From Patescibacteria group bacterium (GTDB taxonomy: Bacteria > Patescibacteriota > Minisyncoccia > Portnoybacterales > GWB1-42-6): a stretch of 64,000 bases of DNA. The translations under genes and the position numbers were made by a program. This document shows, piece by piece, positions 1-64,000 of this stretch. The stretch covers positions 210,183 through 274,182 of the forward strand of contig JAKLIA010000002.1 of assembly GCA_022709865.1 (NCBI GenBank), given 5' to 3'. Under the pieces are notes generated by a model that worked only from the letters and a program-made list of their open reading frames with translations, was not told where the DNA came from and searched no databases. How positions within the stretch are numbered: the first letter of the stretch is position 1; every line of letters starts with the position of its first letter.

Positions 1-942
1 ATCCGACAAGTCCAAAACCATTAAATGGTTATCTGTGCCGCCGCTAATAAGCCTAAAACCTTGGCGCAGGAACTCTTCCGCCATTGCGCGCGCGTTTAAA
101 GCTATTTGATGCTGATAATCTTTAAAAGCCGGCTGCTGCGCCTCTAAAAAGCAAATTGCTTTGGCTGCGATTATATTATCCAGCGGCCCGCCTTGCGTTC
201 CCGGAAAAACCGCTTTATCAACAATCTCCGCTAATTCTTTTTTACATAAAATTAAGCCGCCGCGCGGTCCGCGAAGAGTTTTATGTGTGGTCGTGGTTAC
301 AACATCACACCAAGGAAAGGGATGCGGATGCTCGCCAGCAATCACCAATCCCGCAATATGCGCGATATCCGCCATCAGATACGCCCCGACTTTTTTTGCG
401 ATTTTGCTAAACCCCTCAAAGTCCAGCTGACGGGAATAAGAAGTCGTGCTGGCAATAATTAATTTCGGCTTAACTTCCAGCGCAATTTTTTCCACTTCCG
501 CCATATCGATTCTCTCGGTTTTGGCGTCAACGCCATAATATGAAAAATTATAAGTTAGGCCGGAAAAGTTAACCGGGCTGCCATGGGTTAAGTGCCCCCC
601 AGCCTTCAAATCAAAGCCTAAAACCTTGTCGCCGGGTTTTAGCAAGGCCAAATAGGCTGCGGCGTTGGCCTGGGAGCCTGAATGCGGCTGCACATTAGCA
701 TGCTCAGCGCTAAATAATTGCTCAGCTCGCTCTATAGCTAATTTCTCGATCTTATCAATAAACTCATTGCCGCCATAATATCGTTTGCCCGGATACCCCT
801 CCGAATACTTATTGGACAGCGGAGTGCCCATCGCCAAAAGCGTTTCTTTGGAAGCGTAATTTTCCGACGGAATCAATGATAGCCCATTTTGCTGGCACTT
901 GATTTCTTGTTCAATTAATTTTTGGATCTGTTCGTCCTTCAT
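1..942 (-). CDS. glyA: Serine hydroxymethyltransferase (5' part; 3' end truncated by window start)
   Basis: Minus-strand translation from the ATG at 942-940 reads [13 protein letters not shown]...[15 protein letters not shown]...[10 protein letters not shown]...[12 protein letters not shown]...[14 protein letters not shown], a clear SHMT with the PLP lysine motif. The frame runs off the left edge, so it is absent from the ORF track. Confidence 0.9.
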
Positions 943-1499
943 TTTTTTAAAACTTCTATTATTTTATCCAGCTGCAAAAAAAGATTCTCTCGCGAAGTGT
1001 TATTTGTTATTGTCCAATCAGCCATCGCAATCGGTCCGGCCTGCGCTACTAAGCTAGCTATCTGGGAATAATCGCGGCTTTGAGCTTCTTCAGGCGTTAA
1101 TGGCCTAACCGGGCGCTTAGCCAAACGCGCATAGCGATCGCAGGGAGAGGAATAGATTGCTATTGTTAAAAAATCTTCACCGAATATTTTTTTAAACTCC
1201 AAATATTCTCCCCAACTATATAGGCTTTCCACCAATATGTTAGCTGTTTTATCCAGTTCTTTTATTTTTTCAATCCCCCACAAAGCATAGCAGGCTGGCC
1301 CATTTTTTTCTCTCAGCTCCTCACGAACCAAACGTTCGTTTTTTTCGTTAATTGGCAAAGCGCGCCTTTGCATTTCTTCAAAGGTTGCATCACCTAAATA
1401 TATTTTAGGCCAACCAAGTTTTTCTATTAGGTAATTTATCGCTTCGGTCTTGCCGCAGCCCGGCAAACCGACAATTGCCACTATCTTTCTTTTATTCAT
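939..1499 (-). CDS. P-loop nucleotide/nucleoside kinase family protein (AAA_18/dNMP-kinase-like)
   Basis: Walker A motif [14 protein letters not shown]. The likely real start is MNKRKIV at 1499; the upstream extension to 1790 overlaps the thyX-like gene. It sits inside the glyA-thyX-tmk-dCMP deaminase block. Confidence 0.55.
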
Positions 1500-1582
1500 A
1501 AAAGGCCAAATAAAAAAGGCTTCTCGATGTAAGTTTACACCAAGAAGCCCGTAAAAATCAAACTTCTTTTTTGTCTTCTTTA

Positions 1583-2962
1583 TTAAACCCTCCGCTCGGG
1601 AAAATAATTCCCTGATTCCCTCACACTGATATCGCGGCCGCAATATCGAGGCCCCTCGGCGCACTTGCCGGTCTGATAACAATGCGGTTGTAAAACTTGA
1701 AGGATTGGCGAATCCTTTCCTTTTTCCTTTTCTACGGCTAAACGCATAAAACAGCCTAAATGATAAATCTCCTCCTGAGCGCAAAAGCATTCTCGTTTAT
1801 TCTGCTCGTGAAAAATTGCGTTAAAACTGCCATTTTTCACGTAGCGGACCATCGCGCCGTAAGGGGCAATAGCCGCAATCAAAGTCGCCGGGCAAGATTC
1901 GTGAGTAAATGATGACCAAAAATCCAGGATTCCTCTTGCCCGAGTAAACAATTCTGGTATAAGCATTAAGGCCGGCGGCAAATAAAAATTGCCCGTAAAA
2001 ACCGGCTGGCTTCGCCGAATTGTTCGATGCCGCTGGTCCTGGCCCATGCAAGCCAAAGATATTTCCACTTCACTCTTTATACCTCCAACATTATTGTCCA
2101 TCGTTTCCGGTAAAAAATGAAGCAAGTCAATCGGATACATATCTTCGGCTTCGGGAATAACCACGCCATCGACATCATCAATTTGTCTCAAAACAAACCC
2201 TGGCTTTTTTTTGACATTAAAGTTCCAAGTAAATATCGGTGACCAAGCTTTGTTTCGACGAGAAAACATATACGACAATTCTGGATATACCGCCAGAACT
2301 TGCTTGGCCATCTGCTCTGTCAAATAGATAAGTCCGGGAGACCAGGCCGCTTTATAAAGCGAGGCAAGCGTAATATGGTCAAGGGTAAAATCAAAACCGG
2401 TTGGAAAAATCGTTGAGATAAACATCCGCAACTGTTCCTGGGCGATCTTGGGTGCATTTTGTTCAACATACTTGACCGAAGCTAATGGCCGCTCTTCAAC
2501 GAGAAGATTACCGACGATTTGGGTAGCCACTTCAATATTTTTTTGATAAATGTCAACACCGTTTTTCACAAAGCCCATGACATCCGCCAACAACGGCCCG
2601 CTAATCTCCGGCCATAGAGATTTGATATAATTCTGGATCATATCAAAATCAGGATTAACAAACATTTCGGCACAAAAGCGGCCCGAGCGCTGGTCGCTGT
2701 TATAGAAAGGATTGTCTAAATGAGCCCCCAGCGTAATATCTGAAACAGCAATTCCCTCAATATCAAAAGTGAAAGAATAATGTTCCAGAGTTGTGTGATG
2801 ACTAGTTTCGAATAAACGCTTTCTGACATCAATCTGCTCGCCAATAATGGGAGATTTAGCCTGATAACATTTTAACGCCGCGTGGCTGGCCAGCGCTAAA
2901 AACTCACTTTCCACCTGCCCGCCGACTAATTTAGTGGCGGCAACCAATTTTACACTAATCAT
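1583..2962 (-). CDS. thyX: Long (459 aa) ThyX-like flavin-dependent thymidylate synthase family protein, apparent tandem two-domain form
   Basis: The N-terminal half aligns to ThyX (LFETSHHTTLEHYSFTFDIEG...YNSDQRSGRF), but the RHR motif is replaced by AHL. The C-terminal half carries RHRTIRRSQ...NFYLPPA, resembling the ThyX RHR-X7-S / FYIPSP region. Context is glyA, tmk and dCMP deaminase. Confidence 0.5.
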   Translation of the reverse strand: MISVKLVAATKLVGGQVESEFLALASHAALKCYQAKSPIIGEQIDVRKRLFETSHHTTLEHYSFTFDIEGIAVSDITLGAHLDNPFYNSDQRSGRFCAEMFVNPDFDMIQNYIKSLWPEISGPLLADVMGFVKNGVDIYQKNIEVATQIVGNLLVEERPLASVKYVEQNAPKIAQEQLRMFISTIFPTGFDFTLDHITLASLYKAAWSPGLIYLTEQMAKQVLAVYPELSYMFSRRNKAWSPIFTWNFNVKKKPGFVLRQIDDVDGVVIPEAEDMYPIDLLHFLPETMDNNVGGIKSEVEISLACMGQDQRHRTIRRSQPVFTGNFYLPPALMLIPELFTRARGILDFWSSFTHESCPATLIAAIAPYGAMVRYVKNGSFNAIFHEQNKRECFCAQEEIYHLGCFMRLAVEKEKGKDSPILQVLQPHCYQTGKCAEGPRYCGRDISVRESGNYFPERRV

Positions 2963-2985
2963 CTTTCACACCTCCTAATATTTTT

Positions 2986-3588
2986 TTATTTTAAAGAAGC
3001 TATCACTTGTTGATGGATCTTTTCTATACCCTGTTCTCCGTCCAGCATAACAAATATTTCTTTAAAACTTTTAGCAATTTTATCATAGTTCTTGGCTACT
3101 TTACGCAATTTTTCCAATTTCTCAAAAAATTGCACTCCTTTGCCCCGCGCCGCAATGCGCCGCACGCATTCTTCGGGACGAACCCTGAGATAAAAAACTT
3201 TATTTGGACAAACAAAGCTTTTATTCAGCGCCACTAATTGATGCATCGGCACCTCTATTCCGCCAAAAGCCATGGTTGAAAAAGCGTAACGATCGGAAAT
3301 GACCGTTGTCTCCGCACGCAATGCCGGAATAATTTCCTTCTTCAGATGTTCCCCTCTGTCTTCGCAAAATAATTCTTGCAATTTTAAAGGTTCTATCCGC
3401 TTTTTTTCATCCAGCGCCTCTTTTATTTTCCGGCCGGCAACCGTCCAATTAGTCGGCTCTTTGGTCAAAATAACCGCTTTGCCTTGCGCCTTGAAATAAT
3501 CCCTCAAAAGCGCTGCTTGCGTGCTTTGCCCTGAGCCGTCTAGGCCTTCGAAAACAAAAAAAAGGCCCTTAAAAAGATTTTGTTTCAT
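2986..3588 (-). CDS. tmk: Thymidylate kinase
   Basis: FFVFEGLDGSGQSTQ P-loop and DRY motif typical of Tmk; 200 aa. Confidence 0.9.
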   Translation of the reverse strand: MKQNLFKGLFFVFEGLDGSGQSTQAALLRDYFKAQGKAVILTKEPTNWTVAGRKIKEALDEKKRIEPLKLQELFCEDRGEHLKKEIIPALRAETTVISDRYAFSTMAFGGIEVPMHQLVALNKSFVCPNKVFYLRVRPEECVRRIAARGKGVQFFEKLEKLRKVAKNYDKIAKSFKEIFVMLDGEQGIEKIHQQVIASLK

Positions 3589-3671
3589 AAGTCCTCCTTC
3601 TTATAAATATTCCTCTATTCAGATGAAAAATCCACTTTAAAATTAACTCTAAAATGAGAAAAAATCAAGGT

Positions 3672-4178
3672 TTATTGTTTGTCGTATTTTTCCAAAGAAT
3701 CATCTAATATGAACAGCTTAACACCTGCATTTTTAAAAAGCTTCCGGCTGGCTTCGTCGCTATGATATTTTTTTTGCGCCACAACCCTTTTCACGCCTAC
3801 CCGAACAATGCGCCGAGCACAATTAATGCAAGGCGTCATCCTGCAATAAAGCGTTGACCCGCGCAGCGCTATGCCATCCATGGCGGCCTGCAAAATCGCG
3901 TTCTCTTCCGCGTGAAGCGTGCGCACGCAATGCTGGGACTGATGGCCATTTTCATCTATAACTGTGTTCATCAAATGCCCGGCTTCATCGCAATGCTTAT
4001 CGCCCGGAGCCGAACCGACATAGCCGGTGGTTAAAATCGTGTTGTGCTCGCTAACAATAACTGCGCTAGCCCGCCCTCGATCGCAAGTTGCCCGCCGGCT
4101 TAAAGGTTCCAGCATTCCTAAAAAATACTCATCCCAATTAGGCCGAATATGTTTTGATTGTATTTTTTTTATTTTCAT
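3672..4178 (-). CDS. dCMP deaminase (cytidine/deoxycytidylate deaminase family)
   Basis: HAEENAI zinc-binding motif plus PCINCARRI (PCxxC); 168 aa. Confidence 0.85.
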   Translation of the reverse strand: MKIKKIQSKHIRPNWDEYFLGMLEPLSRRATCDRGRASAVIVSEHNTILTTGYVGSAPGDKHCDEAGHLMNTVIDENGHQSQHCVRTLHAEENAILQAAMDGIALRGSTLYCRMTPCINCARRIVRVGVKRVVAQKKYHSDEASRKLFKNAGVKLFILDDSLEKYDKQ

Positions 4179-4211
4179 AGCTTTTATAGTTAATCAATTT
4201 TAAGCTGTCCA

Positions 4212-4250
4212 AAAATAAAAAGCAAGGCCTTAAAAACCCTTGCTTTTTAT
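4212..4250. terminator. Rho-independent terminator (bidirectional hairpin) downstream of rplK
   Basis: AAAAAGCAAGG-ccttaaaaac-CCTTGCTTTTTAT: a GC stem flanked by an A-run and a T-run. Confidence 0.6.
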
Positions 4251-4514
4251 CTGTAAAATTAAAAGTGAGTTGGTTAATTTCAAAACACTCAAGCCGACCT
4301 GCCCGCCGATAACCAAAGCTGATTACTGAGAATTGTATTATTTTACACTTTTTATACCTTACAGTATCTTTCCGGCTAATCATTATCGGCTTTGGTAGGC
4401 GCGGCAAGCGGGCACGGTGCCCCGCGGTTGCGGGGCGAGCGAGGAGGCTTGGTGAATCAAATTTTTCACGCTGGGGGAAATTTGATGATTTTGAAATTAA
4501 TTAACGAACGGCGT

Positions 4515-4937
4515 TTATTCCACTTTAATACCCATGCTGCGCGCGGTGCCTTCGATAATTTTCATCGCCTGCTCAACATCGTTCGCATTCAAATCCGGCA
4601 TTTTCTTTTCGGCAATTTGCCTGATCTGCTCTTTGGTCACAGTGCCAACCTTATCTTTCAATGGGTTAGCCGCGCCCTTAGCAATGCCGGCTGCTTTGCG
4701 CAGCAAATCCGCCGCTGGCGGGGTTTTAAACTTTAATTCGTATGTCCGGTCTTCAAAAATGGTTATTTCTACCGGCACAACATCACCAATGTTTTTCTTG
4801 GTGCCTTCATTAAACCGGCTGCAAAACTCCATTAAGTTCATTCCGTGAGGACCCAAAGCTTGGCCAACTTTTTGGCCCGGAGTCGCCTGTCCCGCTGGCA
4901 ACTGCATTTTTAACATCGTTTTTATTTTTTTTGCCAT
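4515..4937 (-). CDS. rplK: 50S ribosomal protein L11
   Basis: MAKKIKTMLKMQLPAGQATPGQKVGQALGPHGMNLMEFCSRFN...; canonical L11, 140 aa. Confidence 0.95.
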   Translation of the reverse strand: MAKKIKTMLKMQLPAGQATPGQKVGQALGPHGMNLMEFCSRFNEGTKKNIGDVVPVEITIFEDRTYELKFKTPPAADLLRKAAGIAKGAANPLKDKVGTVTKEQIRQIAEKKMPDLNANDVEQAMKIIEGTARSMGIKVE

Positions 4938-4985
4938 TGTTTTTTAAAGCCCTGAGGCTGAAGCTATCCTCAAAACCTTCTCTTA

Positions 4986-5528
4986 TTATATTTTTTTAAT
5001 CTGCAAAAAGTCCAATTCCACCGGCGTTTCCCGCCCGAACATAGAGATCAACACCTTCACCCGGCCGCGCTCTTCATCCACTTCCGCCACTTTGCCATCG
5101 GTATCCTTGAACGGCCCATCGACTATTTTAACCGAATCGCCAAAAGCAATATCCATTTTATACTTCGGCTCTTCAACGCCCATCCGCTTTTGCAATTCTT
5201 TTATCTCTTCCGGCGAAACCGGCGTCGGAGTCGTGCCTGAACCCACAAAGCCTGTGACCCGGGGGGTATTTCGCACCACATACCAGGAATCGTCCGTCAC
5301 GATCATTTCCACCAGCACATAGCCTGGGTATATTTTTTCTTCCACTACCCGGCGCTTGCCGGCTTTAATTTTGATCTTCTTTTCGATCGGAACAAGCACA
5401 TTAAAGATCTTGTCTTCCATGCCCATAGATTCTATGCGCTGTCGCAAATTACGCGCTACTGCCTCTTCGTATCCTGAATAAGTATGCAGAACATACCAAT
5501 TCCGACCTCTAGAAACTTGCTTTGCCAT
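4986..5528 (-). CDS. nusG: Transcription termination/antitermination factor NusG
   Basis: NGN domain (WYVLHTYSGYEEAV) and KOW motif (GDSVKIVDGPFKDTDGKV); lies in a secE-nusG-rplK arrangement. Confidence 0.9.
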   Translation of the reverse strand: MAKQVSRGRNWYVLHTYSGYEEAVARNLRQRIESMGMEDKIFNVLVPIEKKIKIKAGKRRVVEEKIYPGYVLVEMIVTDDSWYVVRNTPRVTGFVGSGTTPTPVSPEEIKELQKRMGVEEPKYKMDIAFGDSVKIVDGPFKDTDGKVAEVDEERGRVKVLISMFGRETPVELDFLQIKKI

Positions 5529-5567
5529 AAGCTAATAATTACAAATTAAAAGATATCTTTCCTATAT

Positions 5568-5759
5568 TTAAATCAAAAACTTGTTCATGATCAGCTGGAA
5601 AAGCCAATCAGCTGCACCTAAAAACAAGGCCACGCCCAAAGAAATGCCAACCACCGCCCAGGTATAGCGGATAGTTTCCTGCTTAGTGGGCCAAGTAACT
5701 TTTTTCAGCTCTAGTTTAACTTCGCTCAAAAAAGTGCTGATTTTAGTAAAAATATTCAT
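5568..5759 (-). CDS. secE: Preprotein translocase subunit SecE
   Basis: 63 aa with a single TM segment; KKVTWPTKQETIRYTWAVVGISL is typical of SecE; directly upstream of nusG. Confidence 0.8.
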   Translation of the reverse strand: MNIFTKISTFLSEVKLELKKVTWPTKQETIRYTWAVVGISLGVALFLGAADWLFQLIMNKFLI

Positions 5760-5828
5760 AATTTTTGTTTTTTAAAACCCCCTCGCGGGGGTCAAATTGA
5801 TTCTGACCCCAGCATAATCCTTGAAGCG

Positions 5829-7955
<2,127 letters not shown>

Positions 7956-7967
7956 TTAGATTATTAT

Positions 7968-8342
7968 TTATTCTTTTTCTTGGTATAAAAACGCTATTTC
8001 AATGGCCGCTGTTATGATCAAAAAGATCAAGGCCGTCCACCAATAAAAAACTTGGCAAACTTTCATAATTAAAAAACCCACCAGCAATAGACTAAGCAAT
8101 GTTCCTTCACGAAACGAAGTTGTCAATAAACTGTCGATTAAAGCGTTGTTCATTCGGCGACGGATAAAAAATCCCAATAGGCCGAAAAAACCGCACAAAG
8201 CCAAAAACAAGCTCAAAAAAAGCAAAATTAAAATGCCGGCATTGCCGCCTTCCGGCGAAACAAAAAGTAGGATTGCCGCAAAAGAAACAAAGGCCAGGAA
8301 GCTTGCCAACCCCATGCCCCAAAGATAGACTTTATGAGTCAT
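7968..8342 (-). CDS. Small hydrophobic membrane protein, hypothetical
   Basis: 124 aa with 3-4 predicted TM helices; no recognisable motif. Confidence 0.35.
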   Translation of the reverse strand: MTHKVYLWGMGLASFLAFVSFAAILLFVSPEGGNAGILILLFLSLFLALCGFFGLLGFFIRRRMNNALIDSLLTTSFREGTLLSLLLVGFLIMKVCQVFYWWTALIFLIITAAIEIAFLYQEKE

Positions 8343-8419
8343 TTTAAGATTGTTTTATACTCTAATTTTACTATATTTTTAACCGGAAAACAAGCCCAAA
8401 ATTAACCGAAAGTGTGGAT

Positions 8420-8449
8420 AAAAAAACCGCTTAAATAAGCGGTTTTTTT
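8420..8449. terminator. Rho-independent terminator of the tRNA operon (bidirectional)
   Basis: AAAAAAACCGCTTAaaTAAGCGGTTTTTTT: a perfect 7-bp stem flanked by an A-run and a T-run. Confidence 0.7.
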
Positions 8450-8453
8450 GCTG

Positions 8454-8576
8454 CGGGTCGTAGGGGATTCCTCTCGCTCCGACTCGAGCCCGGGCGCTGC
8501 GCGCACTCGCGCCCTTCTCATCCCCTACGCAAGCAAAACAATTTGCTTACGTACGCCCTTGCTCATTTTATTCGTG
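8454..8576 (-). repeat. GC-rich palindromic element bounded by a 19-bp direct repeat of the tRNA-Asp 3' end
   Basis: tgcgggtcgtaggggattc at 8454-8472 is identical to the tRNA-Asp 3' end at 8577-8595. Between the copies lies an atypically GC-rich segment (ctcgagcccgggcgctgcgcgcactcgcgccc), and there is a cgtagggga / tcccctacg inverted repeat. Confidence 0.5.
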
Positions 8577-8652
8577 CGGGTCGTAGGGGATTCGAACCCC
8601 TGATCTTCTCCGTGACAGGGAGACGCGTTAAGCCAGGCTACGCTAACGACCC
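8577..8652 (-). tRNA. tRNA-Asp (anticodon GTC)
   Basis: Minus strand: GGGTCGTTAGCGTAGCCTGGCTTAACGCGTCTCCCTGTCACGGAGAAGATCAGGGGTTCGAATCCCCTACGACCCG. Canonical cloverleaf with a GGTTCGAAT T-loop and anticodon loop CTGTCAC; CCA is not encoded. Confidence 0.9.
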
Positions 8653-8665
8653 ATATTTAGTTTTG

Positions 8666-8738
8666 TAGCGGCGACAGGGATCGAACCTGTGACCTTGGGC
8701 TTATGAGTCCCACGCTCTACCAACTGAGCTACGCCGCC
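8666..8738 (-). tRNA. tRNA with CAU anticodon (elongator Met or lysidine Ile2)
   Basis: Minus strand: GGCGGCGTAGCTCAGTTGGTAGAGCGTGGGACTCATAAGCCCAAGGTCACAGGTTCGATCCCTGTCGCCGCTA. Canonical D-arm and T-arm, anticodon loop CTCATAA, and a G1-U72 wobble. Confidence 0.85.
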
Positions 8739-8813
8739 CTACCTTTTAATTAAAACAATAACGCCTAAATTAAATCCTGTCACTATTTAATGTGTGGCGC
8801 TATTAATTTAGTG

Positions 8814-8884
8814 TTGCGGGGCCCGGAATTGCACCGGGGTCTGGGGCTTATGAGACCCCCGAGATACTTCTTCTCTACCCCGCT
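8814..8884 (-). ncRNA. Non-canonical tRNA-like element with CAU anticodon (possible initiator-like tRNA or tRNA pseudogene)
   Basis: Minus strand: A-GCGGGGTAGAGAAGAAGTATCTCGGGGGTCTCATAAGCCCCAGACCCCGGTGCAATTCCGGGCCCCGC-AA. The 7-bp acceptor stem GCGGGG(T)/(G)CCCCGC and 3' CCCCGCAAC resemble bacterial tRNA-fMet. The anticodon arm GGGGT-CTCATAA-GCCCC is good. The D-loop lacks GG and the T-loop is TGCAATT with a 4-bp stem. Confidence 0.45.
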
Positions 8885-8906
8885 TGAAGTTGACCTTGAC
8901 AGTATA

Positions 8907-8945
8907 ACTAAAAATAATCTCTCTGGCAAGAGAGATTATTTTTAG
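8907..8945. terminator. Rho-independent bidirectional terminator
   Basis: AAAAATAATCTCTCTggcaAGAGAGATTATTTTTAG: a perfect 13-bp stem with A/T flanks. Confidence 0.7.
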
Positions 8946-8962
8946 TTTCTAAAGTTTTATTT

Positions 8963-9487
8963 CTAAGATAAGTATTCCAACTCCTTCAGCGCATCCTCTA
9001 TATTCTTTACTGCTTCTTCGGCTTCTTCCTGGGACAAGCACCAATCCGCATTATGAATTATCAGGTCGCGCGTTTTATGAGTCAAACGGATCTTATCCAC
9101 GCTTTTAACTTCTTGGCTTTCGATTTGCTGTAATCGGTCTTCCATTTCTTGTCCCGGCAACCCCATTCTTTTTAAGATCTCATCCATTAAGCTATCCGCT
9201 TCAATGACCGCCAATTTTAAATTAGCCTCGTCTCCCTTTTGCAAGCGAGCTTTTATTTCTTCCCAGCGCTGGTTGGCTCCCTTGCCATAAGCAAACTCAC
9301 CGGCAAACGCCCTTTCCCTAACCCACCAAGCCGCATCTGACCTTTTCAATAAAATAACCACCAGCCACAGAAAAAACGCCGAAAGCAGCCAGCCGGTAAT
9401 CTTTAATATCAAAAGGACCGCCCCAAAATCAACCGAGGTCAAATAATTATATATCTGGTCGTAAATATCGAGAAAAAGAGTTATCAT
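8963..9487 (-). CDS. Hypothetical membrane-anchored protein
   Basis: 174 aa with an N-terminal TM segment followed by a charged coiled region; no confident family assignment. Confidence 0.4.
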   Translation of the reverse strand: MITLFLDIYDQIYNYLTSVDFGAVLLILKITGWLLSAFFLWLVVILLKRSDAAWWVRERAFAGEFAYGKGANQRWEEIKARLQKGDEANLKLAVIEADSLMDEILKRMGLPGQEMEDRLQQIESQEVKSVDKIRLTHKTRDLIIHNADWCLSQEEAEEAVKNIEDALKELEYLS

Positions 9488-9510
9488 TCTAGGCTATTGA
9501 TATTTAAATA

Positions 9511-10935
9511 TTACAATAATTTCTCGATCATGTCAGCGGCTTGGAATATTAATTCCTCGGAAAAATGCGGGCCAATAATTTGCAAGCCGACCGGCAAATC
9601 GTTAACCTCACCGCAAGGCATAACTAAGGCCGGCACGCCAGCCATATTTATCGGCACAGTATAGATATCGGAAAGATACATAGTCACCGGATCTTCTATC
9701 TTCTCGCCTATTTTAAACGCTGTTGTCGGCGATACCGGCGTCATGATCAAATCAACTTTAGCAAAGGCTTTTTTGAAATCTTCTGTAATTTTTGTGCGCA
9801 CTTTCTGCGCCCGCAAATAATAAGCGTCGTAGTAGCCGGAAGACAAAGAATAGGTGCCCAGCATTATGCGCCGCCGCACTTCATCGCCAAATCCATTTTG
9901 TCTTGATTTTAAATAAATAGATAATAAATCCCCTTCTTCCTTGGCCGCTGATACGCCATATTTTATGCCATCATATCGGGCTAGATTCGCCGAAACTTCC
10001 GAGGCCATCAAAATATAATAACAAGCTAAAGCATACTCGGAGTGAGGCAAGCTAATTTCTTCGATTTTAGCGCCTTGTGCTTCGATTTTGGCAATTGCGC
10101 TCCGCACCAATTTTTCTACAGCCGGATCGATGCCTTGGGAAAAATATTCTTTAGGCAACCCGACTCGCAATTCTTTTTTTCCTTTTTTGCCAATATTGAT
10201 TAATGGAAAATCAGCGCTGGTAGCATCGCGCAGATCTTTTCCTTTGATAACATTAAAAACCGCCTGGCAATCGGCCACGTTTTTAGTTAACGGCCCGATT
10301 TGGTCAAGGGAAGAAGCCATCGCCATAACACCGTAGCGGGAAACCGCGCCATAGGTGGGTTTTAACCCCACCACGCCGCAAAACGAAGCCGGCTGGCGAA
10401 TTGAGCCGCCGGTATCCGAACCTAAGGCATAAACGCATTCATCCGCCGCGACTGCCGCCGCCGAGCCCCCGGAAGAGCCGCCCGGCACGCGCTCCAGGTC
10501 CCTAGGATTTTTCGTCACCCCGAAAGCCGAGTTCTCAGTGGAAGAGCCCATGGCAAACTCATCCATATTAGCTTTGCCTAAAAAAATTGCGCCCGCCGAT
10601 CTTAATTTTCTGATGACTGTGGCATCGTATGGCGCAACATAATTGGCCAATATCTTTGAACCAGCCGTGCATTTCTCTCCTTCAATTAAAATATTATCCT
10701 TGATGGCGCAAGGCGCGCCGGCCAATCCTTCCAGCGGCAAGCCATCAGCAATTTTTTCATCAATATCCGCCGCTTGTTTTAAGGCTTCCCTTTCCATCAC
10801 CGATAAATACGCGTGAATATTTTTATCTTCTTTTTTTATCCGGGCCAAATAAGATTCCGTTATTTCTTTAGCGGAAAAGTTTTTGGCTTTTAAGCCTTCA
10901 TTAACTCCTTTAATTGTCGTTTTCGTCAGGTCCAT
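9511..10935 (-). CDS. gatA: Glutamyl-tRNA(Gln)/aspartyl-tRNA(Asn) amidotransferase subunit A
   Basis: Amidase signature GGSSGGSAAAVAA...GSDTGGSIRQPASFCG; 474 aa; directly downstream of gatC. Confidence 0.9.
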   Translation of the reverse strand: MDLTKTTIKGVNEGLKAKNFSAKEITESYLARIKKEDKNIHAYLSVMEREALKQAADIDEKIADGLPLEGLAGAPCAIKDNILIEGEKCTAGSKILANYVAPYDATVIRKLRSAGAIFLGKANMDEFAMGSSTENSAFGVTKNPRDLERVPGGSSGGSAAAVAADECVYALGSDTGGSIRQPASFCGVVGLKPTYGAVSRYGVMAMASSLDQIGPLTKNVADCQAVFNVIKGKDLRDATSADFPLINIGKKGKKELRVGLPKEYFSQGIDPAVEKLVRSAIAKIEAQGAKIEEISLPHSEYALACYYILMASEVSANLARYDGIKYGVSAAKEEGDLLSIYLKSRQNGFGDEVRRRIMLGTYSLSSGYYDAYYLRAQKVRTKITEDFKKAFAKVDLIMTPVSPTTAFKIGEKIEDPVTMYLSDIYTVPINMAGVPALVMPCGEVNDLPVGLQIIGPHFSEELIFQAADMIEKLL

Positions 10936-10945
10936 TAAAATAAGT

Positions 10946-11227
10946 TTATTCTAAAATTGTTTTAACTTTTATATGCCCGTCTTTAACCTCCGGCGCGTTA
11001 GCCAAAATCTTTGACCTATTCTCTTCGTGGCGCTTTATATTATCGTCCGGGCGCCAAATGCTATGCAACCCCGTTGATTGCGCTGTGGGCCCTACTCCCT
11101 CAACATCAACTTCTTTTAATTTATCGATAAAACCCAAAATCGCGCCTAATTCCTTGGCGAACTTTGCTTTTTCTTCTTCGGCTAGGCCGAGCCTAGCTAA
11201 CTTAGCAATATGGGAAACATCAAACAT
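10946..11227 (-). CDS. gatC: Amidotransferase subunit C
   Basis: 93 aa; MFDVSHIAKLARLGLAEEEKAKF is typical of the GatC N-terminus; located upstream of gatA. Confidence 0.8.
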   Translation of the reverse strand: MFDVSHIAKLARLGLAEEEKAKFAKELGAILGFIDKLKEVDVEGVGPTAQSTGLHSIWRPDDNIKRHEENRSKILANAPEVKDGHIKVKTILE

Positions 11228-11249
11228 AAATAATTTTGATTGCTTTATT

Positions 11250-12260
11250 CTATTTTACCTCTAAAACAACTTTTCCGCACTCTTTACTGCCAAAAAGCTC
11301 ATAAGCCTTATCAATATCAGATAAAGCAAACTGATGGGTTATGATCTTTTTAATATCGTTCCTTATTTTTTTGCTCTCTAATAATTTCATAAACTCCAGC
11401 ACTTCTTCGTGGGGATAGCCAAAACAGCCAAAGACAGCTAATTCCCGATACATCAAGCGCAAAGTGTCCAGCGGATATTTTTTCGGATTAATGCTCAGTA
11501 TAGCCAGCTTCCCTCCCCTCCTCAAAGAATGAAAAGCAGACTCCATTAATTCCAACGACCCGCTAGTCTCAAAAGCGCTATCACAAGTCCGCCTAATGCT
11601 TAAAAAATTGCTCGCTTCTATTATTTTAGCGCCAAAGATCTCTTGGGCCAGGCGTTGCCGATAAGCTCCTTTTTCCATAATAAAGATTTCTTTAACTCCG
11701 AAGTTTTTTAAAAGATAACCAAGCGTTAAACCGATAGGGCCAGCACCTAAAATTAAAACCCGGTTCATCTTCCCGCCAATCCTTTTTATTGCATGATAAG
11801 CAATGCTTATCGTATCACCCAATAACGCCCCCTCTTTAAAGCCTATATCGGGCGGCAAAGTAAAAAGAACGGTTTGCGGCGCCACTAGATATTCCGCATG
11901 CGAACCAGGCCGGCTTAAGCCAAAAATCCCTTGTTTATTACACCAATTGCTATGCCCGCCGCGGCAAAACTCACATTGGCCGCAAGCAATATGGGGCGAA
12001 CCAAAAACCCGGTCTCCCTTTTTAAAGTTTACTACTTTTTTCCCGACCGCTTCGATAATTCCGGTCCACTCATGGCCCAAAACGATTTGGCGTTTGTCGT
12101 AAACTTTATCCGCTAGATCACCAGCCATAATGTGCAAATCTGTGCCGCAAAGCGCTGATGCTTTGATTTTCACCAAAACCTCCCCTGCCGCCAATTCCGG
12201 CAAGCCCAGATCTCCTAAAGAAAACTTTTTCTTTTTAAAATTAAAAATTGTCGATATCAT
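11250..12260 (-). CDS. Zinc-dependent alcohol dehydrogenase family (MDR; threonine/sorbitol dehydrogenase-like)
   Basis: GHEWTGIIEAVG zinc signature, structural Zn cysteines CGQCEFCRGG, and Rossmann motif LGAGPIGL. Confidence 0.75.
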   Translation of the reverse strand: MISTIFNFKKKKFSLGDLGLPELAAGEVLVKIKASALCGTDLHIMAGDLADKVYDKRQIVLGHEWTGIIEAVGKKVVNFKKGDRVFGSPHIACGQCEFCRGGHSNWCNKQGIFGLSRPGSHAEYLVAPQTVLFTLPPDIGFKEGALLGDTISIAYHAIKRIGGKMNRVLILGAGPIGLTLGYLLKNFGVKEIFIMEKGAYRQRLAQEIFGAKIIEASNFLSIRRTCDSAFETSGSLELMESAFHSLRRGGKLAILSINPKKYPLDTLRLMYRELAVFGCFGYPHEEVLEFMKLLESKKIRNDIKKIITHQFALSDIDKAYELFGSKECGKVVLEVK

Positions 12261-12264
12261 TCTT

Positions 12265-12489
12265 CTATTTTAGATAATAATTTTTTGCCGGACTGTCTTC
12301 AGGCTGGCTAAAACCCGCGGGTTGCTCAAGGCTAGCTCCGTCAGAAAATTGCGCCTGGCCGTACGAAAGGATGTCTTCTACAAAATTGAAAGAAAAAGAA
12401 AAGACTACAAACAGCCAAAAAATAATTCGGCCAAAAATTATAGCCTTCTCTTTTAGTGATTTATTTTTTATTTCCATATTAAATGCCAA
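12265..12489 (-). CDS. Small hypothetical membrane protein
   Basis: 74 aa with one TM segment; overlaps the upstream gene start by ~20 nt; weak support. Confidence 0.2.
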   Translation of the reverse strand: MAFNMEIKNKSLKEKAIIFGRIIFWLFVVFSFSFNFVEDILSYGQAQFSDGASLEQPAGFSQPEDSPAKNYYLK

Positions 12490-14135
12490 AGCGGTTGCTC
12501 AGTAAATAAAATGACCAAAGCGGCAAAAACACCGCAAAGTACTATCGCCTGCCACTCTTTAAAGCTCTTTTTATTGATTAACCAAAAGCCCACCAGGGGC
12601 ATTAATAAGAATATCGGAATTGAAAAACCAGGAATATCAGGGTAAAAAAACGGCACCGCCAAGAAGGCAGCAGCCAGACAAAAACCGCAAGCTAATTTTC
12701 CGCCAACTTCGCCAAAAATAACCGGCAGAGTCCAAACTTCTTCTTTTTTGTCTCCTTCCCTGTCTTTAATATGGATAAAGTTCATCCCTAGGGTGAAAAA
12801 GACTAGCAAGAACAGAATCGTCCTAGCCGGAAAATCAAAAATAGTTTTATCAGAAAAAAGCAAAAAGCCGCCCAACACCCCCAAGGTTACGCCGCTAGCA
12901 ATACAAAAAGTCGAAATGAACGGATATTTTTTTAAGCGGAAAGGATAATTAGAATAAATATATGAGATAGCCGAACGGATCAAAATAGTTATAAAAAACG
13001 CATAGCCAGCCATCAACGCACAAATATATGAGGCGACCCGAAAGATCAGATTAAGGCTTTTCACCTCGCTGTGGCTAAGCTGGCCAGAGGGCAATGGCCG
13101 ATAGGCTTTGGATATTCTGTCTCCCCCTTCGTCCGCTAAGTCATTTGAACCGACAGCAAAAAGCCAAGAAAAAAATATTGCCAAACTTGCTATAATGATC
13201 AACAAAATATCAAAAAAATTAAATCCGTTAGGCCCGGCTAAATATATCCCGTAATAAAAAGCTCCTAAATACAAAGCCAAGCGCTCCGGCCGAACATTTT
13301 TAGCCAGCGCTAAAAGCTTATTTTTGTCATAACGCCAAAACCAAATAGCCGCGAAAATAACTATGAACAAAAAGTATAACGAAAAAAGGATGAAGTTCCA
13401 AGAAAAGTCAGGGTTTATTTTAGAAACATTGTGAAATGAAGACGATTCGTTCGGCAATCCCAGCCAAGCCGTTATCAGATAAGGAAAAAACTCTGCGACA
13501 AACATAATGGCTCGCGCTATTAATAAAAACAATATAGACCTCCAAATATTTTTTGTTTTTAAAAAGACATAGAACATCGCTCCCAATATAACCAAGCCGA
13601 CCTCTATTCTCACCCCAAAACTATGGGAAAACAGCGAATTAAAAGCTTCTGCGTTTCCCCAGCCCCAAAATTGGTTAGCAAAACGCAATAAACCATTCGG
13701 GGCAAAAAAAATAAAATTATAACAGCCAATCAAAATATCACTTAAACCAGAAAAAGGCAGCTCAGAATATCTCACGGCAATATCTTTGCCTCGGGAAAAA
13801 ACGAGGTCAAAAACCGGAGCAGCCAAAATCCAAGGCGCCAGCCACAACGAAGCCTTGCTTACTTTTTCAATTCGCTGCCCCGTTAAAAAATGAGAAATCA
13901 AAATAAAAGCCCCAAAAATAAACAGATACGAAGCAACCGAGTGCAAAAAGAAAAAAGACCAGCTTTGGGGGCTTAAAAAATTAAAACCGGAAGAAAACGC
14001 CTCCAAAAAGTTTCTAATAAAAACAATAAAGATAAAGGTTATGAACCAAGCGCCAAAACCTATTGATTCGTTCTCTGCTTTTTCGATAAAAGAAAGCAAC
14101 AGAGACCAGGACTTTTTCAATAGCGATAACATCAT
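12468..14135 (-). CDS. Membrane protein fusion: N-terminal unknown polytopic domain plus C-terminal UbiA-family prenyltransferase
   Basis: The C-terminal half has UbiA motifs NDLADEGGDRISKAYRPLPSG (NDxxDxxxD...RPLPSG) and a second Asp-rich IKDREGD. The N-terminal ~270 aa contain multiple TM helices and no known motif. Confidence 0.65.
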   Translation of the reverse strand: MMLSLLKKSWSLLLSFIEKAENESIGFGAWFITFIFIVFIRNFLEAFSSGFNFLSPQSWSFFFLHSVASYLFIFGAFILISHFLTGQRIEKVSKASLWLAPWILAAPVFDLVFSRGKDIAVRYSELPFSGLSDILIGCYNFIFFAPNGLLRFANQFWGWGNAEAFNSLFSHSFGVRIEVGLVILGAMFYVFLKTKNIWRSILFLLIARAIMFVAEFFPYLITAWLGLPNESSSFHNVSKINPDFSWNFILFSLYFLFIVIFAAIWFWRYDKNKLLALAKNVRPERLALYLGAFYYGIYLAGPNGFNFFDILLIIIASLAIFFSWLFAVGSNDLADEGGDRISKAYRPLPSGQLSHSEVKSLNLIFRVASYICALMAGYAFFITILIRSAISYIYSNYPFRLKKYPFISTFCIASGVTLGVLGGFLLFSDKTIFDFPARTILFLLVFFTLGMNFIHIKDREGDKKEEVWTLPVIFGEVGGKLACGFCLAAAFLAVPFFYPDIPGFSIPIFLLMPLVGFWLINKKSFKEWQAIVLCGVFAALVILFTEQPLWHLIWK

Positions 14136-14199
14136 TATAAAAAATTAATTTATTATCAAAATTATTGTCTTGTTTAGTATAACTATACCGAAAAATAGG

Positions 14200-15330
14200 T
14201 TATTTTTCCATAATAAACCTCTCAGCTGCGCTGGCCAAAGCCGAGCACCTTCCCTTAGGAGATTTAAACCTTGCGTTAAATCGGCTAAATATTTCTTCCA
14301 AGCTTGATTCCCTTATATTTCCAACCGGATAAGACCAAAAAGCGCAAGGACAGAGATTGCCAATGGCATCCAAATAAAAATTGCCCAAACCGCCCATACA
14401 GCCCACTAATTTATCTTCTAATTCAAAAAAGCTTGAGCACTTTATCTTCCTGCGGCTATGATTAACCTGCTTAGCCAATTCATAAAATCTTTGTTTTTCA
14501 GCTGCCGATAAGCCAACAGCATATTCGGCTGAAAAATAAGCGCCGGAAGGCTTAGGCTCTAAAAACTGCAACTCATGGACGCCAAGGCCTTCAAGCAGAT
14601 CAACAAACTTAAAAAATATTTCTGGCGAGTTTATCATTTTCCGGCTTAAAACAGTTTCAACGATAACGCAAAAGCCAACCTCTAAAGAGTTTTTTATGGC
14701 CTCAACGGCATCATTAAAAGCTCCTCGGCGATTTTTACCCCTATCATTTGTTTCTTCGTCGCCAAAATCAAGGCCTATTTTCATCAGCATTAACTTGCTT
14801 GCCTCCCTTAACTCTTTTGCTTTTTGCAGAGAAAGACCATACCCGGAAGTGCAAAGGGCAATAAAAAGATCTTTTTTATTTATTTCTGAAATGATTTCTG
14901 GCAAATCCGAACGCAAAAGCGGTTCCCCTCCGGTTAAACCAACCTTGGAGATCCCTTTGCTTTTAAAAAACTCCACTGTTTTTATTATCTCTTCGAGGCT
15001 AGTCTCCTTGCCCTTAGGCGCGCTTTTATTGGAACAAAACTCGCAATTATTTGGACAATCATTAGTCACACATATTCCTAAATATTCAGGGGTATATTTT
15101 TTATTAAAAAAGTTTTCAATCCATTTCAGATAGAAATTAAAGGGCCGGGATAATAAAGGAGGAATAAAGGTTGAAAAAAAATATTGGTCGCCAACCAAGA
15201 TCGTTTTCTCCTTTAAAGCCAGCTTGAATAGCTTCCATTTAATAACCGGCGACAATCTTAAGACTTCCCAGCGGCAAAGAGTCTTAATTAATATAATAAT
15301 CTTTTTTAACCAGATTCTAAGGCTTTTCAT
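14200..15330 (-). CDS. Radical SAM / SPASM-domain protein
   Basis: CPNNCEFC (CxxxCxxC), GGEPLL, and a C-terminal SPASM signature GCMGGLGNFYLDAIGNLCPC; a ~90 aa N-terminal extension is shared with the next paralog. Confidence 0.75.
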   Translation of the reverse strand: MKSLRIWLKKIIILIKTLCRWEVLRLSPVIKWKLFKLALKEKTILVGDQYFFSTFIPPLLSRPFNFYLKWIENFFNKKYTPEYLGICVTNDCPNNCEFCSNKSAPKGKETSLEEIIKTVEFFKSKGISKVGLTGGEPLLRSDLPEIISEINKKDLFIALCTSGYGLSLQKAKELREASKLMLMKIGLDFGDEETNDRGKNRRGAFNDAVEAIKNSLEVGFCVIVETVLSRKMINSPEIFFKFVDLLEGLGVHELQFLEPKPSGAYFSAEYAVGLSAAEKQRFYELAKQVNHSRRKIKCSSFFELEDKLVGCMGGLGNFYLDAIGNLCPCAFWSYPVGNIRESSLEEIFSRFNARFKSPKGRCSALASAAERFIMEK

Positions 15331-16548
15331 CTATTTTTTAATTTCTTTATAAATATCCGGCAATTCCGAAAAATCTAATTTGCTTAAAATCTTGCCGGCT
15401 TCGTCTTTTAAAATTGGCAGTTGGCCCGCATAAGCTCGGCTGACTTCTTTAGCGCAAAAGATCGAAGTGCAAACTTTCATGGGCTGCTTAAACACCTTCT
15501 TGAATCTGGCGTAAATATCTTCCAGTCTTTCCTCTTTTACGTTGCCCAAGAATAACGGCGCCAAAGGGCATGGGGTCATCTCTCCGCCCGTTCCAAGATA
15601 AAACTGCGTCAACCCGGCATTACAGCCAAAAAGCTTGGCGCTTTCAAAATAATTCAAAGAGAAAAAACGCAAACCGGAAAAACGCCTATCTTTATTTATT
15701 TTTATATGCAACCGGCAAAGTTCCTCCCGATCTTTATCGCTAAAAAGAATATCTTCTCCCGCGTTATAAAGATTGCCTGAGGGTTTGGGCTCATAGACCA
15801 TAACCTCATTTGCGCCAAGAGACTTAATAAAATCTAAATATTTAACCATTTCCGGCCAACTATAAAGCATCTTTTTCGTCATGACCATCACCGAACAAAC
15901 ATACAGGCCAGCCTCCTTGCCTATTTTTATCGCCTGAACCGCTGTTTTAAAGGCCCCTGAAAATCCTACTGTGCCATCAACCACCTTCTCGTCGTAGTGG
16001 TCCAAGCTCACCTGCAAAGACTCTAGACCCGCCTCTTTCAATTTCTCAGCCCGCTCCAGCGTTAGACCATAACCATTGGTATCTAAATGAACAGCGCAAT
16101 GCTTAGCTCCTTCCCTAACAATCTCTTCCAGGTCCGGGCGCAATAATGGTTCGCCGCCAACAATAAAAATGCCGAATATTCCCTTCGCCTGAAAAAAACT
16201 TATTACTTCTTTGATCTTTTCTAGCGATAGATTCTCTTCGGCTTTATTTTTTTTGTTATAACAATAAAAACAATTTCCGGGGCATTGGTTAGTAGCCGAA
16301 ATTATTAAAGCTTGCGGGTCATAAATACCTTGCTCCATTTTTTTAAAAAGCCTCAGCATCCGATCACTAGCCTCAGAAGGGCAAGCCGGCAAATATGAAT
16401 TGCTATAAATCTTTCCCCGAAACTTTAAAACTCGCTCATGGCGAGTAATTTTAGCGATCTGCCAGATAGTTTTTGGCGACAGGCGCCAAAAATCCGGGCT
16501 CCGCCAAAAATGCAACAGATACAATTGGCTTTTTATAAACTCCAGCAT
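15331..16548 (-). CDS. Radical SAM / SPASM-domain protein (paralog of 14200..15330)
   Basis: CPGNCFYC, GGEPLLRPDLEE, and C-terminal GCNAGLTQFYLGTGGEMTPC plus VCTSIFC. The ORF extends to 16659 but overlaps the upstream gene, so the start is probably an internal Met (about 16548, or alternatively 16359). Confidence 0.7.
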   Translation of the reverse strand: MLEFIKSQLYLLHFWRSPDFWRLSPKTIWQIAKITRHERVLKFRGKIYSNSYLPACPSEASDRMLRLFKKMEQGIYDPQALIISATNQCPGNCFYCYNKKNKAEENLSLEKIKEVISFFQAKGIFGIFIVGGEPLLRPDLEEIVREGAKHCAVHLDTNGYGLTLERAEKLKEAGLESLQVSLDHYDEKVVDGTVGFSGAFKTAVQAIKIGKEAGLYVCSVMVMTKKMLYSWPEMVKYLDFIKSLGANEVMVYEPKPSGNLYNAGEDILFSDKDREELCRLHIKINKDRRFSGLRFFSLNYFESAKLFGCNAGLTQFYLGTGGEMTPCPLAPLFLGNVKEERLEDIYARFKKVFKQPMKVCTSIFCAKEVSRAYAGQLPILKDEAGKILSKLDFSELPDIYKEIKK

Positions 16549-16576
16549 TAAAAGTATAAAATATTTTAGGCTTTTC

Positions 16577-17674
16577 TTATTTTTTTCTCTCAAGCATAAA
16601 GCCTGCCAAATCGCAGAAAAACTTTTTTGCTTCGCTCTCAAAAGCTGGCTGGGCAGCATCCAAATATTTTATGGCTCTCTTAAGCCGCGTTTGTGCATCT
16701 TGCCGGCAATAATCAAGGCTGCCAAGCTTCTTAAAAAGGTTAATAACTGCTCCAATTTCTTTAGCCGAAGCTTTTTCTTTGCCCAGAACAGATAAGATCT
16801 GCTGGCGCTGGCTGGAGTTAGCTTTTTTCAAAGCATGTATGACCAATAATGTCTTTTTGCCTTTGCGGATATCAGAACCAATACCTCGCCCTTTGCCGCC
16901 GTCAGAATCAATATCCAAAATATCGTCCTGCATTTGAAAAACAATTGCCGCTTCTTCAATATAAGCGTCTAGCGCCCGTTTTTGGGATTCGGTCGCATCT
17001 CCCAAAATTGCCCCCCAGGCCATAGCTGATTTGAAAAGCTGGCCGGTCTTGCACAAAACCATATTATAATAATCCTGCTCACTGACAATTTCATCCTGCT
17101 CAAAATGCAGGTCCATCGCCTGTCCGGTATTGTCAAAAATGGAAACTAATTGATGAAGATTCATGCCAGCCACTTTTTTAGCCTCGGATATATTCGACTC
17201 TAAAATCGGGAAGCTGCTGATGGTGTGCAAATATTTACCGTTAATGATTCCAGCAACCGCCCCAAAGCGCGAAGCAAAGTTTTTATACAGCTTATTTTCG
17301 GCAATTTTATTGAACTTGTCCTTTTTAAACTGCTGCTCAAATAAAATATGGACCGAGGCTTTTCCGCGCCGCTTATCATCTTCATCATAAATATCGTCGT
17401 GAATCAAAGTGTAGTTGTGATAAAGCTCAAAAGCTAAAGCCGGTTCAACAACCTTCTTCTCATCTTTCCCCCCAACCGCCCGATAAGCCATCAGCGTTAA
17501 GATCGGTCTTAACCGCTTGCCATCGCCCAGGCAATATTCCCGAAAGATCCGATATTGGTCCAGAATAAAAGAGTTTTTAAAGTTAGGCAGACCTTTTATA
17601 GTTTTGCGCAAATAACGGTCCATCTCTTTGTTGATGATCTTCTGGTATTTTTTTATAGTTTTTTCAAAATCCAT
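16577..17674 (-). CDS. Polyprenyl diphosphate synthase (trans-isoprenyl diphosphate synthase, GGPPS/IspB-like)
   Basis: First DDxxD in LIHDDIYDEDDKRRG and second Asp-rich motif FQMQDDILD; 365 aa. Confidence 0.85.
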   Translation of the reverse strand: MDFEKTIKKYQKIINKEMDRYLRKTIKGLPNFKNSFILDQYRIFREYCLGDGKRLRPILTLMAYRAVGGKDEKKVVEPALAFELYHNYTLIHDDIYDEDDKRRGKASVHILFEQQFKKDKFNKIAENKLYKNFASRFGAVAGIINGKYLHTISSFPILESNISEAKKVAGMNLHQLVSIFDNTGQAMDLHFEQDEIVSEQDYYNMVLCKTGQLFKSAMAWGAILGDATESQKRALDAYIEEAAIVFQMQDDILDIDSDGGKGRGIGSDIRKGKKTLLVIHALKKANSSQRQQILSVLGKEKASAKEIGAVINLFKKLGSLDYCRQDAQTRLKRAIKYLDAAQPAFESEAKKFFCDLAGFMLERKK

Positions 17675-17698
17675 TGAAGTTTCTTTTCTGCGATAACT

Positions 17699-19789
17699 TT
17701 ATTTTATTAATTCCTTGAACTCCTCTTCGCTGATTATTTTTACGCCCAGCTTTTTAGCCTTGTCGTATTTTGACCCCGGCGCTTCGCCGGCAACAACCAA
17801 ACTTGTCTTAGCAGAAACCGAAGAAGAAACATCTCCTCCATGCTCACGAATAATTTCTTTAGCTTGATCGCGGCTAAAGCTAGCCAATTCTCCCGTCAAA
17901 ACAAAGGTCATCTCCTTAAAAATCTGTTTTTTCTTAGCTATATTAGGTTTCTCAATCTTAACAGCTTTTAAAAGCCTGGCAAGCAATTTTTTATTTTTAG
18001 TTTCGGCAAACCAGCTAACGAGGCTTTGCGCCACAACTGAGCCGATATTGTCGATATTGGCTAAATCCTCCTGTTTCGCTTGGGATAATTTTTCTATGCT
18101 GCCAAAATGATTTGCCAAGTCCCGCGCAGTTTCTTCTCCCACATGCAAAACGCCCAGCGCATTAATAAAACGCGCTAAAGGCACCTGCCGGCTTTGGCTT
18201 ATTGATTCAATAACATTTTTAGCTGACTTATCCGCAAACCTAGCCAGCGGCGTTAGATCCCCTTCTGTTAAATCGTATATATCAGCCGCATCGCGGATCA
18301 GCCCTTCCTGCAATAGCTGCTCTATTATTTTTGGGCCCAAACCATCAATATTCATCGCGGGCTTGGAAACAAAATGCGATAAGGCTCGGCGATTAACCGC
18401 AAAACAATTTTTATTTGCACAAAAATAACCCGCGCTTTTGGCTTCCTGGCCAGAACCGATCAGCCTTTTTTCAACCGCTCCTCCGCACATCGGGCAGAGC
18501 CTGGGCATAAGAAAATCCTTTTCTTGCCCCGTGCGCATTTTGGAAAAAACCCGCAAAATATCCGGGATAACATCCCCGGCCCGCTGCACAACGACTGTAT
18601 CGCCAATTTTTAACCCCAACCGCTTTATTTCGTCTTCGTTATGAAGCGTGGCGCGCGAAACAATCACCCCGCCCACGCTCACCGGCCTAAGCACCGCTAC
18701 CGGTGTTAAGATTCCCGTCCTGCCAATTTGCAAAATTATATCTTCAACCACCGTTGTTGCCTCTTCGCCGGAAAACTTATAGGCCTGCATCCAGCGCGGC
18801 GCTTTGCCCACGACTCCAAGCTTTGAATGCAGCGCTTTATCATCGATTGCCACCACCACCCCATCGCAGCCAAAAGGCAATTTATCGCGATGTCCCGCCC
18901 AATAACTATGGAACTTTATTACCTCCTGGATATCACTGCAAAAATGCGCGTATTTTTTATTGTCATCGGTAAAAGTTGGAAAACCCATTGCCCGCATAAC
19001 CAAGTGTTCTTGTTCGTGCCTATTAAGCCCCAAATCCGCCATTAAAGCATAAGCATAGAAGCTCAAACGGCGCTGGGCGGTTATTTTAGGGTCCAGCTGC
19101 CTTAAAGAGCCAGCCGCGCCGTTGCGGGAATTAGCTAATAAGGCTCGGCCGGCTTTTTTATATTTTTTATTCAGCTCATTAAATACTTTCTGCGTCATTA
19201 TCGCCTCTCCGCGCACCTCGATCTGGCCGCCGCTAACCGCGGCAATAATATTTTTTACCTGCTGGCTACTTAAACCTATTCCGGCTAATTCCTTTTCTTC
19301 CGGACAGCGCAAAAGCAGCGGAATCGATTGGATCGTCCTTAAGTTCTGGGTAATATCTTCCCCGACTTTTCCGTCGCCTCGCGTGGCGCCGCGAAATAAT
19401 GTGCCGCTTTTGTAGACCAACGACACTGCCAAACCGTCTAATTTTAGTTCGCAAAAATAGTCAAACTTAGCATGCGGCGCGATTTTTTGCACGCGCTCTT
19501 CCCAGGCCTTAATTTCTTCTTCGCCAAAAGCGTCGTTCAACGAAAGCATGGGCTCTTCGTGCTGGACTTTCTTAAACTTATCCAGCGGTTCCCCGCCGAC
19601 CCGCTGAGTCGGCGAATCCGCCGTTACAAGATCTGGCCACTGAAGCTCCAGCTCCTCTAACTCATTCTTTAAGGAATCAAAAGCCGCATCAGAAATATCA
19701 AGTTTATCTAAAACATGGTATTGGTAGCGATGGTAATTGATCTCTTTCTTTAAAATATCTATTCGTTTTTTTGCTTCTTCCTTATTCAT
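17699..19789 (-). CDS. ligA: NAD-dependent DNA ligase
   Basis: ELKLDG adenylation motif, Zn-finger cysteines (CPMCGG...C), HhH repeats and a C-terminal BRCT domain; 696 aa. Confidence 0.9.
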   Translation of the reverse strand: MNKEEAKKRIDILKKEINYHRYQYHVLDKLDISDAAFDSLKNELEELELQWPDLVTADSPTQRVGGEPLDKFKKVQHEEPMLSLNDAFGEEEIKAWEERVQKIAPHAKFDYFCELKLDGLAVSLVYKSGTLFRGATRGDGKVGEDITQNLRTIQSIPLLLRCPEEKELAGIGLSSQQVKNIIAAVSGGQIEVRGEAIMTQKVFNELNKKYKKAGRALLANSRNGAAGSLRQLDPKITAQRRLSFYAYALMADLGLNRHEQEHLVMRAMGFPTFTDDNKKYAHFCSDIQEVIKFHSYWAGHRDKLPFGCDGVVVAIDDKALHSKLGVVGKAPRWMQAYKFSGEEATTVVEDIILQIGRTGILTPVAVLRPVSVGGVIVSRATLHNEDEIKRLGLKIGDTVVVQRAGDVIPDILRVFSKMRTGQEKDFLMPRLCPMCGGAVEKRLIGSGQEAKSAGYFCANKNCFAVNRRALSHFVSKPAMNIDGLGPKIIEQLLQEGLIRDAADIYDLTEGDLTPLARFADKSAKNVIESISQSRQVPLARFINALGVLHVGEETARDLANHFGSIEKLSQAKQEDLANIDNIGSVVAQSLVSWFAETKNKKLLARLLKAVKIEKPNIAKKKQIFKEMTFVLTGELASFSRDQAKEIIREHGGDVSSSVSAKTSLVVAGEAPGSKYDKAKKLGVKIISEEEFKELIK

Positions 19790-19793
19790 AGGC

Positions 19794-20153
19794 TTACCAA
19801 GTCAGTTCCATTTGTCTTTTAGTGTTGCCGTAGATCCCCCAAGAAATAATTTTACCGCTGGCTGCGCGAGTCGCTGAAAACTGCGCGCCATTAGTTAAGG
19901 CCCCGGTAATTACGCCCCCAACAGTGGCGCATTCGCCGCTCTCCAACCGAGACTGATATAAACACTTTTCCGCGCCGGCATCAGCCGCGTAAAAAGCGGG
20001 TATGGAATTGACCAAGTCGTCTACCATTTTCACTTCATACATTATGATGGTGGCTGTTGTAAGAGCGATCAACAAGATAACGTTCATTACGAACATAGCC
20101 AATAAAATGGTTGTTGCCCCCCTTTGTTTTGTTTGTCTTGTTAGCTTTATCAT
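19794..20153 (-). CDS. PilX-like minor pilus assembly protein
   Basis: N-terminus RGATTILLAMFVMNVILLIALTTAT resembles a PilX N-domain; last gene of the minor-pilin operon. Confidence 0.45.
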   Translation of the reverse strand: MIKLTRQTKQRGATTILLAMFVMNVILLIALTTATIIMYEVKMVDDLVNSIPAFYAADAGAEKCLYQSRLESGECATVGGVITGALTNGAQFSATRAASGKIISWGIYGNTKRQMELTW

Positions 20154-20163
20154 CGCTGGTTTT

Positions 20164-20661
20164 TTATTGGGAATACTCTCTGGAGGAAACGGTGGTTTGC
20201 AAATGGATAACAGCCTGCTCTCCTGCTAAAGCCTCTTTATTGGTTATGGTCATAATAATTGTTACCCGAGGCGGCATAAAAAGAGTTCCGCTGCCCTCTT
20301 GCACATAAAAAGACCCTGTCATATCCACTTTGCTGGGCGTTAAGCACCCGGTAGAGTCACACTCTTGGTTAAATGAATACCTAACACTTTCCCCTTTGCT
20401 GTTGATAATATTGATAGCGGTGAATGGCCCGCCGGCAGGAGTCTCTATTTGGCTCATTCTTAATTCTTTGGATATCGATTCCAAAACAAAGCGGCCAGAA
20501 TCTAAAATGCCCTGCTGATTAAACACTTTTCTAGTGGCGCTTAAACTTATTAAAAAAATATCAACCACGCTTACCGCCACCACAGAAAAAATAGTCATCG
20601 CCACCAAAAGTTCGATTAGAGTGAAACCCGCGCTTTGGCTCTTTCTATTTTTAGGATCCAT
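20164..20661 (-). CDS. Type IV minor pilin / pseudopilin (prepilin-type N-terminal cleavage/methylation domain)
   Basis: Leader MDPKNRKSQSAG|FTLIELLVAMTIF. The ORF extends to 20772, but the start at the Met preceding the class III signal peptide is preferred. Confidence 0.7.
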   Translation of the reverse strand: MDPKNRKSQSAGFTLIELLVAMTIFSVVAVSVVDIFLISLSATRKVFNQQGILDSGRFVLESISKELRMSQIETPAGGPFTAINIINSKGESVRYSFNQECDSTGCLTPSKVDMTGSFYVQEGSGTLFMPPRVTIIMTITNKEALAGEQAVIHLQTTVSSREYSQ

Positions 20662-20677
20662 AGATTTATAATTTAAG

Positions 20678-21196
20678 CTATCGCCAATTCCATAAACGAT
20701 CCTCGGCCAGCAAACTGAAGTTTTTGTTTTTCTCTGTCCAAGAGACGGTGCAAACAACCCGGACTTCCACATCAGAGATCTTCGTCAAGGTTATTTTTCT
20801 TTTGTAAGCAGCCTTGGTGGCCACTCCCAAGTCATAGCTATAGAGCCCGGTGGCCTCATCGAATTTTAAAGGCTGGTCAGCAAAAGGCCGTAAAGATAAA
20901 TCGTTATATTGCACTATAAAATCATTAGTGCCGGAAATATTCCCATACCAGGAATCCCAACTAGCCGTGTTGTATGTTAAATCCCTGACGCTTTTTACTA
21001 ATTCAATTCCCTCTTGGGCTAAATTAGCCGCCACTAAGCGCGAAACGCCAAAAGAGCCGGAAGCCAAAGACTGATTTATCAGCATCATAACCCCAATCAA
21101 GCTAACCACAATTAAAAAGACGCCTATCATAACTTCCAATAGCGAAAAACCGCTTTCTTTTTTGTTAATAATGGTTTGCTGGTATTTGGACAGCAT
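20678..21196 (-). CDS. Type IV minor pilin (PilV/PilW-like)
   Basis: Class III signal peptide MLSKYQQTIINKKESG|FSLLEVMIGVFLIV. Confidence 0.7.
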   Translation of the reverse strand: MLSKYQQTIINKKESGFSLLEVMIGVFLIVVSLIGVMMLINQSLASGSFGVSRLVAANLAQEGIELVKSVRDLTYNTASWDSWYGNISGTNDFIVQYNDLSLRPFADQPLKFDEATGLYSYDLGVATKAAYKRKITLTKISDVEVRVVCTVSWTEKNKNFSLLAEDRLWNWR

Positions 21197-21210
21197 AAAA
21201 AAATAATCTG

Positions 21211-21708
21211 CTAAAAATCCACCAAGCCCGAAGAATAAATTGTAATTTGCCGGGAAAAATTGCCGTTTTGCAACACAAAAGCCTGAGAACCGGAATTAGC
21301 TCCATTAATATAGGTTATCGGCTCTGGCGGAGTAAAAAAAATACTTGCGCTTGAGGGCGTCAACGTGGTGTCGGCAGGCAAAGTTACTGTCTCTATTTTA
21401 ACGCTTACCCCTTCTTGATACACTTTGCTTGAGTCTGCGTTATAAAAAAGACAATATTGACTGGAAGATAAAGAATAGAATCCATAGCCGGTAGGGACTG
21501 ACGCGCTATAAGTCCGGCCCGATAAGGCCATATTTTGCGCTTGCCTAAGAGAAGATATCAATTGCTGGGTGCTGCGCGAAACATCATAGCGTTTCTGCCC
21601 CGTCCAATAGCCAGCCATTACCACGCTCGACAAGACAACAATGATGGCCATAACCACCAAAAGCTCAATTATAGTAAACCCGCGATGTTTTTGGCCGAAT
21701 ATTTTCAT
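21211..21708 (-). CDS. Type IV minor pilin / pseudopilin (FimT/GspH-like)
   Basis: MKIFGQKHRG|FTIIELLVVMAIIVVL prepilin motif. Confidence 0.7.
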   Translation of the reverse strand: MKIFGQKHRGFTIIELLVVMAIIVVLSSVVMAGYWTGQKRYDVSRSTQQLISSLRQAQNMALSGRTYSASVPTGYGFYSLSSSQYCLFYNADSSKVYQEGVSVKIETVTLPADTTLTPSSASIFFTPPEPITYINGANSGSQAFVLQNGNFSRQITIYSSGLVDF

Positions 21709-21816
21709 TAAATATATTATACCATTTTAACTAAATAAAAAAAGCGCCATAAAAACAAAGCTCGGCTTAGAAAACCTCTAAGCCGAGCTTTTAAAACTTC
21801 CTGGTCAAAACATTTC

Positions 21817-23757
21817 CTACTGCGGCGCAGTCTCTTTCCAATCAGGCAAAGGCAAGCGAATAGAAAGAGCCTCTGTTCTTTGTGCCGGATAACCATCACT
21901 GTCAGTAATATTTAAAGTTATCTGGGCTAGCCCGCTAGCGGAGAAGGTTACTTGAGGCGCGGCTTGGCCATCGGCTGAAGCCGGAGTGCCACCCGCGAAA
22001 GTCCAATGATAATTAGCTAAAGGACAATCTATTTCTGTTCCGTTGTTTCTATAACACTTAACAATGGCACCAAAAACTGCTTCTTCGCCAACTGAAGGAT
22101 TAGCCGGCGCCCAATAAAGATCGGTGATGGAAGGATATTGGTGCAAAGGAGTGGTAAAAGAGGAGGTAGAAGGAGTTATCCAATCGGAACTAGCGCCGTG
22201 ATTATCCCATACTTTCAGCCGCCAATAATATTTCTGGTTATAAACTAATTTTCCGGAACCTGTGGCATAAGCCTGAGAAGCCGAAGAGATTTGTCCTGTA
22301 TCAACAACTGTGCCTGGACCGGAGAACCCAGCATTAGTAGCTATCTGGATTTGATAAGCAGATTGAGTGTCGCCTGCATCCGGGTCAGTGAATGTCCAGG
22401 AGAATGTGGCAGCTGGACCGGAAGAGCGATAGTCTGGCTGGGTAGCTAATAAATTAATCGCGCTAGGCGGAATATTGCACGGCTCAATGTTGCAAGCTTG
22501 AGTTTGGGTTGCAGAACCAGAACAGCTGGCCCCACCGCAAGGCGCGGGATTGGTGCAAGTTCGAGTGCTTGTTTGTGTGCCGCCACCACAAGAGACAGAG
22601 CAACTAGACCAACTAGACCAACTAGACCAGCCGCCAGCAACCGCACAATCGGCCGCGCAAGAAGAACAGGTCTCTGTGCCGTTACAAACCCCATCACCGC
22701 AACAAACCGCCGCACCGGTTTTGTATGGCCCGGCGATAGCGTTGCCTAAAGTGCTATACGGAAAAATAACATTTGGACTATTGTCTATATTAAAAAACTT
22801 ATTAGCGCCAGTCACGACCCCCCCGCCAACAGGCAAGCCCCATTCTCCTGTTATAACATAAGGATAAGTATAATCGCCTAAAGATTTCATTACATAAGCC
22901 ACATACATATTATCCGGCGCTGTTGCATCAGTAAATGAACAAACCTTGCCCGAGCATAGCTCGCTATATGGCAAAGTTCTTAAAGCCCCAACATCTGAAG
23001 CAGTATTATAAGCATTCTCACCGCACGAAGAAACGTTTGAAGCATTACAACTATCAGAGTCCGTCCTGAGCCAGCCATTTCCTACCTGAGTTTTTATATA
23101 ATAAAACCAACTGTCCAGAGCGCTCTGGCTGCTGCTGCTAGGCAGAGTTAAGCGATAAATAGCTACTTGGCGACTATTGTCAGATGAATAATCTGGCGCC
23201 TGCTGAAAACTGCTAGAAACAACAGCGGTCGCATAGCACTTTGAACCAACCCTAATAGATTGGCTAAGAACCCAATAATCGGATACGGCCGAGGCACAAT
23301 TTGTATCCACATAACGATGAGCACTGTTATCTAAGGCGTCTACAGTATGCACTACACCATTACATTGGCCCCACTCATCATGTTGCGTGCAATCGTTATA
23401 AGTATAATACCGATAATAATAATCAGGGCGGGGGTTATAGAAAGTTACTGGTATTTGAAAACTGCAATCAGTGCCAGACATTGACGTCGGGACGATGGTC
23501 ACACCACCACCAGAAGAAGAGATATCGCAAATCACGCCTGTATAACAAAGAACTGCCGCACCCGGATCAAGCGGAGAAAGAAGAATAGAGACGATATTAA
23601 CTCCTATTGCCTGCGATACCGCATTAATAACATTTGATAGGCCGCCGGTTAAAATACTAACAACACTGCCCGCTTGCGCAGTTTTGGCCGACAGCAAAGA
23701 GAAGGAAATCGCCACTAATAAAATAACTATAAAAACTTTGTTTTTAAATAAGCTCAT
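21817..23757 (-). CDS. Large secreted protein with thrombospondin type-1 repeat and FN3-like region (candidate pilus-associated adhesin)
   Basis: Signal peptide [29 protein letters not shown] and a canonical TSP1 repeat [35 protein letters not shown]. Lies at the head of the minor-pilin operon. Confidence 0.6.
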
Positions 23758-23848
23758 GGTCAGATTTATTAAAAAATAAATTCAAAACCTCTAACTACAT
23801 CATACCATAATTGCCTATCTCTTCCTGAATGTTATCCACAGCAAAAGA

Positions 23849-23879
23849 AAAAGCGCATAACCGTTTCGGTTATGCGCTT
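23849..23879. terminator. Rho-independent terminator
   Basis: AAAGCGCATAACCG-tttc-GGTTATGCGCTT: a perfect 12-bp stem with A/T flanks. Confidence 0.7.
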
Positions 23880-23886
23880 ATATTCC

Positions 23887-24486
23887 TTAGTTTATCCAGC
23901 TTTTTACCAGCTGAATAGCAACTTGAGAGTTAAGCACTTCGGTGTGCTCTCCCTCAACAACTTTCTGCTCCGTGATCTTCTTGCCGCGAAGGTCTAGGGC
24001 AGACTTAAGGTCAACGACTCCGTCATTTCTTTCTTCCCCCATGTAAAACTTCGGGGTCAGATTGTTATAGGCTGCAATAACATACAACGGAGTCTGGCTT
24101 GCCTGGTCTCCGGCGTCAAAAAAGAATCTGACGAACGCGGGACCAAATCCGCCATGAGGAGAAGCGATAGTAATAATCTTCTCCACCACGCCGGGGTTGT
24201 CTGCATCCATTCTTCGGGCAATTAAACCACCCCAAGAATGAGCAACAATAATGAATCTGCCATCTATCCCTGCCTCCCTGATGCGCTTTAAAAGATCTCT
24301 TGCTGCTTCTTCTAAAGACCACATTTTTTCAGGAACAATGGCGATCGCCCCGGGAATATTGTCCTTCAACCCGCCAAGCTGCTCTACATTGCTGCCCACG
24401 CCCCCCACGACAACAACCGGAGTATTAGCGAGGGCAACCGATGCTACCAACAAAAAACCTACTACCAACAATGCTGTCTTTTTCAT
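23887..24486 (-). CDS. Secreted alpha/beta hydrolase (lipase/esterase-like)
   Basis: Signal peptide and nucleophile elbow VAHSWGG (GxSxG); 199 aa. Confidence 0.65.
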   Translation of the reverse strand: MKKTALLVVGFLLVASVALANTPVVVVGGVGSNVEQLGGLKDNIPGAIAIVPEKMWSLEEAARDLLKRIREAGIDGRFIIVAHSWGGLIARRMDADNPGVVEKIITIASPHGGFGPAFVRFFFDAGDQASQTPLYVIAAYNNLTPKFYMGEERNDGVVDLKSALDLRGKKITEQKVVEGEHTEVLNSQVAIQLVKSWIN

Positions 24487-24590
24487 CTTAATGCCCTCCT
24501 TTTTGGCTTATTTATTCTATTTTTAAAGGCCTGTGAAACGTCCTTTTTACACCATTTCTTTCTATCTCTATTATACACTAATTAAAATAT

Positions 24591-26087
24591 TTGTCAAGCC
24601 TAGAGGCTATTTGCTATAATCAAGCTATGTTGCTACCTTTTCTCTCTTCCCTCCTAGGCATTATAGCTTTCCTGCCGCTAAATTGCTATCCGGCCAGCCT
24701 TGTTTTCCTAATTCCGCTTTTTATTTTCTTTTTAAAAGAAAATAAGCTTTGGCGGCTGGTCGCTGGCGCCTTTATTTTTAAAATTGTCTTTGCGCTGGGC
24801 GCGGCGTATTTCACTCTGGAACCGATTGCCTGGGCTTCGGAACTTTTAATTATTTTCTTTTTGCCGCTTAATATCTGGCTGGCTAAAAAATTGCTTCACC
24901 ACCTCTGCCAATCGCAGCCAATCAATTTTTTCAATAAAGAGCTCGCTCTGCTTTTTCTTTTGCCCTTTTTATTCACCCTTTCCGACATCCTGCAGGCCCG
25001 ATTCTCTTTATTGCCCAGCTACATTATGGCGGCCGGCAATAGTTTGGGCTCCTCCCCTTTCTTGGGGCTGGCGGGCTTAGGCGGAATAACTTTTTTAACT
25101 TTTTTTGCCGCGTTAATTAATGCCTTGCTGGCTGCCCTATTTTTAAAATTGCGCTCGCTTTACAAAAATAAAAACAATTCGCCAGCGCCAGAGAAAAAAA
25201 CGTGCTTTGTTCTTGCTGCCTTGTTGGTTCTAGCGCTGCTAGCCGGCTGGCTAATTTCTTTTTGGCAACTAAACAAAAATACCGACGAATATAACAGCAA
25301 AACTAGTATTATTAAAATCGCTGTCTTATCAGCCAAGGAATCTTTATATCCGGCTCAATTCGAAGAGACAAAAAAAGAGCTAACCAAACAACAGATAGAC
25401 CTCCTGGTCCTGCCGGAAAATATTTTTTACGACCCCGCCAACCCCGCCTACTTTTCCAACAATTACACCGGCTTCATGCAAAACCTGGCCCAAGAAATTG
25501 GCGCCAATGTTATCGCTGTTTTTGATACCTTCCAAGAACAAAAAAAATATAATTCGGCGGTTCTATTCAACAAACTAGGCGAGACTATCGGCATCCATAG
25601 CAAGTTCCGCATTACTTTTGCCGGCGAATATTGGCCTTTTGGCTCGTGGCAACCGCCGCTATCGGATCTTTTAAAAAAATCCTCGCCAGAGATAAAGAAC
25701 TTTGCCGTGTTTGACCCTAAGAACGCTTACAGCCGCGGCCAACAAAATAATCTTAATATTGTTTCTCAAAATAAAAGCGTTGTTTTTGCCGCGCCGGTTT
25801 GCTTGGAAATCCAATACCCCGACGACTTAAAATATTATCGGCAAACCGGCGCCCAATTTATCGTTAATCCGTCCAGCAACCGCTGGGTAGGGACCGGTTT
25901 AAAACACTTTCTCTATTTAACCGGCAACCTAAAAAAAATCGAGGCCGTCTGGCTGGGCTTGCCGGTCATTTCCAGCGGCGTTAAAGACTATGCTGGCCTA
26001 ACGCTGCCTAACGGCCAAACTTTTTTAAAAGACTCCTTAGAGTCAAACTTAAATTACACGTTGTTTTTTGGGGAAATAAAATATTAA
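24591..26087 (+). CDS. lnt: Apolipoprotein N-acyltransferase-like (N-terminal polytopic domain plus C-terminal CN-hydrolase)
   Basis: N-terminal ~6 TM helices followed by a nitrilase-fold E-K-C triad context (LLVLPE, HSK, PVCLE). The only plus-strand gene in the window. Confidence 0.6.
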   Translation: MSSLEAICYNQAMLLPFLSSLLGIIAFLPLNCYPASLVFLIPLFIFFLKENKLWRLVAGAFIFKIVFALGAAYFTLEPIAWASELLIIFFLPLNIWLAKKLLHHLCQSQPINFFNKELALLFLLPFLFTLSDILQARFSLLPSYIMAAGNSLGSSPFLGLAGLGGITFLTFFAALINALLAALFLKLRSLYKNKNNSPAPEKKTCFVLAALLVLALLAGWLISFWQLNKNTDEYNSKTSIIKIAVLSAKESLYPAQFEETKKELTKQQIDLLVLPENIFYDPANPAYFSNNYTGFMQNLAQEIGANVIAVFDTFQEQKKYNSAVLFNKLGETIGIHSKFRITFAGEYWPFGSWQPPLSDLLKKSSPEIKNFAVFDPKNAYSRGQQNNLNIVSQNKSVVFAAPVCLEIQYPDDLKYYRQTGAQFIVNPSSNRWVGTGLKHFLYLTGNLKKIEAVWLGLPVISSGVKDYAGLTLPNGQTFLKDSLESNLNYTLFFGEIKY

Positions 26088-26100
26088 TTTAAGCCAAACA

Positions 26101-26131
26101 AAAAACCTTCCGTTTTGCCGGAAGGTTTTTA
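26101..26131. terminator. Rho-independent terminator (bidirectional)
   Basis: AAAAAACCTTCCGttttgCCGGAAGGTTTTTAT. Confidence 0.75.
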
Positions 26132-26141
26132 TATTGCGCTT

Positions 26142-26447
26142 TTACGCTTTTATTATCCGATAAGGCACAGCGCCCGAGGCCATCAGCCAAGGGTAAAGCC
26201 AAAGGGTTTTTGCTAGATAACAAACAAGGGCAAAAACAATAATGATAATTCCCTCTTTGCGCCGATTTTTTTCCGTTAGCAGGGAAATGCCCAAAATTAA
26301 GCCGGCCGCCAGGCTAAAAAGAGACGTCGCCAGCGCCACCCAAAACCATTTTTTGCCTAAGGCAAATAACTCATTGGAGAATAATTGTTCTGACATATTT
26401 TTAAAATTATCACTAATTAAAACTATCCATTTTAGTATAGCACGCAA
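26142..26447 (-). CDS. Small membrane protein, hypothetical
   Basis: 101 aa with 2-3 TM helices. Confidence 0.35.
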   Translation of the reverse strand: MRAILKWIVLISDNFKNMSEQLFSNELFALGKKWFWVALATSLFSLAAGLILGISLLTEKNRRKEGIIIIVFALVCYLAKTLWLYPWLMASGAVPYRIIKA

Positions 26448-26491
26448 TTAGCCAGATAACTTGTGGATAATCCTCATTAAAAAATCTTTAT

Positions 26492-27274
26492 TTAAAAGCC
26501 AAGCAAAAAATAAAGCCAATCAAAAAAACGCTCTCCGGCAAAATAGACCCCCATCGTTCCAAAAACCAGAAAAGGCCCAAAAGGAATCTGCGATTTCATT
26601 GTTTTTTTGCCCAAGAGCATCAGCAAGACTCCGGCCGCTGCGCCAATAAAAAAAGCCAAAAACAAAGCCATAAAAATACCCGGCCAGCCCAATAATAAGC
26701 CCATCAAAAAAGCTAACTTTATGTCGCCTATTCCCATTCCCCGGCCGCGGGTAATCAAAACTAAAGACAAGAAAAAGGCTGCTGCGCCAAAAGCGGAAAA
26801 AAGATACGGATAGAAACCCGCCAATCCCCCGGTTAATAGCCAACTCTTGCTTATAGCTAACAAAAAGGCTGCGCCGATAGCCGGCCAAAGGACTTTGTCC
26901 GGAATGACATAATGGCGTAGGTCATAAACAAAAACGACAACTAAGCTGGCGGCAATATACCAATTGAGCGCTAATTGAAAAATAAAAAGTGAGTTAGGCT
27001 CCACAAACTTATAAGCCAAAACAAAAAGAGCGCCGGTAATTATTTCTACCAACGGATATTGGAGAGAGATAGCCTTTTGGCAATAACGGCAGCGGCGGCG
27101 CAAAAGAATGAAGCTTAAAAGCGGTATCAGATCAAGCCAACTTAAAACATGGCCGCAATGAGGGCAATGAGAACGGCTTTTTACTATTTCCTCTCCTGTG
27201 GCTAAACGGCAAATAACTACGTTTAAAAAACTGCCGATAGTCAAACCAAAAATAAAAATTAAAACTTCCGCCAT
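26492..27274 (-). CDS. pilD: Prepilin peptidase (A24 family)
   Basis: N-terminal tetracysteine CPHCGH...CRYC, catalytic Asp region and GMGIGDIKLAFLMG; 260 aa. Confidence 0.85.
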   Translation of the reverse strand: MAEVLIFIFGLTIGSFLNVVICRLATGEEIVKSRSHCPHCGHVLSWLDLIPLLSFILLRRRCRYCQKAISLQYPLVEIITGALFVLAYKFVEPNSLFIFQLALNWYIAASLVVVFVYDLRHYVIPDKVLWPAIGAAFLLAISKSWLLTGGLAGFYPYLFSAFGAAAFFLSLVLITRGRGMGIGDIKLAFLMGLLLGWPGIFMALFLAFFIGAAAGVLLMLLGKKTMKSQIPFGPFLVFGTMGVYFAGERFFDWLYFLLGF

Positions 27275-27315
27275 ATATTTTGTTAGCGCTATTTGCTTTA
27301 TTTTATCATTTTTCT

Positions 27316-27358
27316 AAAACAAAAACCATTAGCTTTGAGCTGATGGTTTTTGTTTTTT
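27316..27358 (-). terminator. Rho-independent terminator downstream of pilA
   Basis: AACAAAAACCATTAGC-tttga-GCTGATGGTTTTTGTTTT: a ~15-bp stem with one mismatch and a T-run. Confidence 0.6.
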
Positions 27359-27378
27359 CCAAATTTAGAAAAGTCAAA

Positions 27379-27834
27379 TTAAGGAGTCACGTCATAAACC
27401 GGGTCTGTGCCAGCAAAGCCACTAGTAGCGCAATCGGCCGCAGCCGCATCCGCATCACTGTTTAAAGCAGTGTTAGGCAAAGCTTCTAGTCCCGCTACCT
27501 TAGTTCCTAAATGATATCCTTTAGTGGCAGACACGCAATATTGGTATGAGTTTGTTCCGTCCGGATCCAATGGCACCGCGCTAAGATAGGTTGGAGTCAA
27601 GGTGCTTAAAGCAGCCGGATAAGAGCCAGAGGCGTCATAATACATCTGCAAAGCCAGCTGCACTTGGCGAATATCAGAAATACGCCGCGCGTCGCGAGCT
27701 TTAGCCCGAGCGGTATTCAGCGAAACCATCACAATAGTCGCTAAAATACCGATGATAGAAATAACTACCAAAAGTTCGATCAAAGTAAAACCCTTCGTTA
27801 AGTAAGATTTTTTTTGTTCTTTCATTTTTTTCAC
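27379..27834 (-). CDS. pilA: Type IV major pilin
   Basis: KG|FTLIELLVVISIIGILA prepilin signal; 151 aa; a C-terminal Cys pair (CVSATKG...DCATSG); has its own terminator. Confidence 0.8.
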   Translation of the reverse strand: MKKMKEQKKSYLTKGFTLIELLVVISIIGILATIVMVSLNTARAKARDARRISDIRQVQLALQMYYDASGSYPAALSTLTPTYLSAVPLDPDGTNSYQYCVSATKGYHLGTKVAGLEALPNTALNSDADAAAADCATSGFAGTDPVYDVTP

Positions 27835-27864
27835 CTCCCTTCCATGCCGCGCTAAAGCGCGTAT

Positions 27865-29076
27865 TTATATACTATTAGCTACGCCATAAATTGGCATCAA
27901 AATTGCCGATACCAGAATAGCTACGCCGCCGCCGATCATTAAAATAAGTATCGGCTCTATCAATTGCGACATAGTTGCCGCGGTATTATCTACTTCTTTA
28001 TTATAAAACTGTCCGAGTTTTTTTAAAATAGTGTCCAAAGACCCCGTTTGCTCGCCCGTAGCGATCATTTGTGTTACCAAAGCCGGAATCTCTTTGTGTT
28101 TGGCAAAAGAGCTGGAAAGAGTATTGCCAACCCTGACCTCTTCTTTAGCTTCTGATACTATTTTTTGATAAACAACATTCCCCACCACTTCGCTGGTTAC
28201 TTGCAGGGCTTGCAAAATGGAAAGTCCGCCCTGGATCAAAGTGCTCAGATTATCAGCAATGCGCGTGATGTAAATCTTTTGAAAAACTTTTTTGCCAAAA
28301 ACGGGCAGATGGATCTTTAAAGTATCCCATCTTTCCCGCGCGACAGGCGAAGTCCTGATAGCATGGACAATATAATAAGCGCCCGCTGCTAGCGCCATTC
28401 CCAATAACCACCACCAATCTATTAAAAAATTAGAGAGAGCAATAAGCGCTTTGGTAGTAAACGGCAATTCCTGCCCGGATTCTTTCAAAAAGCTGGTTAA
28501 TTTAGGAACCACCATGATCATCATCAAAACCACGATCAAAACGAAAGCGCCTAAAATAAAGATTGGATAAGTTAAGGCCCCGCGAATCTTGGAGTTTAGA
28601 TCGTATTGTTTTTCCAAATAATCAGCTAAGTAATTTAATGATGCTTCTAGCCCCCCTGAGGCCTCGCCGGCTTTTATCATATTAACAAAAAAATCAGAAA
28701 AAACTTTCGGATGCTTGGCTAAAGCCTTTGAAAATACTGTGCCACCCTCAACATCACCGGCTACTTCAAAAATGATCTCCCTGAAATATTCGTTTTCCGT
28801 TTGGTTGGAAAGCGATTGCAAAGAAGAAAGAAGCGGCACCTGCGCTGAAACCAAAGTCGCCAGCTGCCTGGAGAAGTTGGTGAGGTCTTTCATTTTTACC
28901 CGCTGGAATATCTTTAATTTAGCCGAAAAAATAGACCCGCTTCGTCCGCTTTTTAGGTCCAGCAACACCAAGCCCCGCCCTTGCAACGTTTCAATGGCGC
29001 TATTGCGGCTAGATGCTTCCACGGCTCCGGTTTGCATCTCCCCTTGTTTTGTTCGAGCAATATAATTAAACTCCAT
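27865..29076 (-). CDS. pilC: Type IV pilus assembly platform protein PilC (GspF family)
   Basis: 403 aa with two GspF repeats and three TM segments. Confidence 0.85.
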   Translation of the reverse strand: MEFNYIARTKQGEMQTGAVEASSRNSAIETLQGRGLVLLDLKSGRSGSIFSAKLKIFQRVKMKDLTNFSRQLATLVSAQVPLLSSLQSLSNQTENEYFREIIFEVAGDVEGGTVFSKALAKHPKVFSDFFVNMIKAGEASGGLEASLNYLADYLEKQYDLNSKIRGALTYPIFILGAFVLIVVLMMIMVVPKLTSFLKESGQELPFTTKALIALSNFLIDWWWLLGMALAAGAYYIVHAIRTSPVARERWDTLKIHLPVFGKKVFQKIYITRIADNLSTLIQGGLSILQALQVTSEVVGNVVYQKIVSEAKEEVRVGNTLSSSFAKHKEIPALVTQMIATGEQTGSLDTILKKLGQFYNKEVDNTAATMSQLIEPILILMIGGGVAILVSAILMPIYGVANSI

Positions 29077-29086
29077 AATTCATTTT

Positions 29087-30160
29087 TTACCTCTGCAAAA
29101 TCATTTTTAATTCGTGGGCGTTGTTAGAATATGTTTGGGCATTTTCAAGGCTAATCATACCGCGATTTACCAAATCTACCAAGGACCGATTTAATGAGAT
29201 CATGCCTTCTTCGGCGCTCGTTTCTATCACCATATCAATTTGGTGCGTTTTGCCTTCACGGATCAGATTGCGAACTGCGGAATTAGCGATCAAAAGCTCT
29301 ACCGCGTTGATCATTCCGCCTTTTACCGACGGAATTAAGCGGCGGGAAAGAATGCCCAGCAGCGTAGCAGAAAGCTGCATACGGATCTGCGTTTGCTGAT
29401 GTGGCGGAAAGCTGTCAATAATGCGGTCAACGGTTTGGGCGGCGGTATTGGTATGCAAAGTAGAAAAGATCAAGTGCCCTGTCTCGGCCGCGGTCATAGC
29501 GGTGGAAATAGTTTCAGAATCCCGCATCTCCCCGATCATCGCCACATCCGCATCTTGGCGGAACATTGCCCGAAGCCCCTGCTGAAAATCGGCCACATCC
29601 ACGCTCACTTCGCGCTGGTCAATAATGCATTTATCCTGCGGGAAAATATATTCTATTGGGTCCTCAATAGTTATCATGTGGTCTTGGCGGGTATGGTTTA
29701 TTTCGTCCACCATCGCGGCTAACGCCGTTGATTTGCCGTGCCCCGACGGCCCCACCACCAAGAAAAATCCTTGAGTAGCCTGGGTAAATTGGTGCAAAAT
29801 ATGCGGTAAGCTTAATTCTTCGATCGTGCGTATCTTAGCGGGTATAAACCGCATCGCCGCCGCGATATTATTGCTTTCCTGATAAATGTTAACCCGGAAT
29901 CTGGCCTTATCTTTATACGCCATCGAAAGATCGACATCTTTGTTAAGCAAAAACTTTTCTTCTTGCTCTTTATTAAGCAAGCTCATAATCAGGCTCCTGG
30001 CGCGCTCGGGCGAAAGCGTTTCCCGGTCAGCCAGCATTGTTAGGCTTCCATCAACTCTAAGGATAGGCGGCCGGCCAACCGAAAGGTGCAAATCGGTAGC
30101 ATCACGTTTTATAACCTCTTCTAAAAGATCTTCTATGTCTTTTTTATAATCATCTGGCAT
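29087..30160 (-). CDS. pilT: Type IV pilus retraction ATPase PilT
   Basis: 357 aa; Walker A VVGPSGHGKST and a PilT-family secretion ATPase core. Confidence 0.8.
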   Translation of the reverse strand: MPDDYKKDIEDLLEEVIKRDATDLHLSVGRPPILRVDGSLTMLADRETLSPERARSLIMSLLNKEQEEKFLLNKDVDLSMAYKDKARFRVNIYQESNNIAAAMRFIPAKIRTIEELSLPHILHQFTQATQGFFLVVGPSGHGKSTALAAMVDEINHTRQDHMITIEDPIEYIFPQDKCIIDQREVSVDVADFQQGLRAMFRQDADVAMIGEMRDSETISTAMTAAETGHLIFSTLHTNTAAQTVDRIIDSFPPHQQTQIRMQLSATLLGILSRRLIPSVKGGMINAVELLIANSAVRNLIREGKTHQIDMVIETSAEEGMISLNRSLVDLVNRGMISLENAQTYSNNAHELKMILQR

Positions 30161-30195
30161 AAATATTTTTTATAATTTTATAATAAAGGATTTAG

Positions 30196-30618
30196 CTATG
30201 GCGTTATTACGTTATTGCAATCCTGGGTATAACCGTGCAAGAAATCCGTTTCTAAACAAAAAGTTATTGTATAAGTTGAATCGTCCGCCGAAGATTTATA
30301 AGTATAAACATACTCTCCGGTATTCGTGGGATCCGTAACCGGCCCAGATAAAAGTTTTTCGTTTATTAAGGCTTGGGATAGGGTGTCTGTTCCTGTTATG
30401 ACTGCCCCATCGGGCTCAGAAGGATAGGCAATATTTTGGACTTGATACAAAGCCAAGGCATCTCTAAAGGCTTTCATATCTGTCACTCGCCTGTCGTCCC
30501 GGCTTCGCGCCCTAACATTATTCATGGAAACCATGGTTATCGAAGCTAAAACTCCGATAATGGAAATGACCACTAAAAGCTCTATTAAAGTAAATCCGGT
30601 CTGTTTTCTTTGAAACAT
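30196..30618 (-). CDS. Type IV pilin (second pilin gene between pilT and pilB)
   Basis: MFQRKQTG|FTLIELLVVISIIGVLA. Confidence 0.75.
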   Translation of the reverse strand: MFQRKQTGFTLIELLVVISIIGVLASITMVSMNNVRARSRDDRRVTDMKAFRDALALYQVQNIAYPSEPDGAVITGTDTLSQALINEKLLSGPVTDPTNTGEYVYTYKSSADDSTYTITFCLETDFLHGYTQDCNNVITP

Positions 30619-30652
30619 AATAAAATTATTAATCTCCTAATTTAATCAAAAC

Positions 30653-32296
30653 TTAGATCGCTTCTTCTATATCAACTGCCCCCATTAATTCTTCGAAAGA
30701 AATAAAGCCTCGCAAAGTTTTAATTATCCCGTCCTGCTTCATAGTTATCATCCCTTGGCGCTCAGCTTCTTCCACTATTTTCCCCTCTGTCGCCCCTTCA
30801 ACCACGATCCTTTCCAATTGCGGCGTCATGGCTAAAGCTTCAAAAATAGCAATGCGCCCCTTGGTGCCTTTTTGCGCGCAGAACTTACAACCGGGTGCTT
30901 GCCAGATCTTTATATTATCCATATCGATATCCTTGATCCTTTCTTTAACTTTTGCCGGAAAATTATTAACTTCGCGGAGAAGCAATTCTTTTATTTTTGG
31001 CGCCGGTTCTATGGCTTTTTTGCAATCAGAGCACAAACGCCGCACCAATCTTTGGGACATTGCCAGGACCAAAGAAGACGGAATCAAAAAGCTTTGCACG
31101 CCCATATCAATAAGCCTGGGAATCACGCCAATAGCGTTATTAGTGTGGATGGTTGAAAGCACGATATGGCCTGTTAACGCCGCGTGGGTGGCAAGCTCAG
31201 CGGTTTCCGAGTCCCGGATTTCGCCTACCATGATAATATCCGGGTCTTGGCGCAAAATAGACCGCAGACCAGAAGCAAACGTATAACCAATTTCCGGCTT
31301 GATCTGGGATTGGCTCACGCCATCAATAAAATATTCTATCGGGTCTTCCAAGGAAACAACGTTAACTTCTTCTTGGTTCAAAGTTTTTAAAATCGCATAA
31401 AGAGTGGTTGTTTTGCCGGAACCCGTGGGGCCGGAAAGCAGGATCATGCCAAAGGGCTTAGCCATCGCCTCTTCAACCACCTGCCGATTGCCGCCTTCCA
31501 ATCCCAATGACTCAAAGCTTTTTACTCCTTGGCTGGAGTCAAGCAACCGCAAAACCACCTTCTCGCCAAAAGAAGTGGGGAAAGTAGAAACACGAAAATC
31601 AATTTTCTGATTATCGATGACCGAATGGAACCGGCCGTCTTGCGGCACGCGAGTTTCGTCGATCTTCAAAGAAGAAAGTATTTTTATTCTAGAAGCTACT
31701 GCCGGCTGGATCGCCCGAGGCAACAACAAGCTTGTGTATAAGACTCCGTCCACCCGAAAGCGGATCTTCAACCGGTCCTCGCCCGGTTCAATATGAATAT
31801 CGCTAGCTCGGCCTTCATTAGCATGGCGCAAAATTACCGCCACTATCTTAGTGATCGGCGCCTCGGCCATTACCCGCTCTAACGCCGCCTCAGCTTTGGA
31901 TTTTTTATCTTTGTTTTCCGGCTCGTCCTTAACAGAAAGTTCTTTTTCCAATTCCGACAAAGCCGTATCAACTTCTTCTTTTAGAGTGCGATATTGCTTA
32001 AGGACGTTCTTAAAATCAGTATCCGTAATTAAAAAAATGCTGGGGGTGAAATGCCTATTTTGAGCAATAAAACTGACTGCTTCTTGGGACTTTAAATCAT
32101 CGGGATTGAGCATCCCGATTTCCAAAACCTTCCCCTTCCTTTCCATTGGCACTAATTGATAAAAAGCGGCCGCTTCTTCGGTCACTTCTCTTAAAACTTG
32201 CGGCGAAATCAATTTTCCCGCCAGATCCGCCAACGGAACGCCCAATTTTTTAGCGCGCTCTTGGGCTAATTTTATTTCATCGGAAACGTTAGGCAC
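30653..32296 (-). CDS. pilB: Type IV pilus assembly ATPase PilB (GspE family)
   Basis: 547 aa; N-terminal GspII_E domain, Walker A LLSGPTGSGKTTTLYA and a tetracysteine CSDC...CKFC. Confidence 0.85.
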   Translation of the reverse strand: MPNVSDEIKLAQERAKKLGVPLADLAGKLISPQVLREVTEEAAAFYQLVPMERKGKVLEIGMLNPDDLKSQEAVSFIAQNRHFTPSIFLITDTDFKNVLKQYRTLKEEVDTALSELEKELSVKDEPENKDKKSKAEAALERVMAEAPITKIVAVILRHANEGRASDIHIEPGEDRLKIRFRVDGVLYTSLLLPRAIQPAVASRIKILSSLKIDETRVPQDGRFHSVIDNQKIDFRVSTFPTSFGEKVVLRLLDSSQGVKSFESLGLEGGNRQVVEEAMAKPFGMILLSGPTGSGKTTTLYAILKTLNQEEVNVVSLEDPIEYFIDGVSQSQIKPEIGYTFASGLRSILRQDPDIIMVGEIRDSETAELATHAALTGHIVLSTIHTNNAIGVIPRLIDMGVQSFLIPSSLVLAMSQRLVRRLCSDCKKAIEPAPKIKELLLREVNNFPAKVKERIKDIDMDNIKIWQAPGCKFCAQKGTKGRIAIFEALAMTPQLERIVVEGATEGKIVEEAERQGMITMKQDGIIKTLRGFISFEELMGAVDIEEAI

Positions 32297-32304
32297 AAAA
32301 AAAG

Positions 32305-32360
32305 AATTATGAATTACGAATTATGAATTACAGCCTTAATCCATAGTTCATAATTCATTC
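32305..32360. promoter_or_regulatory. Tandem and inverted repeats in the pilB upstream region (candidate operator/promoter)
   Basis: gaattatgaattac repeated twice in tandem (32305-32332), with its inverted copy ttcataattcattc at 32347-32360, just upstream of the pilB start. Confidence 0.4.
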
Positions 32361-32393
32361 TTCACGATTCATTCTTTATAGTTTTTTGGTCCC

Positions 32394-32756
32394 CTAGAAG
32401 GCCTCGAAGGGATTAACCCGGCCCTTTTCCCCTATCGCTATCGGCAATTTATCGCTAGCAACCAAAGATTGGAACTTTTTATCAGAGAAGATCACGCTGC
32501 CCAAAGAAATAGTTTTTAGCGATTCCAGCATTTTGTTGGTTGAATCGATCTGCTGCTGCTCTGCCAAAGAAAGAGTATTTTCATTTGTTGAGGAAACGCC
32601 TGTTGTCAGCTGCCCTCCGCTGCCAAAGCCAAAATAAAGCACCGCGGCAGCAGCTAAAGCCACAAAACCCAAAAGATAAAGCATCTTCCGGCTTTTTTGC
32701 CTTTCCGGCGTATCAATAATAATATTTTTTCCTGCGTCCCCGGGAATAATTGCCAT
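32394..32756 (-). CDS. Hypothetical pilus assembly protein (PilP-like position)
   Basis: 120 aa with an N-terminal TM segment; follows the pilO-like gene. Confidence 0.35.
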   Translation of the reverse strand: MAIIPGDAGKNIIIDTPERQKSRKMLYLLGFVALAAAAVLYFGFGSGGQLTTGVSSTNENTLSLAEQQQIDSTNKMLESLKTISLGSVIFSDKKFQSLVASDKLPIAIGEKGRVNPFEAF

Positions 32757-32764
32757 AATTTTTA

Positions 32765-33304
32765 TTATCTATAATAAGCGTTCAAAGAGATCTTAAAGTT
32801 TTGCGCAATATAACCTCCTACTTCTTGTTCCCCGAAATTAATCGCAGTTACGTCCATAATCCTTAAGTTCTCTTCAATTGATTTTAAAAATGAGATTAAA
32901 GATCCTTGACTACCGCTCAAGCTTATATCGACGATCAAAGTTTTGGCTCCTGTCGCAACTGCTTGTTTATTTTTTTTGTCATCAGGAGAACTAAAGGCCA
33001 CATCGCCAAAAACCAAACCGCTCCGGGAAGATAGGTCTTCCAATTGAACTAAGAGCCCCGGCAAGTCTTCCCCCTGGGTGATAGCTTGAGCCACTTTTTC
33101 CGCCTCGCTCGATAAGTTCTCGTATTTTATTTCCAATTCCGATAATTTCTTGCTTAACTTTTGAGTGCTGGCTAATTTTTCCCGCCAATCAGCCGCATCC
33201 TGCCGCAACAAAGAGACCTCGTTAAAGGCTGGCAAAAAATATTGCCAAACAACAAATACAATTATGGCTACAAAAACGATTAAAAGGATGGCTTGCCTGT
33301 TCAT
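32765..33304 (-). CDS. pilO: PilO-like type IV pilus assembly protein
   Basis: 179 aa with an N-terminal TM helix and coiled coil; position in the pilMNO order. Confidence 0.55.
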   Translation of the reverse strand: MNRQAILLIVFVAIIVFVVWQYFLPAFNEVSLLRQDAADWREKLASTQKLSKKLSELEIKYENLSSEAEKVAQAITQGEDLPGLLVQLEDLSSRSGLVFGDVAFSSPDDKKNKQAVATGAKTLIVDISLSGSQGSLISFLKSIEENLRIMDVTAINFGEQEVGGYIAQNFKISLNAYYR

Positions 33305-33316
33305 AATATATAAGTT

Positions 33317-33955
33317 TTATTTTTGCAAAATCCTCGGATCAAAATTAAAAGCCACCAAAAAAGTGACTCCGCCGGTTTTATCCAAAGAAATACTGCTTAC
33401 TCTCACATTAGAAAAGCCGTCATTTTCTAATGCCAGCAACTGCCTAGCCAGCGTGGCATAGTCAGAAGAGAACCCCCGCAGAGAAATCTCGCTATTTTTT
33501 ACGGATAGGTCAAAAGTTTCCCACTGAACGCGAGGCAAAGTTGTGGCCGCCAACCGGTCAAAAACTACCGAAGAATAAATATGGTTTTTTAAAAGCGCTT
33601 GCATCAAGATCGCGCCTTTATCAAAATCAACTATTTTCTGCGCCAAAACTTTGTCTTCGGCGCTAAAAACTTCTGACTGCTGTTTCTTTAGGTCGCTAAT
33701 TTGATTATTAAGAGACTTCGCATAAAAATACAGCCCGCCCCACAACAAAAGGACCAGCACCAAAGCGACTCCGCTTATTACCACTCCCAATCTTAAAAGA
33801 GTTTCTTTGGCCCGGGAAAAAACGACCGAACCGCCACCGCTAAAAGAAAACTTATTTTTTAAGTTCTTAAAAAAATCCATTACGCTAACCGGCCTTTTCC
33901 CCGGCTCGGAAGATAGAATGTTGTTCTTTTTATAATCTTTAGGAAATAGATCCAC
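33317..33955 (-). CDS. pilN: PilN-like type IV pilus assembly protein
   Basis: 212 aa, single TM, located after pilM. Confidence 0.55.
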   Translation of the reverse strand: MDLFPKDYKKNNILSSEPGKRPVSVMDFFKNLKNKFSFSGGGSVVFSRAKETLLRLGVVISGVALVLVLLLWGGLYFYAKSLNNQISDLKKQQSEVFSAEDKVLAQKIVDFDKGAILMQALLKNHIYSSVVFDRLAATTLPRVQWETFDLSVKNSEISLRGFSSDYATLARQLLALENDGFSNVRVSSISLDKTGGVTFLVAFNFDPRILQK

Positions 33956-34049
33956 AAGAGAAGAATTATAAATTGTTATTTACGAGTTGCCCGGCAGCTC
34001 ATAAATCCCAATCCATTATTCATGCTTATTATTTGCCTTTTATTTTTTA

Positions 34050-35033
34050 TTAATCTTCGGTTCTCATGGCCAAGCCCGTAGCAATAGAAAATTGCGGCCC
34101 CAGCTCTTTCAAAAAAACAGCCACTTTCTGGTCATATCCTACTCTAGCAAAAGGATCGCCTACTTTTACCGGCATTTTCAATTTAGAGCTTAAAAAATCT
34201 ACCAGTTCTTTTTCGTTGGCTCGCCCGCCAGCCAATAAACACTGCCCTATTTTTTTATTATAACGCATCTGGAAAATGTTAACAATCCTATCTATTTCCA
34301 TTAAGATAATTTCTTTGTTTGTAGACTCTAAATTATGGCTCAATTTGATAAATCCTTGGTCCAGAACAATAATATCGGTTCCTTTGCGGCCAAGATCTAT
34401 CACCATAAAAGTATTTTTATCATTGCCGATCAACGAACGCGCTAAACTGAATGATTCTTGTTCCAGCGCGTCCACCTTTAATCCCGCCTGGCTCACTAGG
34501 TTAGTGACCCTGTTTATCACTTCTTTGGGCACAGCCAAAAGCAATATTTGAACAGAGGGGCCGCTGGCTGGAGAACCTGCCTCGGCTGAAACACCGCCTT
34601 GAATAGAATCGGCTGCGCTCTTACTAGCGCCGCCATCGCTTCCGGAAATTACCGTCCAATCAAGCACTACCTCTTCTAAAGGAAGGGGCACATATTTTTG
34701 CGCTTCAAAAGAAACCGCTGCCGCCAATTCATTAGCCGGCATTACCGGCAAAGAGATAACTGTAGAAAAGGTTTTCTCTACCGGCAAAGAAACTACTGCG
34801 TGCCGGCCGTCCAGCTTAGCCTCCACGATCAAGGCCCTCAAAAGCTTTATAATTTCATCATCCTTTAAATCGATCACGCTAAAAACCGCCCCGGTTTTTA
34901 CTTGTGCCAAAGCATAGTTAACCAAATAAGCCCGCTCGCCTTTCCGTCCCAGCTCGACTATTTTTATAGACGCGCTGCCCAAATCAATTCCCAGCTGCGT
35001 GCTTGATTTTGCTCCAAAAAGCCAATCTAGCAT
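34050..35033 (-). CDS. pilM: Type IV pilus assembly protein PilM (actin-like ATPase fold)
   Basis: LGIDLGSASIKIVEL (N-terminal actin-like fold). The ORF extends to 35078; the start at MLDWLF is preferred. Confidence 0.75.
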   Translation of the reverse strand: MLDWLFGAKSSTQLGIDLGSASIKIVELGRKGERAYLVNYALAQVKTGAVFSVIDLKDDEIIKLLRALIVEAKLDGRHAVVSLPVEKTFSTVISLPVMPANELAAAVSFEAQKYVPLPLEEVVLDWTVISGSDGGASKSAADSIQGGVSAEAGSPASGPSVQILLLAVPKEVINRVTNLVSQAGLKVDALEQESFSLARSLIGNDKNTFMVIDLGRKGTDIIVLDQGFIKLSHNLESTNKEIILMEIDRIVNIFQMRYNKKIGQCLLAGGRANEKELVDFLSSKLKMPVKVGDPFARVGYDQKVAVFLKELGPQFSIATGLAMRTED

Positions 35034-35125
35034 ATGAATTAAAGTTCTATCTATATTCAAATAATAACACAAAAACAACTATTTTATTATCCACAGACAA
35101 AGTAGCCGGTTTAAATATACCCTTA

Positions 35126-36067
35126 TTATTTTTCTCTTATCGGCTTTAGTTCTTGGTCGCCGTAATGTTTAAGGTAATTCTTCCAAATACCCTCGCATTG
35201 CAAGGACAGGCGGCACTTCAAGCAACGCTCAGGTTTGGCCCGTCCAACCTGAGGCCGAGAGCTTTCTACGTCCAAATTGATAAAATCCGGAGCCAAGTGC
35301 TCGGTTCTAAATTTTTTTACCTCCTGCAACTCGCTTATCTGGTCCAGATAATCAACAAAATAGCAAAGCGGCACATAACGGATATGCCAATGAGGAGCTT
35401 TTCCCTTTTGGCCAATAGCCAAGCACTGGCGGATAAACGGCGCAGCTACCGAGATTTTTGGAACAAACTCATCAAAATTATCGTAAGCAGCGCCTTCGTT
35501 GCAATCAATAAAAATAAACTCTGAATTGCGAATGCCAAGTCCCCAGATCAATTTCCCTATTTTTGGCAGGCTTTTATAATTATATTTAACAATGGTGGTA
35601 TTGGAGCCAATAGCTTCCAACCCCAAAAGATTTTTCATATTGGCCAGCCCCGCCATTAACTGATCAAAGCTTCCCTCAGACTGTGTTAAAAAATCATGGA
35701 CTTTAGCGTTATGGCCATGGACAGAAAAGACAATATTGGTCAAACCAGCCGCCACAACTTTTTTAGCGTAATCAAGGTAAGAGAGCATCCGCCCATTAGT
35801 CGCTATCATTATAGTTTTAAATCCTAACTTTTTTGCCTCTTTTAACAGATCGATAAAATCTGGCCGAATGGTCATCTCTCCGCCGATAAACTCCAAATAA
35901 GTCGTCCCCCGCTTTTTGGCACCAGCCATCTCATCTAAGATCTGCTTGGTTGTCTTGTTCAATAATTCGCGCTTATTGGAATCGATGCAAAACTGGCAAT
36001 TATTATTGCAAGCATAGCCAACAATTATAACGGTTTTTTTAATTTTTATTGGCTGATCATTTTTCAT
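35126..36067 (-). CDS. Radical SAM protein, PqqE/anSME-like small paralog family (member 1)
   Basis: CNNNCQFC, GGEMTIRPDF, TNGR, the family motif HNAKVHDFLTQSEGSFDQLMAGLANMKN, and C-terminal CLKCRLSLQCEG (Cx2Cx5C). Confidence 0.75.
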   Translation of the reverse strand: MKNDQPIKIKKTVIIVGYACNNNCQFCIDSNKRELLNKTTKQILDEMAGAKKRGTTYLEFIGGEMTIRPDFIDLLKEAKKLGFKTIMIATNGRMLSYLDYAKKVVAAGLTNIVFSVHGHNAKVHDFLTQSEGSFDQLMAGLANMKNLLGLEAIGSNTTIVKYNYKSLPKIGKLIWGLGIRNSEFIFIDCNEGAAYDNFDEFVPKISVAAPFIRQCLAIGQKGKAPHWHIRYVPLCYFVDYLDQISELQEVKKFRTEHLAPDFINLDVESSRPQVGRAKPERCLKCRLSLQCEGIWKNYLKHYGDQELKPIREK

Positions 36068-36068
36068 T

Positions 36069-37295
36069 TTATTGGCTGAGCTTTATAAGTAAATTGAATA
36101 TCGGCTGGCCAAGGAAACAGGTGCTTATCGCCCCAGCAAATATCCAAACAGCAAAAGGGCAAACGCGGCAAACTCCTAACTCTTTTAAATTAACCTGGGC
36201 TGCCTTTTCTTTTATTTCATCAACCTGCTCCTGGCTTAAACCGCTGATGCTAAAATTATTTTCTCTCTCAAGCTTAAGCTGGCCTAAAGAAGAAACATCC
36301 ACCAACATCCCAGGCAATAATTCGGATATTTTGATATTCCGAACTTGGGTTCTTTTAATATAAACCTCTATCAACCACTGGAAAGACAGCAAGATAACCA
36401 TAAAAACAACTGTTATTTTAAGAGACGAATAGAATATCGGCAAAAAAGCTGCTCCTTGGGAATAAATGCCATAAATAAAAACTAAAATAAAAATAGCCAA
36501 AAGAGCGCGGAAAATCGGCTTCCGGCTAAAAAACTTGCTCCAACTTTTATAAAAAATGATCAAACCGGCAAACAAAAAAGCTTGCAGCAACATCGCATCA
36601 ATATTTAAATATTTGCTGGCCGGCGGCTGCAAAAAAACAAAAAATAAAATTATCGCTAAAGGAACCATCAGCATTTTGAGGCCTTCTAGCCAAAACTTTT
36701 TATCTTTTATTTTTAACCACAAGCCGCCAAAAACTTTTTGGCTTTTTTGGCGCGCCAAAAAAATTATCCCCTGCCCAGAAGCGATCTGCTGCCAAAGACT
36801 TTTAGCAAAAAAATAAATTGCGTTAAAAAATAAAAATAATAGAAAAACCGAAAAAATATTCACCAATAGGACTAAAGACGGAAAAACCGGAAAATAGGCC
36901 GCTTCGTAGAATGTCAAAGGCAACAAAAACGCGTTAACAATAAAAAGCTTGGCATCACCCGCCGCCCAAGCGCTAAACTTCCACATCAAAAAAGCGACCA
37001 CCGCCGAAACTAAAAGGTTCAACATAGTTTCGGCGATAAAAGACAGGTTAAGAGTATAAACAACAACTGGAACGCTATCGGGCAAATGAAGAATATTATA
37101 ATGAAAAAACAAGGAAGCCGGCCGGGCAATGAACCGCCAAATAAAAAAAAGGCTGAAAATGATCAAGCCCCAAACAACACCTAAGACTATCCATTTGTTC
37201 CTGATCTTACCAGACCTTATGTCTTCAAAACTGGCTATGCCATCGATCAGGAACAAGATCGGCAAAAAAATAATACTAAGAATTATGTTGGACAT
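36069..37295 (-). CDS. A24-family CpaA/TadV-like prepilin peptidase fused to a large polytopic membrane domain
   Basis: FEDIRSGKIRNKW (Flp-type peptidase D-I-R...I-x-N motif) and AAGDAKLF (GxGD-like second Asp); 408 aa versus ~160 aa for typical CpaA. Confidence 0.55.
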   Translation of the reverse strand: MSNIILSIIFLPILFLIDGIASFEDIRSGKIRNKWIVLGVVWGLIIFSLFFIWRFIARPASLFFHYNILHLPDSVPVVVYTLNLSFIAETMLNLLVSAVVAFLMWKFSAWAAGDAKLFIVNAFLLPLTFYEAAYFPVFPSLVLLVNIFSVFLLFLFFNAIYFFAKSLWQQIASGQGIIFLARQKSQKVFGGLWLKIKDKKFWLEGLKMLMVPLAIILFFVFLQPPASKYLNIDAMLLQAFLFAGLIIFYKSWSKFFSRKPIFRALLAIFILVFIYGIYSQGAAFLPIFYSSLKITVVFMVILLSFQWLIEVYIKRTQVRNIKISELLPGMLVDVSSLGQLKLERENNFSISGLSQEQVDEIKEKAAQVNLKELGVCRVCPFAVWIFAGAISTCFLGQPIFNLLIKLSQ

Positions 37296-37328
37296 TAAAA
37301 TAGTCTAAAATTGCGCGCGCCCAAGACA

Positions 37329-37793
37329 CTAGTCGCAAAGCGGAGAGATTTGGAAGTTGCTATTGCCCCAACCCCACCAACCAGCTGCTTGGCCAAGCGC
37401 ATCCCAGACCGTCACGCCGGCATAATATTTTTCTCCAGCCACCAGACTCTCGCTCTTTATTTCATAGCGAGTTTCAGCAGATTCTATTTTGTCCGTAGAA
37501 AAAACTACATCGGAAAAAGAGTTATTGAAATAAGCCGCCCGGCTGACTTCGATCTTAAAAGATTTTTGTTCCTCTGCGCAGTTTTCCCAAGAAAAACTCA
37601 ATTTAGCTTCTTTTGAAGCCTGGCAATCCGGCTGCTGGACTTTCAAAACGCACCCTTGCTGGCCATCCTGGCCTAAGGATTGTTCAGGGCCCATAGACTG
37701 GTCAGACTTAAAGAAAAAATAATAGACCAAAAAAGCCGTGATAGAAATGACCACTAGCATAATAACAAATAATTTTAGATAAAAATTGTTCAT
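37329..37793 (-). CDS. Hypothetical secreted/membrane-anchored protein
   Basis: 154 aa with an N-terminal TM helix and a Gln/Cys-containing extracellular part; no family assignment. Confidence 0.35.
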   Translation of the reverse strand: MNNFYLKLFVIMLVVISITAFLVYYFFFKSDQSMGPEQSLGQDGQQGCVLKVQQPDCQASKEAKLSFSWENCAEEQKSFKIEVSRAAYFNNSFSDVVFSTDKIESAETRYEIKSESLVAGEKYYAGVTVWDALGQAAGWWGWGNSNFQISPLCD

Positions 37794-37830
37794 AAAAATA
37801 TTAAAAAAATTAATTTATTTATAGTTTTAA

Positions 37831-38766
37831 TTACTTAATAATTTTTAAAATAGGTTGGTAACTGTTGCCGGAAAGAACTATCTTTTTTTTATCGATCTTT
37901 TTAATGGCAGCAAAGCCTTTTTTCCCTACATGCTTTGAATACCCTTTGTGGATGCCTACGCAATGTTCTTTCAGCTGGCACCCATGGCAAGACGGGAGGA
38001 ACTCAACCTCTTTATCCGGCAAAGTTTTCCATACAAAAGGCCAGAAAGCTTGATCAATAATGCAAAGCGGAAAATGATAAAACCTTATTTCTTTAAAGCC
38101 TTCCAATAAACTGGCCGTCTGGCTGATAAAAGGCGCAACTTCTTGATAATTAATTTTTATCTGGTCAATATTTTTAATCGCTTGCGCTTCTAACTCGTGA
38201 AAAATGACAATGACCCGGTCCGCCTCCGCAAATTTTTTCTGGATCAAACTTAAAGTTTTATAAATGCCCTGATAAGTCAGTCTATTCAAAACCGTCCTGA
38301 CGCCAACAATCTGCCCAACTCTTTTATATTTTAACAGATTCTCAAAACCGTTCAAGGTCTGCTCAAAACTGCCCCGGGCTTGCGTGACAGCATCATGCGT
38401 CTGATTGTTCGCCCCACAGAAAGAAACATCTGTTTCCAAATTGTCGCTAATCGCCAAAAACTTCTTGGCAAAATCGTTATAAGCAAATCGCCGGCCATTG
38501 GTTAAAAGCTTGATCCTCTGCTCGGGAAAATTATCTTTTAAATATTGCACTATATCTAAAAATCGCGGATGGAGAGTCGGTTCGCCGCCAGTCAAATATA
38601 AAGAATTAGCCTGAAGGATTTTTTTCCTGTCTTTTTCTATCCGCTTAATAAGCGAGTCGTAATCGTAGGCAAAGCTTCCATCCCAAGCTGGCCAAGGCCG
38701 ATCGGGATTTGTGCACATCAAGCAGGAGTTATTGCAAAGGTCCCAAACACAAATATCAAAGCTCAT
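37831..38766 (-). CDS. Radical SAM protein, small paralog family (member 2)
   Basis: CNNSCLMC, LTGGEPTLHP, TNGRR, HDAVTQARGSFEQTLNGFENL, and C-terminal CHGCQLKEHCVG. Confidence 0.75.
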   Translation of the reverse strand: MSFDICVWDLCNNSCLMCTNPDRPWPAWDGSFAYDYDSLIKRIEKDRKKILQANSLYLTGGEPTLHPRFLDIVQYLKDNFPEQRIKLLTNGRRFAYNDFAKKFLAISDNLETDVSFCGANNQTHDAVTQARGSFEQTLNGFENLLKYKRVGQIVGVRTVLNRLTYQGIYKTLSLIQKKFAEADRVIVIFHELEAQAIKNIDQIKINYQEVAPFISQTASLLEGFKEIRFYHFPLCIIDQAFWPFVWKTLPDKEVEFLPSCHGCQLKEHCVGIHKGYSKHVGKKGFAAIKKIDKKKIVLSGNSYQPILKIIK

Positions 38767-38776
38767 AATAAGAGAG

Positions 38777-39652
38777 TTAAAGTTTAAACTCTTTGGCGCC
38801 GTAAAGATTCAGATAATAAGGATGAATGCCAACGCATTGGCGAGTATGCGGGCATCGCCGGCAAAGAGCTATCCTAACTTTTTGCGGGCTTTCTTCCAAG
38901 CACGGAAAAGATAAATGGCGATATTTTTTTGGAAAGACGCATGGCGGATATTCAACAAATAAGAATCTGGCTGATTGACCATATTTTTTTGCTATGGCCA
39001 CCAAAAACGGCGCCACCGCGCTCATTTTAGCCACAATTTTTTTTGAACTTTTTATTTCCTCATTAAAAGGCAAGATGTGCCCAATATTGATCTCCTTGGC
39101 CCCCAACTTAATATAAAAATCAGCCATCGCCAATAATTGCTTGTAATTTTTTGCGGTGACCATCAAATTTATCACCACACTCACCGCTTTGTTTGGCAAA
39201 GCAAGAACATTTTTGATTCCTCGCACTGTTTGGTTAAAGCTTCCTTGGCTTTGCGTGTGCCAATCATGGAGCTTAGCGTTGTGCCCCGCGACCGTAATAA
39301 CGAACTGATTTAATCCGTTCTCTACTAATTTAACCGCTAGATTGCCGTAAGCTAGCATCCGGCCGTTAGTCGTTATCCCAATTTGCTTAAAGCCGTTCTC
39401 TTTCGCCCAAGAAACCAACTCCGGCAGATCTTTTCTTAGGGTTGGTTCCTGCCCCATAATATTAATAAAATCATATTTCTCCCTGATAATTTTTATTTCT
39501 TTTTTTAAGCTGGCTGTTTCTTTATTAAAAAACTTCTGGTCTTTTTCAAAACAAAAAATGCAATTGTTATTGCATAGACACCCGGCATAAACAAAAGGGC
39601 TTGTTCCCACTTCTCCTTGATAATAATCTCTTTTAACGCTTATTTTAGGCAT
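38777..39652 (-). CDS. Radical SAM protein, small paralog family (member 3)
   Basis: CNNNCIFC, TNGRM, HNAKLHDWHTQSQGSFNQTVRGIKNV, and C-terminal CRRCPHTRQCVG. Confidence 0.75.
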   Translation of the reverse strand: MPKISVKRDYYQGEVGTSPFVYAGCLCNNNCIFCFEKDQKFFNKETASLKKEIKIIREKYDFINIMGQEPTLRKDLPELVSWAKENGFKQIGITTNGRMLAYGNLAVKLVENGLNQFVITVAGHNAKLHDWHTQSQGSFNQTVRGIKNVLALPNKAVSVVINLMVTAKNYKQLLAMADFYIKLGAKEINIGHILPFNEEIKSSKKIVAKMSAVAPFLVAIAKKYGQSARFLFVEYPPCVFPKKYRHLSFPCLEESPQKVRIALCRRCPHTRQCVGIHPYYLNLYGAKEFKL

Positions 39653-40604
39653 GAACTTCTGGCTTAAAAAGATTTAGATCAATGTATGGTTTAGTAATTC
39701 CCTGACACCTATTAAATAATGAGCACTTTTTGCAAGTCGGCATTTTTTTTAATATCCGATAAGAAGCAACTGTTCCTTTTCCGCATTTACTTATATCAAT
39801 TTTATCTTTACTAAAATGTTTGTAGCCGCCACTAGCACCACTGTCAAAAAATGACAGATTTTTAGCGCCAACAGCCAAACACAACGGCAAATCGTAAAAA
39901 AATAACCGATCATTAAAATCACCGATCATCTCTGCTTCGCGCTTAAAAAAAGACCTTATTTTTTCAATATTCGGAACATTTTTTAAAGTCTTCTGGCTAT
40001 AGATTCCTTTGCAGCTTGGCAAACAAACAAGCGAAGCGTCAATCGGAAGGTCAAGTGTCAATAAAAACCTAAATAACTCTGATAAAAAATCCTCGTTTTG
40101 TTTTAAAAATAGCGTATGTATTTTTATTCTTTTAAATCCAAGCTTCTTTAAATTATCCAAGGCCTTAATTATTTTTTTAAAACTTCCTTTTTCCCCGGTA
40201 ATCGTATCGTGGATTTGCGCTTTATATCCGTAAAGTGGCACCTGAATAGATTCCACATTCCCCGCTAGCAAAACTTTTTTTGTAAAAACAATATCACTAA
40301 AAGCCAAGCAATTGCTCTGAATAAAAACCTTCGCTTGGGTTATTTTTTTTATTTCTTTTAAAAAATCTGCTAAATTAGAATACTCACCCGGGTCATTGCC
40401 AGAGAGAATAATTAAATCTGGTTCGCCGTTTTTATGGCAAAAAGAATCTAAATCAGAGAGTTGTTCTCTCGCTATTAAATCGGCTTCATTTTTATCAATA
40501 AACTTATGGACCTGACAAAAAACGCATCTCTGGCTACAACCGATGTTATGCAAATTTAAAACAATGGTTTTTAATCCCTTTTTTCTTACTATTTTATTTT
40601 TCAT
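39645..40604 (-). CDS. Radical SAM protein, small paralog family (member 4, divergent)
   Basis: CSQRCVFC, HDTITGEKGSFKKIIKALDNLKK, and C-terminal CKKCSLFNRCQG. Confidence 0.7.
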   Translation of the reverse strand: MKNKIVRKKGLKTIVLNLHNIGCSQRCVFCQVHKFIDKNEADLIAREQLSDLDSFCHKNGEPDLIILSGNDPGEYSNLADFLKEIKKITQAKVFIQSNCLAFSDIVFTKKVLLAGNVESIQVPLYGYKAQIHDTITGEKGSFKKIIKALDNLKKLGFKRIKIHTLFLKQNEDFLSELFRFLLTLDLPIDASLVCLPSCKGIYSQKTLKNVPNIEKIRSFFKREAEMIGDFNDRLFFYDLPLCLAVGAKNLSFFDSGASGGYKHFSKDKIDISKCGKGTVASYRILKKMPTCKKCSLFNRCQGITKPYIDLNLFKPEVHA

Positions 40605-41581
40605 GCCTGCTTCTCTTTAACTGGCTTCAGCTCCTCCAGCCCAAAAGCTTCCGCATAGCTCCGCCAGACACCATAACAAACTTTATCGTATTTGCATTTT
40701 CGGCAAACCGGCGACTTAATTTTTTTCCCTTTTCTAGATTCATCCAGCGATGTTTCAAACTCCGGCCCCACCAAAACAGTATCCAGCTGCCCCAAGTCAT
40801 TAATATATCTTTCCTGCCCGGGCACCAAGCAAGAAACCATATTATAAACAAAACAACCAACTTTTCCCTGGCTCATTTCATTGCTAATATCAATTGCCCG
40901 GCAGATATGCGGCGCCACTTCGCTCATCTTAGCCATAATATCCGTATTATTGGCCACATTTCCTTCGATCATGGTCATCGTAAAACGAAACTCTTCAACG
41001 TCAAAATTATTTAAAAAGAATTTGACCGTCTCTTCCAGGTGCCCATAATTTAATTTCATTAAGACGATGTTGATCTTAACTTTTTGCCCAAGCTCATTCA
41101 GGTTTTTTATCCCCTGGAAAGCTTGCTTATAGGTCCCGGGCACGCCCATTATCTTATCCGCCACATCTTCAAGATAAGAATGGAAAGATACCACAAAATT
41201 ATTTACACCGCTATCGATCAATTTTTTACAATAATCTTTGTAGGCATATATCCGGCCATTAGACTGAACTTCAATATGCTCGAGGCCCATCTTTTTAGCG
41301 TAAGCCACTAATTCCGGCAAGTCGCGGCGTAAATTAGGCTCGCCGCCAGAAAAAGCAAAGCCCCGGGCATTCATCTTTTTAGCCTTTTCTATATCTTTAA
41401 TGATTTCTTCGTGGGGCCTGACCGCGTGATAATCAGTGCTGCCCATGCTCCGCTGGATCTGCAAACCAACTGAACACATGATGCACTTGCAGTTGCATTT
41501 AAAAATAACTAGGCTTTCTATTTTGCCTGTCTGTTTTTGGCTTGATTTATCTTCTTGGTTTTTTTTCTTTAGCGCTACCAT
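40601..41581 (-). CDS. Radical SAM protein, small paralog family (member 5)
   Basis: CNCKCIMC, SGGEPNLRRDL, SNGR, GTYKQAFQGIKNLNE, and C-terminal CRKCKYDKVCYG. Confidence 0.75.
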   Translation of the reverse strand: MVALKKKNQEDKSSQKQTGKIESLVIFKCNCKCIMCSVGLQIQRSMGSTDYHAVRPHEEIIKDIEKAKKMNARGFAFSGGEPNLRRDLPELVAYAKKMGLEHIEVQSNGRIYAYKDYCKKLIDSGVNNFVVSFHSYLEDVADKIMGVPGTYKQAFQGIKNLNELGQKVKINIVLMKLNYGHLEETVKFFLNNFDVEEFRFTMTMIEGNVANNTDIMAKMSEVAPHICRAIDISNEMSQGKVGCFVYNMVSCLVPGQERYINDLGQLDTVLVGPEFETSLDESRKGKKIKSPVCRKCKYDKVCYGVWRSYAEAFGLEELKPVKEKQA

Positions 41582-41587
41582 AATATC

Positions 41588-42601
41588 TTATTTTTGTTTT
41601 TCCAAACACTTGTGTTTTTTAGCTAAAACCTTGATTTCCGCCGGGCCAAACTTATCTAAATATTCTTTCCAAGTTCCGCCGCATTCCTTATAATACCGGC
41701 ACTGTGCGCAAATAGCAACTTCTGTTCGATAGGCATCAACGTAAACGCCTTTATCGCTTTTAGCAATTCTTTTTGGGTTATAGCCTACCTGCTGGCTGGT
41801 TTCAGAACGCATCTTGGCATTGACCAGGCAAACATTTTTTAGCCCTGTTAGTTCAGGACTAAAAAGGCATAGTGGAAAATCAAAAAAGCCAAACTCTTTA
41901 AACCCTTTAGCAATAGACAACAGCGAGTTTAGTTCTATCTCCAGCTCAGGCAAACGCACCACCAAACTGCCATAAAACTGTTTAGCGTTGCTGTCGGGAA
42001 TCAGGTCCAAGAGGTACCAATTTAAAACTCCAAGCGATTGCACGAATTGGCCGAATTTTTTCAGATTTTTATAATTAAAACGGCAAATCACCGAACTGAT
42101 ATTAATATGGACGCCGGGAAACTGCTTGGCGTTCTTGATCCCCGCCACGATATTATTGAAAGAGCCGCTCGTCCGAGTCATAGCATCGTGCGTTTTGGCA
42201 TCCGGCCCTAGCAGAGAAAAAGTCACTTTATTCAATCCAGCCGCAAAAATATCTTGGCAAAACTTTGAATAGCTAAAAAGCCGGCCATTAGTGCTGAAAG
42301 CGATATTGCGATAGCCGATTTTTTTGGCTGCAGCAACCAAACTCACGATATCTTTGCGAATTGTCGGCTCCCCGCCCGTAAACTCCACATCATTAAAACC
42401 TTCTTTTTTCTTCTGTTCGAGCTCCGCAACGATATCCGAGAATGAACGGTCCGGATAAAATTGTTCCCGCGATTTAACCGAACAGACCACGCAATTATTA
42501 TTGCAGGAAAAACCGACCAACAATAAAAGGTTTTTATTATGGCCGACAGATTCTTTTTTGATTTTTTTTACCCGGCTGGCCATAAATGAATCACTTAGCA
42601 A
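41588..42601 (-). CDS. Radical SAM protein, small paralog family (member 6)
   Basis: CNNNCVVC, TGGEPTIRKD, TNGR, HDAMTRTSGSFNNIVAGIKNAK, and C-terminal CAQCRYYKECGG. Confidence 0.75.
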   Translation of the reverse strand: MLSDSFMASRVKKIKKESVGHNKNLLLLVGFSCNNNCVVCSVKSREQFYPDRSFSDIVAELEQKKKEGFNDVEFTGGEPTIRKDIVSLVAAAKKIGYRNIAFSTNGRLFSYSKFCQDIFAAGLNKVTFSLLGPDAKTHDAMTRTSGSFNNIVAGIKNAKQFPGVHINISSVICRFNYKNLKKFGQFVQSLGVLNWYLLDLIPDSNAKQFYGSLVVRLPELEIELNSLLSIAKGFKEFGFFDFPLCLFSPELTGLKNVCLVNAKMRSETSQQVGYNPKRIAKSDKGVYVDAYRTEVAICAQCRYYKECGGTWKEYLDKFGPAEIKVLAKKHKCLEKQK

Positions 42602-44387
42602 TTCCCTCTTTTAATTCCATCCGGTAAGCCTTAAGGCCTCCCGGACTTTCATAAATAACCTCTTTTTTGGCCAAAATATCATTTATAAAACCGCACCCCT
42701 GGCCATTGCCCGCCTCTTCCGGCCGGCAACGATAATCGGCGATATAAGCAATACAAGAACTATTTTTAAACTCCTCCAAAAACAATCCTTTTGTTTCGTC
42801 ATTTATCAAGTCAACCGCTAATGTCCGCCGCTGGTTATCTTTAAAATAGTCATTGATCACCGTCATATAAAAACCGCCTATTACCAAGCATCCGTTTGGA
42901 ATATTATCAATAACTTTCCAATAAGACTGGAAAGGCGGAATCAAAGAAAAATCACCCGACTGTTTGGTGGCTCGAGCATCTTTAAAGAGGCTGCCAGGAA
43001 AATAGATTTTAGAAATCTCTCGCCAAGAAACTAGCCGGCCAGGAAAATCAGCAAAAATCGACTTCTGATTAGAAAAATTAAAAGTAAATATTACGTTTAA
43101 AAATATGGATAATAAAAATATTACCAAAAGATTTAAAGCAAGGAACCGGCGATGTTTTAAAGGATTTAATAAATAAAACCCGTAGCCAGCTATAATGGCA
43201 ATCGGCAAATGGAACATCAAGGTCCGCCGAACATAGTCAGTTGTCAGCGTTGCATTCCCATAAATATTTCCATCGAACATCAAGCTGTAAACCAGAAAGT
43301 AGGCCCCAAAAAATCCCCAAGGCAACCAATATTCTTTCTTTCTTTTCCAAAATAGGATTGCCAAGCCCGTTAGCCAAAAAACAGCGGAAGTCAAAAGATT
43401 GTAATGCCAAATATTATTGATGGCCGGAGAAATATTTAAGAACTGCAGTAAAAGCGCCTGGCCAGCAATAAGCATCGTTTTATAGGTTAAAGCAAAAAAT
43501 CCTATCTCTCCCCCCTGATAAGAGCTATAGGGATTATCGAATAAAAGCCACTGTAAAACCGGCAACTGCATGATCACAAACAGCCAAACAATGAACAATC
43601 CCCAAAAAATCGTTTTGAAATCTATCTGTTTGTTTTTTATTCCCTGCCACCAATTTTTAATTTCCGGCCATTTTAAAACAATAAAAAATAAAGCAAAAAA
43701 CGGCGCCAAGATATAACTTTCCTGCCGGACATAAATAGCATAGGAAAGGCTGGCGACACAGGCTAGCCAAGAAACCACTTTATTATTTTTAAGCGCCAGA
43801 ACAAAGAACAAAAAAGCCAGCCCGGCAAAAAAAAGTCCGGTTGGCCGCGATTCTCCGGTCTGGGAATTAATAATATTCAACGGAACCAGTGAAAAAGCCA
43901 GGGCTGCATATAAAGAAGCCTCTTCTTTTTTGAAAATTAAGTAAGTCAACAGAAAAGCTAAAAGTATGGTTAAGCTACTCAAAAGCGCCGAAATAACCGA
44001 GGCATTCAAGCTATGAATGCCAAAAATTATATTGGCCAAAGCAATAATAAAAGGAGAGCCGGGCGGCGCCAACACTTGTTCAAAAAGCTGGCAATCCGCA
44101 TGGTTCCCTAAAGCACAAGATTTAACGAACTCACCGTGCAAAACCCAAAGATGGGCCGCCTCCTGCGCTACATAAGCATCAGTGTGGGTCCCGAGCCAAT
44201 ATTCCGCGTTGCGCACAAAAAATCCATATAAAAAAACTATCAGCAGCAAAAACCATATTTTTTTATCAATTTTCTTTATCTCTTCCCAAATGTTCTTTAA
44301 ATTAAAAAAACTCAAAAAAACCACTAAGGCAAAGTGCCCTAGCATAAAATAAAAAAGCCAACTAGAAAATATTTTATAAGACAACAT
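42591..44387 (-). CDS. Large polytopic membrane protein, GT-C fold glycosyltransferase-like (ArnT/PMT family-like)
   Basis: 598 aa with ~12 TM helices in the N-terminal 420 aa and a soluble C-terminal domain, an architecture typical of GT39/GT83 enzymes; no unambiguous motif. Confidence 0.35.
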   Translation of the reverse strand: MLSYKIFSSWLFYFMLGHFALVVFLSFFNLKNIWEEIKKIDKKIWFLLLIVFLYGFFVRNAEYWLGTHTDAYVAQEAAHLWVLHGEFVKSCALGNHADCQLFEQVLAPPGSPFIIALANIIFGIHSLNASVISALLSSLTILLAFLLTYLIFKKEEASLYAALAFSLVPLNIINSQTGESRPTGLFFAGLAFLFFVLALKNNKVVSWLACVASLSYAIYVRQESYILAPFFALFFIVLKWPEIKNWWQGIKNKQIDFKTIFWGLFIVWLFVIMQLPVLQWLLFDNPYSSYQGGEIGFFALTYKTMLIAGQALLLQFLNISPAINNIWHYNLLTSAVFWLTGLAILFWKRKKEYWLPWGFFGAYFLVYSLMFDGNIYGNATLTTDYVRRTLMFHLPIAIIAGYGFYLLNPLKHRRFLALNLLVIFLLSIFLNVIFTFNFSNQKSIFADFPGRLVSWREISKIYFPGSLFKDARATKQSGDFSLIPPFQSYWKVIDNIPNGCLVIGGFYMTVINDYFKDNQRRTLAVDLINDETKGLFLEEFKNSSCIAYIADYRCRPEEAGNGQGCGFINDILAKKEVIYESPGGLKAYRMELKEGIAK

Positions 44388-44412
44388 CCTTTAGGTATTA
44401 GCGCTCCTCGCC

Positions 44413-45351
44413 TTAAATAAAGTTAAAGAGATAACTTTTTATATCTTCACTGTTCTCCCAGCTAAATAATTTCTTTTTATCCTTAAAAACGGTAAAGCCC
44501 TTGGCCGAAAAAACCAGCCTGTTCCCCTCTTTGATCTTTTCCTGGATAGACGCGACCTGGCTGCTATCTTTGGCCCCCTGAAACTCAGGATAATTCGTTT
44601 TAAAAAAGATAACCGCGGAATAACAGAGCTCCTGGCCAATTATTTTGCCATCAAAAATAAAGCCCTGCCTTTTATCCCAAGAAGCATAAAGGCCAGGCTG
44701 CGTCAGGTCGAAAAAGACCAAAAATGGATTTTTTAAGTGCTCGGTTAGCTTTAAGGAAAAATCTGGAGAGGCCTTTTTCACGGCCTTAAAGATCTTTTCT
44801 AAATAACTCTGGCTTTTTTTACAGCCAAAGGAACAAGGCATATGGAAGGACAAATAAAAATTAGACAGGCCATTCAGTTGATTATTAAATAAAAAACTTA
44901 TCTTAGACGGCAAGCTTTTAAAAACCTCTGCCTCTCCAAGCTTAATGTTATCCAAAGTATTCTGAATATATTTCTCCAGGCAACACTTAGGATAGCTTAA
45001 AAGATTGCCAAAATCGCGAACACTATCCACCACCTCGTTAAAAGATTTTTTCTGGTCAATGATCTTAAAGGATGGGTCGGCTAATTTAGCTTTTTGAGCC
45101 AGGGCTTTATCTTGAGAAATATAAAGGCTAAAAGTTTCGAACAATTTCTTGTTGCTGCTAATAAACTCCAATTTGTTCTCTTTTAGGATCTTTTTATATT
45201 TTTCTAGGTCCTCGTTATCGTGGTATTCCACGCGAGCCACCTTTTTTATCCCCTCCCGAACCGCTATTAAGTCGGCTGAAGCTGAAAGAAAATCACCGCC
45301 CCAAAAGTTTTCTATTTTTCCAACTTCAAATAATTTTTTATTTTCTGGCAT
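44413..45351 (-). CDS. Hypothetical protein (conserved Cys pairs CC...C..C)
   Basis: 312 aa; contains YPKCCLEKY and HMPCSFGC; no family recognised. Confidence 0.4.
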   Translation of the reverse strand: MPENKKLFEVGKIENFWGGDFLSASADLIAVREGIKKVARVEYHDNEDLEKYKKILKENKLEFISSNKKLFETFSLYISQDKALAQKAKLADPSFKIIDQKKSFNEVVDSVRDFGNLLSYPKCCLEKYIQNTLDNIKLGEAEVFKSLPSKISFLFNNQLNGLSNFYLSFHMPCSFGCKKSQSYLEKIFKAVKKASPDFSLKLTEHLKNPFLVFFDLTQPGLYASWDKRQGFIFDGKIIGQELCYSAVIFFKTNYPEFQGAKDSSQVASIQEKIKEGNRLVFSAKGFTVFKDKKKLFSWENSEDIKSYLFNFI

Positions 45352-46258
45352 ATTTTTTAGGGTTATTTTTTACCGGTTTAAACTCCGACCAGCCATAAAG
45401 CTCAACGTATTCTTTCCATGGCCCCTCGCATTCGTTGCCAAATTGGCATTGCTCGCATTCTTTTCTTCTTATTTTACCCTTGTTTAACCTGTATTGACCA
45501 TAGTCCTCCACCACAAACCCGGCATCATATATCCTGGTGGTAGGAATTATTTTTTCTGCAATATATTCTTCGTAGCCCCGCATCAAGCAATAAGGAATCG
45601 CTTCGGTCGTTACTTTTTTGCCGGCCTTAATGCCAACATCAAGACCCTTTTTAACATATGGCATAATTTTGCTGTTTCTTGGCACCAGCCAATCTTTATT
45701 TTTTTCCGCCGTGCCTAGAATATGGACAAAAGCAAATTGGAATTGATCAACACCCAAAGAGATTAAAAGCTTGGCTATCTCCGGCAAGAACTTGTAATTT
45801 TTCGAAGTTATCACCGTATTCGTTAAAACGTACTGATTTAACTTTTTCAAGTTCTTTATCCCGGCCACTGTTTGTTCAAAGCTCCCCGGCGCGTCGGTTA
45901 AAAGATCATGTATCTTGGCCTGATGGCCGTGCAGCGCCGGCGAGAACTGTGTGGCGCCAGCCTTAATAGTTTTGAGGCAAAAATCCAAATAAGCAAATCG
46001 CCGGCCATTGGATTGGATCTGTATTTGTTTAAAATCCAGGTCCTTGGCGATCTCCACTAAGCGCAAAAACTCTGGATGCAAAGTCGGTTCTCCGCCGGTA
46101 AAGACCACCTCTTCTTTGCCTTTATCTTTAGCTTCGATCAGGGCCGCCTTTATTTCCGCCACGCTTTTAGCCGGCAAAAAATCGCGCTTGCGACCCTGAA
46201 CGCAAAAAGCACACTGGTTATTGCAGTAAAATCCGACCTTGATATCTACCCGCTCCAT
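45338..46258 (-). CDS. Radical SAM protein, small paralog family (member 7)
   Basis: CNNQCAFC, TGGEPTLHPEF, SNGRR, HDLLTDAPGSFEQTVAGIKNLKK, and C-terminal CEQCQFGNECEG. Confidence 0.75.
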   Translation of the reverse strand: MERVDIKVGFYCNNQCAFCVQGRKRDFLPAKSVAEIKAALIEAKDKGKEEVVFTGGEPTLHPEFLRLVEIAKDLDFKQIQIQSNGRRFAYLDFCLKTIKAGATQFSPALHGHQAKIHDLLTDAPGSFEQTVAGIKNLKKLNQYVLTNTVITSKNYKFLPEIAKLLISLGVDQFQFAFVHILGTAEKNKDWLVPRNSKIMPYVKKGLDVGIKAGKKVTTEAIPYCLMRGYEEYIAEKIIPTTRIYDAGFVVEDYGQYRLNKGKIRRKECEQCQFGNECEGPWKEYVELYGWSEFKPVKNNPKKYARK

Positions 46259-46260
46259 AA

Positions 46261-46470
46261 TTATTTTATTTCATCGAACAAACGGTTTATTTCCTGCTTT
46301 ATGCCCGGTATTTCTTCGTAGGGCATACCGTTAACAAATAAAAAAGTTTCCAGCTCTTTGCCAGCAACTTTTTTCTCGTTAAAAAGAGTTATGGTGGCCA
46401 AAAATAACTCGTCCTTTTTTAGCTTTTTTATTTTTGACCAAAAATCTTCTTGTATATTTTTTTTCTTCAT
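46261..46470 (-). CDS. Small 69-aa protein inside the radical SAM array (candidate RRE/chaperone or substrate-related peptide)
   Basis: MKKKNIQEDFWSKIKKLKKDELFLATITLFNEKKVAGKELETFLFVNGMPYEEIPGIKQEINRLFDEIK; tightly packed between two radical SAM genes with 3-nt and 27-nt spacers. Confidence 0.35.
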   Translation of the reverse strand: MKKKNIQEDFWSKIKKLKKDELFLATITLFNEKKVAGKELETFLFVNGMPYEEIPGIKQEINRLFDEIK

Positions 46471-46496
46471 ATATTAAAATTATTTATTTAGTCCAA

Positions 46497-47834
46497 TTAT
46501 TTTTTCATCAAAGGGTCTCTCGCCCACCAATTACCATAGGTTATCTTAGCCCAATAGCGGCTACCACCGCAACACTTATTAACAAATCGGCATTGCTGGC
46601 ATTGCGCCGGCAAGGCCTTATTCAGCCTTATTTTCTTCATAAAAGAGCTCTGCCAAGCTTTTTTAATATTTAATGGATCGCCAATATTTTTATCAATAAA
46701 ATAATGAGGCTTTAAAAACCCCCGCGGGTCAACTACTAGCCGCCTGTGCCCCTCATCAAATAAAGCGCCGGCGCCAATCGCGTTAATTATGCTGCCTTCG
46801 CCCAAAACACAAAAAGGAATTGCGTTTGCCAAAGAAACCCAAACCCGGCTTTTTTTTCTAACAGCAACTATTTTCTTGGTCAAATATGCAATATTAGCTG
46901 GGCTTAGATCTTCCTTCCTTCCAGGTGAAGGAACCGGCCGATAAAACTCCCATTCTTTAATCGGCAATTTAGAGATTAGTTTTTCCAGCTTATTGAAGTT
47001 CAAAATATTGTCTTTAGTAGCCACCGTGCCGACCCGTAAAACCGGGATGCCTGCCTTAGCCAATAATTTTAAAGCAGTTTTTTTTCTGGCCAAACTTCCG
47101 CTGGCTCCAGTTATTTTATCCTCCCTCCAGTTTTCCCAGCTTTCGATTGGAATTAAAATATTGTCTACTATTCCCGCCATCTTGCTTGCTGCTATCTGGT
47201 TAACCATCTGGCCATTTGTGTTCAACCTGACTTCCATTTTCTTACTTTTAGCAAAGGTCATCAATTCAAAAATATCGCTTCTTAATAAAGGCTCCCCGCC
47301 TGTAAACCGCACTATTTTAATTCCCAGCCGAGAAATATGCCTTATAATATTTTTCACATACTCAGTTGTTAATCTGTTTTTAATTTGTCGGCCATGGCTG
47401 GCAAAAGAAACTTTATTAAAACAAAAACGACAGTTTAAGTTGCACCTCGACTCAATCTCTATCATTATTTCATCAGGCAAATCTGAAACCGGCTGCGCGT
47501 CAGCCGCGCCAAAAGACCTAAAATATCCGGCCGGAAAACCGCCGCAAACCAAAAAATACCGACAATTCTTGCATCTAGCAGCTTTTTCGCCTGAATATTT
47601 TTCATTAAACAAAATATGGTCCCGAGAATTACTATTAACAGCGCAATAAGGAAAGTTTTTTAGCCAAATCTCGCGCTGACTATTCTCCAAATCCAACATT
47701 TTATAAGTTTCCGGCTCTATTTCAGAAAACCGGAATAATCCGACGGGCACTATATATGCCCGGCCTTCTTTTAAGCGTTTAAGCGCCTCAAAAGATTTTT
47801 TATAAGTTTTTTTTGAAAGGCCTAATTCCATCAC
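46497..47834 (-). CDS. Radical SAM protein with Cys-rich motifs on both sides of the core (445 aa)
   Basis: N-terminal CKNCRYFLVCGG, core CNLNCRFC with TGGEPLLRSD, and C-terminal SPASM-like CQQCRFVNKCCGG. Confidence 0.7.
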   Translation of the reverse strand: MMELGLSKKTYKKSFEALKRLKEGRAYIVPVGLFRFSEIEPETYKMLDLENSQREIWLKNFPYCAVNSNSRDHILFNEKYSGEKAARCKNCRYFLVCGGFPAGYFRSFGAADAQPVSDLPDEIMIEIESRCNLNCRFCFNKVSFASHGRQIKNRLTTEYVKNIIRHISRLGIKIVRFTGGEPLLRSDIFELMTFAKSKKMEVRLNTNGQMVNQIAASKMAGIVDNILIPIESWENWREDKITGASGSLARKKTALKLLAKAGIPVLRVGTVATKDNILNFNKLEKLISKLPIKEWEFYRPVPSPGRKEDLSPANIAYLTKKIVAVRKKSRVWVSLANAIPFCVLGEGSIINAIGAGALFDEGHRRLVVDPRGFLKPHYFIDKNIGDPLNIKKAWQSSFMKKIRLNKALPAQCQQCRFVNKCCGGSRYWAKITYGNWWARDPLMKK

Positions 47835-47875
47835 TCTTAATTTTTATAAAAATAAATTATCTAAAATAATGTTTT

Positions 47876-48958
47876 TCATTTATCTGATTTGTGTTTATTA
47901 ATTAGCTCAAAACAAATTTTTTCATATTTATCTGTTTCTTTTTCTATTGAAAAATTGTTTTTGGCAAATTCCCTAATCTTTTTTCTGTCTAATCTTTCAG
48001 CCTGATTAACTGCTTTAGCCATAGCGGTCGTATCCCCGTCTCTGACAATATAGCCGCTTACCTTGTCTTTTATCACCTCCCTAACTGCTGCCCGATCAAA
48101 AGCGATAACCGGGGTGCCGCACATCATTGATTCTATCATTACATTTCCGCATGGCTCGTTCCATTGGATTGGAAAGAGTAAGGCCATAGCCCCCCTGTAT
48201 AATTCAACTCGAGTTTTAAAACCAGCCTCACCAACATATACTATTTTTTTATTATCTATATACGGCTTGACGAGCTCCGCAAAATAGAGCTGATTTGATT
48301 CGCTTACCCCGCCAGCAATAATGAGTTTTTTTTCTGTTTTAAGCGCGACTTTAATTGCTAAGTGTGTTCCCTTCTCCGGACAAATCCTACCGATAAAAAA
48401 TAAATAATCTTTTGCTTTGGCAGAAAAAGGGAAATCTTTTTCGTCTACGGCCGGATAAAGAGGCTCTAGGTACGGCAACCCCGGCATAGAGTTTTTTATA
48501 AATCTTGAACCCGGCAAAAAATAAACATTATTAAGCTTTTGCAGCCCGCTTTTAATATACGGGTATATGGCATCATGGGGATAACAAATTTGAGAAATTA
48601 TAGGGATATTTGATTGTTTAGAAAAAGGCAAAATCTCATAAAAAATATAATTAGTGCAATGGATCAAATCAAATTTTTTATCTTCCCCAGACGAAAAAAA
48701 ATCAGCATAAGAAAATAGGTCATAAAAACTAGTAATGCGCTCCTGCAGATTAGCGTATTTCTGCTTAGTAAAAGTCGGAAAAGGCGAAATCTCCCTAACT
48801 TTTACTCCCTTGATTTTTGATCCGGGCGCAGCATAAAGGGTTATATCGTGGCCCCTCTTAATTAGCTCCTGAATTAAATAATTGGTGGCCCACTCTATCC
48901 CGCCAGTTCTTGGCGGCGGGACAACGCTTCTTGACGAACAAAAAAAAGCTATTTTCAT
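47876..48958 (-). CDS. Glycosyltransferase family 4 (GT-B, retaining)
   Basis: EPCGNVMIESMMCGTPVIAFDRAAVREVI (EX7E motif), N-terminal GGIEWATNYL. Confidence 0.8.
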   Translation of the reverse strand: MKIAFFCSSRSVVPPPRTGGIEWATNYLIQELIKRGHDITLYAAPGSKIKGVKVREISPFPTFTKQKYANLQERITSFYDLFSYADFFSSGEDKKFDLIHCTNYIFYEILPFSKQSNIPIISQICYPHDAIYPYIKSGLQKLNNVYFLPGSRFIKNSMPGLPYLEPLYPAVDEKDFPFSAKAKDYLFFIGRICPEKGTHLAIKVALKTEKKLIIAGGVSESNQLYFAELVKPYIDNKKIVYVGEAGFKTRVELYRGAMALLFPIQWNEPCGNVMIESMMCGTPVIAFDRAAVREVIKDKVSGYIVRDGDTTAMAKAVNQAERLDRKKIREFAKNNFSIEKETDKYEKICFELINKHKSDK

Positions 48959-49824
48959 AATGTTTTTAGCATTGAATTATTATCATAAATCGTATATTTT
49001 TCAAGAATATAACATGATTTTTCTTTGCACACCTCCGGCTTGCTGTATAAAGAAAAGTTATTTTTTAAGATATTGCCCAAATAACCATTTTTGCTTCTAG
49101 ATCCCGGATTACAACGGTACGCCTCACCATAAGGCGATAAAAGAAAAAACTTATACCCGCAATCGCACATTTTCCCCTCAGTATTAAGCAGTTTTTTAAA
49201 GTTTATTGTTTTTTTAATCCCTCTATTCACCCGCCTTATTGCTTCCTGCTGGCTTTTTGAGTAATTATAATACTGATCATCCTTTGTCCTTAATGGCGCC
49301 ATTTTAAATAGAATATTAGCCTCCCTGAACATCCGGTAGACTTCTTCCAGATAATTTATTTTCTCAGGCAAAGCAACCGCACTAACAAAAAAATTGTTGA
49401 AGTTTGGATATATTTTTTTAAGACTTAATATTTTCTTAAGAAAAATTTCCGGATAGTCATATTCTAAATGCAAGGAAGCATGAAATAACACTAATTTCCC
49501 TTCGGTAATTTTAAAAAATTTTTCTATTTCTCTTGCTGGCGCCGAAAAATTAGTAACAACAGAGATTGTATATCCTGATTTAATTAGGCTTTTCACTATA
49601 TCAAAAAAATCCGGATGCAAAAAGGGCTCACCCCCGACAAGGTTAAAGTTCCATCCCCGAGGAATATGCCTTTGGAAGCCTTTTATAAAAAATTTATATT
49701 TTTCTACTTTATGGCCAGCATTCTTACTTTCATTGCTAACATAACAATAACCGCATCTATAATTACAGCTATCATTAATAACCCAATCTACCTTTCCTGG
49801 GATATTTTTTTTATTTACACCCAT
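48955..49824 (-). CDS. Radical SAM protein (second subfamily, tandem duplicate A)
   Basis: CNYRCGYC, VGGEPFLHPDF, and C-terminal CDCGYKF...C...C.C; the 3' ~110 nt are near-identical to the next gene. Confidence 0.7.
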   Translation of the reverse strand: MGVNKKNIPGKVDWVINDSCNYRCGYCYVSNESKNAGHKVEKYKFFIKGFQRHIPRGWNFNLVGGEPFLHPDFFDIVKSLIKSGYTISVVTNFSAPAREIEKFFKITEGKLVLFHASLHLEYDYPEIFLKKILSLKKIYPNFNNFFVSAVALPEKINYLEEVYRMFREANILFKMAPLRTKDDQYYNYSKSQQEAIRRVNRGIKKTINFKKLLNTEGKMCDCGYKFFLLSPYGEAYRCNPGSRSKNGYLGNILKNNFSLYSKPEVCKEKSCYILEKYTIYDNNSMLKTL

Positions 49825-49865
49825 ATATTTTTATAATCGCGGCAAAAAATAATAAAAAATTATTG

Positions 49866-50744
49866 CTATAAATATAATTCTTGGAATTGATCAATCGTAT
49901 ATTTTCCAAAACAATAACATGATTTTTCTTTGCACACCTCCGGCTTGCTGTATAAAGAAAAGTTATTTTTTAAGATATTGCCCAAATAACCATTTTTGCT
50001 TCTGACCGATGGGATACAACGAAAAGCTTTGCCGTCTGGATGCAAAAATACATACTTATACCCGCAATCGCACATTTTCCCCTTAGTATTTATTATCTTT
50101 TTAAGATTACTGGCCGACCTTATTGTTCTGCCTGATTTATAATTTATCTGCCTAATTATTTTCTGTTCATCTTGAGAATATTTATAAAATTGGTTTTTTT
50201 TATCTCTTAATAATAACAGCTTAAAAAACGGGATACCATTTTGCTGAAATTTTTCACTAATTTGCTTTAAATAATTCAGTTTCATAGGCAAGGCAACCGA
50301 ATAAATATTATAATTCTGAAAATCAGGGAAACTTTTTTTAAGTTCCAATATTTTCTTAATAAATGGATCTGGATCGGAATGCTCCAGATGGAGGCTAATA
50401 TTAAAAAAAACTAATCTCTTATTTGTTATTTTTAAAAATTTTTTTAAATCGCTTATCGGCGCAGAAAAATTAGTAAAAACAGAAATTGTATACCCCGCCT
50501 TAACCAGCTTACTTGTTATATTTAAAAAATCGGGGTGGGAAAATGGTTCCCCGCCCACAATATTAAAATTCCAGCCCCTTGGTATGTGTTTTAAAAAATT
50601 TTTTAAATATAAATCAAAAAATTTCATATTATAACCAGCCGATTTAATTGAATCATCAATACTGCAATAGCTACAGCGATAATTGCAGCCATCAGTAATT
50701 GACCACTCTACCATTCCTGGAGTATTTTTCTTATTTATTCTCAT
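49866..50744 (-). CDS. Radical SAM protein (second subfamily, tandem duplicate B)
   Basis: CNYRCSYC, VGGEPFSHPDF, and a C-terminal Cys cluster; paralog of 48955..49824. Confidence 0.7.
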   Translation of the reverse strand: MRINKKNTPGMVEWSITDGCNYRCSYCSIDDSIKSAGYNMKFFDLYLKNFLKHIPRGWNFNIVGGEPFSHPDFLNITSKLVKAGYTISVFTNFSAPISDLKKFLKITNKRLVFFNISLHLEHSDPDPFIKKILELKKSFPDFQNYNIYSVALPMKLNYLKQISEKFQQNGIPFFKLLLLRDKKNQFYKYSQDEQKIIRQINYKSGRTIRSASNLKKIINTKGKMCDCGYKYVFLHPDGKAFRCIPSVRSKNGYLGNILKNNFSLYSKPEVCKEKSCYCFGKYTIDQFQELYL

Positions 50745-50750
50745 AATTAG

Positions 50751-51428
50751 CTAATTGCACGTAATTAGTTTAGGCTTAGACTCGCTACCTTCAACGCAAA
50801 CTGCAATTTTATATCCCGGATAAAGATCATACACCCAAAAGCGCCAACTTTGTTTTTTAAATCTTGAATATAATTTAATTTTATTATTCCTAAGCTCAAA
50901 ATAAAAATTTTTTAACGAATAAGATAATCCCCTGCCTTTGGCCTTAATAAGGGATTCTTTGAGTGTCCAGATTTGATAAAAACTTTCTAGCTCTTTGCCT
51001 TTCTGCGAATGCACAAATTTCGTTTCTTTTTTATGGAAATAATCGCCAGCAATTTTAAGGTCGATCGGTCTCATTTCTTCAATATCAATCCCAACTCTGC
51101 TGTCAGCGATAGCCAGCACAACCCTTTTACCAGAATGCGATAAATTAAAATCGAAATTTTTATTTTTTGGATAGACTAACAATGGCCGCCCGTATTTATT
51201 TGTTTTAAAAACTATATCTTCGGCTTTAATTTTAAGTTGCGTCGCAATTATTTTTCTAGTTAAATATTTGCCGGCAATATATAAATTACGGCTATTTTTA
51301 TCCTTAAAAAAACCCGCCTTTTTTATTTCTTCCGCCGATAAAGCTTGCAATTTATTCTTATTTTTTTTGTCATTAATTTTATGAACAAATATTTTTAGCA
51401 TAAAATATCGGCTATTTAATTCAAACAA
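50751..51428 (-). CDS. Sfp-type 4'-phosphopantetheinyl transferase
   Basis: FNLSHSG, GIDIEEM and WTLKESLIKAKG motifs; 225 aa. Confidence 0.8.
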   Translation of the reverse strand: MFELNSRYFMLKIFVHKINDKKNKNKLQALSAEEIKKAGFFKDKNSRNLYIAGKYLTRKIIATQLKIKAEDIVFKTNKYGRPLLVYPKNKNFDFNLSHSGKRVVLAIADSRVGIDIEEMRPIDLKIAGDYFHKKETKFVHSQKGKELESFYQIWTLKESLIKAKGRGLSYSLKNFYFELRNNKIKLYSRFKKQSWRFWVYDLYPGYKIAVCVEGSESKPKLITCN

Positions 51429-52492
51429 CTTTTTATAATTTTACAAACCTTCTCAACTCTTGTTTTGCTTAAACCGCAATAAAGCGGCAAACAGATCATT
51501 CTTTTGGCTATATCCTCCGCAACAGGAGCAGCTTGTTCGCCAAAAAAAGTAAAAGCATTTAATGAGGGGTAAAAAAACCTCTCTGGAAAAATATTATTTT
51601 TATGTAGCTGCTTTAGCGCCTTTAATAATATGGCTTCGGATGAAAAAATAACGGGATAATATGAAAAATTATAACTTGTATTTTTCTTTATTTTAGGTTT
51701 TTCAAGGTTCGTATTATTTAATAATTTATCGTAAAGATGCGTCCACTTTTTTCTGTCGTTAATAATTTTATGTGTTTTAGGCAAAATTGTTAAACCCAGG
51801 GCAGCGTTTAATTCTGAACTTTTAGCGTTGATACCTATTGAAACAAACTCTCTTTTGTCCGATAAGCCAAAATGCCTCATTTGCTTGATCTTTTCTGCGA
51901 TCTTATCATTACCGGTTATAATTGCCCCGCCTTCAGCCATATGAAATAGCTTAGTTTCATTAAAACTAACAGTTGAGATGTCTCCAAAATCAAAAACTGA
52001 TCTGCCTTTATATTTAACCCCAAAAGCATGCGACCCGTCATATATCACTTTTAATCTATATTTTTTTGCTATTTGATGTATTTTTTCCATTTCACAGGGA
52101 TAACCAAAAAGATGCACAGGAAGAATCGCTTTGGTTCTAGGGGTAATTTTATCTTCTATTTTTTTAGGATCAATCGTTAAGTTCATTTCATTTATATCTA
52201 CAAATACCGGCACACATCCTTGCCACTCAATTGCTGATGGAGTCGCAATAAAAGAAAGCGGCGCGGTAATAATTTCTCCTTGCAAATCCAAAGCTTTAAT
52301 GGCCAATTGAATAGCCATAGTCCCGCTGCTTACTAAAAACAAATGCTTTACGCCTAGATACTTTTTTAATTTAACTTCCAATTCTCTGACCATAGGACCA
52401 TCATTTGCCACTTGTTTATTGCGCCAAATTCTACGAAGATATATGTTATATTTCTTGAAATTGGGTAGGAAAACTTTGACTTTATTGTCCAT
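51416..52492 (-). CDS. DegT/DnrJ/EryC1/StrS family PLP-dependent (sugar) aminotransferase
   Basis: SSGTMAIQLAIKAL and SFNETKLFHMAEGGAI (PLP lysine region); 358 aa. Confidence 0.8.
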   Translation of the reverse strand: MDNKVKVFLPNFKKYNIYLRRIWRNKQVANDGPMVRELEVKLKKYLGVKHLFLVSSGTMAIQLAIKALDLQGEIITAPLSFIATPSAIEWQGCVPVFVDINEMNLTIDPKKIEDKITPRTKAILPVHLFGYPCEMEKIHQIAKKYRLKVIYDGSHAFGVKYKGRSVFDFGDISTVSFNETKLFHMAEGGAIITGNDKIAEKIKQMRHFGLSDKREFVSIGINAKSSELNAALGLTILPKTHKIINDRKKWTHLYDKLLNNTNLEKPKIKKNTSYNFSYYPVIFSSEAILLKALKQLHKNNIFPERFFYPSLNAFTFFGEQAAPVAEDIAKRMICLPLYCGLSKTRVEKVCKIIKSCLN

Positions 52493-52504
52493 AATAGATT
52501 CCGG

Positions 52505-55500
52505 TTATAAATTAGAAATCTTAACTGTTGGATGCGATATGACTCTTTCTAATAACTTACCGTATTGGCTAAGCCATTTTTTTATAGTTTTTTGTTTAAA
52601 TAAATTTTTATTATAAAAAAAACTAATAATCATTCTGTCTTCCTGCTCGACAATAGCGCATTTAAGATCGAATTTATTATGCTCAGGATAAACAGGAAGG
52701 TGATCAATATCAATTCCGTTAAGCTTAAAGTTTATTCTATTTTTGCTAGCTAGTTGAAAGAATATTTCGGATGAACGTTTTTTGTCATCAATAGGCTTCT
52801 TTAATTTTTCTATTAATCTACTGTAAGAATAATTAGAATTAGCCAAACCATCAATAACCGTTTTATTGCTTTCTGCCAACGCCTCAATAAAGCTCAACTT
52901 TCCTCTCAAGTTGCTTCTAAGGGCTATTATTGTTATAAATAGCCCTATCAAAGATTGTAATTCTTCGCTGTTACGATTAGTGCACGGGGTTTTAATTATA
53001 AGGTCTCTTTGCTTTGTAGTCTTATAAAGAAAAACGCTGAATACAGAAAACATAAAAGCAAAAAGAGTAACATTCCGCTCGCCACAAAACTGCGCAATCT
53101 TTTTTATCGCTATTTTATTTATTTCTATTGATTCTTTATTAACTAAATTCTTTTTATTTGCCCCCATTGCTTTATCAACCGGTAACTCGACAATCGGGAA
53201 ACCATCTTTAAATTGATCCAGCCAGTATTTTTCCTGTGATTCCAAAATAATTTTGCTTTCCGCTGAATTTTCGTAATTAGCATAATCTTTGTATTGTATT
53301 AATAAAGGCTTCAGAGGGCTTAATCTTTTTTCAGTAAAAGCGTTGTATAAAACCGATAGTTCTCTGAAAAAAATATCCAAAGACCAAAGATCGATAATCA
53401 AATGATGGAAAACAAAAATTAAAAATGATTCCTTATTTTTAAGCTTGATCAATACCAATCTAAATAAATTGCCTGATTCTAATTTGAATTTATGCTCAAT
53501 AATTCCTTTTATTATCAAGTTTAAATTATTTTTTTTATTGTGCTTTTTGTTCGTTAGATCAATAATCTTAAAAAAATCTTCCTTAGCCGACCTTCTAATT
53601 ATTTGCATCGGTTCGTTATCAATTTCTTTAAAATTAGTCCGCAGAGATTCATGCCGATTAATAACTTCTTTTAGCGCCTTACTAAATAATTCTGCGTTTA
53701 AATTACCAGTTAGCTTTAATAATAAAGATTCATTAAGCAGTGGGTTTTTTTCAGCCTTATTAAAACGCCAAAATTCAACTTGAGACCTAGATAGATTATA
53801 ATATTTTTTTTGTTTTAGCAGCTTGGTATTATTTTGATTAAATACACGATCTTTTTCTTCGTTAATTTTTTTTGCCAATTCCTTTATTGTTGGATCCCTA
53901 AAAATATCCCTAATTGCAATATCTTTATTTATAATATGTTTAATTTTTGATTTCACCTGAATAACATTCAGCGAGTTTCCCCCGATTTCAAAAAAATTAT
54001 CATTAATACCAATATCCTTGATACCTAGTACTTCCTCCCAGACTATAGCTAGTTGTTTTTGGATTTCGGTCTCGGCCGGTGCATATGGGGTTAACATTTC
54101 GGGGCGAGGCCGAAAAACAGAAGAAATTGATGTTCTTTGATTATTTTTTGTTTTAAATAATAAATTACTTGTTTGGGTTTTATTTACTGCCAATATCACT
54201 TTCTGGCCCGATCCTCTGTTTAGGCCTAAAAGATTAATGTGGTCGTATCCATTGGCAATTAATAACTCTTGCCATTTAGCGGCTGTTAAATTAGGAGAAT
54301 ATTTTATCCTATTTTCTTCATCTTCATAAAGCCACCAGCCTTTTGTCAGGCCAAAAGTCATCGTAGCGTATTCATTAAAATCAGTATTCTCGTTAATAAT
54401 CAATAAGCCACCCGGCTTAAGGAGCCCGTTTATTTGATTAAGAGACTTACCGATATTTTTAGTCGCATGAATAATATTAGAAGCTAAAACAATATCAAAA
54501 GCAGGACAATTAAAGCCCTGGCCTACCAAGTCTTTTTCTATATCCAAAATCCGGTAATCAACAAACCGATATTTTTGACTAAACCTTTTTTTTGCTTGCC
54601 CAATAAGCTCCTTACTAATATCAGTTAAACAAAAGTTTATTTTATTTTTTTTACTTTTAATACCTTCAAGGATTGTGCTAGAAGTAGCTCCTGTGCCCGA
54701 ACCTATTTCCAAAATCTCTATTTTTTTCTCCGGAAATTGCCTGATTATTTCAACAAGATAATGCTTTAAAACTTTGCCGATAAATCTAAACTGCTCCTTG
54801 GCTGTTTTTCCTTCCTTATAAAAATTATCCAGCAATTTCGTTCTGCCTTGATTAAAAATAATTTCCGTAGCTATTTTTTTCCCGGTTAAAACTTCCGGGT
54901 AGCCCTCAAGGCAACTCAAAAAGAATCTCAAAGCAGCCGGATTATTTTTAACCAACCGTATTTCTTCTTCTTTTATTTTTCCCTTAGCCGCTTCTTGAAC
55001 GCAAACTTTATCTGTAGTAAAAAATATATCAGATTTTTCTTTTAGATATCCTCCTTTAACAAAAATATAAAGCAAAGCATCCAACAATCGGTAATACTCT
55101 GGAATAATGCCGATTTTTTTTATAATGCTGGCTTTATTGTATTTTTCTCTTGCTACTTTAAACAAGCCTAAACGCTGAAAGACTCTAAGCAAAGACTGGC
55201 TGGCAAATAAAGAAAAATTCCTGGACATTTTTTGTTGCCGCTCAATCAATTTTTGGCTCCCTAATCCCGAACATCTTTGCAAAAGCGACAAACGAAACAA
55301 GGCTAATTGCAAAATATTAAAAAGGATCGTTTGTTTTTGTTTTTCTAAATCGATTTCGGCAACCATTACTTGGTTTATTTTGGCAGACAAAACCCTACCT
55401 AACGCACCAATTCCATCCTGGCAACAAATCGAGTACCCACCTAAAAAAGCATCTTTATTGTGGCCCCAATAGCCCCAATTGATTATTTTTACCGGCAAAC

Positions 55501-58500
55501 CCTTGGCGTATTTTAAATACAAAGCGAAGTTATCTTCAAATGACGAAGCAGCAACATAATTGCTCCGGCCGACAGACCCAATAAGAGAAACGACTGAAGA
55601 ATAAAACAACAAAAAATCCAAAGGCTCTTTTTGTTTTTCGATGATTGCTTTATATAGGGAAAAACATCCGCTAACTTTAGATTGAAAAACTTTATCAGAC
55701 TGGCTTTCCTTTGTGTTTTCAAATGAACCTTCATTCATTTCTCCTGCTGCATGAATAATGCCATTTATTTCGCCGTATTTTTCTTTAGTAAAGCTCAATG
55801 CTCCGCGCATAGCGCTTGTCCTAGCGACGTCAGCTTGGAAATAACTGCCGTGTCCGCCTAATTTTTCTATTTCGGCCAATTTTCCATCTATTTCTTTATT
55901 TTGGTTTTTTCTACCCACCAAGACTATATTAGCTTTGGCTTCTACGGCAAAATGTTTCGCTGTTTCAAAACCGAGATTGCCCGTTCCGCCGATTATTAAA
56001 TAGGTGCCGCCGCGCTTCAACGCCACAGCTTTTTGATTATTATCTTTAAGCAAATCAACGGATTCAATCCGTTTTACATATGTTTGGCTACCCCTTATAG
56101 ACAATTCTGAGCCAGATAATTCAAAAGCCGGGTCCACCAAAAGGTCAAACCTAAAAGCATTGCGGCTTTTTCTGCTTTCTAATTCTTCCCTTTTTATATC
56201 TATACAGCTGACAATAATCGAAGGATTTTCCCGGGCTATTGCTTTAGCCAAACCGACAATGGATGAAGAATAAGGATACAAATTTGCAATACTGTCAGAA
56301 TTTGATAAATAATTTAAATTATTGGTAAGAATCTTCAATTCTAAAAAGTCCGCTCCGGAACACCCCTTCTTTAAACCCGACGGGCCAACAGCTTTCATCA
56401 ACTTTAATAATGACCCTGCTCCATAATCTTGAACTTTTTTCAATTCCGACTCTGACTCAACTTCTGGTTTGTCGTTTAATTGCAGCCCCCCTAAATGATA
56501 GATGGCTGAAACAGGCGATAATCGCCGCCAAGCTTTTTCATAATCTTTCTGATCCTTAAAATCTATTTCAAAAATATCCGACGACAATTTTTTGAATCGA
56601 TTTCCTAAGATTATCTGCTTCACTCCGATCTTTTTCCCGACATAATACTTAGCTATCCTTTTTGCCAAACAAAAATCATTCTGATGACTAACGATCAAAA
56701 CGCTGCCCTGCTCCATCATGATGCCCTTATATACTTTTTCTGTTTCCCGCCAGACTGGTTGATAAAATATTTTTTCAGATATCTGCTCCGCTCTTTCAGT
56801 TTCAACTGATTTGAGCAAAAACTGGCTATCGATTATTTTATTTTCCTCTGGCCAATATCTCTGCCGTTCAAAAGGATAGGTTGGCAGAGGGATTCTAAGT
56901 CTTCGTTCGTTCTGGTAAAGAGACAACCAATCAACCCTGGCTCCCTGAAGCCAGAAAGAAGAAAGCCTGGTTAGGTCCTGGGTGGTCTGGGCCTGCTTAG
57001 TCGCTTGGTTAACTTTCTCTAGGTCCTTCACGCTGTCGCTGGCCTGGCCCAAGGAGAAGCTGTTCTTTAATCCTTTGATTGCTTCCTTCAGGTTATTCTT
57101 CACTGCTACTGCCAAGCGGTGGTTGAACTCCGCTCTCCCTACTTGCAGGGTGTAAGCCACGTCAGCCAGGTTGAGGTTAGGGTTAGCTTCTAGGTGCTTA
57201 ATGAGATTAAGTCTCATCTGTTCCAGGGCGGTTTCTGTTTTGGCAGAGAGGATTAGAAGCTGTTGGTCTTGGCCTTTATCTGAGGGGATGGGAGTGGGAG
57301 CTTCTTCTAAGATGACGTGGGCGTTGGTGCCGCCGATGCCAAAAGAGCTGACTCCGGCTCTAAGAGGAGTCTCTGGGTTAAGCCGCTTCCAGGGGGTAGG
57401 TTTGGTTACTACGTAGAAGGGGCTATTCTTAAAGTCTATCTTGGGATTGGGTTTGGTATAGTTGATGCTGGCTGGGATAAGCTTATGCTGCAAAGCTAGG
57501 ACGGTCTTGATGAAACCGGCTACGCCGGCAGCGGTATCGGTATGGCCAATGTTGGATTTAACTGAACCGAGGCCGCAGTATTGTTTCTTGTCTGTGGCAA
57601 AGGCTCTAGTGAGAGCTTCTACTTCTATTGGGTCGCCAAGCTTGGTAGCGGTGCCATGGGCTTCTACGTAGGTGATGGTTTCGGGAATCACCTGAGCAAG
57701 ATTTAAAGCATCTTCAATTACTCTTTTTTGCCCTTCAATGCTGGGAGCAGTATATCCTATTTTATTATGACCATCATTATTAATAGCCGAACCTTTAATA
57801 ACTGCCAAGATATTATCTCCGTCAGCCACGGCGTCTGCCAAGCGCTTTAAAACCACAACTCCGAGGCCGTCGCTAAAAATCGTGCCGCTAGATTCGGAAT
57901 CAAAAGCCCGGCAATGCCCGTCAGAAGACAAAACAGCCCCGTCCTCAAAAACATAACCGCGTTTTTGAGGATAAGCTATGCTTACCCCACCGGCCAAGGC
58001 AATATCCGTCTCCCCAGCCAACAACCCCTGGCAAGCATAATAAATTGTCACTAAAGAAGTTGAGCAGGCGGTATTAATAGAAACAGCCGGACCGGACAGA
58101 TTAAGGTCATAAGCAATTTTTGTTGATAAAAAATCCTTATTAATGGCTTGGTTTATTTCCAGCTTGTTGAGCCGATTGCCGCCAGCCTGATTATAGCTGA
58201 TTATCTTGTTTTCCCAATTAGTATTATTTTTTGCTCCGGCATAAACACCGATTAGCCCATGATATGCTTTTGGATCGCAACCGGCATTTTCCAGCGCCTC
58301 CCAACAGGATTCATAAAACAGCCTGATCTGCGGATCAGTGGCAATGGCTTCATTAATATTTTTGCCGAAAAAATCAGCCGCAAAATATTCAACGCCGCCA
58401 ATCAAACCCCTAGACCGAACATAATTAGTTTTTTTTATCTCTTCTTCCTTTTCTCCGGCCAAAATCAATTCTTCAGGACTAAAAACAGTTAAGGTTTCCC

Positions 58501-58639
58501 TGCTTGATTTTAGATTTTGCCAAAACTCCTGGCCGCTGGCAGCGCCCGGAAACCTTAATGAAAATCCGATGACCGCTATTTGCAAATCCAACGAATTCTC
58601 TGTTTTATTTTTTCCCCTGTCTGATCCTTTTGATTTCAT
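52505..58639 (-). CDS. Hybrid PKS/NRPS megasynthase: KS - KR - methyltransferase - carrier protein - condensation domain (AT-less module)
   Basis: KS motifs INTACSTSLV, EAHGTATKLGDPIE and NIGHTDTAAGVAG, followed by the post-KS linker PTYPFERQRYW. KR motifs GTYLIIGGTGNLG and YSSV...SNYVAASSF. Methyltransferase LEIGSGTGATS. Carrier motif FFEIGGNSL. C domain HHLIIDLWS. 2044 aa. Confidence 0.85.
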   Translation of the reverse strand: MKSKGSDRGKNKTENSLDLQIAVIGFSLRFPGAASGQEFWQNLKSSRETLTVFSPEELILAGEKEEEIKKTNYVRSRGLIGGVEYFAADFFGKNINEAIATDPQIRLFYESCWEALENAGCDPKAYHGLIGVYAGAKNNTNWENKIISYNQAGGNRLNKLEINQAINKDFLSTKIAYDLNLSGPAVSINTACSTSLVTIYYACQGLLAGETDIALAGGVSIAYPQKRGYVFEDGAVLSSDGHCRAFDSESSGTIFSDGLGVVVLKRLADAVADGDNILAVIKGSAINNDGHNKIGYTAPSIEGQKRVIEDALNLAQVIPETITYVEAHGTATKLGDPIEVEALTRAFATDKKQYCGLGSVKSNIGHTDTAAGVAGFIKTVLALQHKLIPASINYTKPNPKIDFKNSPFYVVTKPTPWKRLNPETPLRAGVSSFGIGGTNAHVILEEAPTPIPSDKGQDQQLLILSAKTETALEQMRLNLIKHLEANPNLNLADVAYTLQVGRAEFNHRLAVAVKNNLKEAIKGLKNSFSLGQASDSVKDLEKVNQATKQAQTTQDLTRLSSFWLQGARVDWLSLYQNERRLRIPLPTYPFERQRYWPEENKIIDSQFLLKSVETERAEQISEKIFYQPVWRETEKVYKGIMMEQGSVLIVSHQNDFCLAKRIAKYYVGKKIGVKQIILGNRFKKLSSDIFEIDFKDQKDYEKAWRRLSPVSAIYHLGGLQLNDKPEVESESELKKVQDYGAGSLLKLMKAVGPSGLKKGCSGADFLELKILTNNLNYLSNSDSIANLYPYSSSIVGLAKAIARENPSIIVSCIDIKREELESRKSRNAFRFDLLVDPAFELSGSELSIRGSQTYVKRIESVDLLKDNNQKAVALKRGGTYLIIGGTGNLGFETAKHFAVEAKANIVLVGRKNQNKEIDGKLAEIEKLGGHGSYFQADVARTSAMRGALSFTKEKYGEINGIIHAAGEMNEGSFENTKESQSDKVFQSKVSGCFSLYKAIIEKQKEPLDFLLFYSSVVSLIGSVGRSNYVAASSFEDNFALYLKYAKGLPVKIINWGYWGHNKDAFLGGYSICCQDGIGALGRVLSAKINQVMVAEIDLEKQKQTILFNILQLALFRLSLLQRCSGLGSQKLIERQQKMSRNFSLFASQSLLRVFQRLGLFKVAREKYNKASIIKKIGIIPEYYRLLDALLYIFVKGGYLKEKSDIFFTTDKVCVQEAAKGKIKEEEIRLVKNNPAALRFFLSCLEGYPEVLTGKKIATEIIFNQGRTKLLDNFYKEGKTAKEQFRFIGKVLKHYLVEIIRQFPEKKIEILEIGSGTGATSSTILEGIKSKKNKINFCLTDISKELIGQAKKRFSQKYRFVDYRILDIEKDLVGQGFNCPAFDIVLASNIIHATKNIGKSLNQINGLLKPGGLLIINENTDFNEYATMTFGLTKGWWLYEDEENRIKYSPNLTAAKWQELLIANGYDHINLLGLNRGSGQKVILAVNKTQTSNLLFKTKNNQRTSISSVFRPRPEMLTPYAPAETEIQKQLAIVWEEVLGIKDIGINDNFFEIGGNSLNVIQVKSKIKHIINKDIAIRDIFRDPTIKELAKKINEEKDRVFNQNNTKLLKQKKYYNLSRSQVEFWRFNKAEKNPLLNESLLLKLTGNLNAELFSKALKEVINRHESLRTNFKEIDNEPMQIIRRSAKEDFFKIIDLTNKKHNKKNNLNLIIKGIIEHKFKLESGNLFRLVLIKLKNKESFLIFVFHHLIIDLWSLDIFFRELSVLYNAFTEKRLSPLKPLLIQYKDYANYENSAESKIILESQEKYWLDQFKDGFPIVELPVDKAMGANKKNLVNKESIEINKIAIKKIAQFCGERNVTLFAFMFSVFSVFLYKTTKQRDLIIKTPCTNRNSEELQSLIGLFITIIALRSNLRGKLSFIEALAESNKTVIDGLANSNYSYSRLIEKLKKPIDDKKRSSEIFFQLASKNRINFKLNGIDIDHLPVYPEHNKFDLKCAIVEQEDRMIISFFYNKNLFKQKTIKKWLSQYGKLLERVISHPTVKISNL
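56850..57245. repeat. Intra-cluster repeat: post-KS region duplicated between the two PKS modules
   Basis: 57061-57245 is ~98% identical at nucleotide level to 63821-64000. The adjoining 56850-57000 is ~80% identical to 63610-63760. Confidence 0.8.
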
Positions 58640-60509
58640 TTAGCCTGTTTTTGAAAATTGTCCGCTGTTTTATTTTTTCCACACCAATATCGACCCGTCC
58701 CGATAAAAACTCCTGAAACGATTTTATGGTGCCATATTCAAACATCTTAATTACCGGCGCCGCCACGCCCAGGCGCTTCTCTATCTTTGAAAAAACTTTA
58801 ATTAGCTTTAATGAATTGCCGCCCAGGTCAAAAAAATTATCATTAACCCCGATCTTTTTTACGCCCAAAACTTCCTGCCAGATAGCAGCTAATTGTTTTT
58901 CCAGCTCTGTTTTTGGAGGTTGATATTTATTCTTGCTGACAAGCTGGTCTTTATCTGGCTCAGGTAAAGCTAATAAATCTAGTTTACCATTAACATTCAA
59001 GGGAAACTTTTCTAGCTCAATAAAAAAAGCCGGCACCATATAATCCGGTAAAATAGCTTTCAGGCGTTTTTTTATTTCATCTCGGCTTATTTTTTTATTT
59101 TTTCTGACAACATAATAGGCGATGAGATAATTTTCTTCCGTTTCCTTGCCCTGATTGTCTTTTTCTTTTTTTGCCACGACCAACGAACTTTTTATTTCTG
59201 GGCATTTATTTAGTTGGGTGTTTATTTCTCCGGGTTCTATGCGATTGCCCCTGATTTTAACCTGATGGTCAGCCCGAGAAAGATAAACGATATTCCCGTC
59301 TACCAATCTTTTCACCAAATCACCGGTCCGGTATATCCTTTCCCCTTTTATAAAAGGGTGAGGCAAAAAAACTTCTTTAGTTTTTTCCGGCAAGTTAAGA
59401 TAGCCCTTAGCTAAACCTCTGCCTGAAATGTAGAGTTCGCCAGGAACGCCCGGAGGCAAAAGCTTTAAGTTCTTATCTAGAACAAAAACTTTATTGTTTA
59501 AAGTTGGTTTTCCTTCAACGATTACCTGAATATTCTTATTAAAGGGTACCGGGCTAAATAAAGTCATGCCTGAACACTCAGTTTGGCCATAAGCATTGAA
59601 CAGCTTGATCTTAGGATAACGGCAATAGAACCGGCTGGCTGTGACAGTTCCTAACTTTGAGGCAGCAATAAATACTTCTTTTAAAGATTTTAACGGGTAT
59701 TTTTTCTTTGGATTTTCATCAATAATTTCTAGATAGGCTTCCAGCAGCGGAACACTTATTTCCAGAACATTAACTCTGGTGTCATCTATTTTTTTAAACA
59801 AAAGCTCTGGATTGTTAATCGTCCCCTCATCAAAAAGAACCAGCTTGCCGCCAAAAGCCAAGGCTGAATATATTTGCAACGGAGTCGTAATAAACCCGAT
59901 CGTGCCATTATGGCACAAAACACTCCCAGAGTTAATTCTTAGCATTTTTTGGCGATGAAAAAGCTGATTAACAATTCCCTGATGATACAGCATTACTCCC
60001 TTGGGCCGGCCGGTGGAGCCAGAAGTATAAAGAATATAAGCCAAATCATCCGGCTTTATTTTTCTATTTAAATCCGACTTATCAATTTGCTTTTCATTAG
60101 GCTCTTTTTTATCCAGCTCAAGGACCAAGTGCCCCTTCTTTTTTCCAAGTTTCTGTTCTACTTGTTCCCGCAACTGAGCAGAAGTAATGATAATGCCAGC
60201 CTTGGTGTCAGCCAGCATAAAGTCAATTCTTTCTTGAGGATAGTCTATGTTTATCGGCTGACTAATGCCGCCGGCTTTAAGTACTGCTAGGTCCGCCACA
60301 ATAAAAAACATCGAGCGATTAAGCATGACCCCAACATAATCCCCCTTTTTTAATCCTTGGCTAACCAGCTTTTTGGCCAAGCAATTGGCCAGACCATTTA
60401 ATTCCCGATAAGTTATTTTCTGGCCCTTAAAATCCAAAGCAATATTATTTGGATTTTTTTTAGCTTGCTCTTCAAATAGCTGATGGATCGTCTTGCGGAG
60501 GAAAAGCAT
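58605..60509 (-). CDS. NRPS adenylation domain plus peptidyl carrier protein
   Basis: A3 motif YILYTSGSTGRPKGVM, A7/A8 motifs YRTGDLVKRL and VKIRGNRIEPGEI, and PCP motif FFDLGGNSL; 634 aa; start overlaps the upstream gene end. Confidence 0.85.
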   Translation of the reverse strand: MLFLRKTIHQLFEEQAKKNPNNIALDFKGQKITYRELNGLANCLAKKLVSQGLKKGDYVGVMLNRSMFFIVADLAVLKAGGISQPINIDYPQERIDFMLADTKAGIIITSAQLREQVEQKLGKKKGHLVLELDKKEPNEKQIDKSDLNRKIKPDDLAYILYTSGSTGRPKGVMLYHQGIVNQLFHRQKMLRINSGSVLCHNGTIGFITTPLQIYSALAFGGKLVLFDEGTINNPELLFKKIDDTRVNVLEISVPLLEAYLEIIDENPKKKYPLKSLKEVFIAASKLGTVTASRFYCRYPKIKLFNAYGQTECSGMTLFSPVPFNKNIQVIVEGKPTLNNKVFVLDKNLKLLPPGVPGELYISGRGLAKGYLNLPEKTKEVFLPHPFIKGERIYRTGDLVKRLVDGNIVYLSRADHQVKIRGNRIEPGEINTQLNKCPEIKSSLVVAKKEKDNQGKETEENYLIAYYVVRKNKKISRDEIKKRLKAILPDYMVPAFFIELEKFPLNVNGKLDLLALPEPDKDQLVSKNKYQPPKTELEKQLAAIWQEVLGVKKIGVNDNFFDLGGNSLKLIKVFSKIEKRLGVAAPVIKMFEYGTIKSFQEFLSGRVDIGVEKIKQRTIFKNRLNEIKRIRQGKK

Positions 60510-60695
60510 AAAAATTAGCTGATGATTTTTTAGATAAAATATTTATCTGATTGATTTTGGCTTTATTTATGCGGTGTTTTTGCCTTAAATGTTTATTAAA
60601 TATAATGCATTTTATCGGCAAAGTAAAGAAAAAAAATACCCCGATTAATTAAAATCCCCGGGAGCGTTGCGCTTCCAGGGATTTGGTTGATTTTT

Positions 60696-61778
60696 TTATC
60701 TAATAAGATAGAGCTTTTTAAAAACTTCGGTGGTTTTGGGATTTTTGGCCAAGGCGATTATCGCCGTCACCACAATGAAAAACACAATTATCGGCCATCT
60801 GAAGTTTGCCATATTGGTCCACATGTTGGCCATAGTAGTATTGTTGATGCACGGCCAGGAAAAAATAATTACCACTGAAATTATCGGCCCGGCATATAAA
60901 CTTTTAATGCCAAACCTTCTGGCAACATAACCCACGCCAGAAACCGCTGAATCTATGGTGCTGGTAGCCAAGGCGACCATAATAACAAGAAAAGCTATTC
61001 CGAGCACCAAGTTCTTGCTAAAATACAAGCCGGCCAAAAAGACAAACAGCATATAGACGGCAAAGAATAACCCGCCCCAAAGAGTGATCTGAAAAATGCT
61101 TTTGGCTTTGGCATCATATTTTTGCCATTGATGGCCCGCCGCCAACGCACCGGTGATAATGCCGATAAAAGCGTAGGGCGCCCAAGCCATTCCTCCCGGC
61201 ACTGCCCAATTTAGCTGGCTATTCACCTGGCCGCTAGCCATAACAAACGAAGCTCCAGCAATAAAGATCGCTGAGACCATCTGCACGGTAAAATAACCTA
61301 GATCAGTCAGCATCAATATTTTGAGCCCGCCCTTATTCACATACCAAACGATAAATAGCCCATAAACTACGACCGCCCAAATTGCAGCCTCTCTTGGCAA
61401 GAAGCTATAAGTGATAACATCTGTTCCTCCGCCAAGACCGGTTAAAACAGCCTGCATGTTAAGGGTGATGGCAAAATATTCTATCACCGCAAAAACCAGC
61501 AGCATCAGAGTGAACTTTGGCCAATGGCGACTATCGGGTAGAAACCTCCTGACGAAACCGACCAACGGAATCGCCAAAATATTGCCCAGCATCCAAATGA
61601 GGAAAGGGGCAATCCCCTTTTTTGCCATAATGGACATACCCACCGCCATTGAAACCCCCCAACTCCAATCAGCCGCTACGCTAACTCCAACCCGCCAATC
61701 AGGAAACTTTGACAGATCGTCAACTTCTCCCTTTCTTTTGATTAAAAAGCCTATTATTTTTTCAAAGAACGCCTTCAT
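60696..61778 (-). CDS. Polytopic membrane permease (transporter, family uncertain)
   Basis: 360 aa with ~10 TM helices; embedded between NRPS/PKS genes. Confidence 0.35.
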   Translation of the reverse strand: MKAFFEKIIGFLIKRKGEVDDLSKFPDWRVGVSVAADWSWGVSMAVGMSIMAKKGIAPFLIWMLGNILAIPLVGFVRRFLPDSRHWPKFTLMLLVFAVIEYFAITLNMQAVLTGLGGGTDVITYSFLPREAAIWAVVVYGLFIVWYVNKGGLKILMLTDLGYFTVQMVSAIFIAGASFVMASGQVNSQLNWAVPGGMAWAPYAFIGIITGALAAGHQWQKYDAKAKSIFQITLWGGLFFAVYMLFVFLAGLYFSKNLVLGIAFLVIMVALATSTIDSAVSGVGYVARRFGIKSLYAGPIISVVIIFSWPCINNTTMANMWTNMANFRWPIIVFFIVVTAIIALAKNPKTTEVFKKLYLIR

Positions 61779-61867
61779 TTCTTCCTCCTTTTATGTCTAT
61801 ATTTTTAAAAAAATTGAAGATATTAAACTATACCGCCTACCTAAACACTTGGCAAGCCTAAACTAGC

Positions 61868-64000
61868 TTATCTATACTTTCCAGAAATCAGCCTCTTTCT
61901 TTCTTTTTCATTAAGCAGGTCAAAGTCCTTTATTTTTGTTTCCGGGCCATTTGCAATTTGATCTAAAATATTAGCGTAATATCCGAGCCACCTTTTGATC
62001 GTTTCCTGATAAAAAATATCGGTATTAAACTCACAGCCTAGGATCAAAGCGCTGTCATCGTCCATAATGCGAAGCTTGATGTCGAACTTAGAAGTATTAG
62101 TGGCATAAATCCTTTTCTCGACTTTTATTTTTGGCAAGTTTAACATTTTCATGTCAACCTTGTCGTTCTGCATTACCACGTTGAATATTGAATTGCGCCT
62201 AGCGCCCACAGCCGCGCCCAATTTTTCTGTTAATCGATCCAAAGGATAATCTTTATTGGCCAGGTCGTCTGAAATATTTTGCTTAACCCGGCCCAGCAAA
62301 GTTAAAAATCTTTCCTCTTCATCGAGCTTGTTCCTCGAGGCTATATTATTAAATAAGATGCCGACTGTTTTTTCCAGCTCCGGATAGTCCCGGTTAGTTG
62401 CCAAAGTGCCAAGTATAATATCGGTTTGGCCGGTTAATTTATAAATAAACACATTAAAAGCGGAAAAAAGCAAAGCAAACAAAGTAGAGCCGGTTTGGTT
62501 AGCCAATTGCCTTAGCTTGTTAACAGTCGCCCCCCTCAAAACAGACCGCTCTAATCGGCCATTATAAGTTTGGCTAGCTGGCCTAGTCTTATCCAGGGGC
62601 AAATCCAAAATTGGCAAACTGCCAGACAGCTTTTTTAACCAATATTTTTCTTGCTGCTGCATGCTTTTTTCATTATCTTCAGAACTTTCCCAGCAAGAAT
62701 AATCTTTATATTGAATTGTGTTTTGAGGTAATTTTGCCTTTTTGTTCGCCAAAAAAGAGCTGTATAATTCCGATATTTCCGCCAAAATTATATCAGCTGA
62801 TTTTCCGTCGGATATAATATGGTGCATAACCATCATTAGCGTGTGTTTTTTGGCCCCAGCCTTTATCAGCCTAAACCTGATCAGCCGGTCCGATTCCAAT
62901 TTAAAAGGCTGGTTTATTTCTTGTTGAATGATTTTTTCTTCCTTTTTATTAGTCTCCTTTTGTTTTTTACCGCTCAAATCAAGATAGATTAGATCCGGTT
63001 CCTGTTTTTCATTGACCACTTGCTTTGGCTCTCCATTTATCGCTTTAAAATTAGTGCGGAGGATTTCGTGCCTGCTGATAATATTTTTTATCGCCTCGCT
63101 TAATAAAGCGCTCTCCAACTTTCCCAACAACCGGCAAACAACAGAAATATTATAAAAAGGAGAGTTTGGCTCCATTTGGTATAAAACCCAAATGCGTTTT
63201 TGGGCATGAGACAACGGATAAAACTCGGCTTTAAAAGCCGGAGCGATAAAAACTCTTTTGTTCGATCTATTTTTTTCTATTATTTTTGCTAAAAGGTTTA
63301 TTGTTGGGTGTTCAAATAGTTTGGCCACAGGCATATTAATATTTAAAGCCTGCTTGATCTGGTTAGCTACTTGCACCAGATGCAACGAATTTCCTCCTAT
63401 CTCAAAAAAGTTGTCATTGATGCCTATATCTTTTATGCCCAAGACCTCTCGCCAGATCTTAGACAGCATTAATTCTAGCTCCGTGCCGGGAGACTTAAAC
63501 TGAATGGCTAGGTCGGGCCTAGAATGCAAAACAGGAACCGAAACAATAGGGCTAGCTTCTTTTGTTGGCTGCTCTTCCTTTTTGGCCAACCCGATTCCAG
63601 TCGCTCCTGGCCAATATCTCTGTCTCTCAAAAGGATAGGTTGGGAGAGGGAGTCTCCTTCGTCTTTCGTTCTGGTAGAGTTTAATCCAATCGATCTTGGC
63701 TCCTTTGAGCCAGAGGGAGGAGAGAAGGTTTGGGTCTTGGGTGGTCTGGGCTTGGCTGGTTGCTTGGTGGTGAGAATTGAGACTAGTAATATCTTCTTTG
63801 ACCTGGCTGGTTTTGGCTTTGTTCTTTAATCCTTTGATTGCTTCCTTCAGGTTATTCTTCACGGCTACTGCCAAGCGGTGGTTGAACTCCGCTCTCCCTA
63901 CTTGCAGGGTGTAAGCCACGTCAGCCAGGTTGAGGTTAGGGTTAGCTTCTAGATGCTTAATGAGATTTAGTCTCATCTGTTCCAGGGCGGTTTCTGTTTT
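61868..64000 (-). CDS. PKS/NRPS protein, 3' portion (post-KS linker - ACP - condensation domain); 5' part lies beyond the window end
   Basis: The open frame continues past 64000 (…KTETALEQ precedes the annotated Met and matches the KS C-terminal region of the 2044-aa protein). Contains PTYPFERQRYW, ACP motif FFEIGGNSL and C domain HHIISDGKS. Confidence 0.8.
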   Translation of the reverse strand, partial: KTETALEQMRLNLIKHLEANPNLNLADVAYTLQVGRAEFNHRLAVAVKNNLKEAIKGLKNKAKTSQVKEDITSLNSHHQATSQAQTTQDPNLLSSLWLKGAKIDWIKLYQNERRRRLPLPTYPFERQRYWPGATGIGLAKKEEQPTKEASPIVSVPVLHSRPDLAIQFKSPGTELELMLSKIWREVLGIKDIGINDNFFEIGGNSLHLVQVANQIKQALNINMPVAKLFEHPTINLLAKIIEKNRSNKRVFIAPAFKAEFYPLSHAQKRIWVLYQMEPNSPFYNISVVCRLLGKLESALLSEAIKNIISRHEILRTNFKAINGEPKQVVNEKQEPDLIYLDLSGKKQKETNKKEEKIIQQEINQPFKLESDRLIRFRLIKAGAKKHTLMMVMHHIISDGKSADIILAEISELYSSFLANKKAKLPQNTIQYKDYSCWESSEDNEKSMQQQEKYWLKKLSGSLPILDLPLDKTRPASQTYNGRLERSVLRGATVNKLRQLANQTGSTLFALLFSAFNVFIYKLTGQTDIILGTLATNRDYPELEKTVGILFNNIASRNKLDEEERFLTLLGRVKQNISDDLANKDYPLDRLTEKLGAAVGARRNSIFNVVMQNDKVDMKMLNLPKIKVEKRIYATNTSKFDIKLRIMDDDSALILGCEFNTDIFYQETIKRWLGYYANILDQIANGPETKIKDFDLLNEKERKRLISGKYR
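63610..64000. repeat. Second copy of the post-KS repeat
   Basis: See 56850-57245; the two copies were aligned by eye on the sequence. Confidence 0.8.

Follow-up and report, generated by a model that had tools for sequence, protein, structure and literature searches.

The stretch of DNA analyzed here (64 kb, referred to as the window) ends in PKS and NRPS genes set among what appeared to be the genes of a small-genome bacterium. Two questions arise: whether these genes belong to that bacterium, and whether their PKS modules truly lack AT domains, as the initial annotation had proposed. The locus proved to be a real PKS-NRPS hybrid of unusual kind and considerable size, derived from cis-AT modules and located in a CPR genome. 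The best explanation of the whole, which we consider likely, is that the window carries the downstream half of a large, cis-AT-derived hybrid type I PKS-NRPS cluster of Candidatus Portnoybacteria.

Pfam searches over the window ORFs gave domain calls with scores far above gathering cut-offs, and all cluster genes were on the minus strand. The first synthase gene (61868-64000) is truncated and encodes a remnant of the KS-AT linker, an ACP (PP-binding, 1.3e-15; motif GGNSL) and a Condensation domain (3.5e-107) with an intact HHIISDG motif. Because this ORF runs off the end of the window, its KS must lie beyond position 64000. Its product was 100% matched by a protein named Candidatus Portnoybacteria (P0001). 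The stand-alone NRPS protein at 58605-60509 is an A-PCP (AMP-binding, 2.4e-80, and PP-binding), and its A domain matched the solved A domains of LgrA and GrsA in the PDB (E 1e-97 to 1e-218). By comparison with a reference fragment, position 235 of this domain is tentatively taken to be Ile, not Asp. As assembled, the next gene (52505-58639) encodes a 2044-aa synthase composed of KS (3e-61 and 9e-44), KS-AT linker, KR (6e-43), methyltransferase (3e-16), ACP (PP-binding, 3e-11) and Condensation (4.5e-84) domains. Its KS (KS_b) retains Cys-His-His, and its terminal C domain has the motif HHLIIDL. A DegT/DnrJ/EryC1 sugar aminotransferase (51416-52492; DegT, 2.6e-87), which fell under every NCBIfam equivalog cut-off, and an Sfp/HetI-type 4'-phosphopantetheinyl transferase (PPTase; 50751-51428; ACPS, 2.7e-18; AASDHPPT_N, 5e-13) follow. 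Thus, every domain arrangement of the initial annotation was recovered by Pfam: the PPTase, DegT, A-PCP, KS-KR-cMT-ACP-C and truncated [KS]-linker-ACP-C proteins of a hybrid cluster, with both C domains C-terminal and no A domain in cis. The KS, carrier, C and A domains reside in multidomain proteins, as in type I modular PKS/NRPS hybrids, and the Sfp-type PPTase (HetI-like) is dedicated to the cluster.

The context genes named in the initial annotation were found in the window: gatA, genes for type IV pili, nusG, and an rplK that has no rplA beside it. The best matches of the host GyrB were from Staskawicz-, Falkow- and Kerfeldbacteria and from 'Patescibacteria' (59-63% identity), the remaining listed matches being at or below 57%. 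The L11 90% cluster held Patescibacteria names only, and identical proteins in NCBI, as well as P0121, P0241 and P0242, were labelled Candidatus Portnoybacteria. By these sequence comparisons, the host of the cluster is a CPR bacterium, Candidatus Portnoybacteria.

That the cluster was instead mis-binned or chimeric, originating in a larger-genome bacterium such as a cyanobacterium, Acidobacterium or Firmicute, is suggested by the GC content of part of it (0.30-0.34 at 47.9-54.8 kb, compared with 0.44-0.48 in housekeeping genes) and by its nearest KS, AT and C homologues, which are found in large-genome phyla at 33-58% identity. Physical linkage makes this explanation extremely improbable. In at least two assemblies, made independently from different samples, the cluster tail shares a contig with CPR housekeeping genes: a 172-kb JGI contig (Ga0116241_10000204) carries KR-cMT-ACP-C, DegT, PPTase and radical-SAM genes, all 100% identical to the window, and a 267-kb contig from a different sample, with an identical L11, starts by coordinate arithmetic near window position 57208. 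A chimeric join was thereby refuted. In addition, NCBI accession numbers run consecutively on one contig from L11 through the radical-SAM gene at 35126 to DegT, a separate 4.5-kb contig (L090) covers the junction between the last radical-SAM gene and pilM at the downstream edge of the cluster, and GC3 in KS_b, the membrane protein and most radical-SAM genes matches that of the host. When KS-linker-ACP-C and AT-KR-DH-ACP were searched, no relative other than their own copies exceeded 39% identity, and there is thus no obvious donor contaminant. The window contains no rRNA gene. The largest contigs with these genes were 267-287 kb, and two pieces from one SPAdes assembly had similar coverage (9.7x and 10.8x).

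The claim that the cluster is AT-less did not survive examination of other assemblies of the same organism. No ORF of the 64-kb window contained an AT domain by Pfam. Two extra segments, AT-KR-DH-ACP-KS(Cys->Ser) and KR-DH-ER-ACP followed by another KS, are carried by public contigs whose sequence outside a repeat (R, described below) matches the window at 100% identity. The first is found on contig L006, within a single ORF exceeding 3306 aa (linker-AT-KR-DH-ACP-KS-linker-KR-MT-ACP-C), and on a 4.9-kb contig (P0121); in both, the AT (Acyl_transf_1, 2e-44) comes after the same KS linker. The second is on contig L092 and leads into KS_a. The closest KS relatives by best match were cis-AT PKSs (55-58% identity), many with AT after the linker. 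The free-standing trans-AT gene that the initial annotation proposed to seek beyond the window was found in none of the ORFs of the window, L006 or L092.

Assignment to the trans-AT PKSs (bacillaene, pederin and rhizoxin type) was considered and is not supported, given the cis AT after the same linker in this organism: not all elongating modules are without one. As in these systems, some modules of the locus have no AT but keep the flanking/linker subdomain of the KS, processing domains follow a KS that is non-elongating (Cys->Ser), and an in-line C-methyltransferase and NRPS modules occur. It differs from them in having no discrete AT gene in the three regions named above and in the identity of its nearest KSs.

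Taken together, the two extra segments indicate an assembly line of at least 4-5 KS domains with one cis-AT, larger than the window shows, and leave the window's module order unsupported. The KS inventory, read from domain motifs, numbers four or more different domains and comprises KS_a and KS_b, both with Cys-His-His (TACSTS/HGT/NIGH); KS_x, in which the catalytic Cys is replaced by Ser, the sole exception among the KS motifs inspected; and at least one more implied by the count of entries into and exits from R. KS_x is probably non-elongating. Besides these, the line has KR-DH and KR-DH-ER reducing sets, a C-methyltransferase, three or more carrier domains, two C domains (HHxxxD), one A-PCP and the cis-AT noted above; GGNSL, the carrier motif, is found three times, and the carrier serines are present.

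The uncertainty in module order is due to R, a repeat of about 430 nt spanning the KS end and the KS-AT linker. One copy (R2) lies at 57061 to about 57480, and the window terminates within another (R1), whose tail (63820-64000) is 98% identical to 57061-57241. Near-identical copies come after several KS domains, and the linker leads into AT in one copy and straight into KR or ACP in others, so recombination at the linker gave rise to the modules that lack an AT. R interrupts every public short-read assembly: six contigs of the same organism (L001-L005, L007) end in it, the 267-kb contig above starts within it, and R was thus shown to fragment or mis-order such assemblies. One public contig, L006, passes through R along another path than the window does. 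Furthermore, the final 55 nt of L092 connect to window positions 63727-63673, which makes a fourth exit from R and shows the assembly graph to be more tangled than any simple model. The window's own order therefore depends on how its assembly crossed R. Of the claim of two AT-less modules, the domain calls within the window stand, the second module starting past its end, and the architecture hinges on that crossing.

The order in which we place moderate confidence is ...KS-linker-ACP-C, membrane protein, A-PCP, KS_b-AT-KR-DH-ACP-KS_x-KR-cMT-ACP-C, DegT, PPTase, radical-SAM genes... Indeed, L006 sets AT-KR-DH-ACP-KS_x directly upstream of, and in frame with, KR-cMT-ACP-C. Between about 57480 and 41416 this contig and the window agree at 100% identity, but over the KS at only 56-82%. 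If this order is correct, AT-KR-DH-ACP-KS_x would be missing from the window through assembly collapse or a true in-frame deletion between two R copies. The SNPs in R were compared at five sites, three of them readable in the AT-leading copy. The window copy agrees with the AT-leading copy at SNP4 and with the KR-leading copy at SNP5, as a crossover between the two would give; the reverse derivation would need an extra change. Gene conversion among R copies could, however, scramble such patterns.

The window may instead be correct as assembled, with AT-less KS-ACP-C and KS_b-KR-cMT-ACP-C modules served in trans by a discrete AT or by a single upstream cis-AT. The order would then be KS-AT-KR-DH-ACP-KS_x-ACP-C, membrane protein, A-PCP, KS_b-KR-cMT-ACP-C, and L006 would be a collapsed or deleted version. 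In the window, the ORF reads through in frame without interruption, and its reads must include a k-mer that connects SNP4=C with SNP5=A. Public records list a 279-kb contig bearing the membrane protein as well as the L11 gene (called at 130 aa), which, together with the direct passage from KS_b to KR, means that the window path may be real in its strain. Relatives with KS-linker-ACP-C also lack an AT domain (P0002, P0008, P0010, P0046), and no AT was seen in the visible flanks of the related contig L008. Nevertheless, we regard this arrangement as unlikely. The KS_b-to-KR junction across R2 was seen in no public contig found by look-ups and is contradicted by L006, which physically connects KS_x to KR-cMT-ACP-C; deriving the L006 repeat copy from the window copies requires the extra change at SNP4; and a trans-AT gene is absent from the regions searched. 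The arrangement would also leave an active KS_b without an AT, yet place the Cys->Ser KS_x just downstream of the AT-containing module (AT-KR-DH-ACP-KS_x).

For the favored order, in which KS_b precedes the AT, domain logic suggests the following route. The first C domain would join a reduced polyketide on the ACP to an acid on the stand-alone A-PCP, which probably supplies the acceptor for the upstream gene's C domain as a split C/A-PCP module. KS_b would then extend the chain, the last module would reduce and C-methylate it, and the terminal C domain would release it onto an acceptor with an amine or hydroxyl group, which could be an amino sugar made with DegT. Two glycosyltransferases (GT1 and PMT_2) and ten radical-SAM enzymes encoded downstream may act as tailoring enzymes or link the product to the envelope. 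The predicted product is probably a glycosylated lipopeptide-like molecule.

It could be argued that the PKS/NRPS genes are a decaying relic of transfer and that the functional unit is the radical-SAM/glycosyltransferase array. The lost Cys of KS_x and the HHLIIDL motif of the terminal C domain, where HHxxxDG is expected, would fit such decay, and fatty-acid and malonyl-CoA metabolism are generally absent from CPR genomes. We find this very improbable, as the long ORFs are uninterrupted (2044 aa, more than 3306 aa and 634 aa), Cys-His-His is kept in KS_a and KS_b, the carrier serines and dedicated PPTase are retained, and the sequence is 100% conserved across at least five metagenomes. It is normal for functioning assembly lines to contain non-elongating KSs and variant motifs in their C domains.

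The downstream array had been overlooked, and the cluster boundaries as first drawn were too narrow on both sides. The cluster extends down to about 35.1 kb through ten radical-SAM genes, GT1, PMT_2 and DUF483. After the PPTase lie a conserved pair of small radical-SAM proteins (292 and 289 aa; 48955-50744), a GT1/GT4-type glycosyltransferase (47876-48958) and a 445-aa radical-SAM protein (46497-47834) whose best NCBIfam matches were AhbD/NirJ-type radical SAM/SPASM families, each scoring below cut-off. These are followed by an HxsC-like radical-SAM protein (45338-46258), a DUF483 protein (44413-45351), a PMT_2 membrane glycosyltransferase (ArnT/PMT-like, GT-C; 42591-44387) and five tandem HxsC-like radical-SAM genes (37831-42601, at 41588, 40601, 39645, 38777 and 37831). 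The region 35126-37793, encoding an Ig-like 154-aa protein, a 408-aa protein without assignment and the last HxsC-like radical-SAM protein, with pilM next, is the probable downstream edge. HxsC or HxsC4 of the His-Xaa-Ser system was the best NCBIfam match for seven of the ten radical-SAM proteins (E 1e-18 to 1e-53), but none of the ten reached a curated cut-off, the best scores being 53-181 bits against 267.9 (HxsC) and 500 (HxsC4). No HxsB-type match stood out for any of them in NCBIfam, the one small ORF read (69 aa, 46261-46470) had no His-Xaa-Ser repeat, and no partners of an Hxs system were seen.

The known systems closest to the cluster include the cis-AT PKS-NRPSs of cyanobacteria and Acidobacteria (curacin/jamaicamide type). 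Shared features are a KS with a CurL/RhiE-type KS-AT linker; AT, KR, DH, ER, cMT, ACP, C, A and PCP domains; an Sfp/HetI-type PPTase; and a C domain at the end of a PKS protein that passes the chain to an NRPS module. The nearest database proteins were PKSs of Nostoc, Scytonema, Moorena and Pyrinomonadaceae, at just 33-58% identity (best KS, 55-58%). Unlike those systems, here KR comes before DH (and ER) in each of the two reducing segments, several KS-linkers have no AT after them, a terminal C domain stands in for a thioesterase in the portions seen, the host belongs to the CPR and ten radical-SAM genes are attached.

The 360-aa protein encoded at 60696-61778, between the truncated synthase and A-PCP genes, had been called an embedded permease. 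It is a polytopic membrane protein with at least eight hydrophobic segments and no Pfam or NCBIfam match, and it may plausibly act as a permease. Its family is rare (104 representatives among 1.84e9 proteins) and adjoins KS-ACP-C in related clusters. One such cluster was found on contigs L008/L095 (ENA ERZ27250635 k141_2578044; JGI Ga0247842_10000006, 560 kb) and L093, and in L008 runs A-PCP, C-A-PCP, KS-ACP-C, membrane protein, A, A-PCP-C, PPTase, rSAM, rSAM, GT1, B12-rSAM. The order KS-linker-ACP-C, membrane protein, A ... C, PPTase, rSAM, rSAM, GT1, rSAM is kept, with the PPTase syntenic on all three contigs. Its proteins are 36-58% identical to those of the window (membrane protein, 47%; radical-SAM pair, 37-44%; GT1, 54%). 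The related cluster is purely NRPS except for one KS, has A and A-PCP-C where the window has A-PCP and KS-KR-cMT-ACP-C, lacks DegT and carries the B12-rSAM in place of the 445-aa protein at 46497. Its GC content is low (0.35-0.36). Synteny with this cluster suggests that the low-GC core of the window (terminal C, PPTase, two radical-SAM genes and GT1) was probably acquired horizontally.

All sizeable ORFs between 35 kb and 64 kb lie on the minus strand. The synthase region encodes an Sfp-type PPTase (50751-51428) and a DegT aminotransferase (51416-52492), both with Pfam scores well above threshold, followed by a 2044-aa protein containing KS, KS-AT-linker, KR, methyltransferase, ACP and C domains (52505-58639), an A-PCP protein (58605-60509), a 360-aa protein without a family match (60696-61778) and an ORF that runs off the end of the window, in which Pfam and translation identified a linker, ACP and C domain (61868-64000). 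The domain calls of the initial annotation (PPTase, DegT, KS-KR-MT-ACP-C, A-PCP, linker-ACP-C) were thus reproduced by Pfam with scores far over threshold. The active-site motifs of the KS of the 2044-aa synthase (KS_b) were intact (TACSTS, HGT, NIGH), as were the carrier motif GGNSL in three carrier domains and the C-domain motifs HHIISDG and HHLIIDL. The adenylation domain of the A-PCP protein matched LgrA and GrsA (1AMU, 6e-97) in the PDB and is, judged by its sequence, a true NRPS adenylation domain. Amino-acid-activating A domains carry Asp235. In a tentative alignment, the position that we take to be equivalent, assigned from a PheA fragment, is apparently Ile, and the A domains of a related cluster (L008) have Val or Ile there; a residue other than Asp is a tentative hint that the substrate is a keto acid, a hydroxy acid or some other acid.

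No AT domain was present in any ORF of the whole 64-kb window, and the modules had been described as AT-less. The end of the window (63820-64000) is 98% identical to 57061-57241, and both belong to a repeat, R, of approximately 430 nt (about 57061-57480, delimited by alignment to other contigs) that codes for the end of a KS and the KS-AT linker. Five public contigs of 6-7 kb (L001-L005) are 100% identical to window 57259-64000 with both ends within R, and a further contig, L007, begins within R. An exact 50-mer from the core of R had no match in a metagenome contig collection lacking the relevant samples. Contig L006, of the same organism, crosses R differently, with a single ORF placing linker-AT-KR-DH-ACP-KS upstream of the same KR-cMT-ACP-C. 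The AT-KR-DH-ACP-KS segment was also found on a separate 4.9-kb contig of a Portnoybacteria MAG (protein P0121). The KS fused after AT-KR-DH-ACP in L006 (KS_x, 3845-4880) is only 56-82% identical to KS_b at the DNA level until the two converge in R. Its catalytic Cys is replaced by Ser (DTSSSSS) with both His kept, and these motifs make a non-elongating or transfer role probable. A 4.6-kb contig of the same MAG, L092, encodes KR-DH-ER-ACP followed by a new gene opening with another KS (KS_a), 66% identical to KS_b, which passes through R and exits by a fourth route. R is therefore entered from KS_a, KS_b and KS_x and left toward AT, ACP-C, KR and the L092 linker; since exits outnumber entries, at least one further KS must exist. 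The assembly line thus holds a cis-AT and no fewer than 4-5 KS domains, and reaches at least 10 kb beyond the window end. With the cis-AT located on L006 and P0121, the AT-less label fits only the part retained on this contig, and the feature is largely an assembly effect. Repeats of this kind inside megasynthases cause module order and content to be reported wrongly in short-read MAGs, and single-contig calls such as "AT-less" should be confirmed in other assemblies or with long reads before they are trusted. In both reducing segments the KR precedes the DH (and ER), as AT-KR-DH-ACP (L006 aa 58-1260) and KR-DH-ER-ACP (L092 aa 1-925); the canonical order in modular PKSs is DH-(ER)-KR.

Two module orders use each segment once. 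Order B, KS-ACP-C, membrane protein (the 360-aa protein), A-PCP and KS_b-AT-KR-DH-ACP-KS_x-KR-cMT-ACP-C, would make L006 and all small contigs correct and leave the window short of 4.9 kb. In order A, KS-AT-KR-DH-ACP-KS_x-ACP-C, membrane protein, A-PCP and KS_b-KR-cMT-ACP-C, the window would be correct and L006 would have skipped 6.7 kb. The copies of R were compared at five SNPs. The window copy carries SNP4 (C) of the AT-leading copy and SNP5 (A) of the KR-leading copy, the pattern that a crossover between these two copies would give. Order A requires one extra change to derive the L006 copy (A,C,T,A) from the window copies, because T at SNP4 is otherwise confined to the KS_a copy. Order B is the neater one in biochemical terms too, in that the active KS_b is paired with the AT and the Cys-to-Ser KS_x leads an AT-less processing module. 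Over the unique 340 aa, all pairs among KS_a, KS_b, KS_x and the KS of P0002, a related KS-linker-ACP-C protein, were 49-53% identical, and this comparison gave no orthology signal for module order. Order B is preferred by a modest measure and order A is rather improbable, with polymorphism or a more complex arrangement taking up what remains. The k-mers used by an assembler must be present in its own reads, and the two samples therefore truly differ at the R site, so that the difference could stem from a real in-frame loss of a module between strains as well as from simple collapse. A 55-nt overlap of L092 with window 63727-63673 was considered as proof that KS_a precedes ACP-C and was rejected because L003 and L092 have similar coverage and only one edge can enter the segment 57260-64000 at full depth. 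These 55 nt could represent a further linker copy altered by gene conversion.

A chimeric join, named beforehand as the result that would overturn the cluster, was not upheld, as the cluster is joined to CPR genes in independent contigs. The 172-kb JGI contig Ga0116241_10000204 is 100% identical to window 41416-~57480, and a Logan contig spans the junction between the radical-SAM genes and pilM. An identical L11 (140 aa) occurs on Ga0116154_10000035 (267 kb) from a different sample, the first base of which, if it is colinear with the window, corresponds to window ~57208, inside R and thus within the stretch in which other contigs break as well. Exact matches to pilM, GyrB, GatA and a 130-aa version of L11 were absent from the protein records, probably because start codons had been chosen differently. 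Proteins identical to those of the window are named "MAG TPA ... [Candidatus Portnoybacteria bacterium]" at NCBI and their accessions run in order (L11, HRY52512; radical-SAM at 35126, HRY52545; DegT, HRY52562). Among GTDB species genomes, GyrB had its best matches in CPR lineages, namely Candidatus Staskawiczbacteria (63%), "Patescibacteria group" (62%), Kerfeldbacteria (60%) and Falkowbacteria (59%); other matches were at most 57%, with non-CPR phyla mostly at 49-55%.

The span first given to the cluster (50751-64000) proved too narrow, as genes continue downstream of the PPTase toward pilM, with which the type IV pilus genes begin at ~35.08 kb. Ten minus-strand radical-SAM genes, starting at 49866, 48955, 46497, 45338, 41588, 40601, 39645, 38777, 37831 and 35126, are interspersed with genes for a GT1 glycosyltransferase (47876-48958, minus strand), a PMT_2/ArnT-like GT-C enzyme (42591-44387, minus strand), a DUF483 protein, an Ig-like protein and a 408-aa protein. 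None of the 10 radical-SAM proteins reached a curated NCBIfam cut-off, and 7 of them resembled HxsC/HxsC4 below it; the cut-offs were likewise unmet by the DegT, GT1, PMT_2, DUF483, 408-aa and membrane proteins. A 69-aa ORF (46261-46470), also called as a gene in L006, sits between two radical-SAM genes. It was the only small ORF read and is no obvious RiPP precursor, having neither repeats nor a Cys/His/Ser-rich core. The Ig-like protein, which is small and Ig_Rha78A-like, is encoded at the edge of the array (37329-37793).

The tailoring genes were assigned to the synthases because both occur together in a related locus. This locus (L008/L095 and the partial L093) encodes A-PCP, C-A-PCP, KS-linker-ACP-C, a membrane protein, A, A-PCP-C, PPTase, two radical-SAM proteins, GT1 and a B12-radical-SAM protein. 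Its membrane protein is 47% identical to that of the window, and for the remaining proteins identity to the window counterparts is 36-58%. The 360-aa membrane protein has at least eight hydrophobic segments and belongs to a rare family, with 104 representatives among 1.84 billion proteins. No relatives were found in GTDB species genomes, so that the window's genome and the related cluster are not among the species representatives. Members at least 43% identical lie beside NRPS/PKS genes in 4 of the 5 loci retrieved. Two members (L094 4441-15608 and L096 9938-21103; 43-44% identical), the former with a radical-SAM/SPASM gene upstream, adjoin a stand-alone AT, A-ACP and an ACP-KS-DH-KR PKS and represent a second kind of PKS cluster with the same rare membrane protein. 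In distant members (35-38% identical; L098-L103, e.g. L099 767-4637), the stop overlaps the start of the next gene, which codes for a HisRS-like paralogue of 438 aa lacking the anticodon-binding domain; full-length HisRS comes after the paralogue in at least two loci (L099 and L102). The membrane protein and the HisRS-like paralogue are a conserved pairing. An acid-activating enzyme is the common neighbour of the family, which would fit a candidate substrate importer.

Housekeeping genes have a GC content of 0.44-0.48, R of 0.50 and L008 of 0.36. The block containing GT1, two radical-SAM genes, PPTase, DegT and C/ACP/cMT (47.9-54.8 kb) has a GC content of 0.30-0.34 and GC3 of 0.24-0.35. This block is largely the part syntenic with the low-GC L008, DegT and cMT having no counterpart there, and this points to a horizontally acquired core followed by module shuffling. 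When the KS-linker-ACP-C and AT-KR-DH-ACP segments were searched against a large protein collection, no relatives above 39% identity were found besides their own copies.

Domain logic predicts a pathway in which reducing PKS modules would assemble an acyl chain, and the C domain ending the KS-ACP-C protein would condense it with the unit on the stand-alone A-PCP as a split module. Extension by KS_b and processing by KR and cMT would follow. No TE was in sight among the parts of the assembly line, and the chain would be released by the terminal C domain, with an amine or hydroxyl as acceptor. The DegT, GT1 and PMT_2 enzymes suggest that an amino sugar or polyprenyl-linked sugar is involved, and the radical-SAM array suggests extensive C-H chemistry.

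Biosynthetic clusters are seldom reported in CPR and are mostly RiPPs (PMC7298704, PMC12153355) or terpenes. Sharrar et al. (2020) recorded three CPR clusters, none of them PKS or NRPS (PMC7298704), and 16 of 21 CPR clusters were RiPP-related (PMC12153355). The literature searched contained no description of a PKS or NRPS cluster from CPR. The sequences of the present cluster are already public and auto-annotated. Its enzymology is of a known kind; it is set apart by the CPR host, the KR-before-DH order, the terminal C domain, the radical-SAM array and module variation driven by repeats. In so reduced a genome, a PKS-NRPS of several modules with this much radical-SAM tailoring is a genuine surprise for CPR biology. 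It raises the questions of the source of malonyl-CoA and of the amino or keto acid, which the host may supply, and of what so costly a molecule does for an episymbiont. A speculative joint reading, to which we give little credence as a whole, is that a host-dependent CPR of ~1 Mb would spend at least 45 kb, several percent of its genome, on one pathway, with ~29 kb inside the window and at least 10 kb more upstream. The horizontally acquired megasynthase, with at least five KS modules, the rare membrane protein, 10 radical-SAM proteins, three sugar enzymes and adjoining type IV pilus genes, would make a surface-anchored or secreted glyco-lipopeptide for host-cell attachment or killing. The near-identical KS-linker repeats would act as an active recombination system by which modules are gained and lost between strains, the window and L006 being two such variants.

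Elsewhere in the window, a second gene group lies at 11250-17674. Its products are a polyprenyl diphosphate synthase of IdsA/GGPP-like type, two proteins of the radical-SAM/SPASM kind (442 and 376 aa), a UbiA-family prenyltransferase of 555 aa and a Zn-dependent dehydrogenase resembling threonine dehydrogenase. None of these proteins met an NCBIfam cut-off; a possible role is in an isoprenoid-lipid or quinone-like pathway, which would be out of the ordinary in CPR. In the part of the window that includes 4392-4937 and 2986-4178, the reported absence of rplA next to rplK was borne out, rplK being followed instead by genes for dCMP deaminase and thymidylate kinase, so that L1 is missing from its customary position. 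A 646-aa protein encoded among the pilin genes (21817-23757) is a possible pilus-associated adhesin. It carries a type 1 thrombospondin repeat and an Ig domain of Rha78A-like type, along with weaker matches of PKD-like kind.
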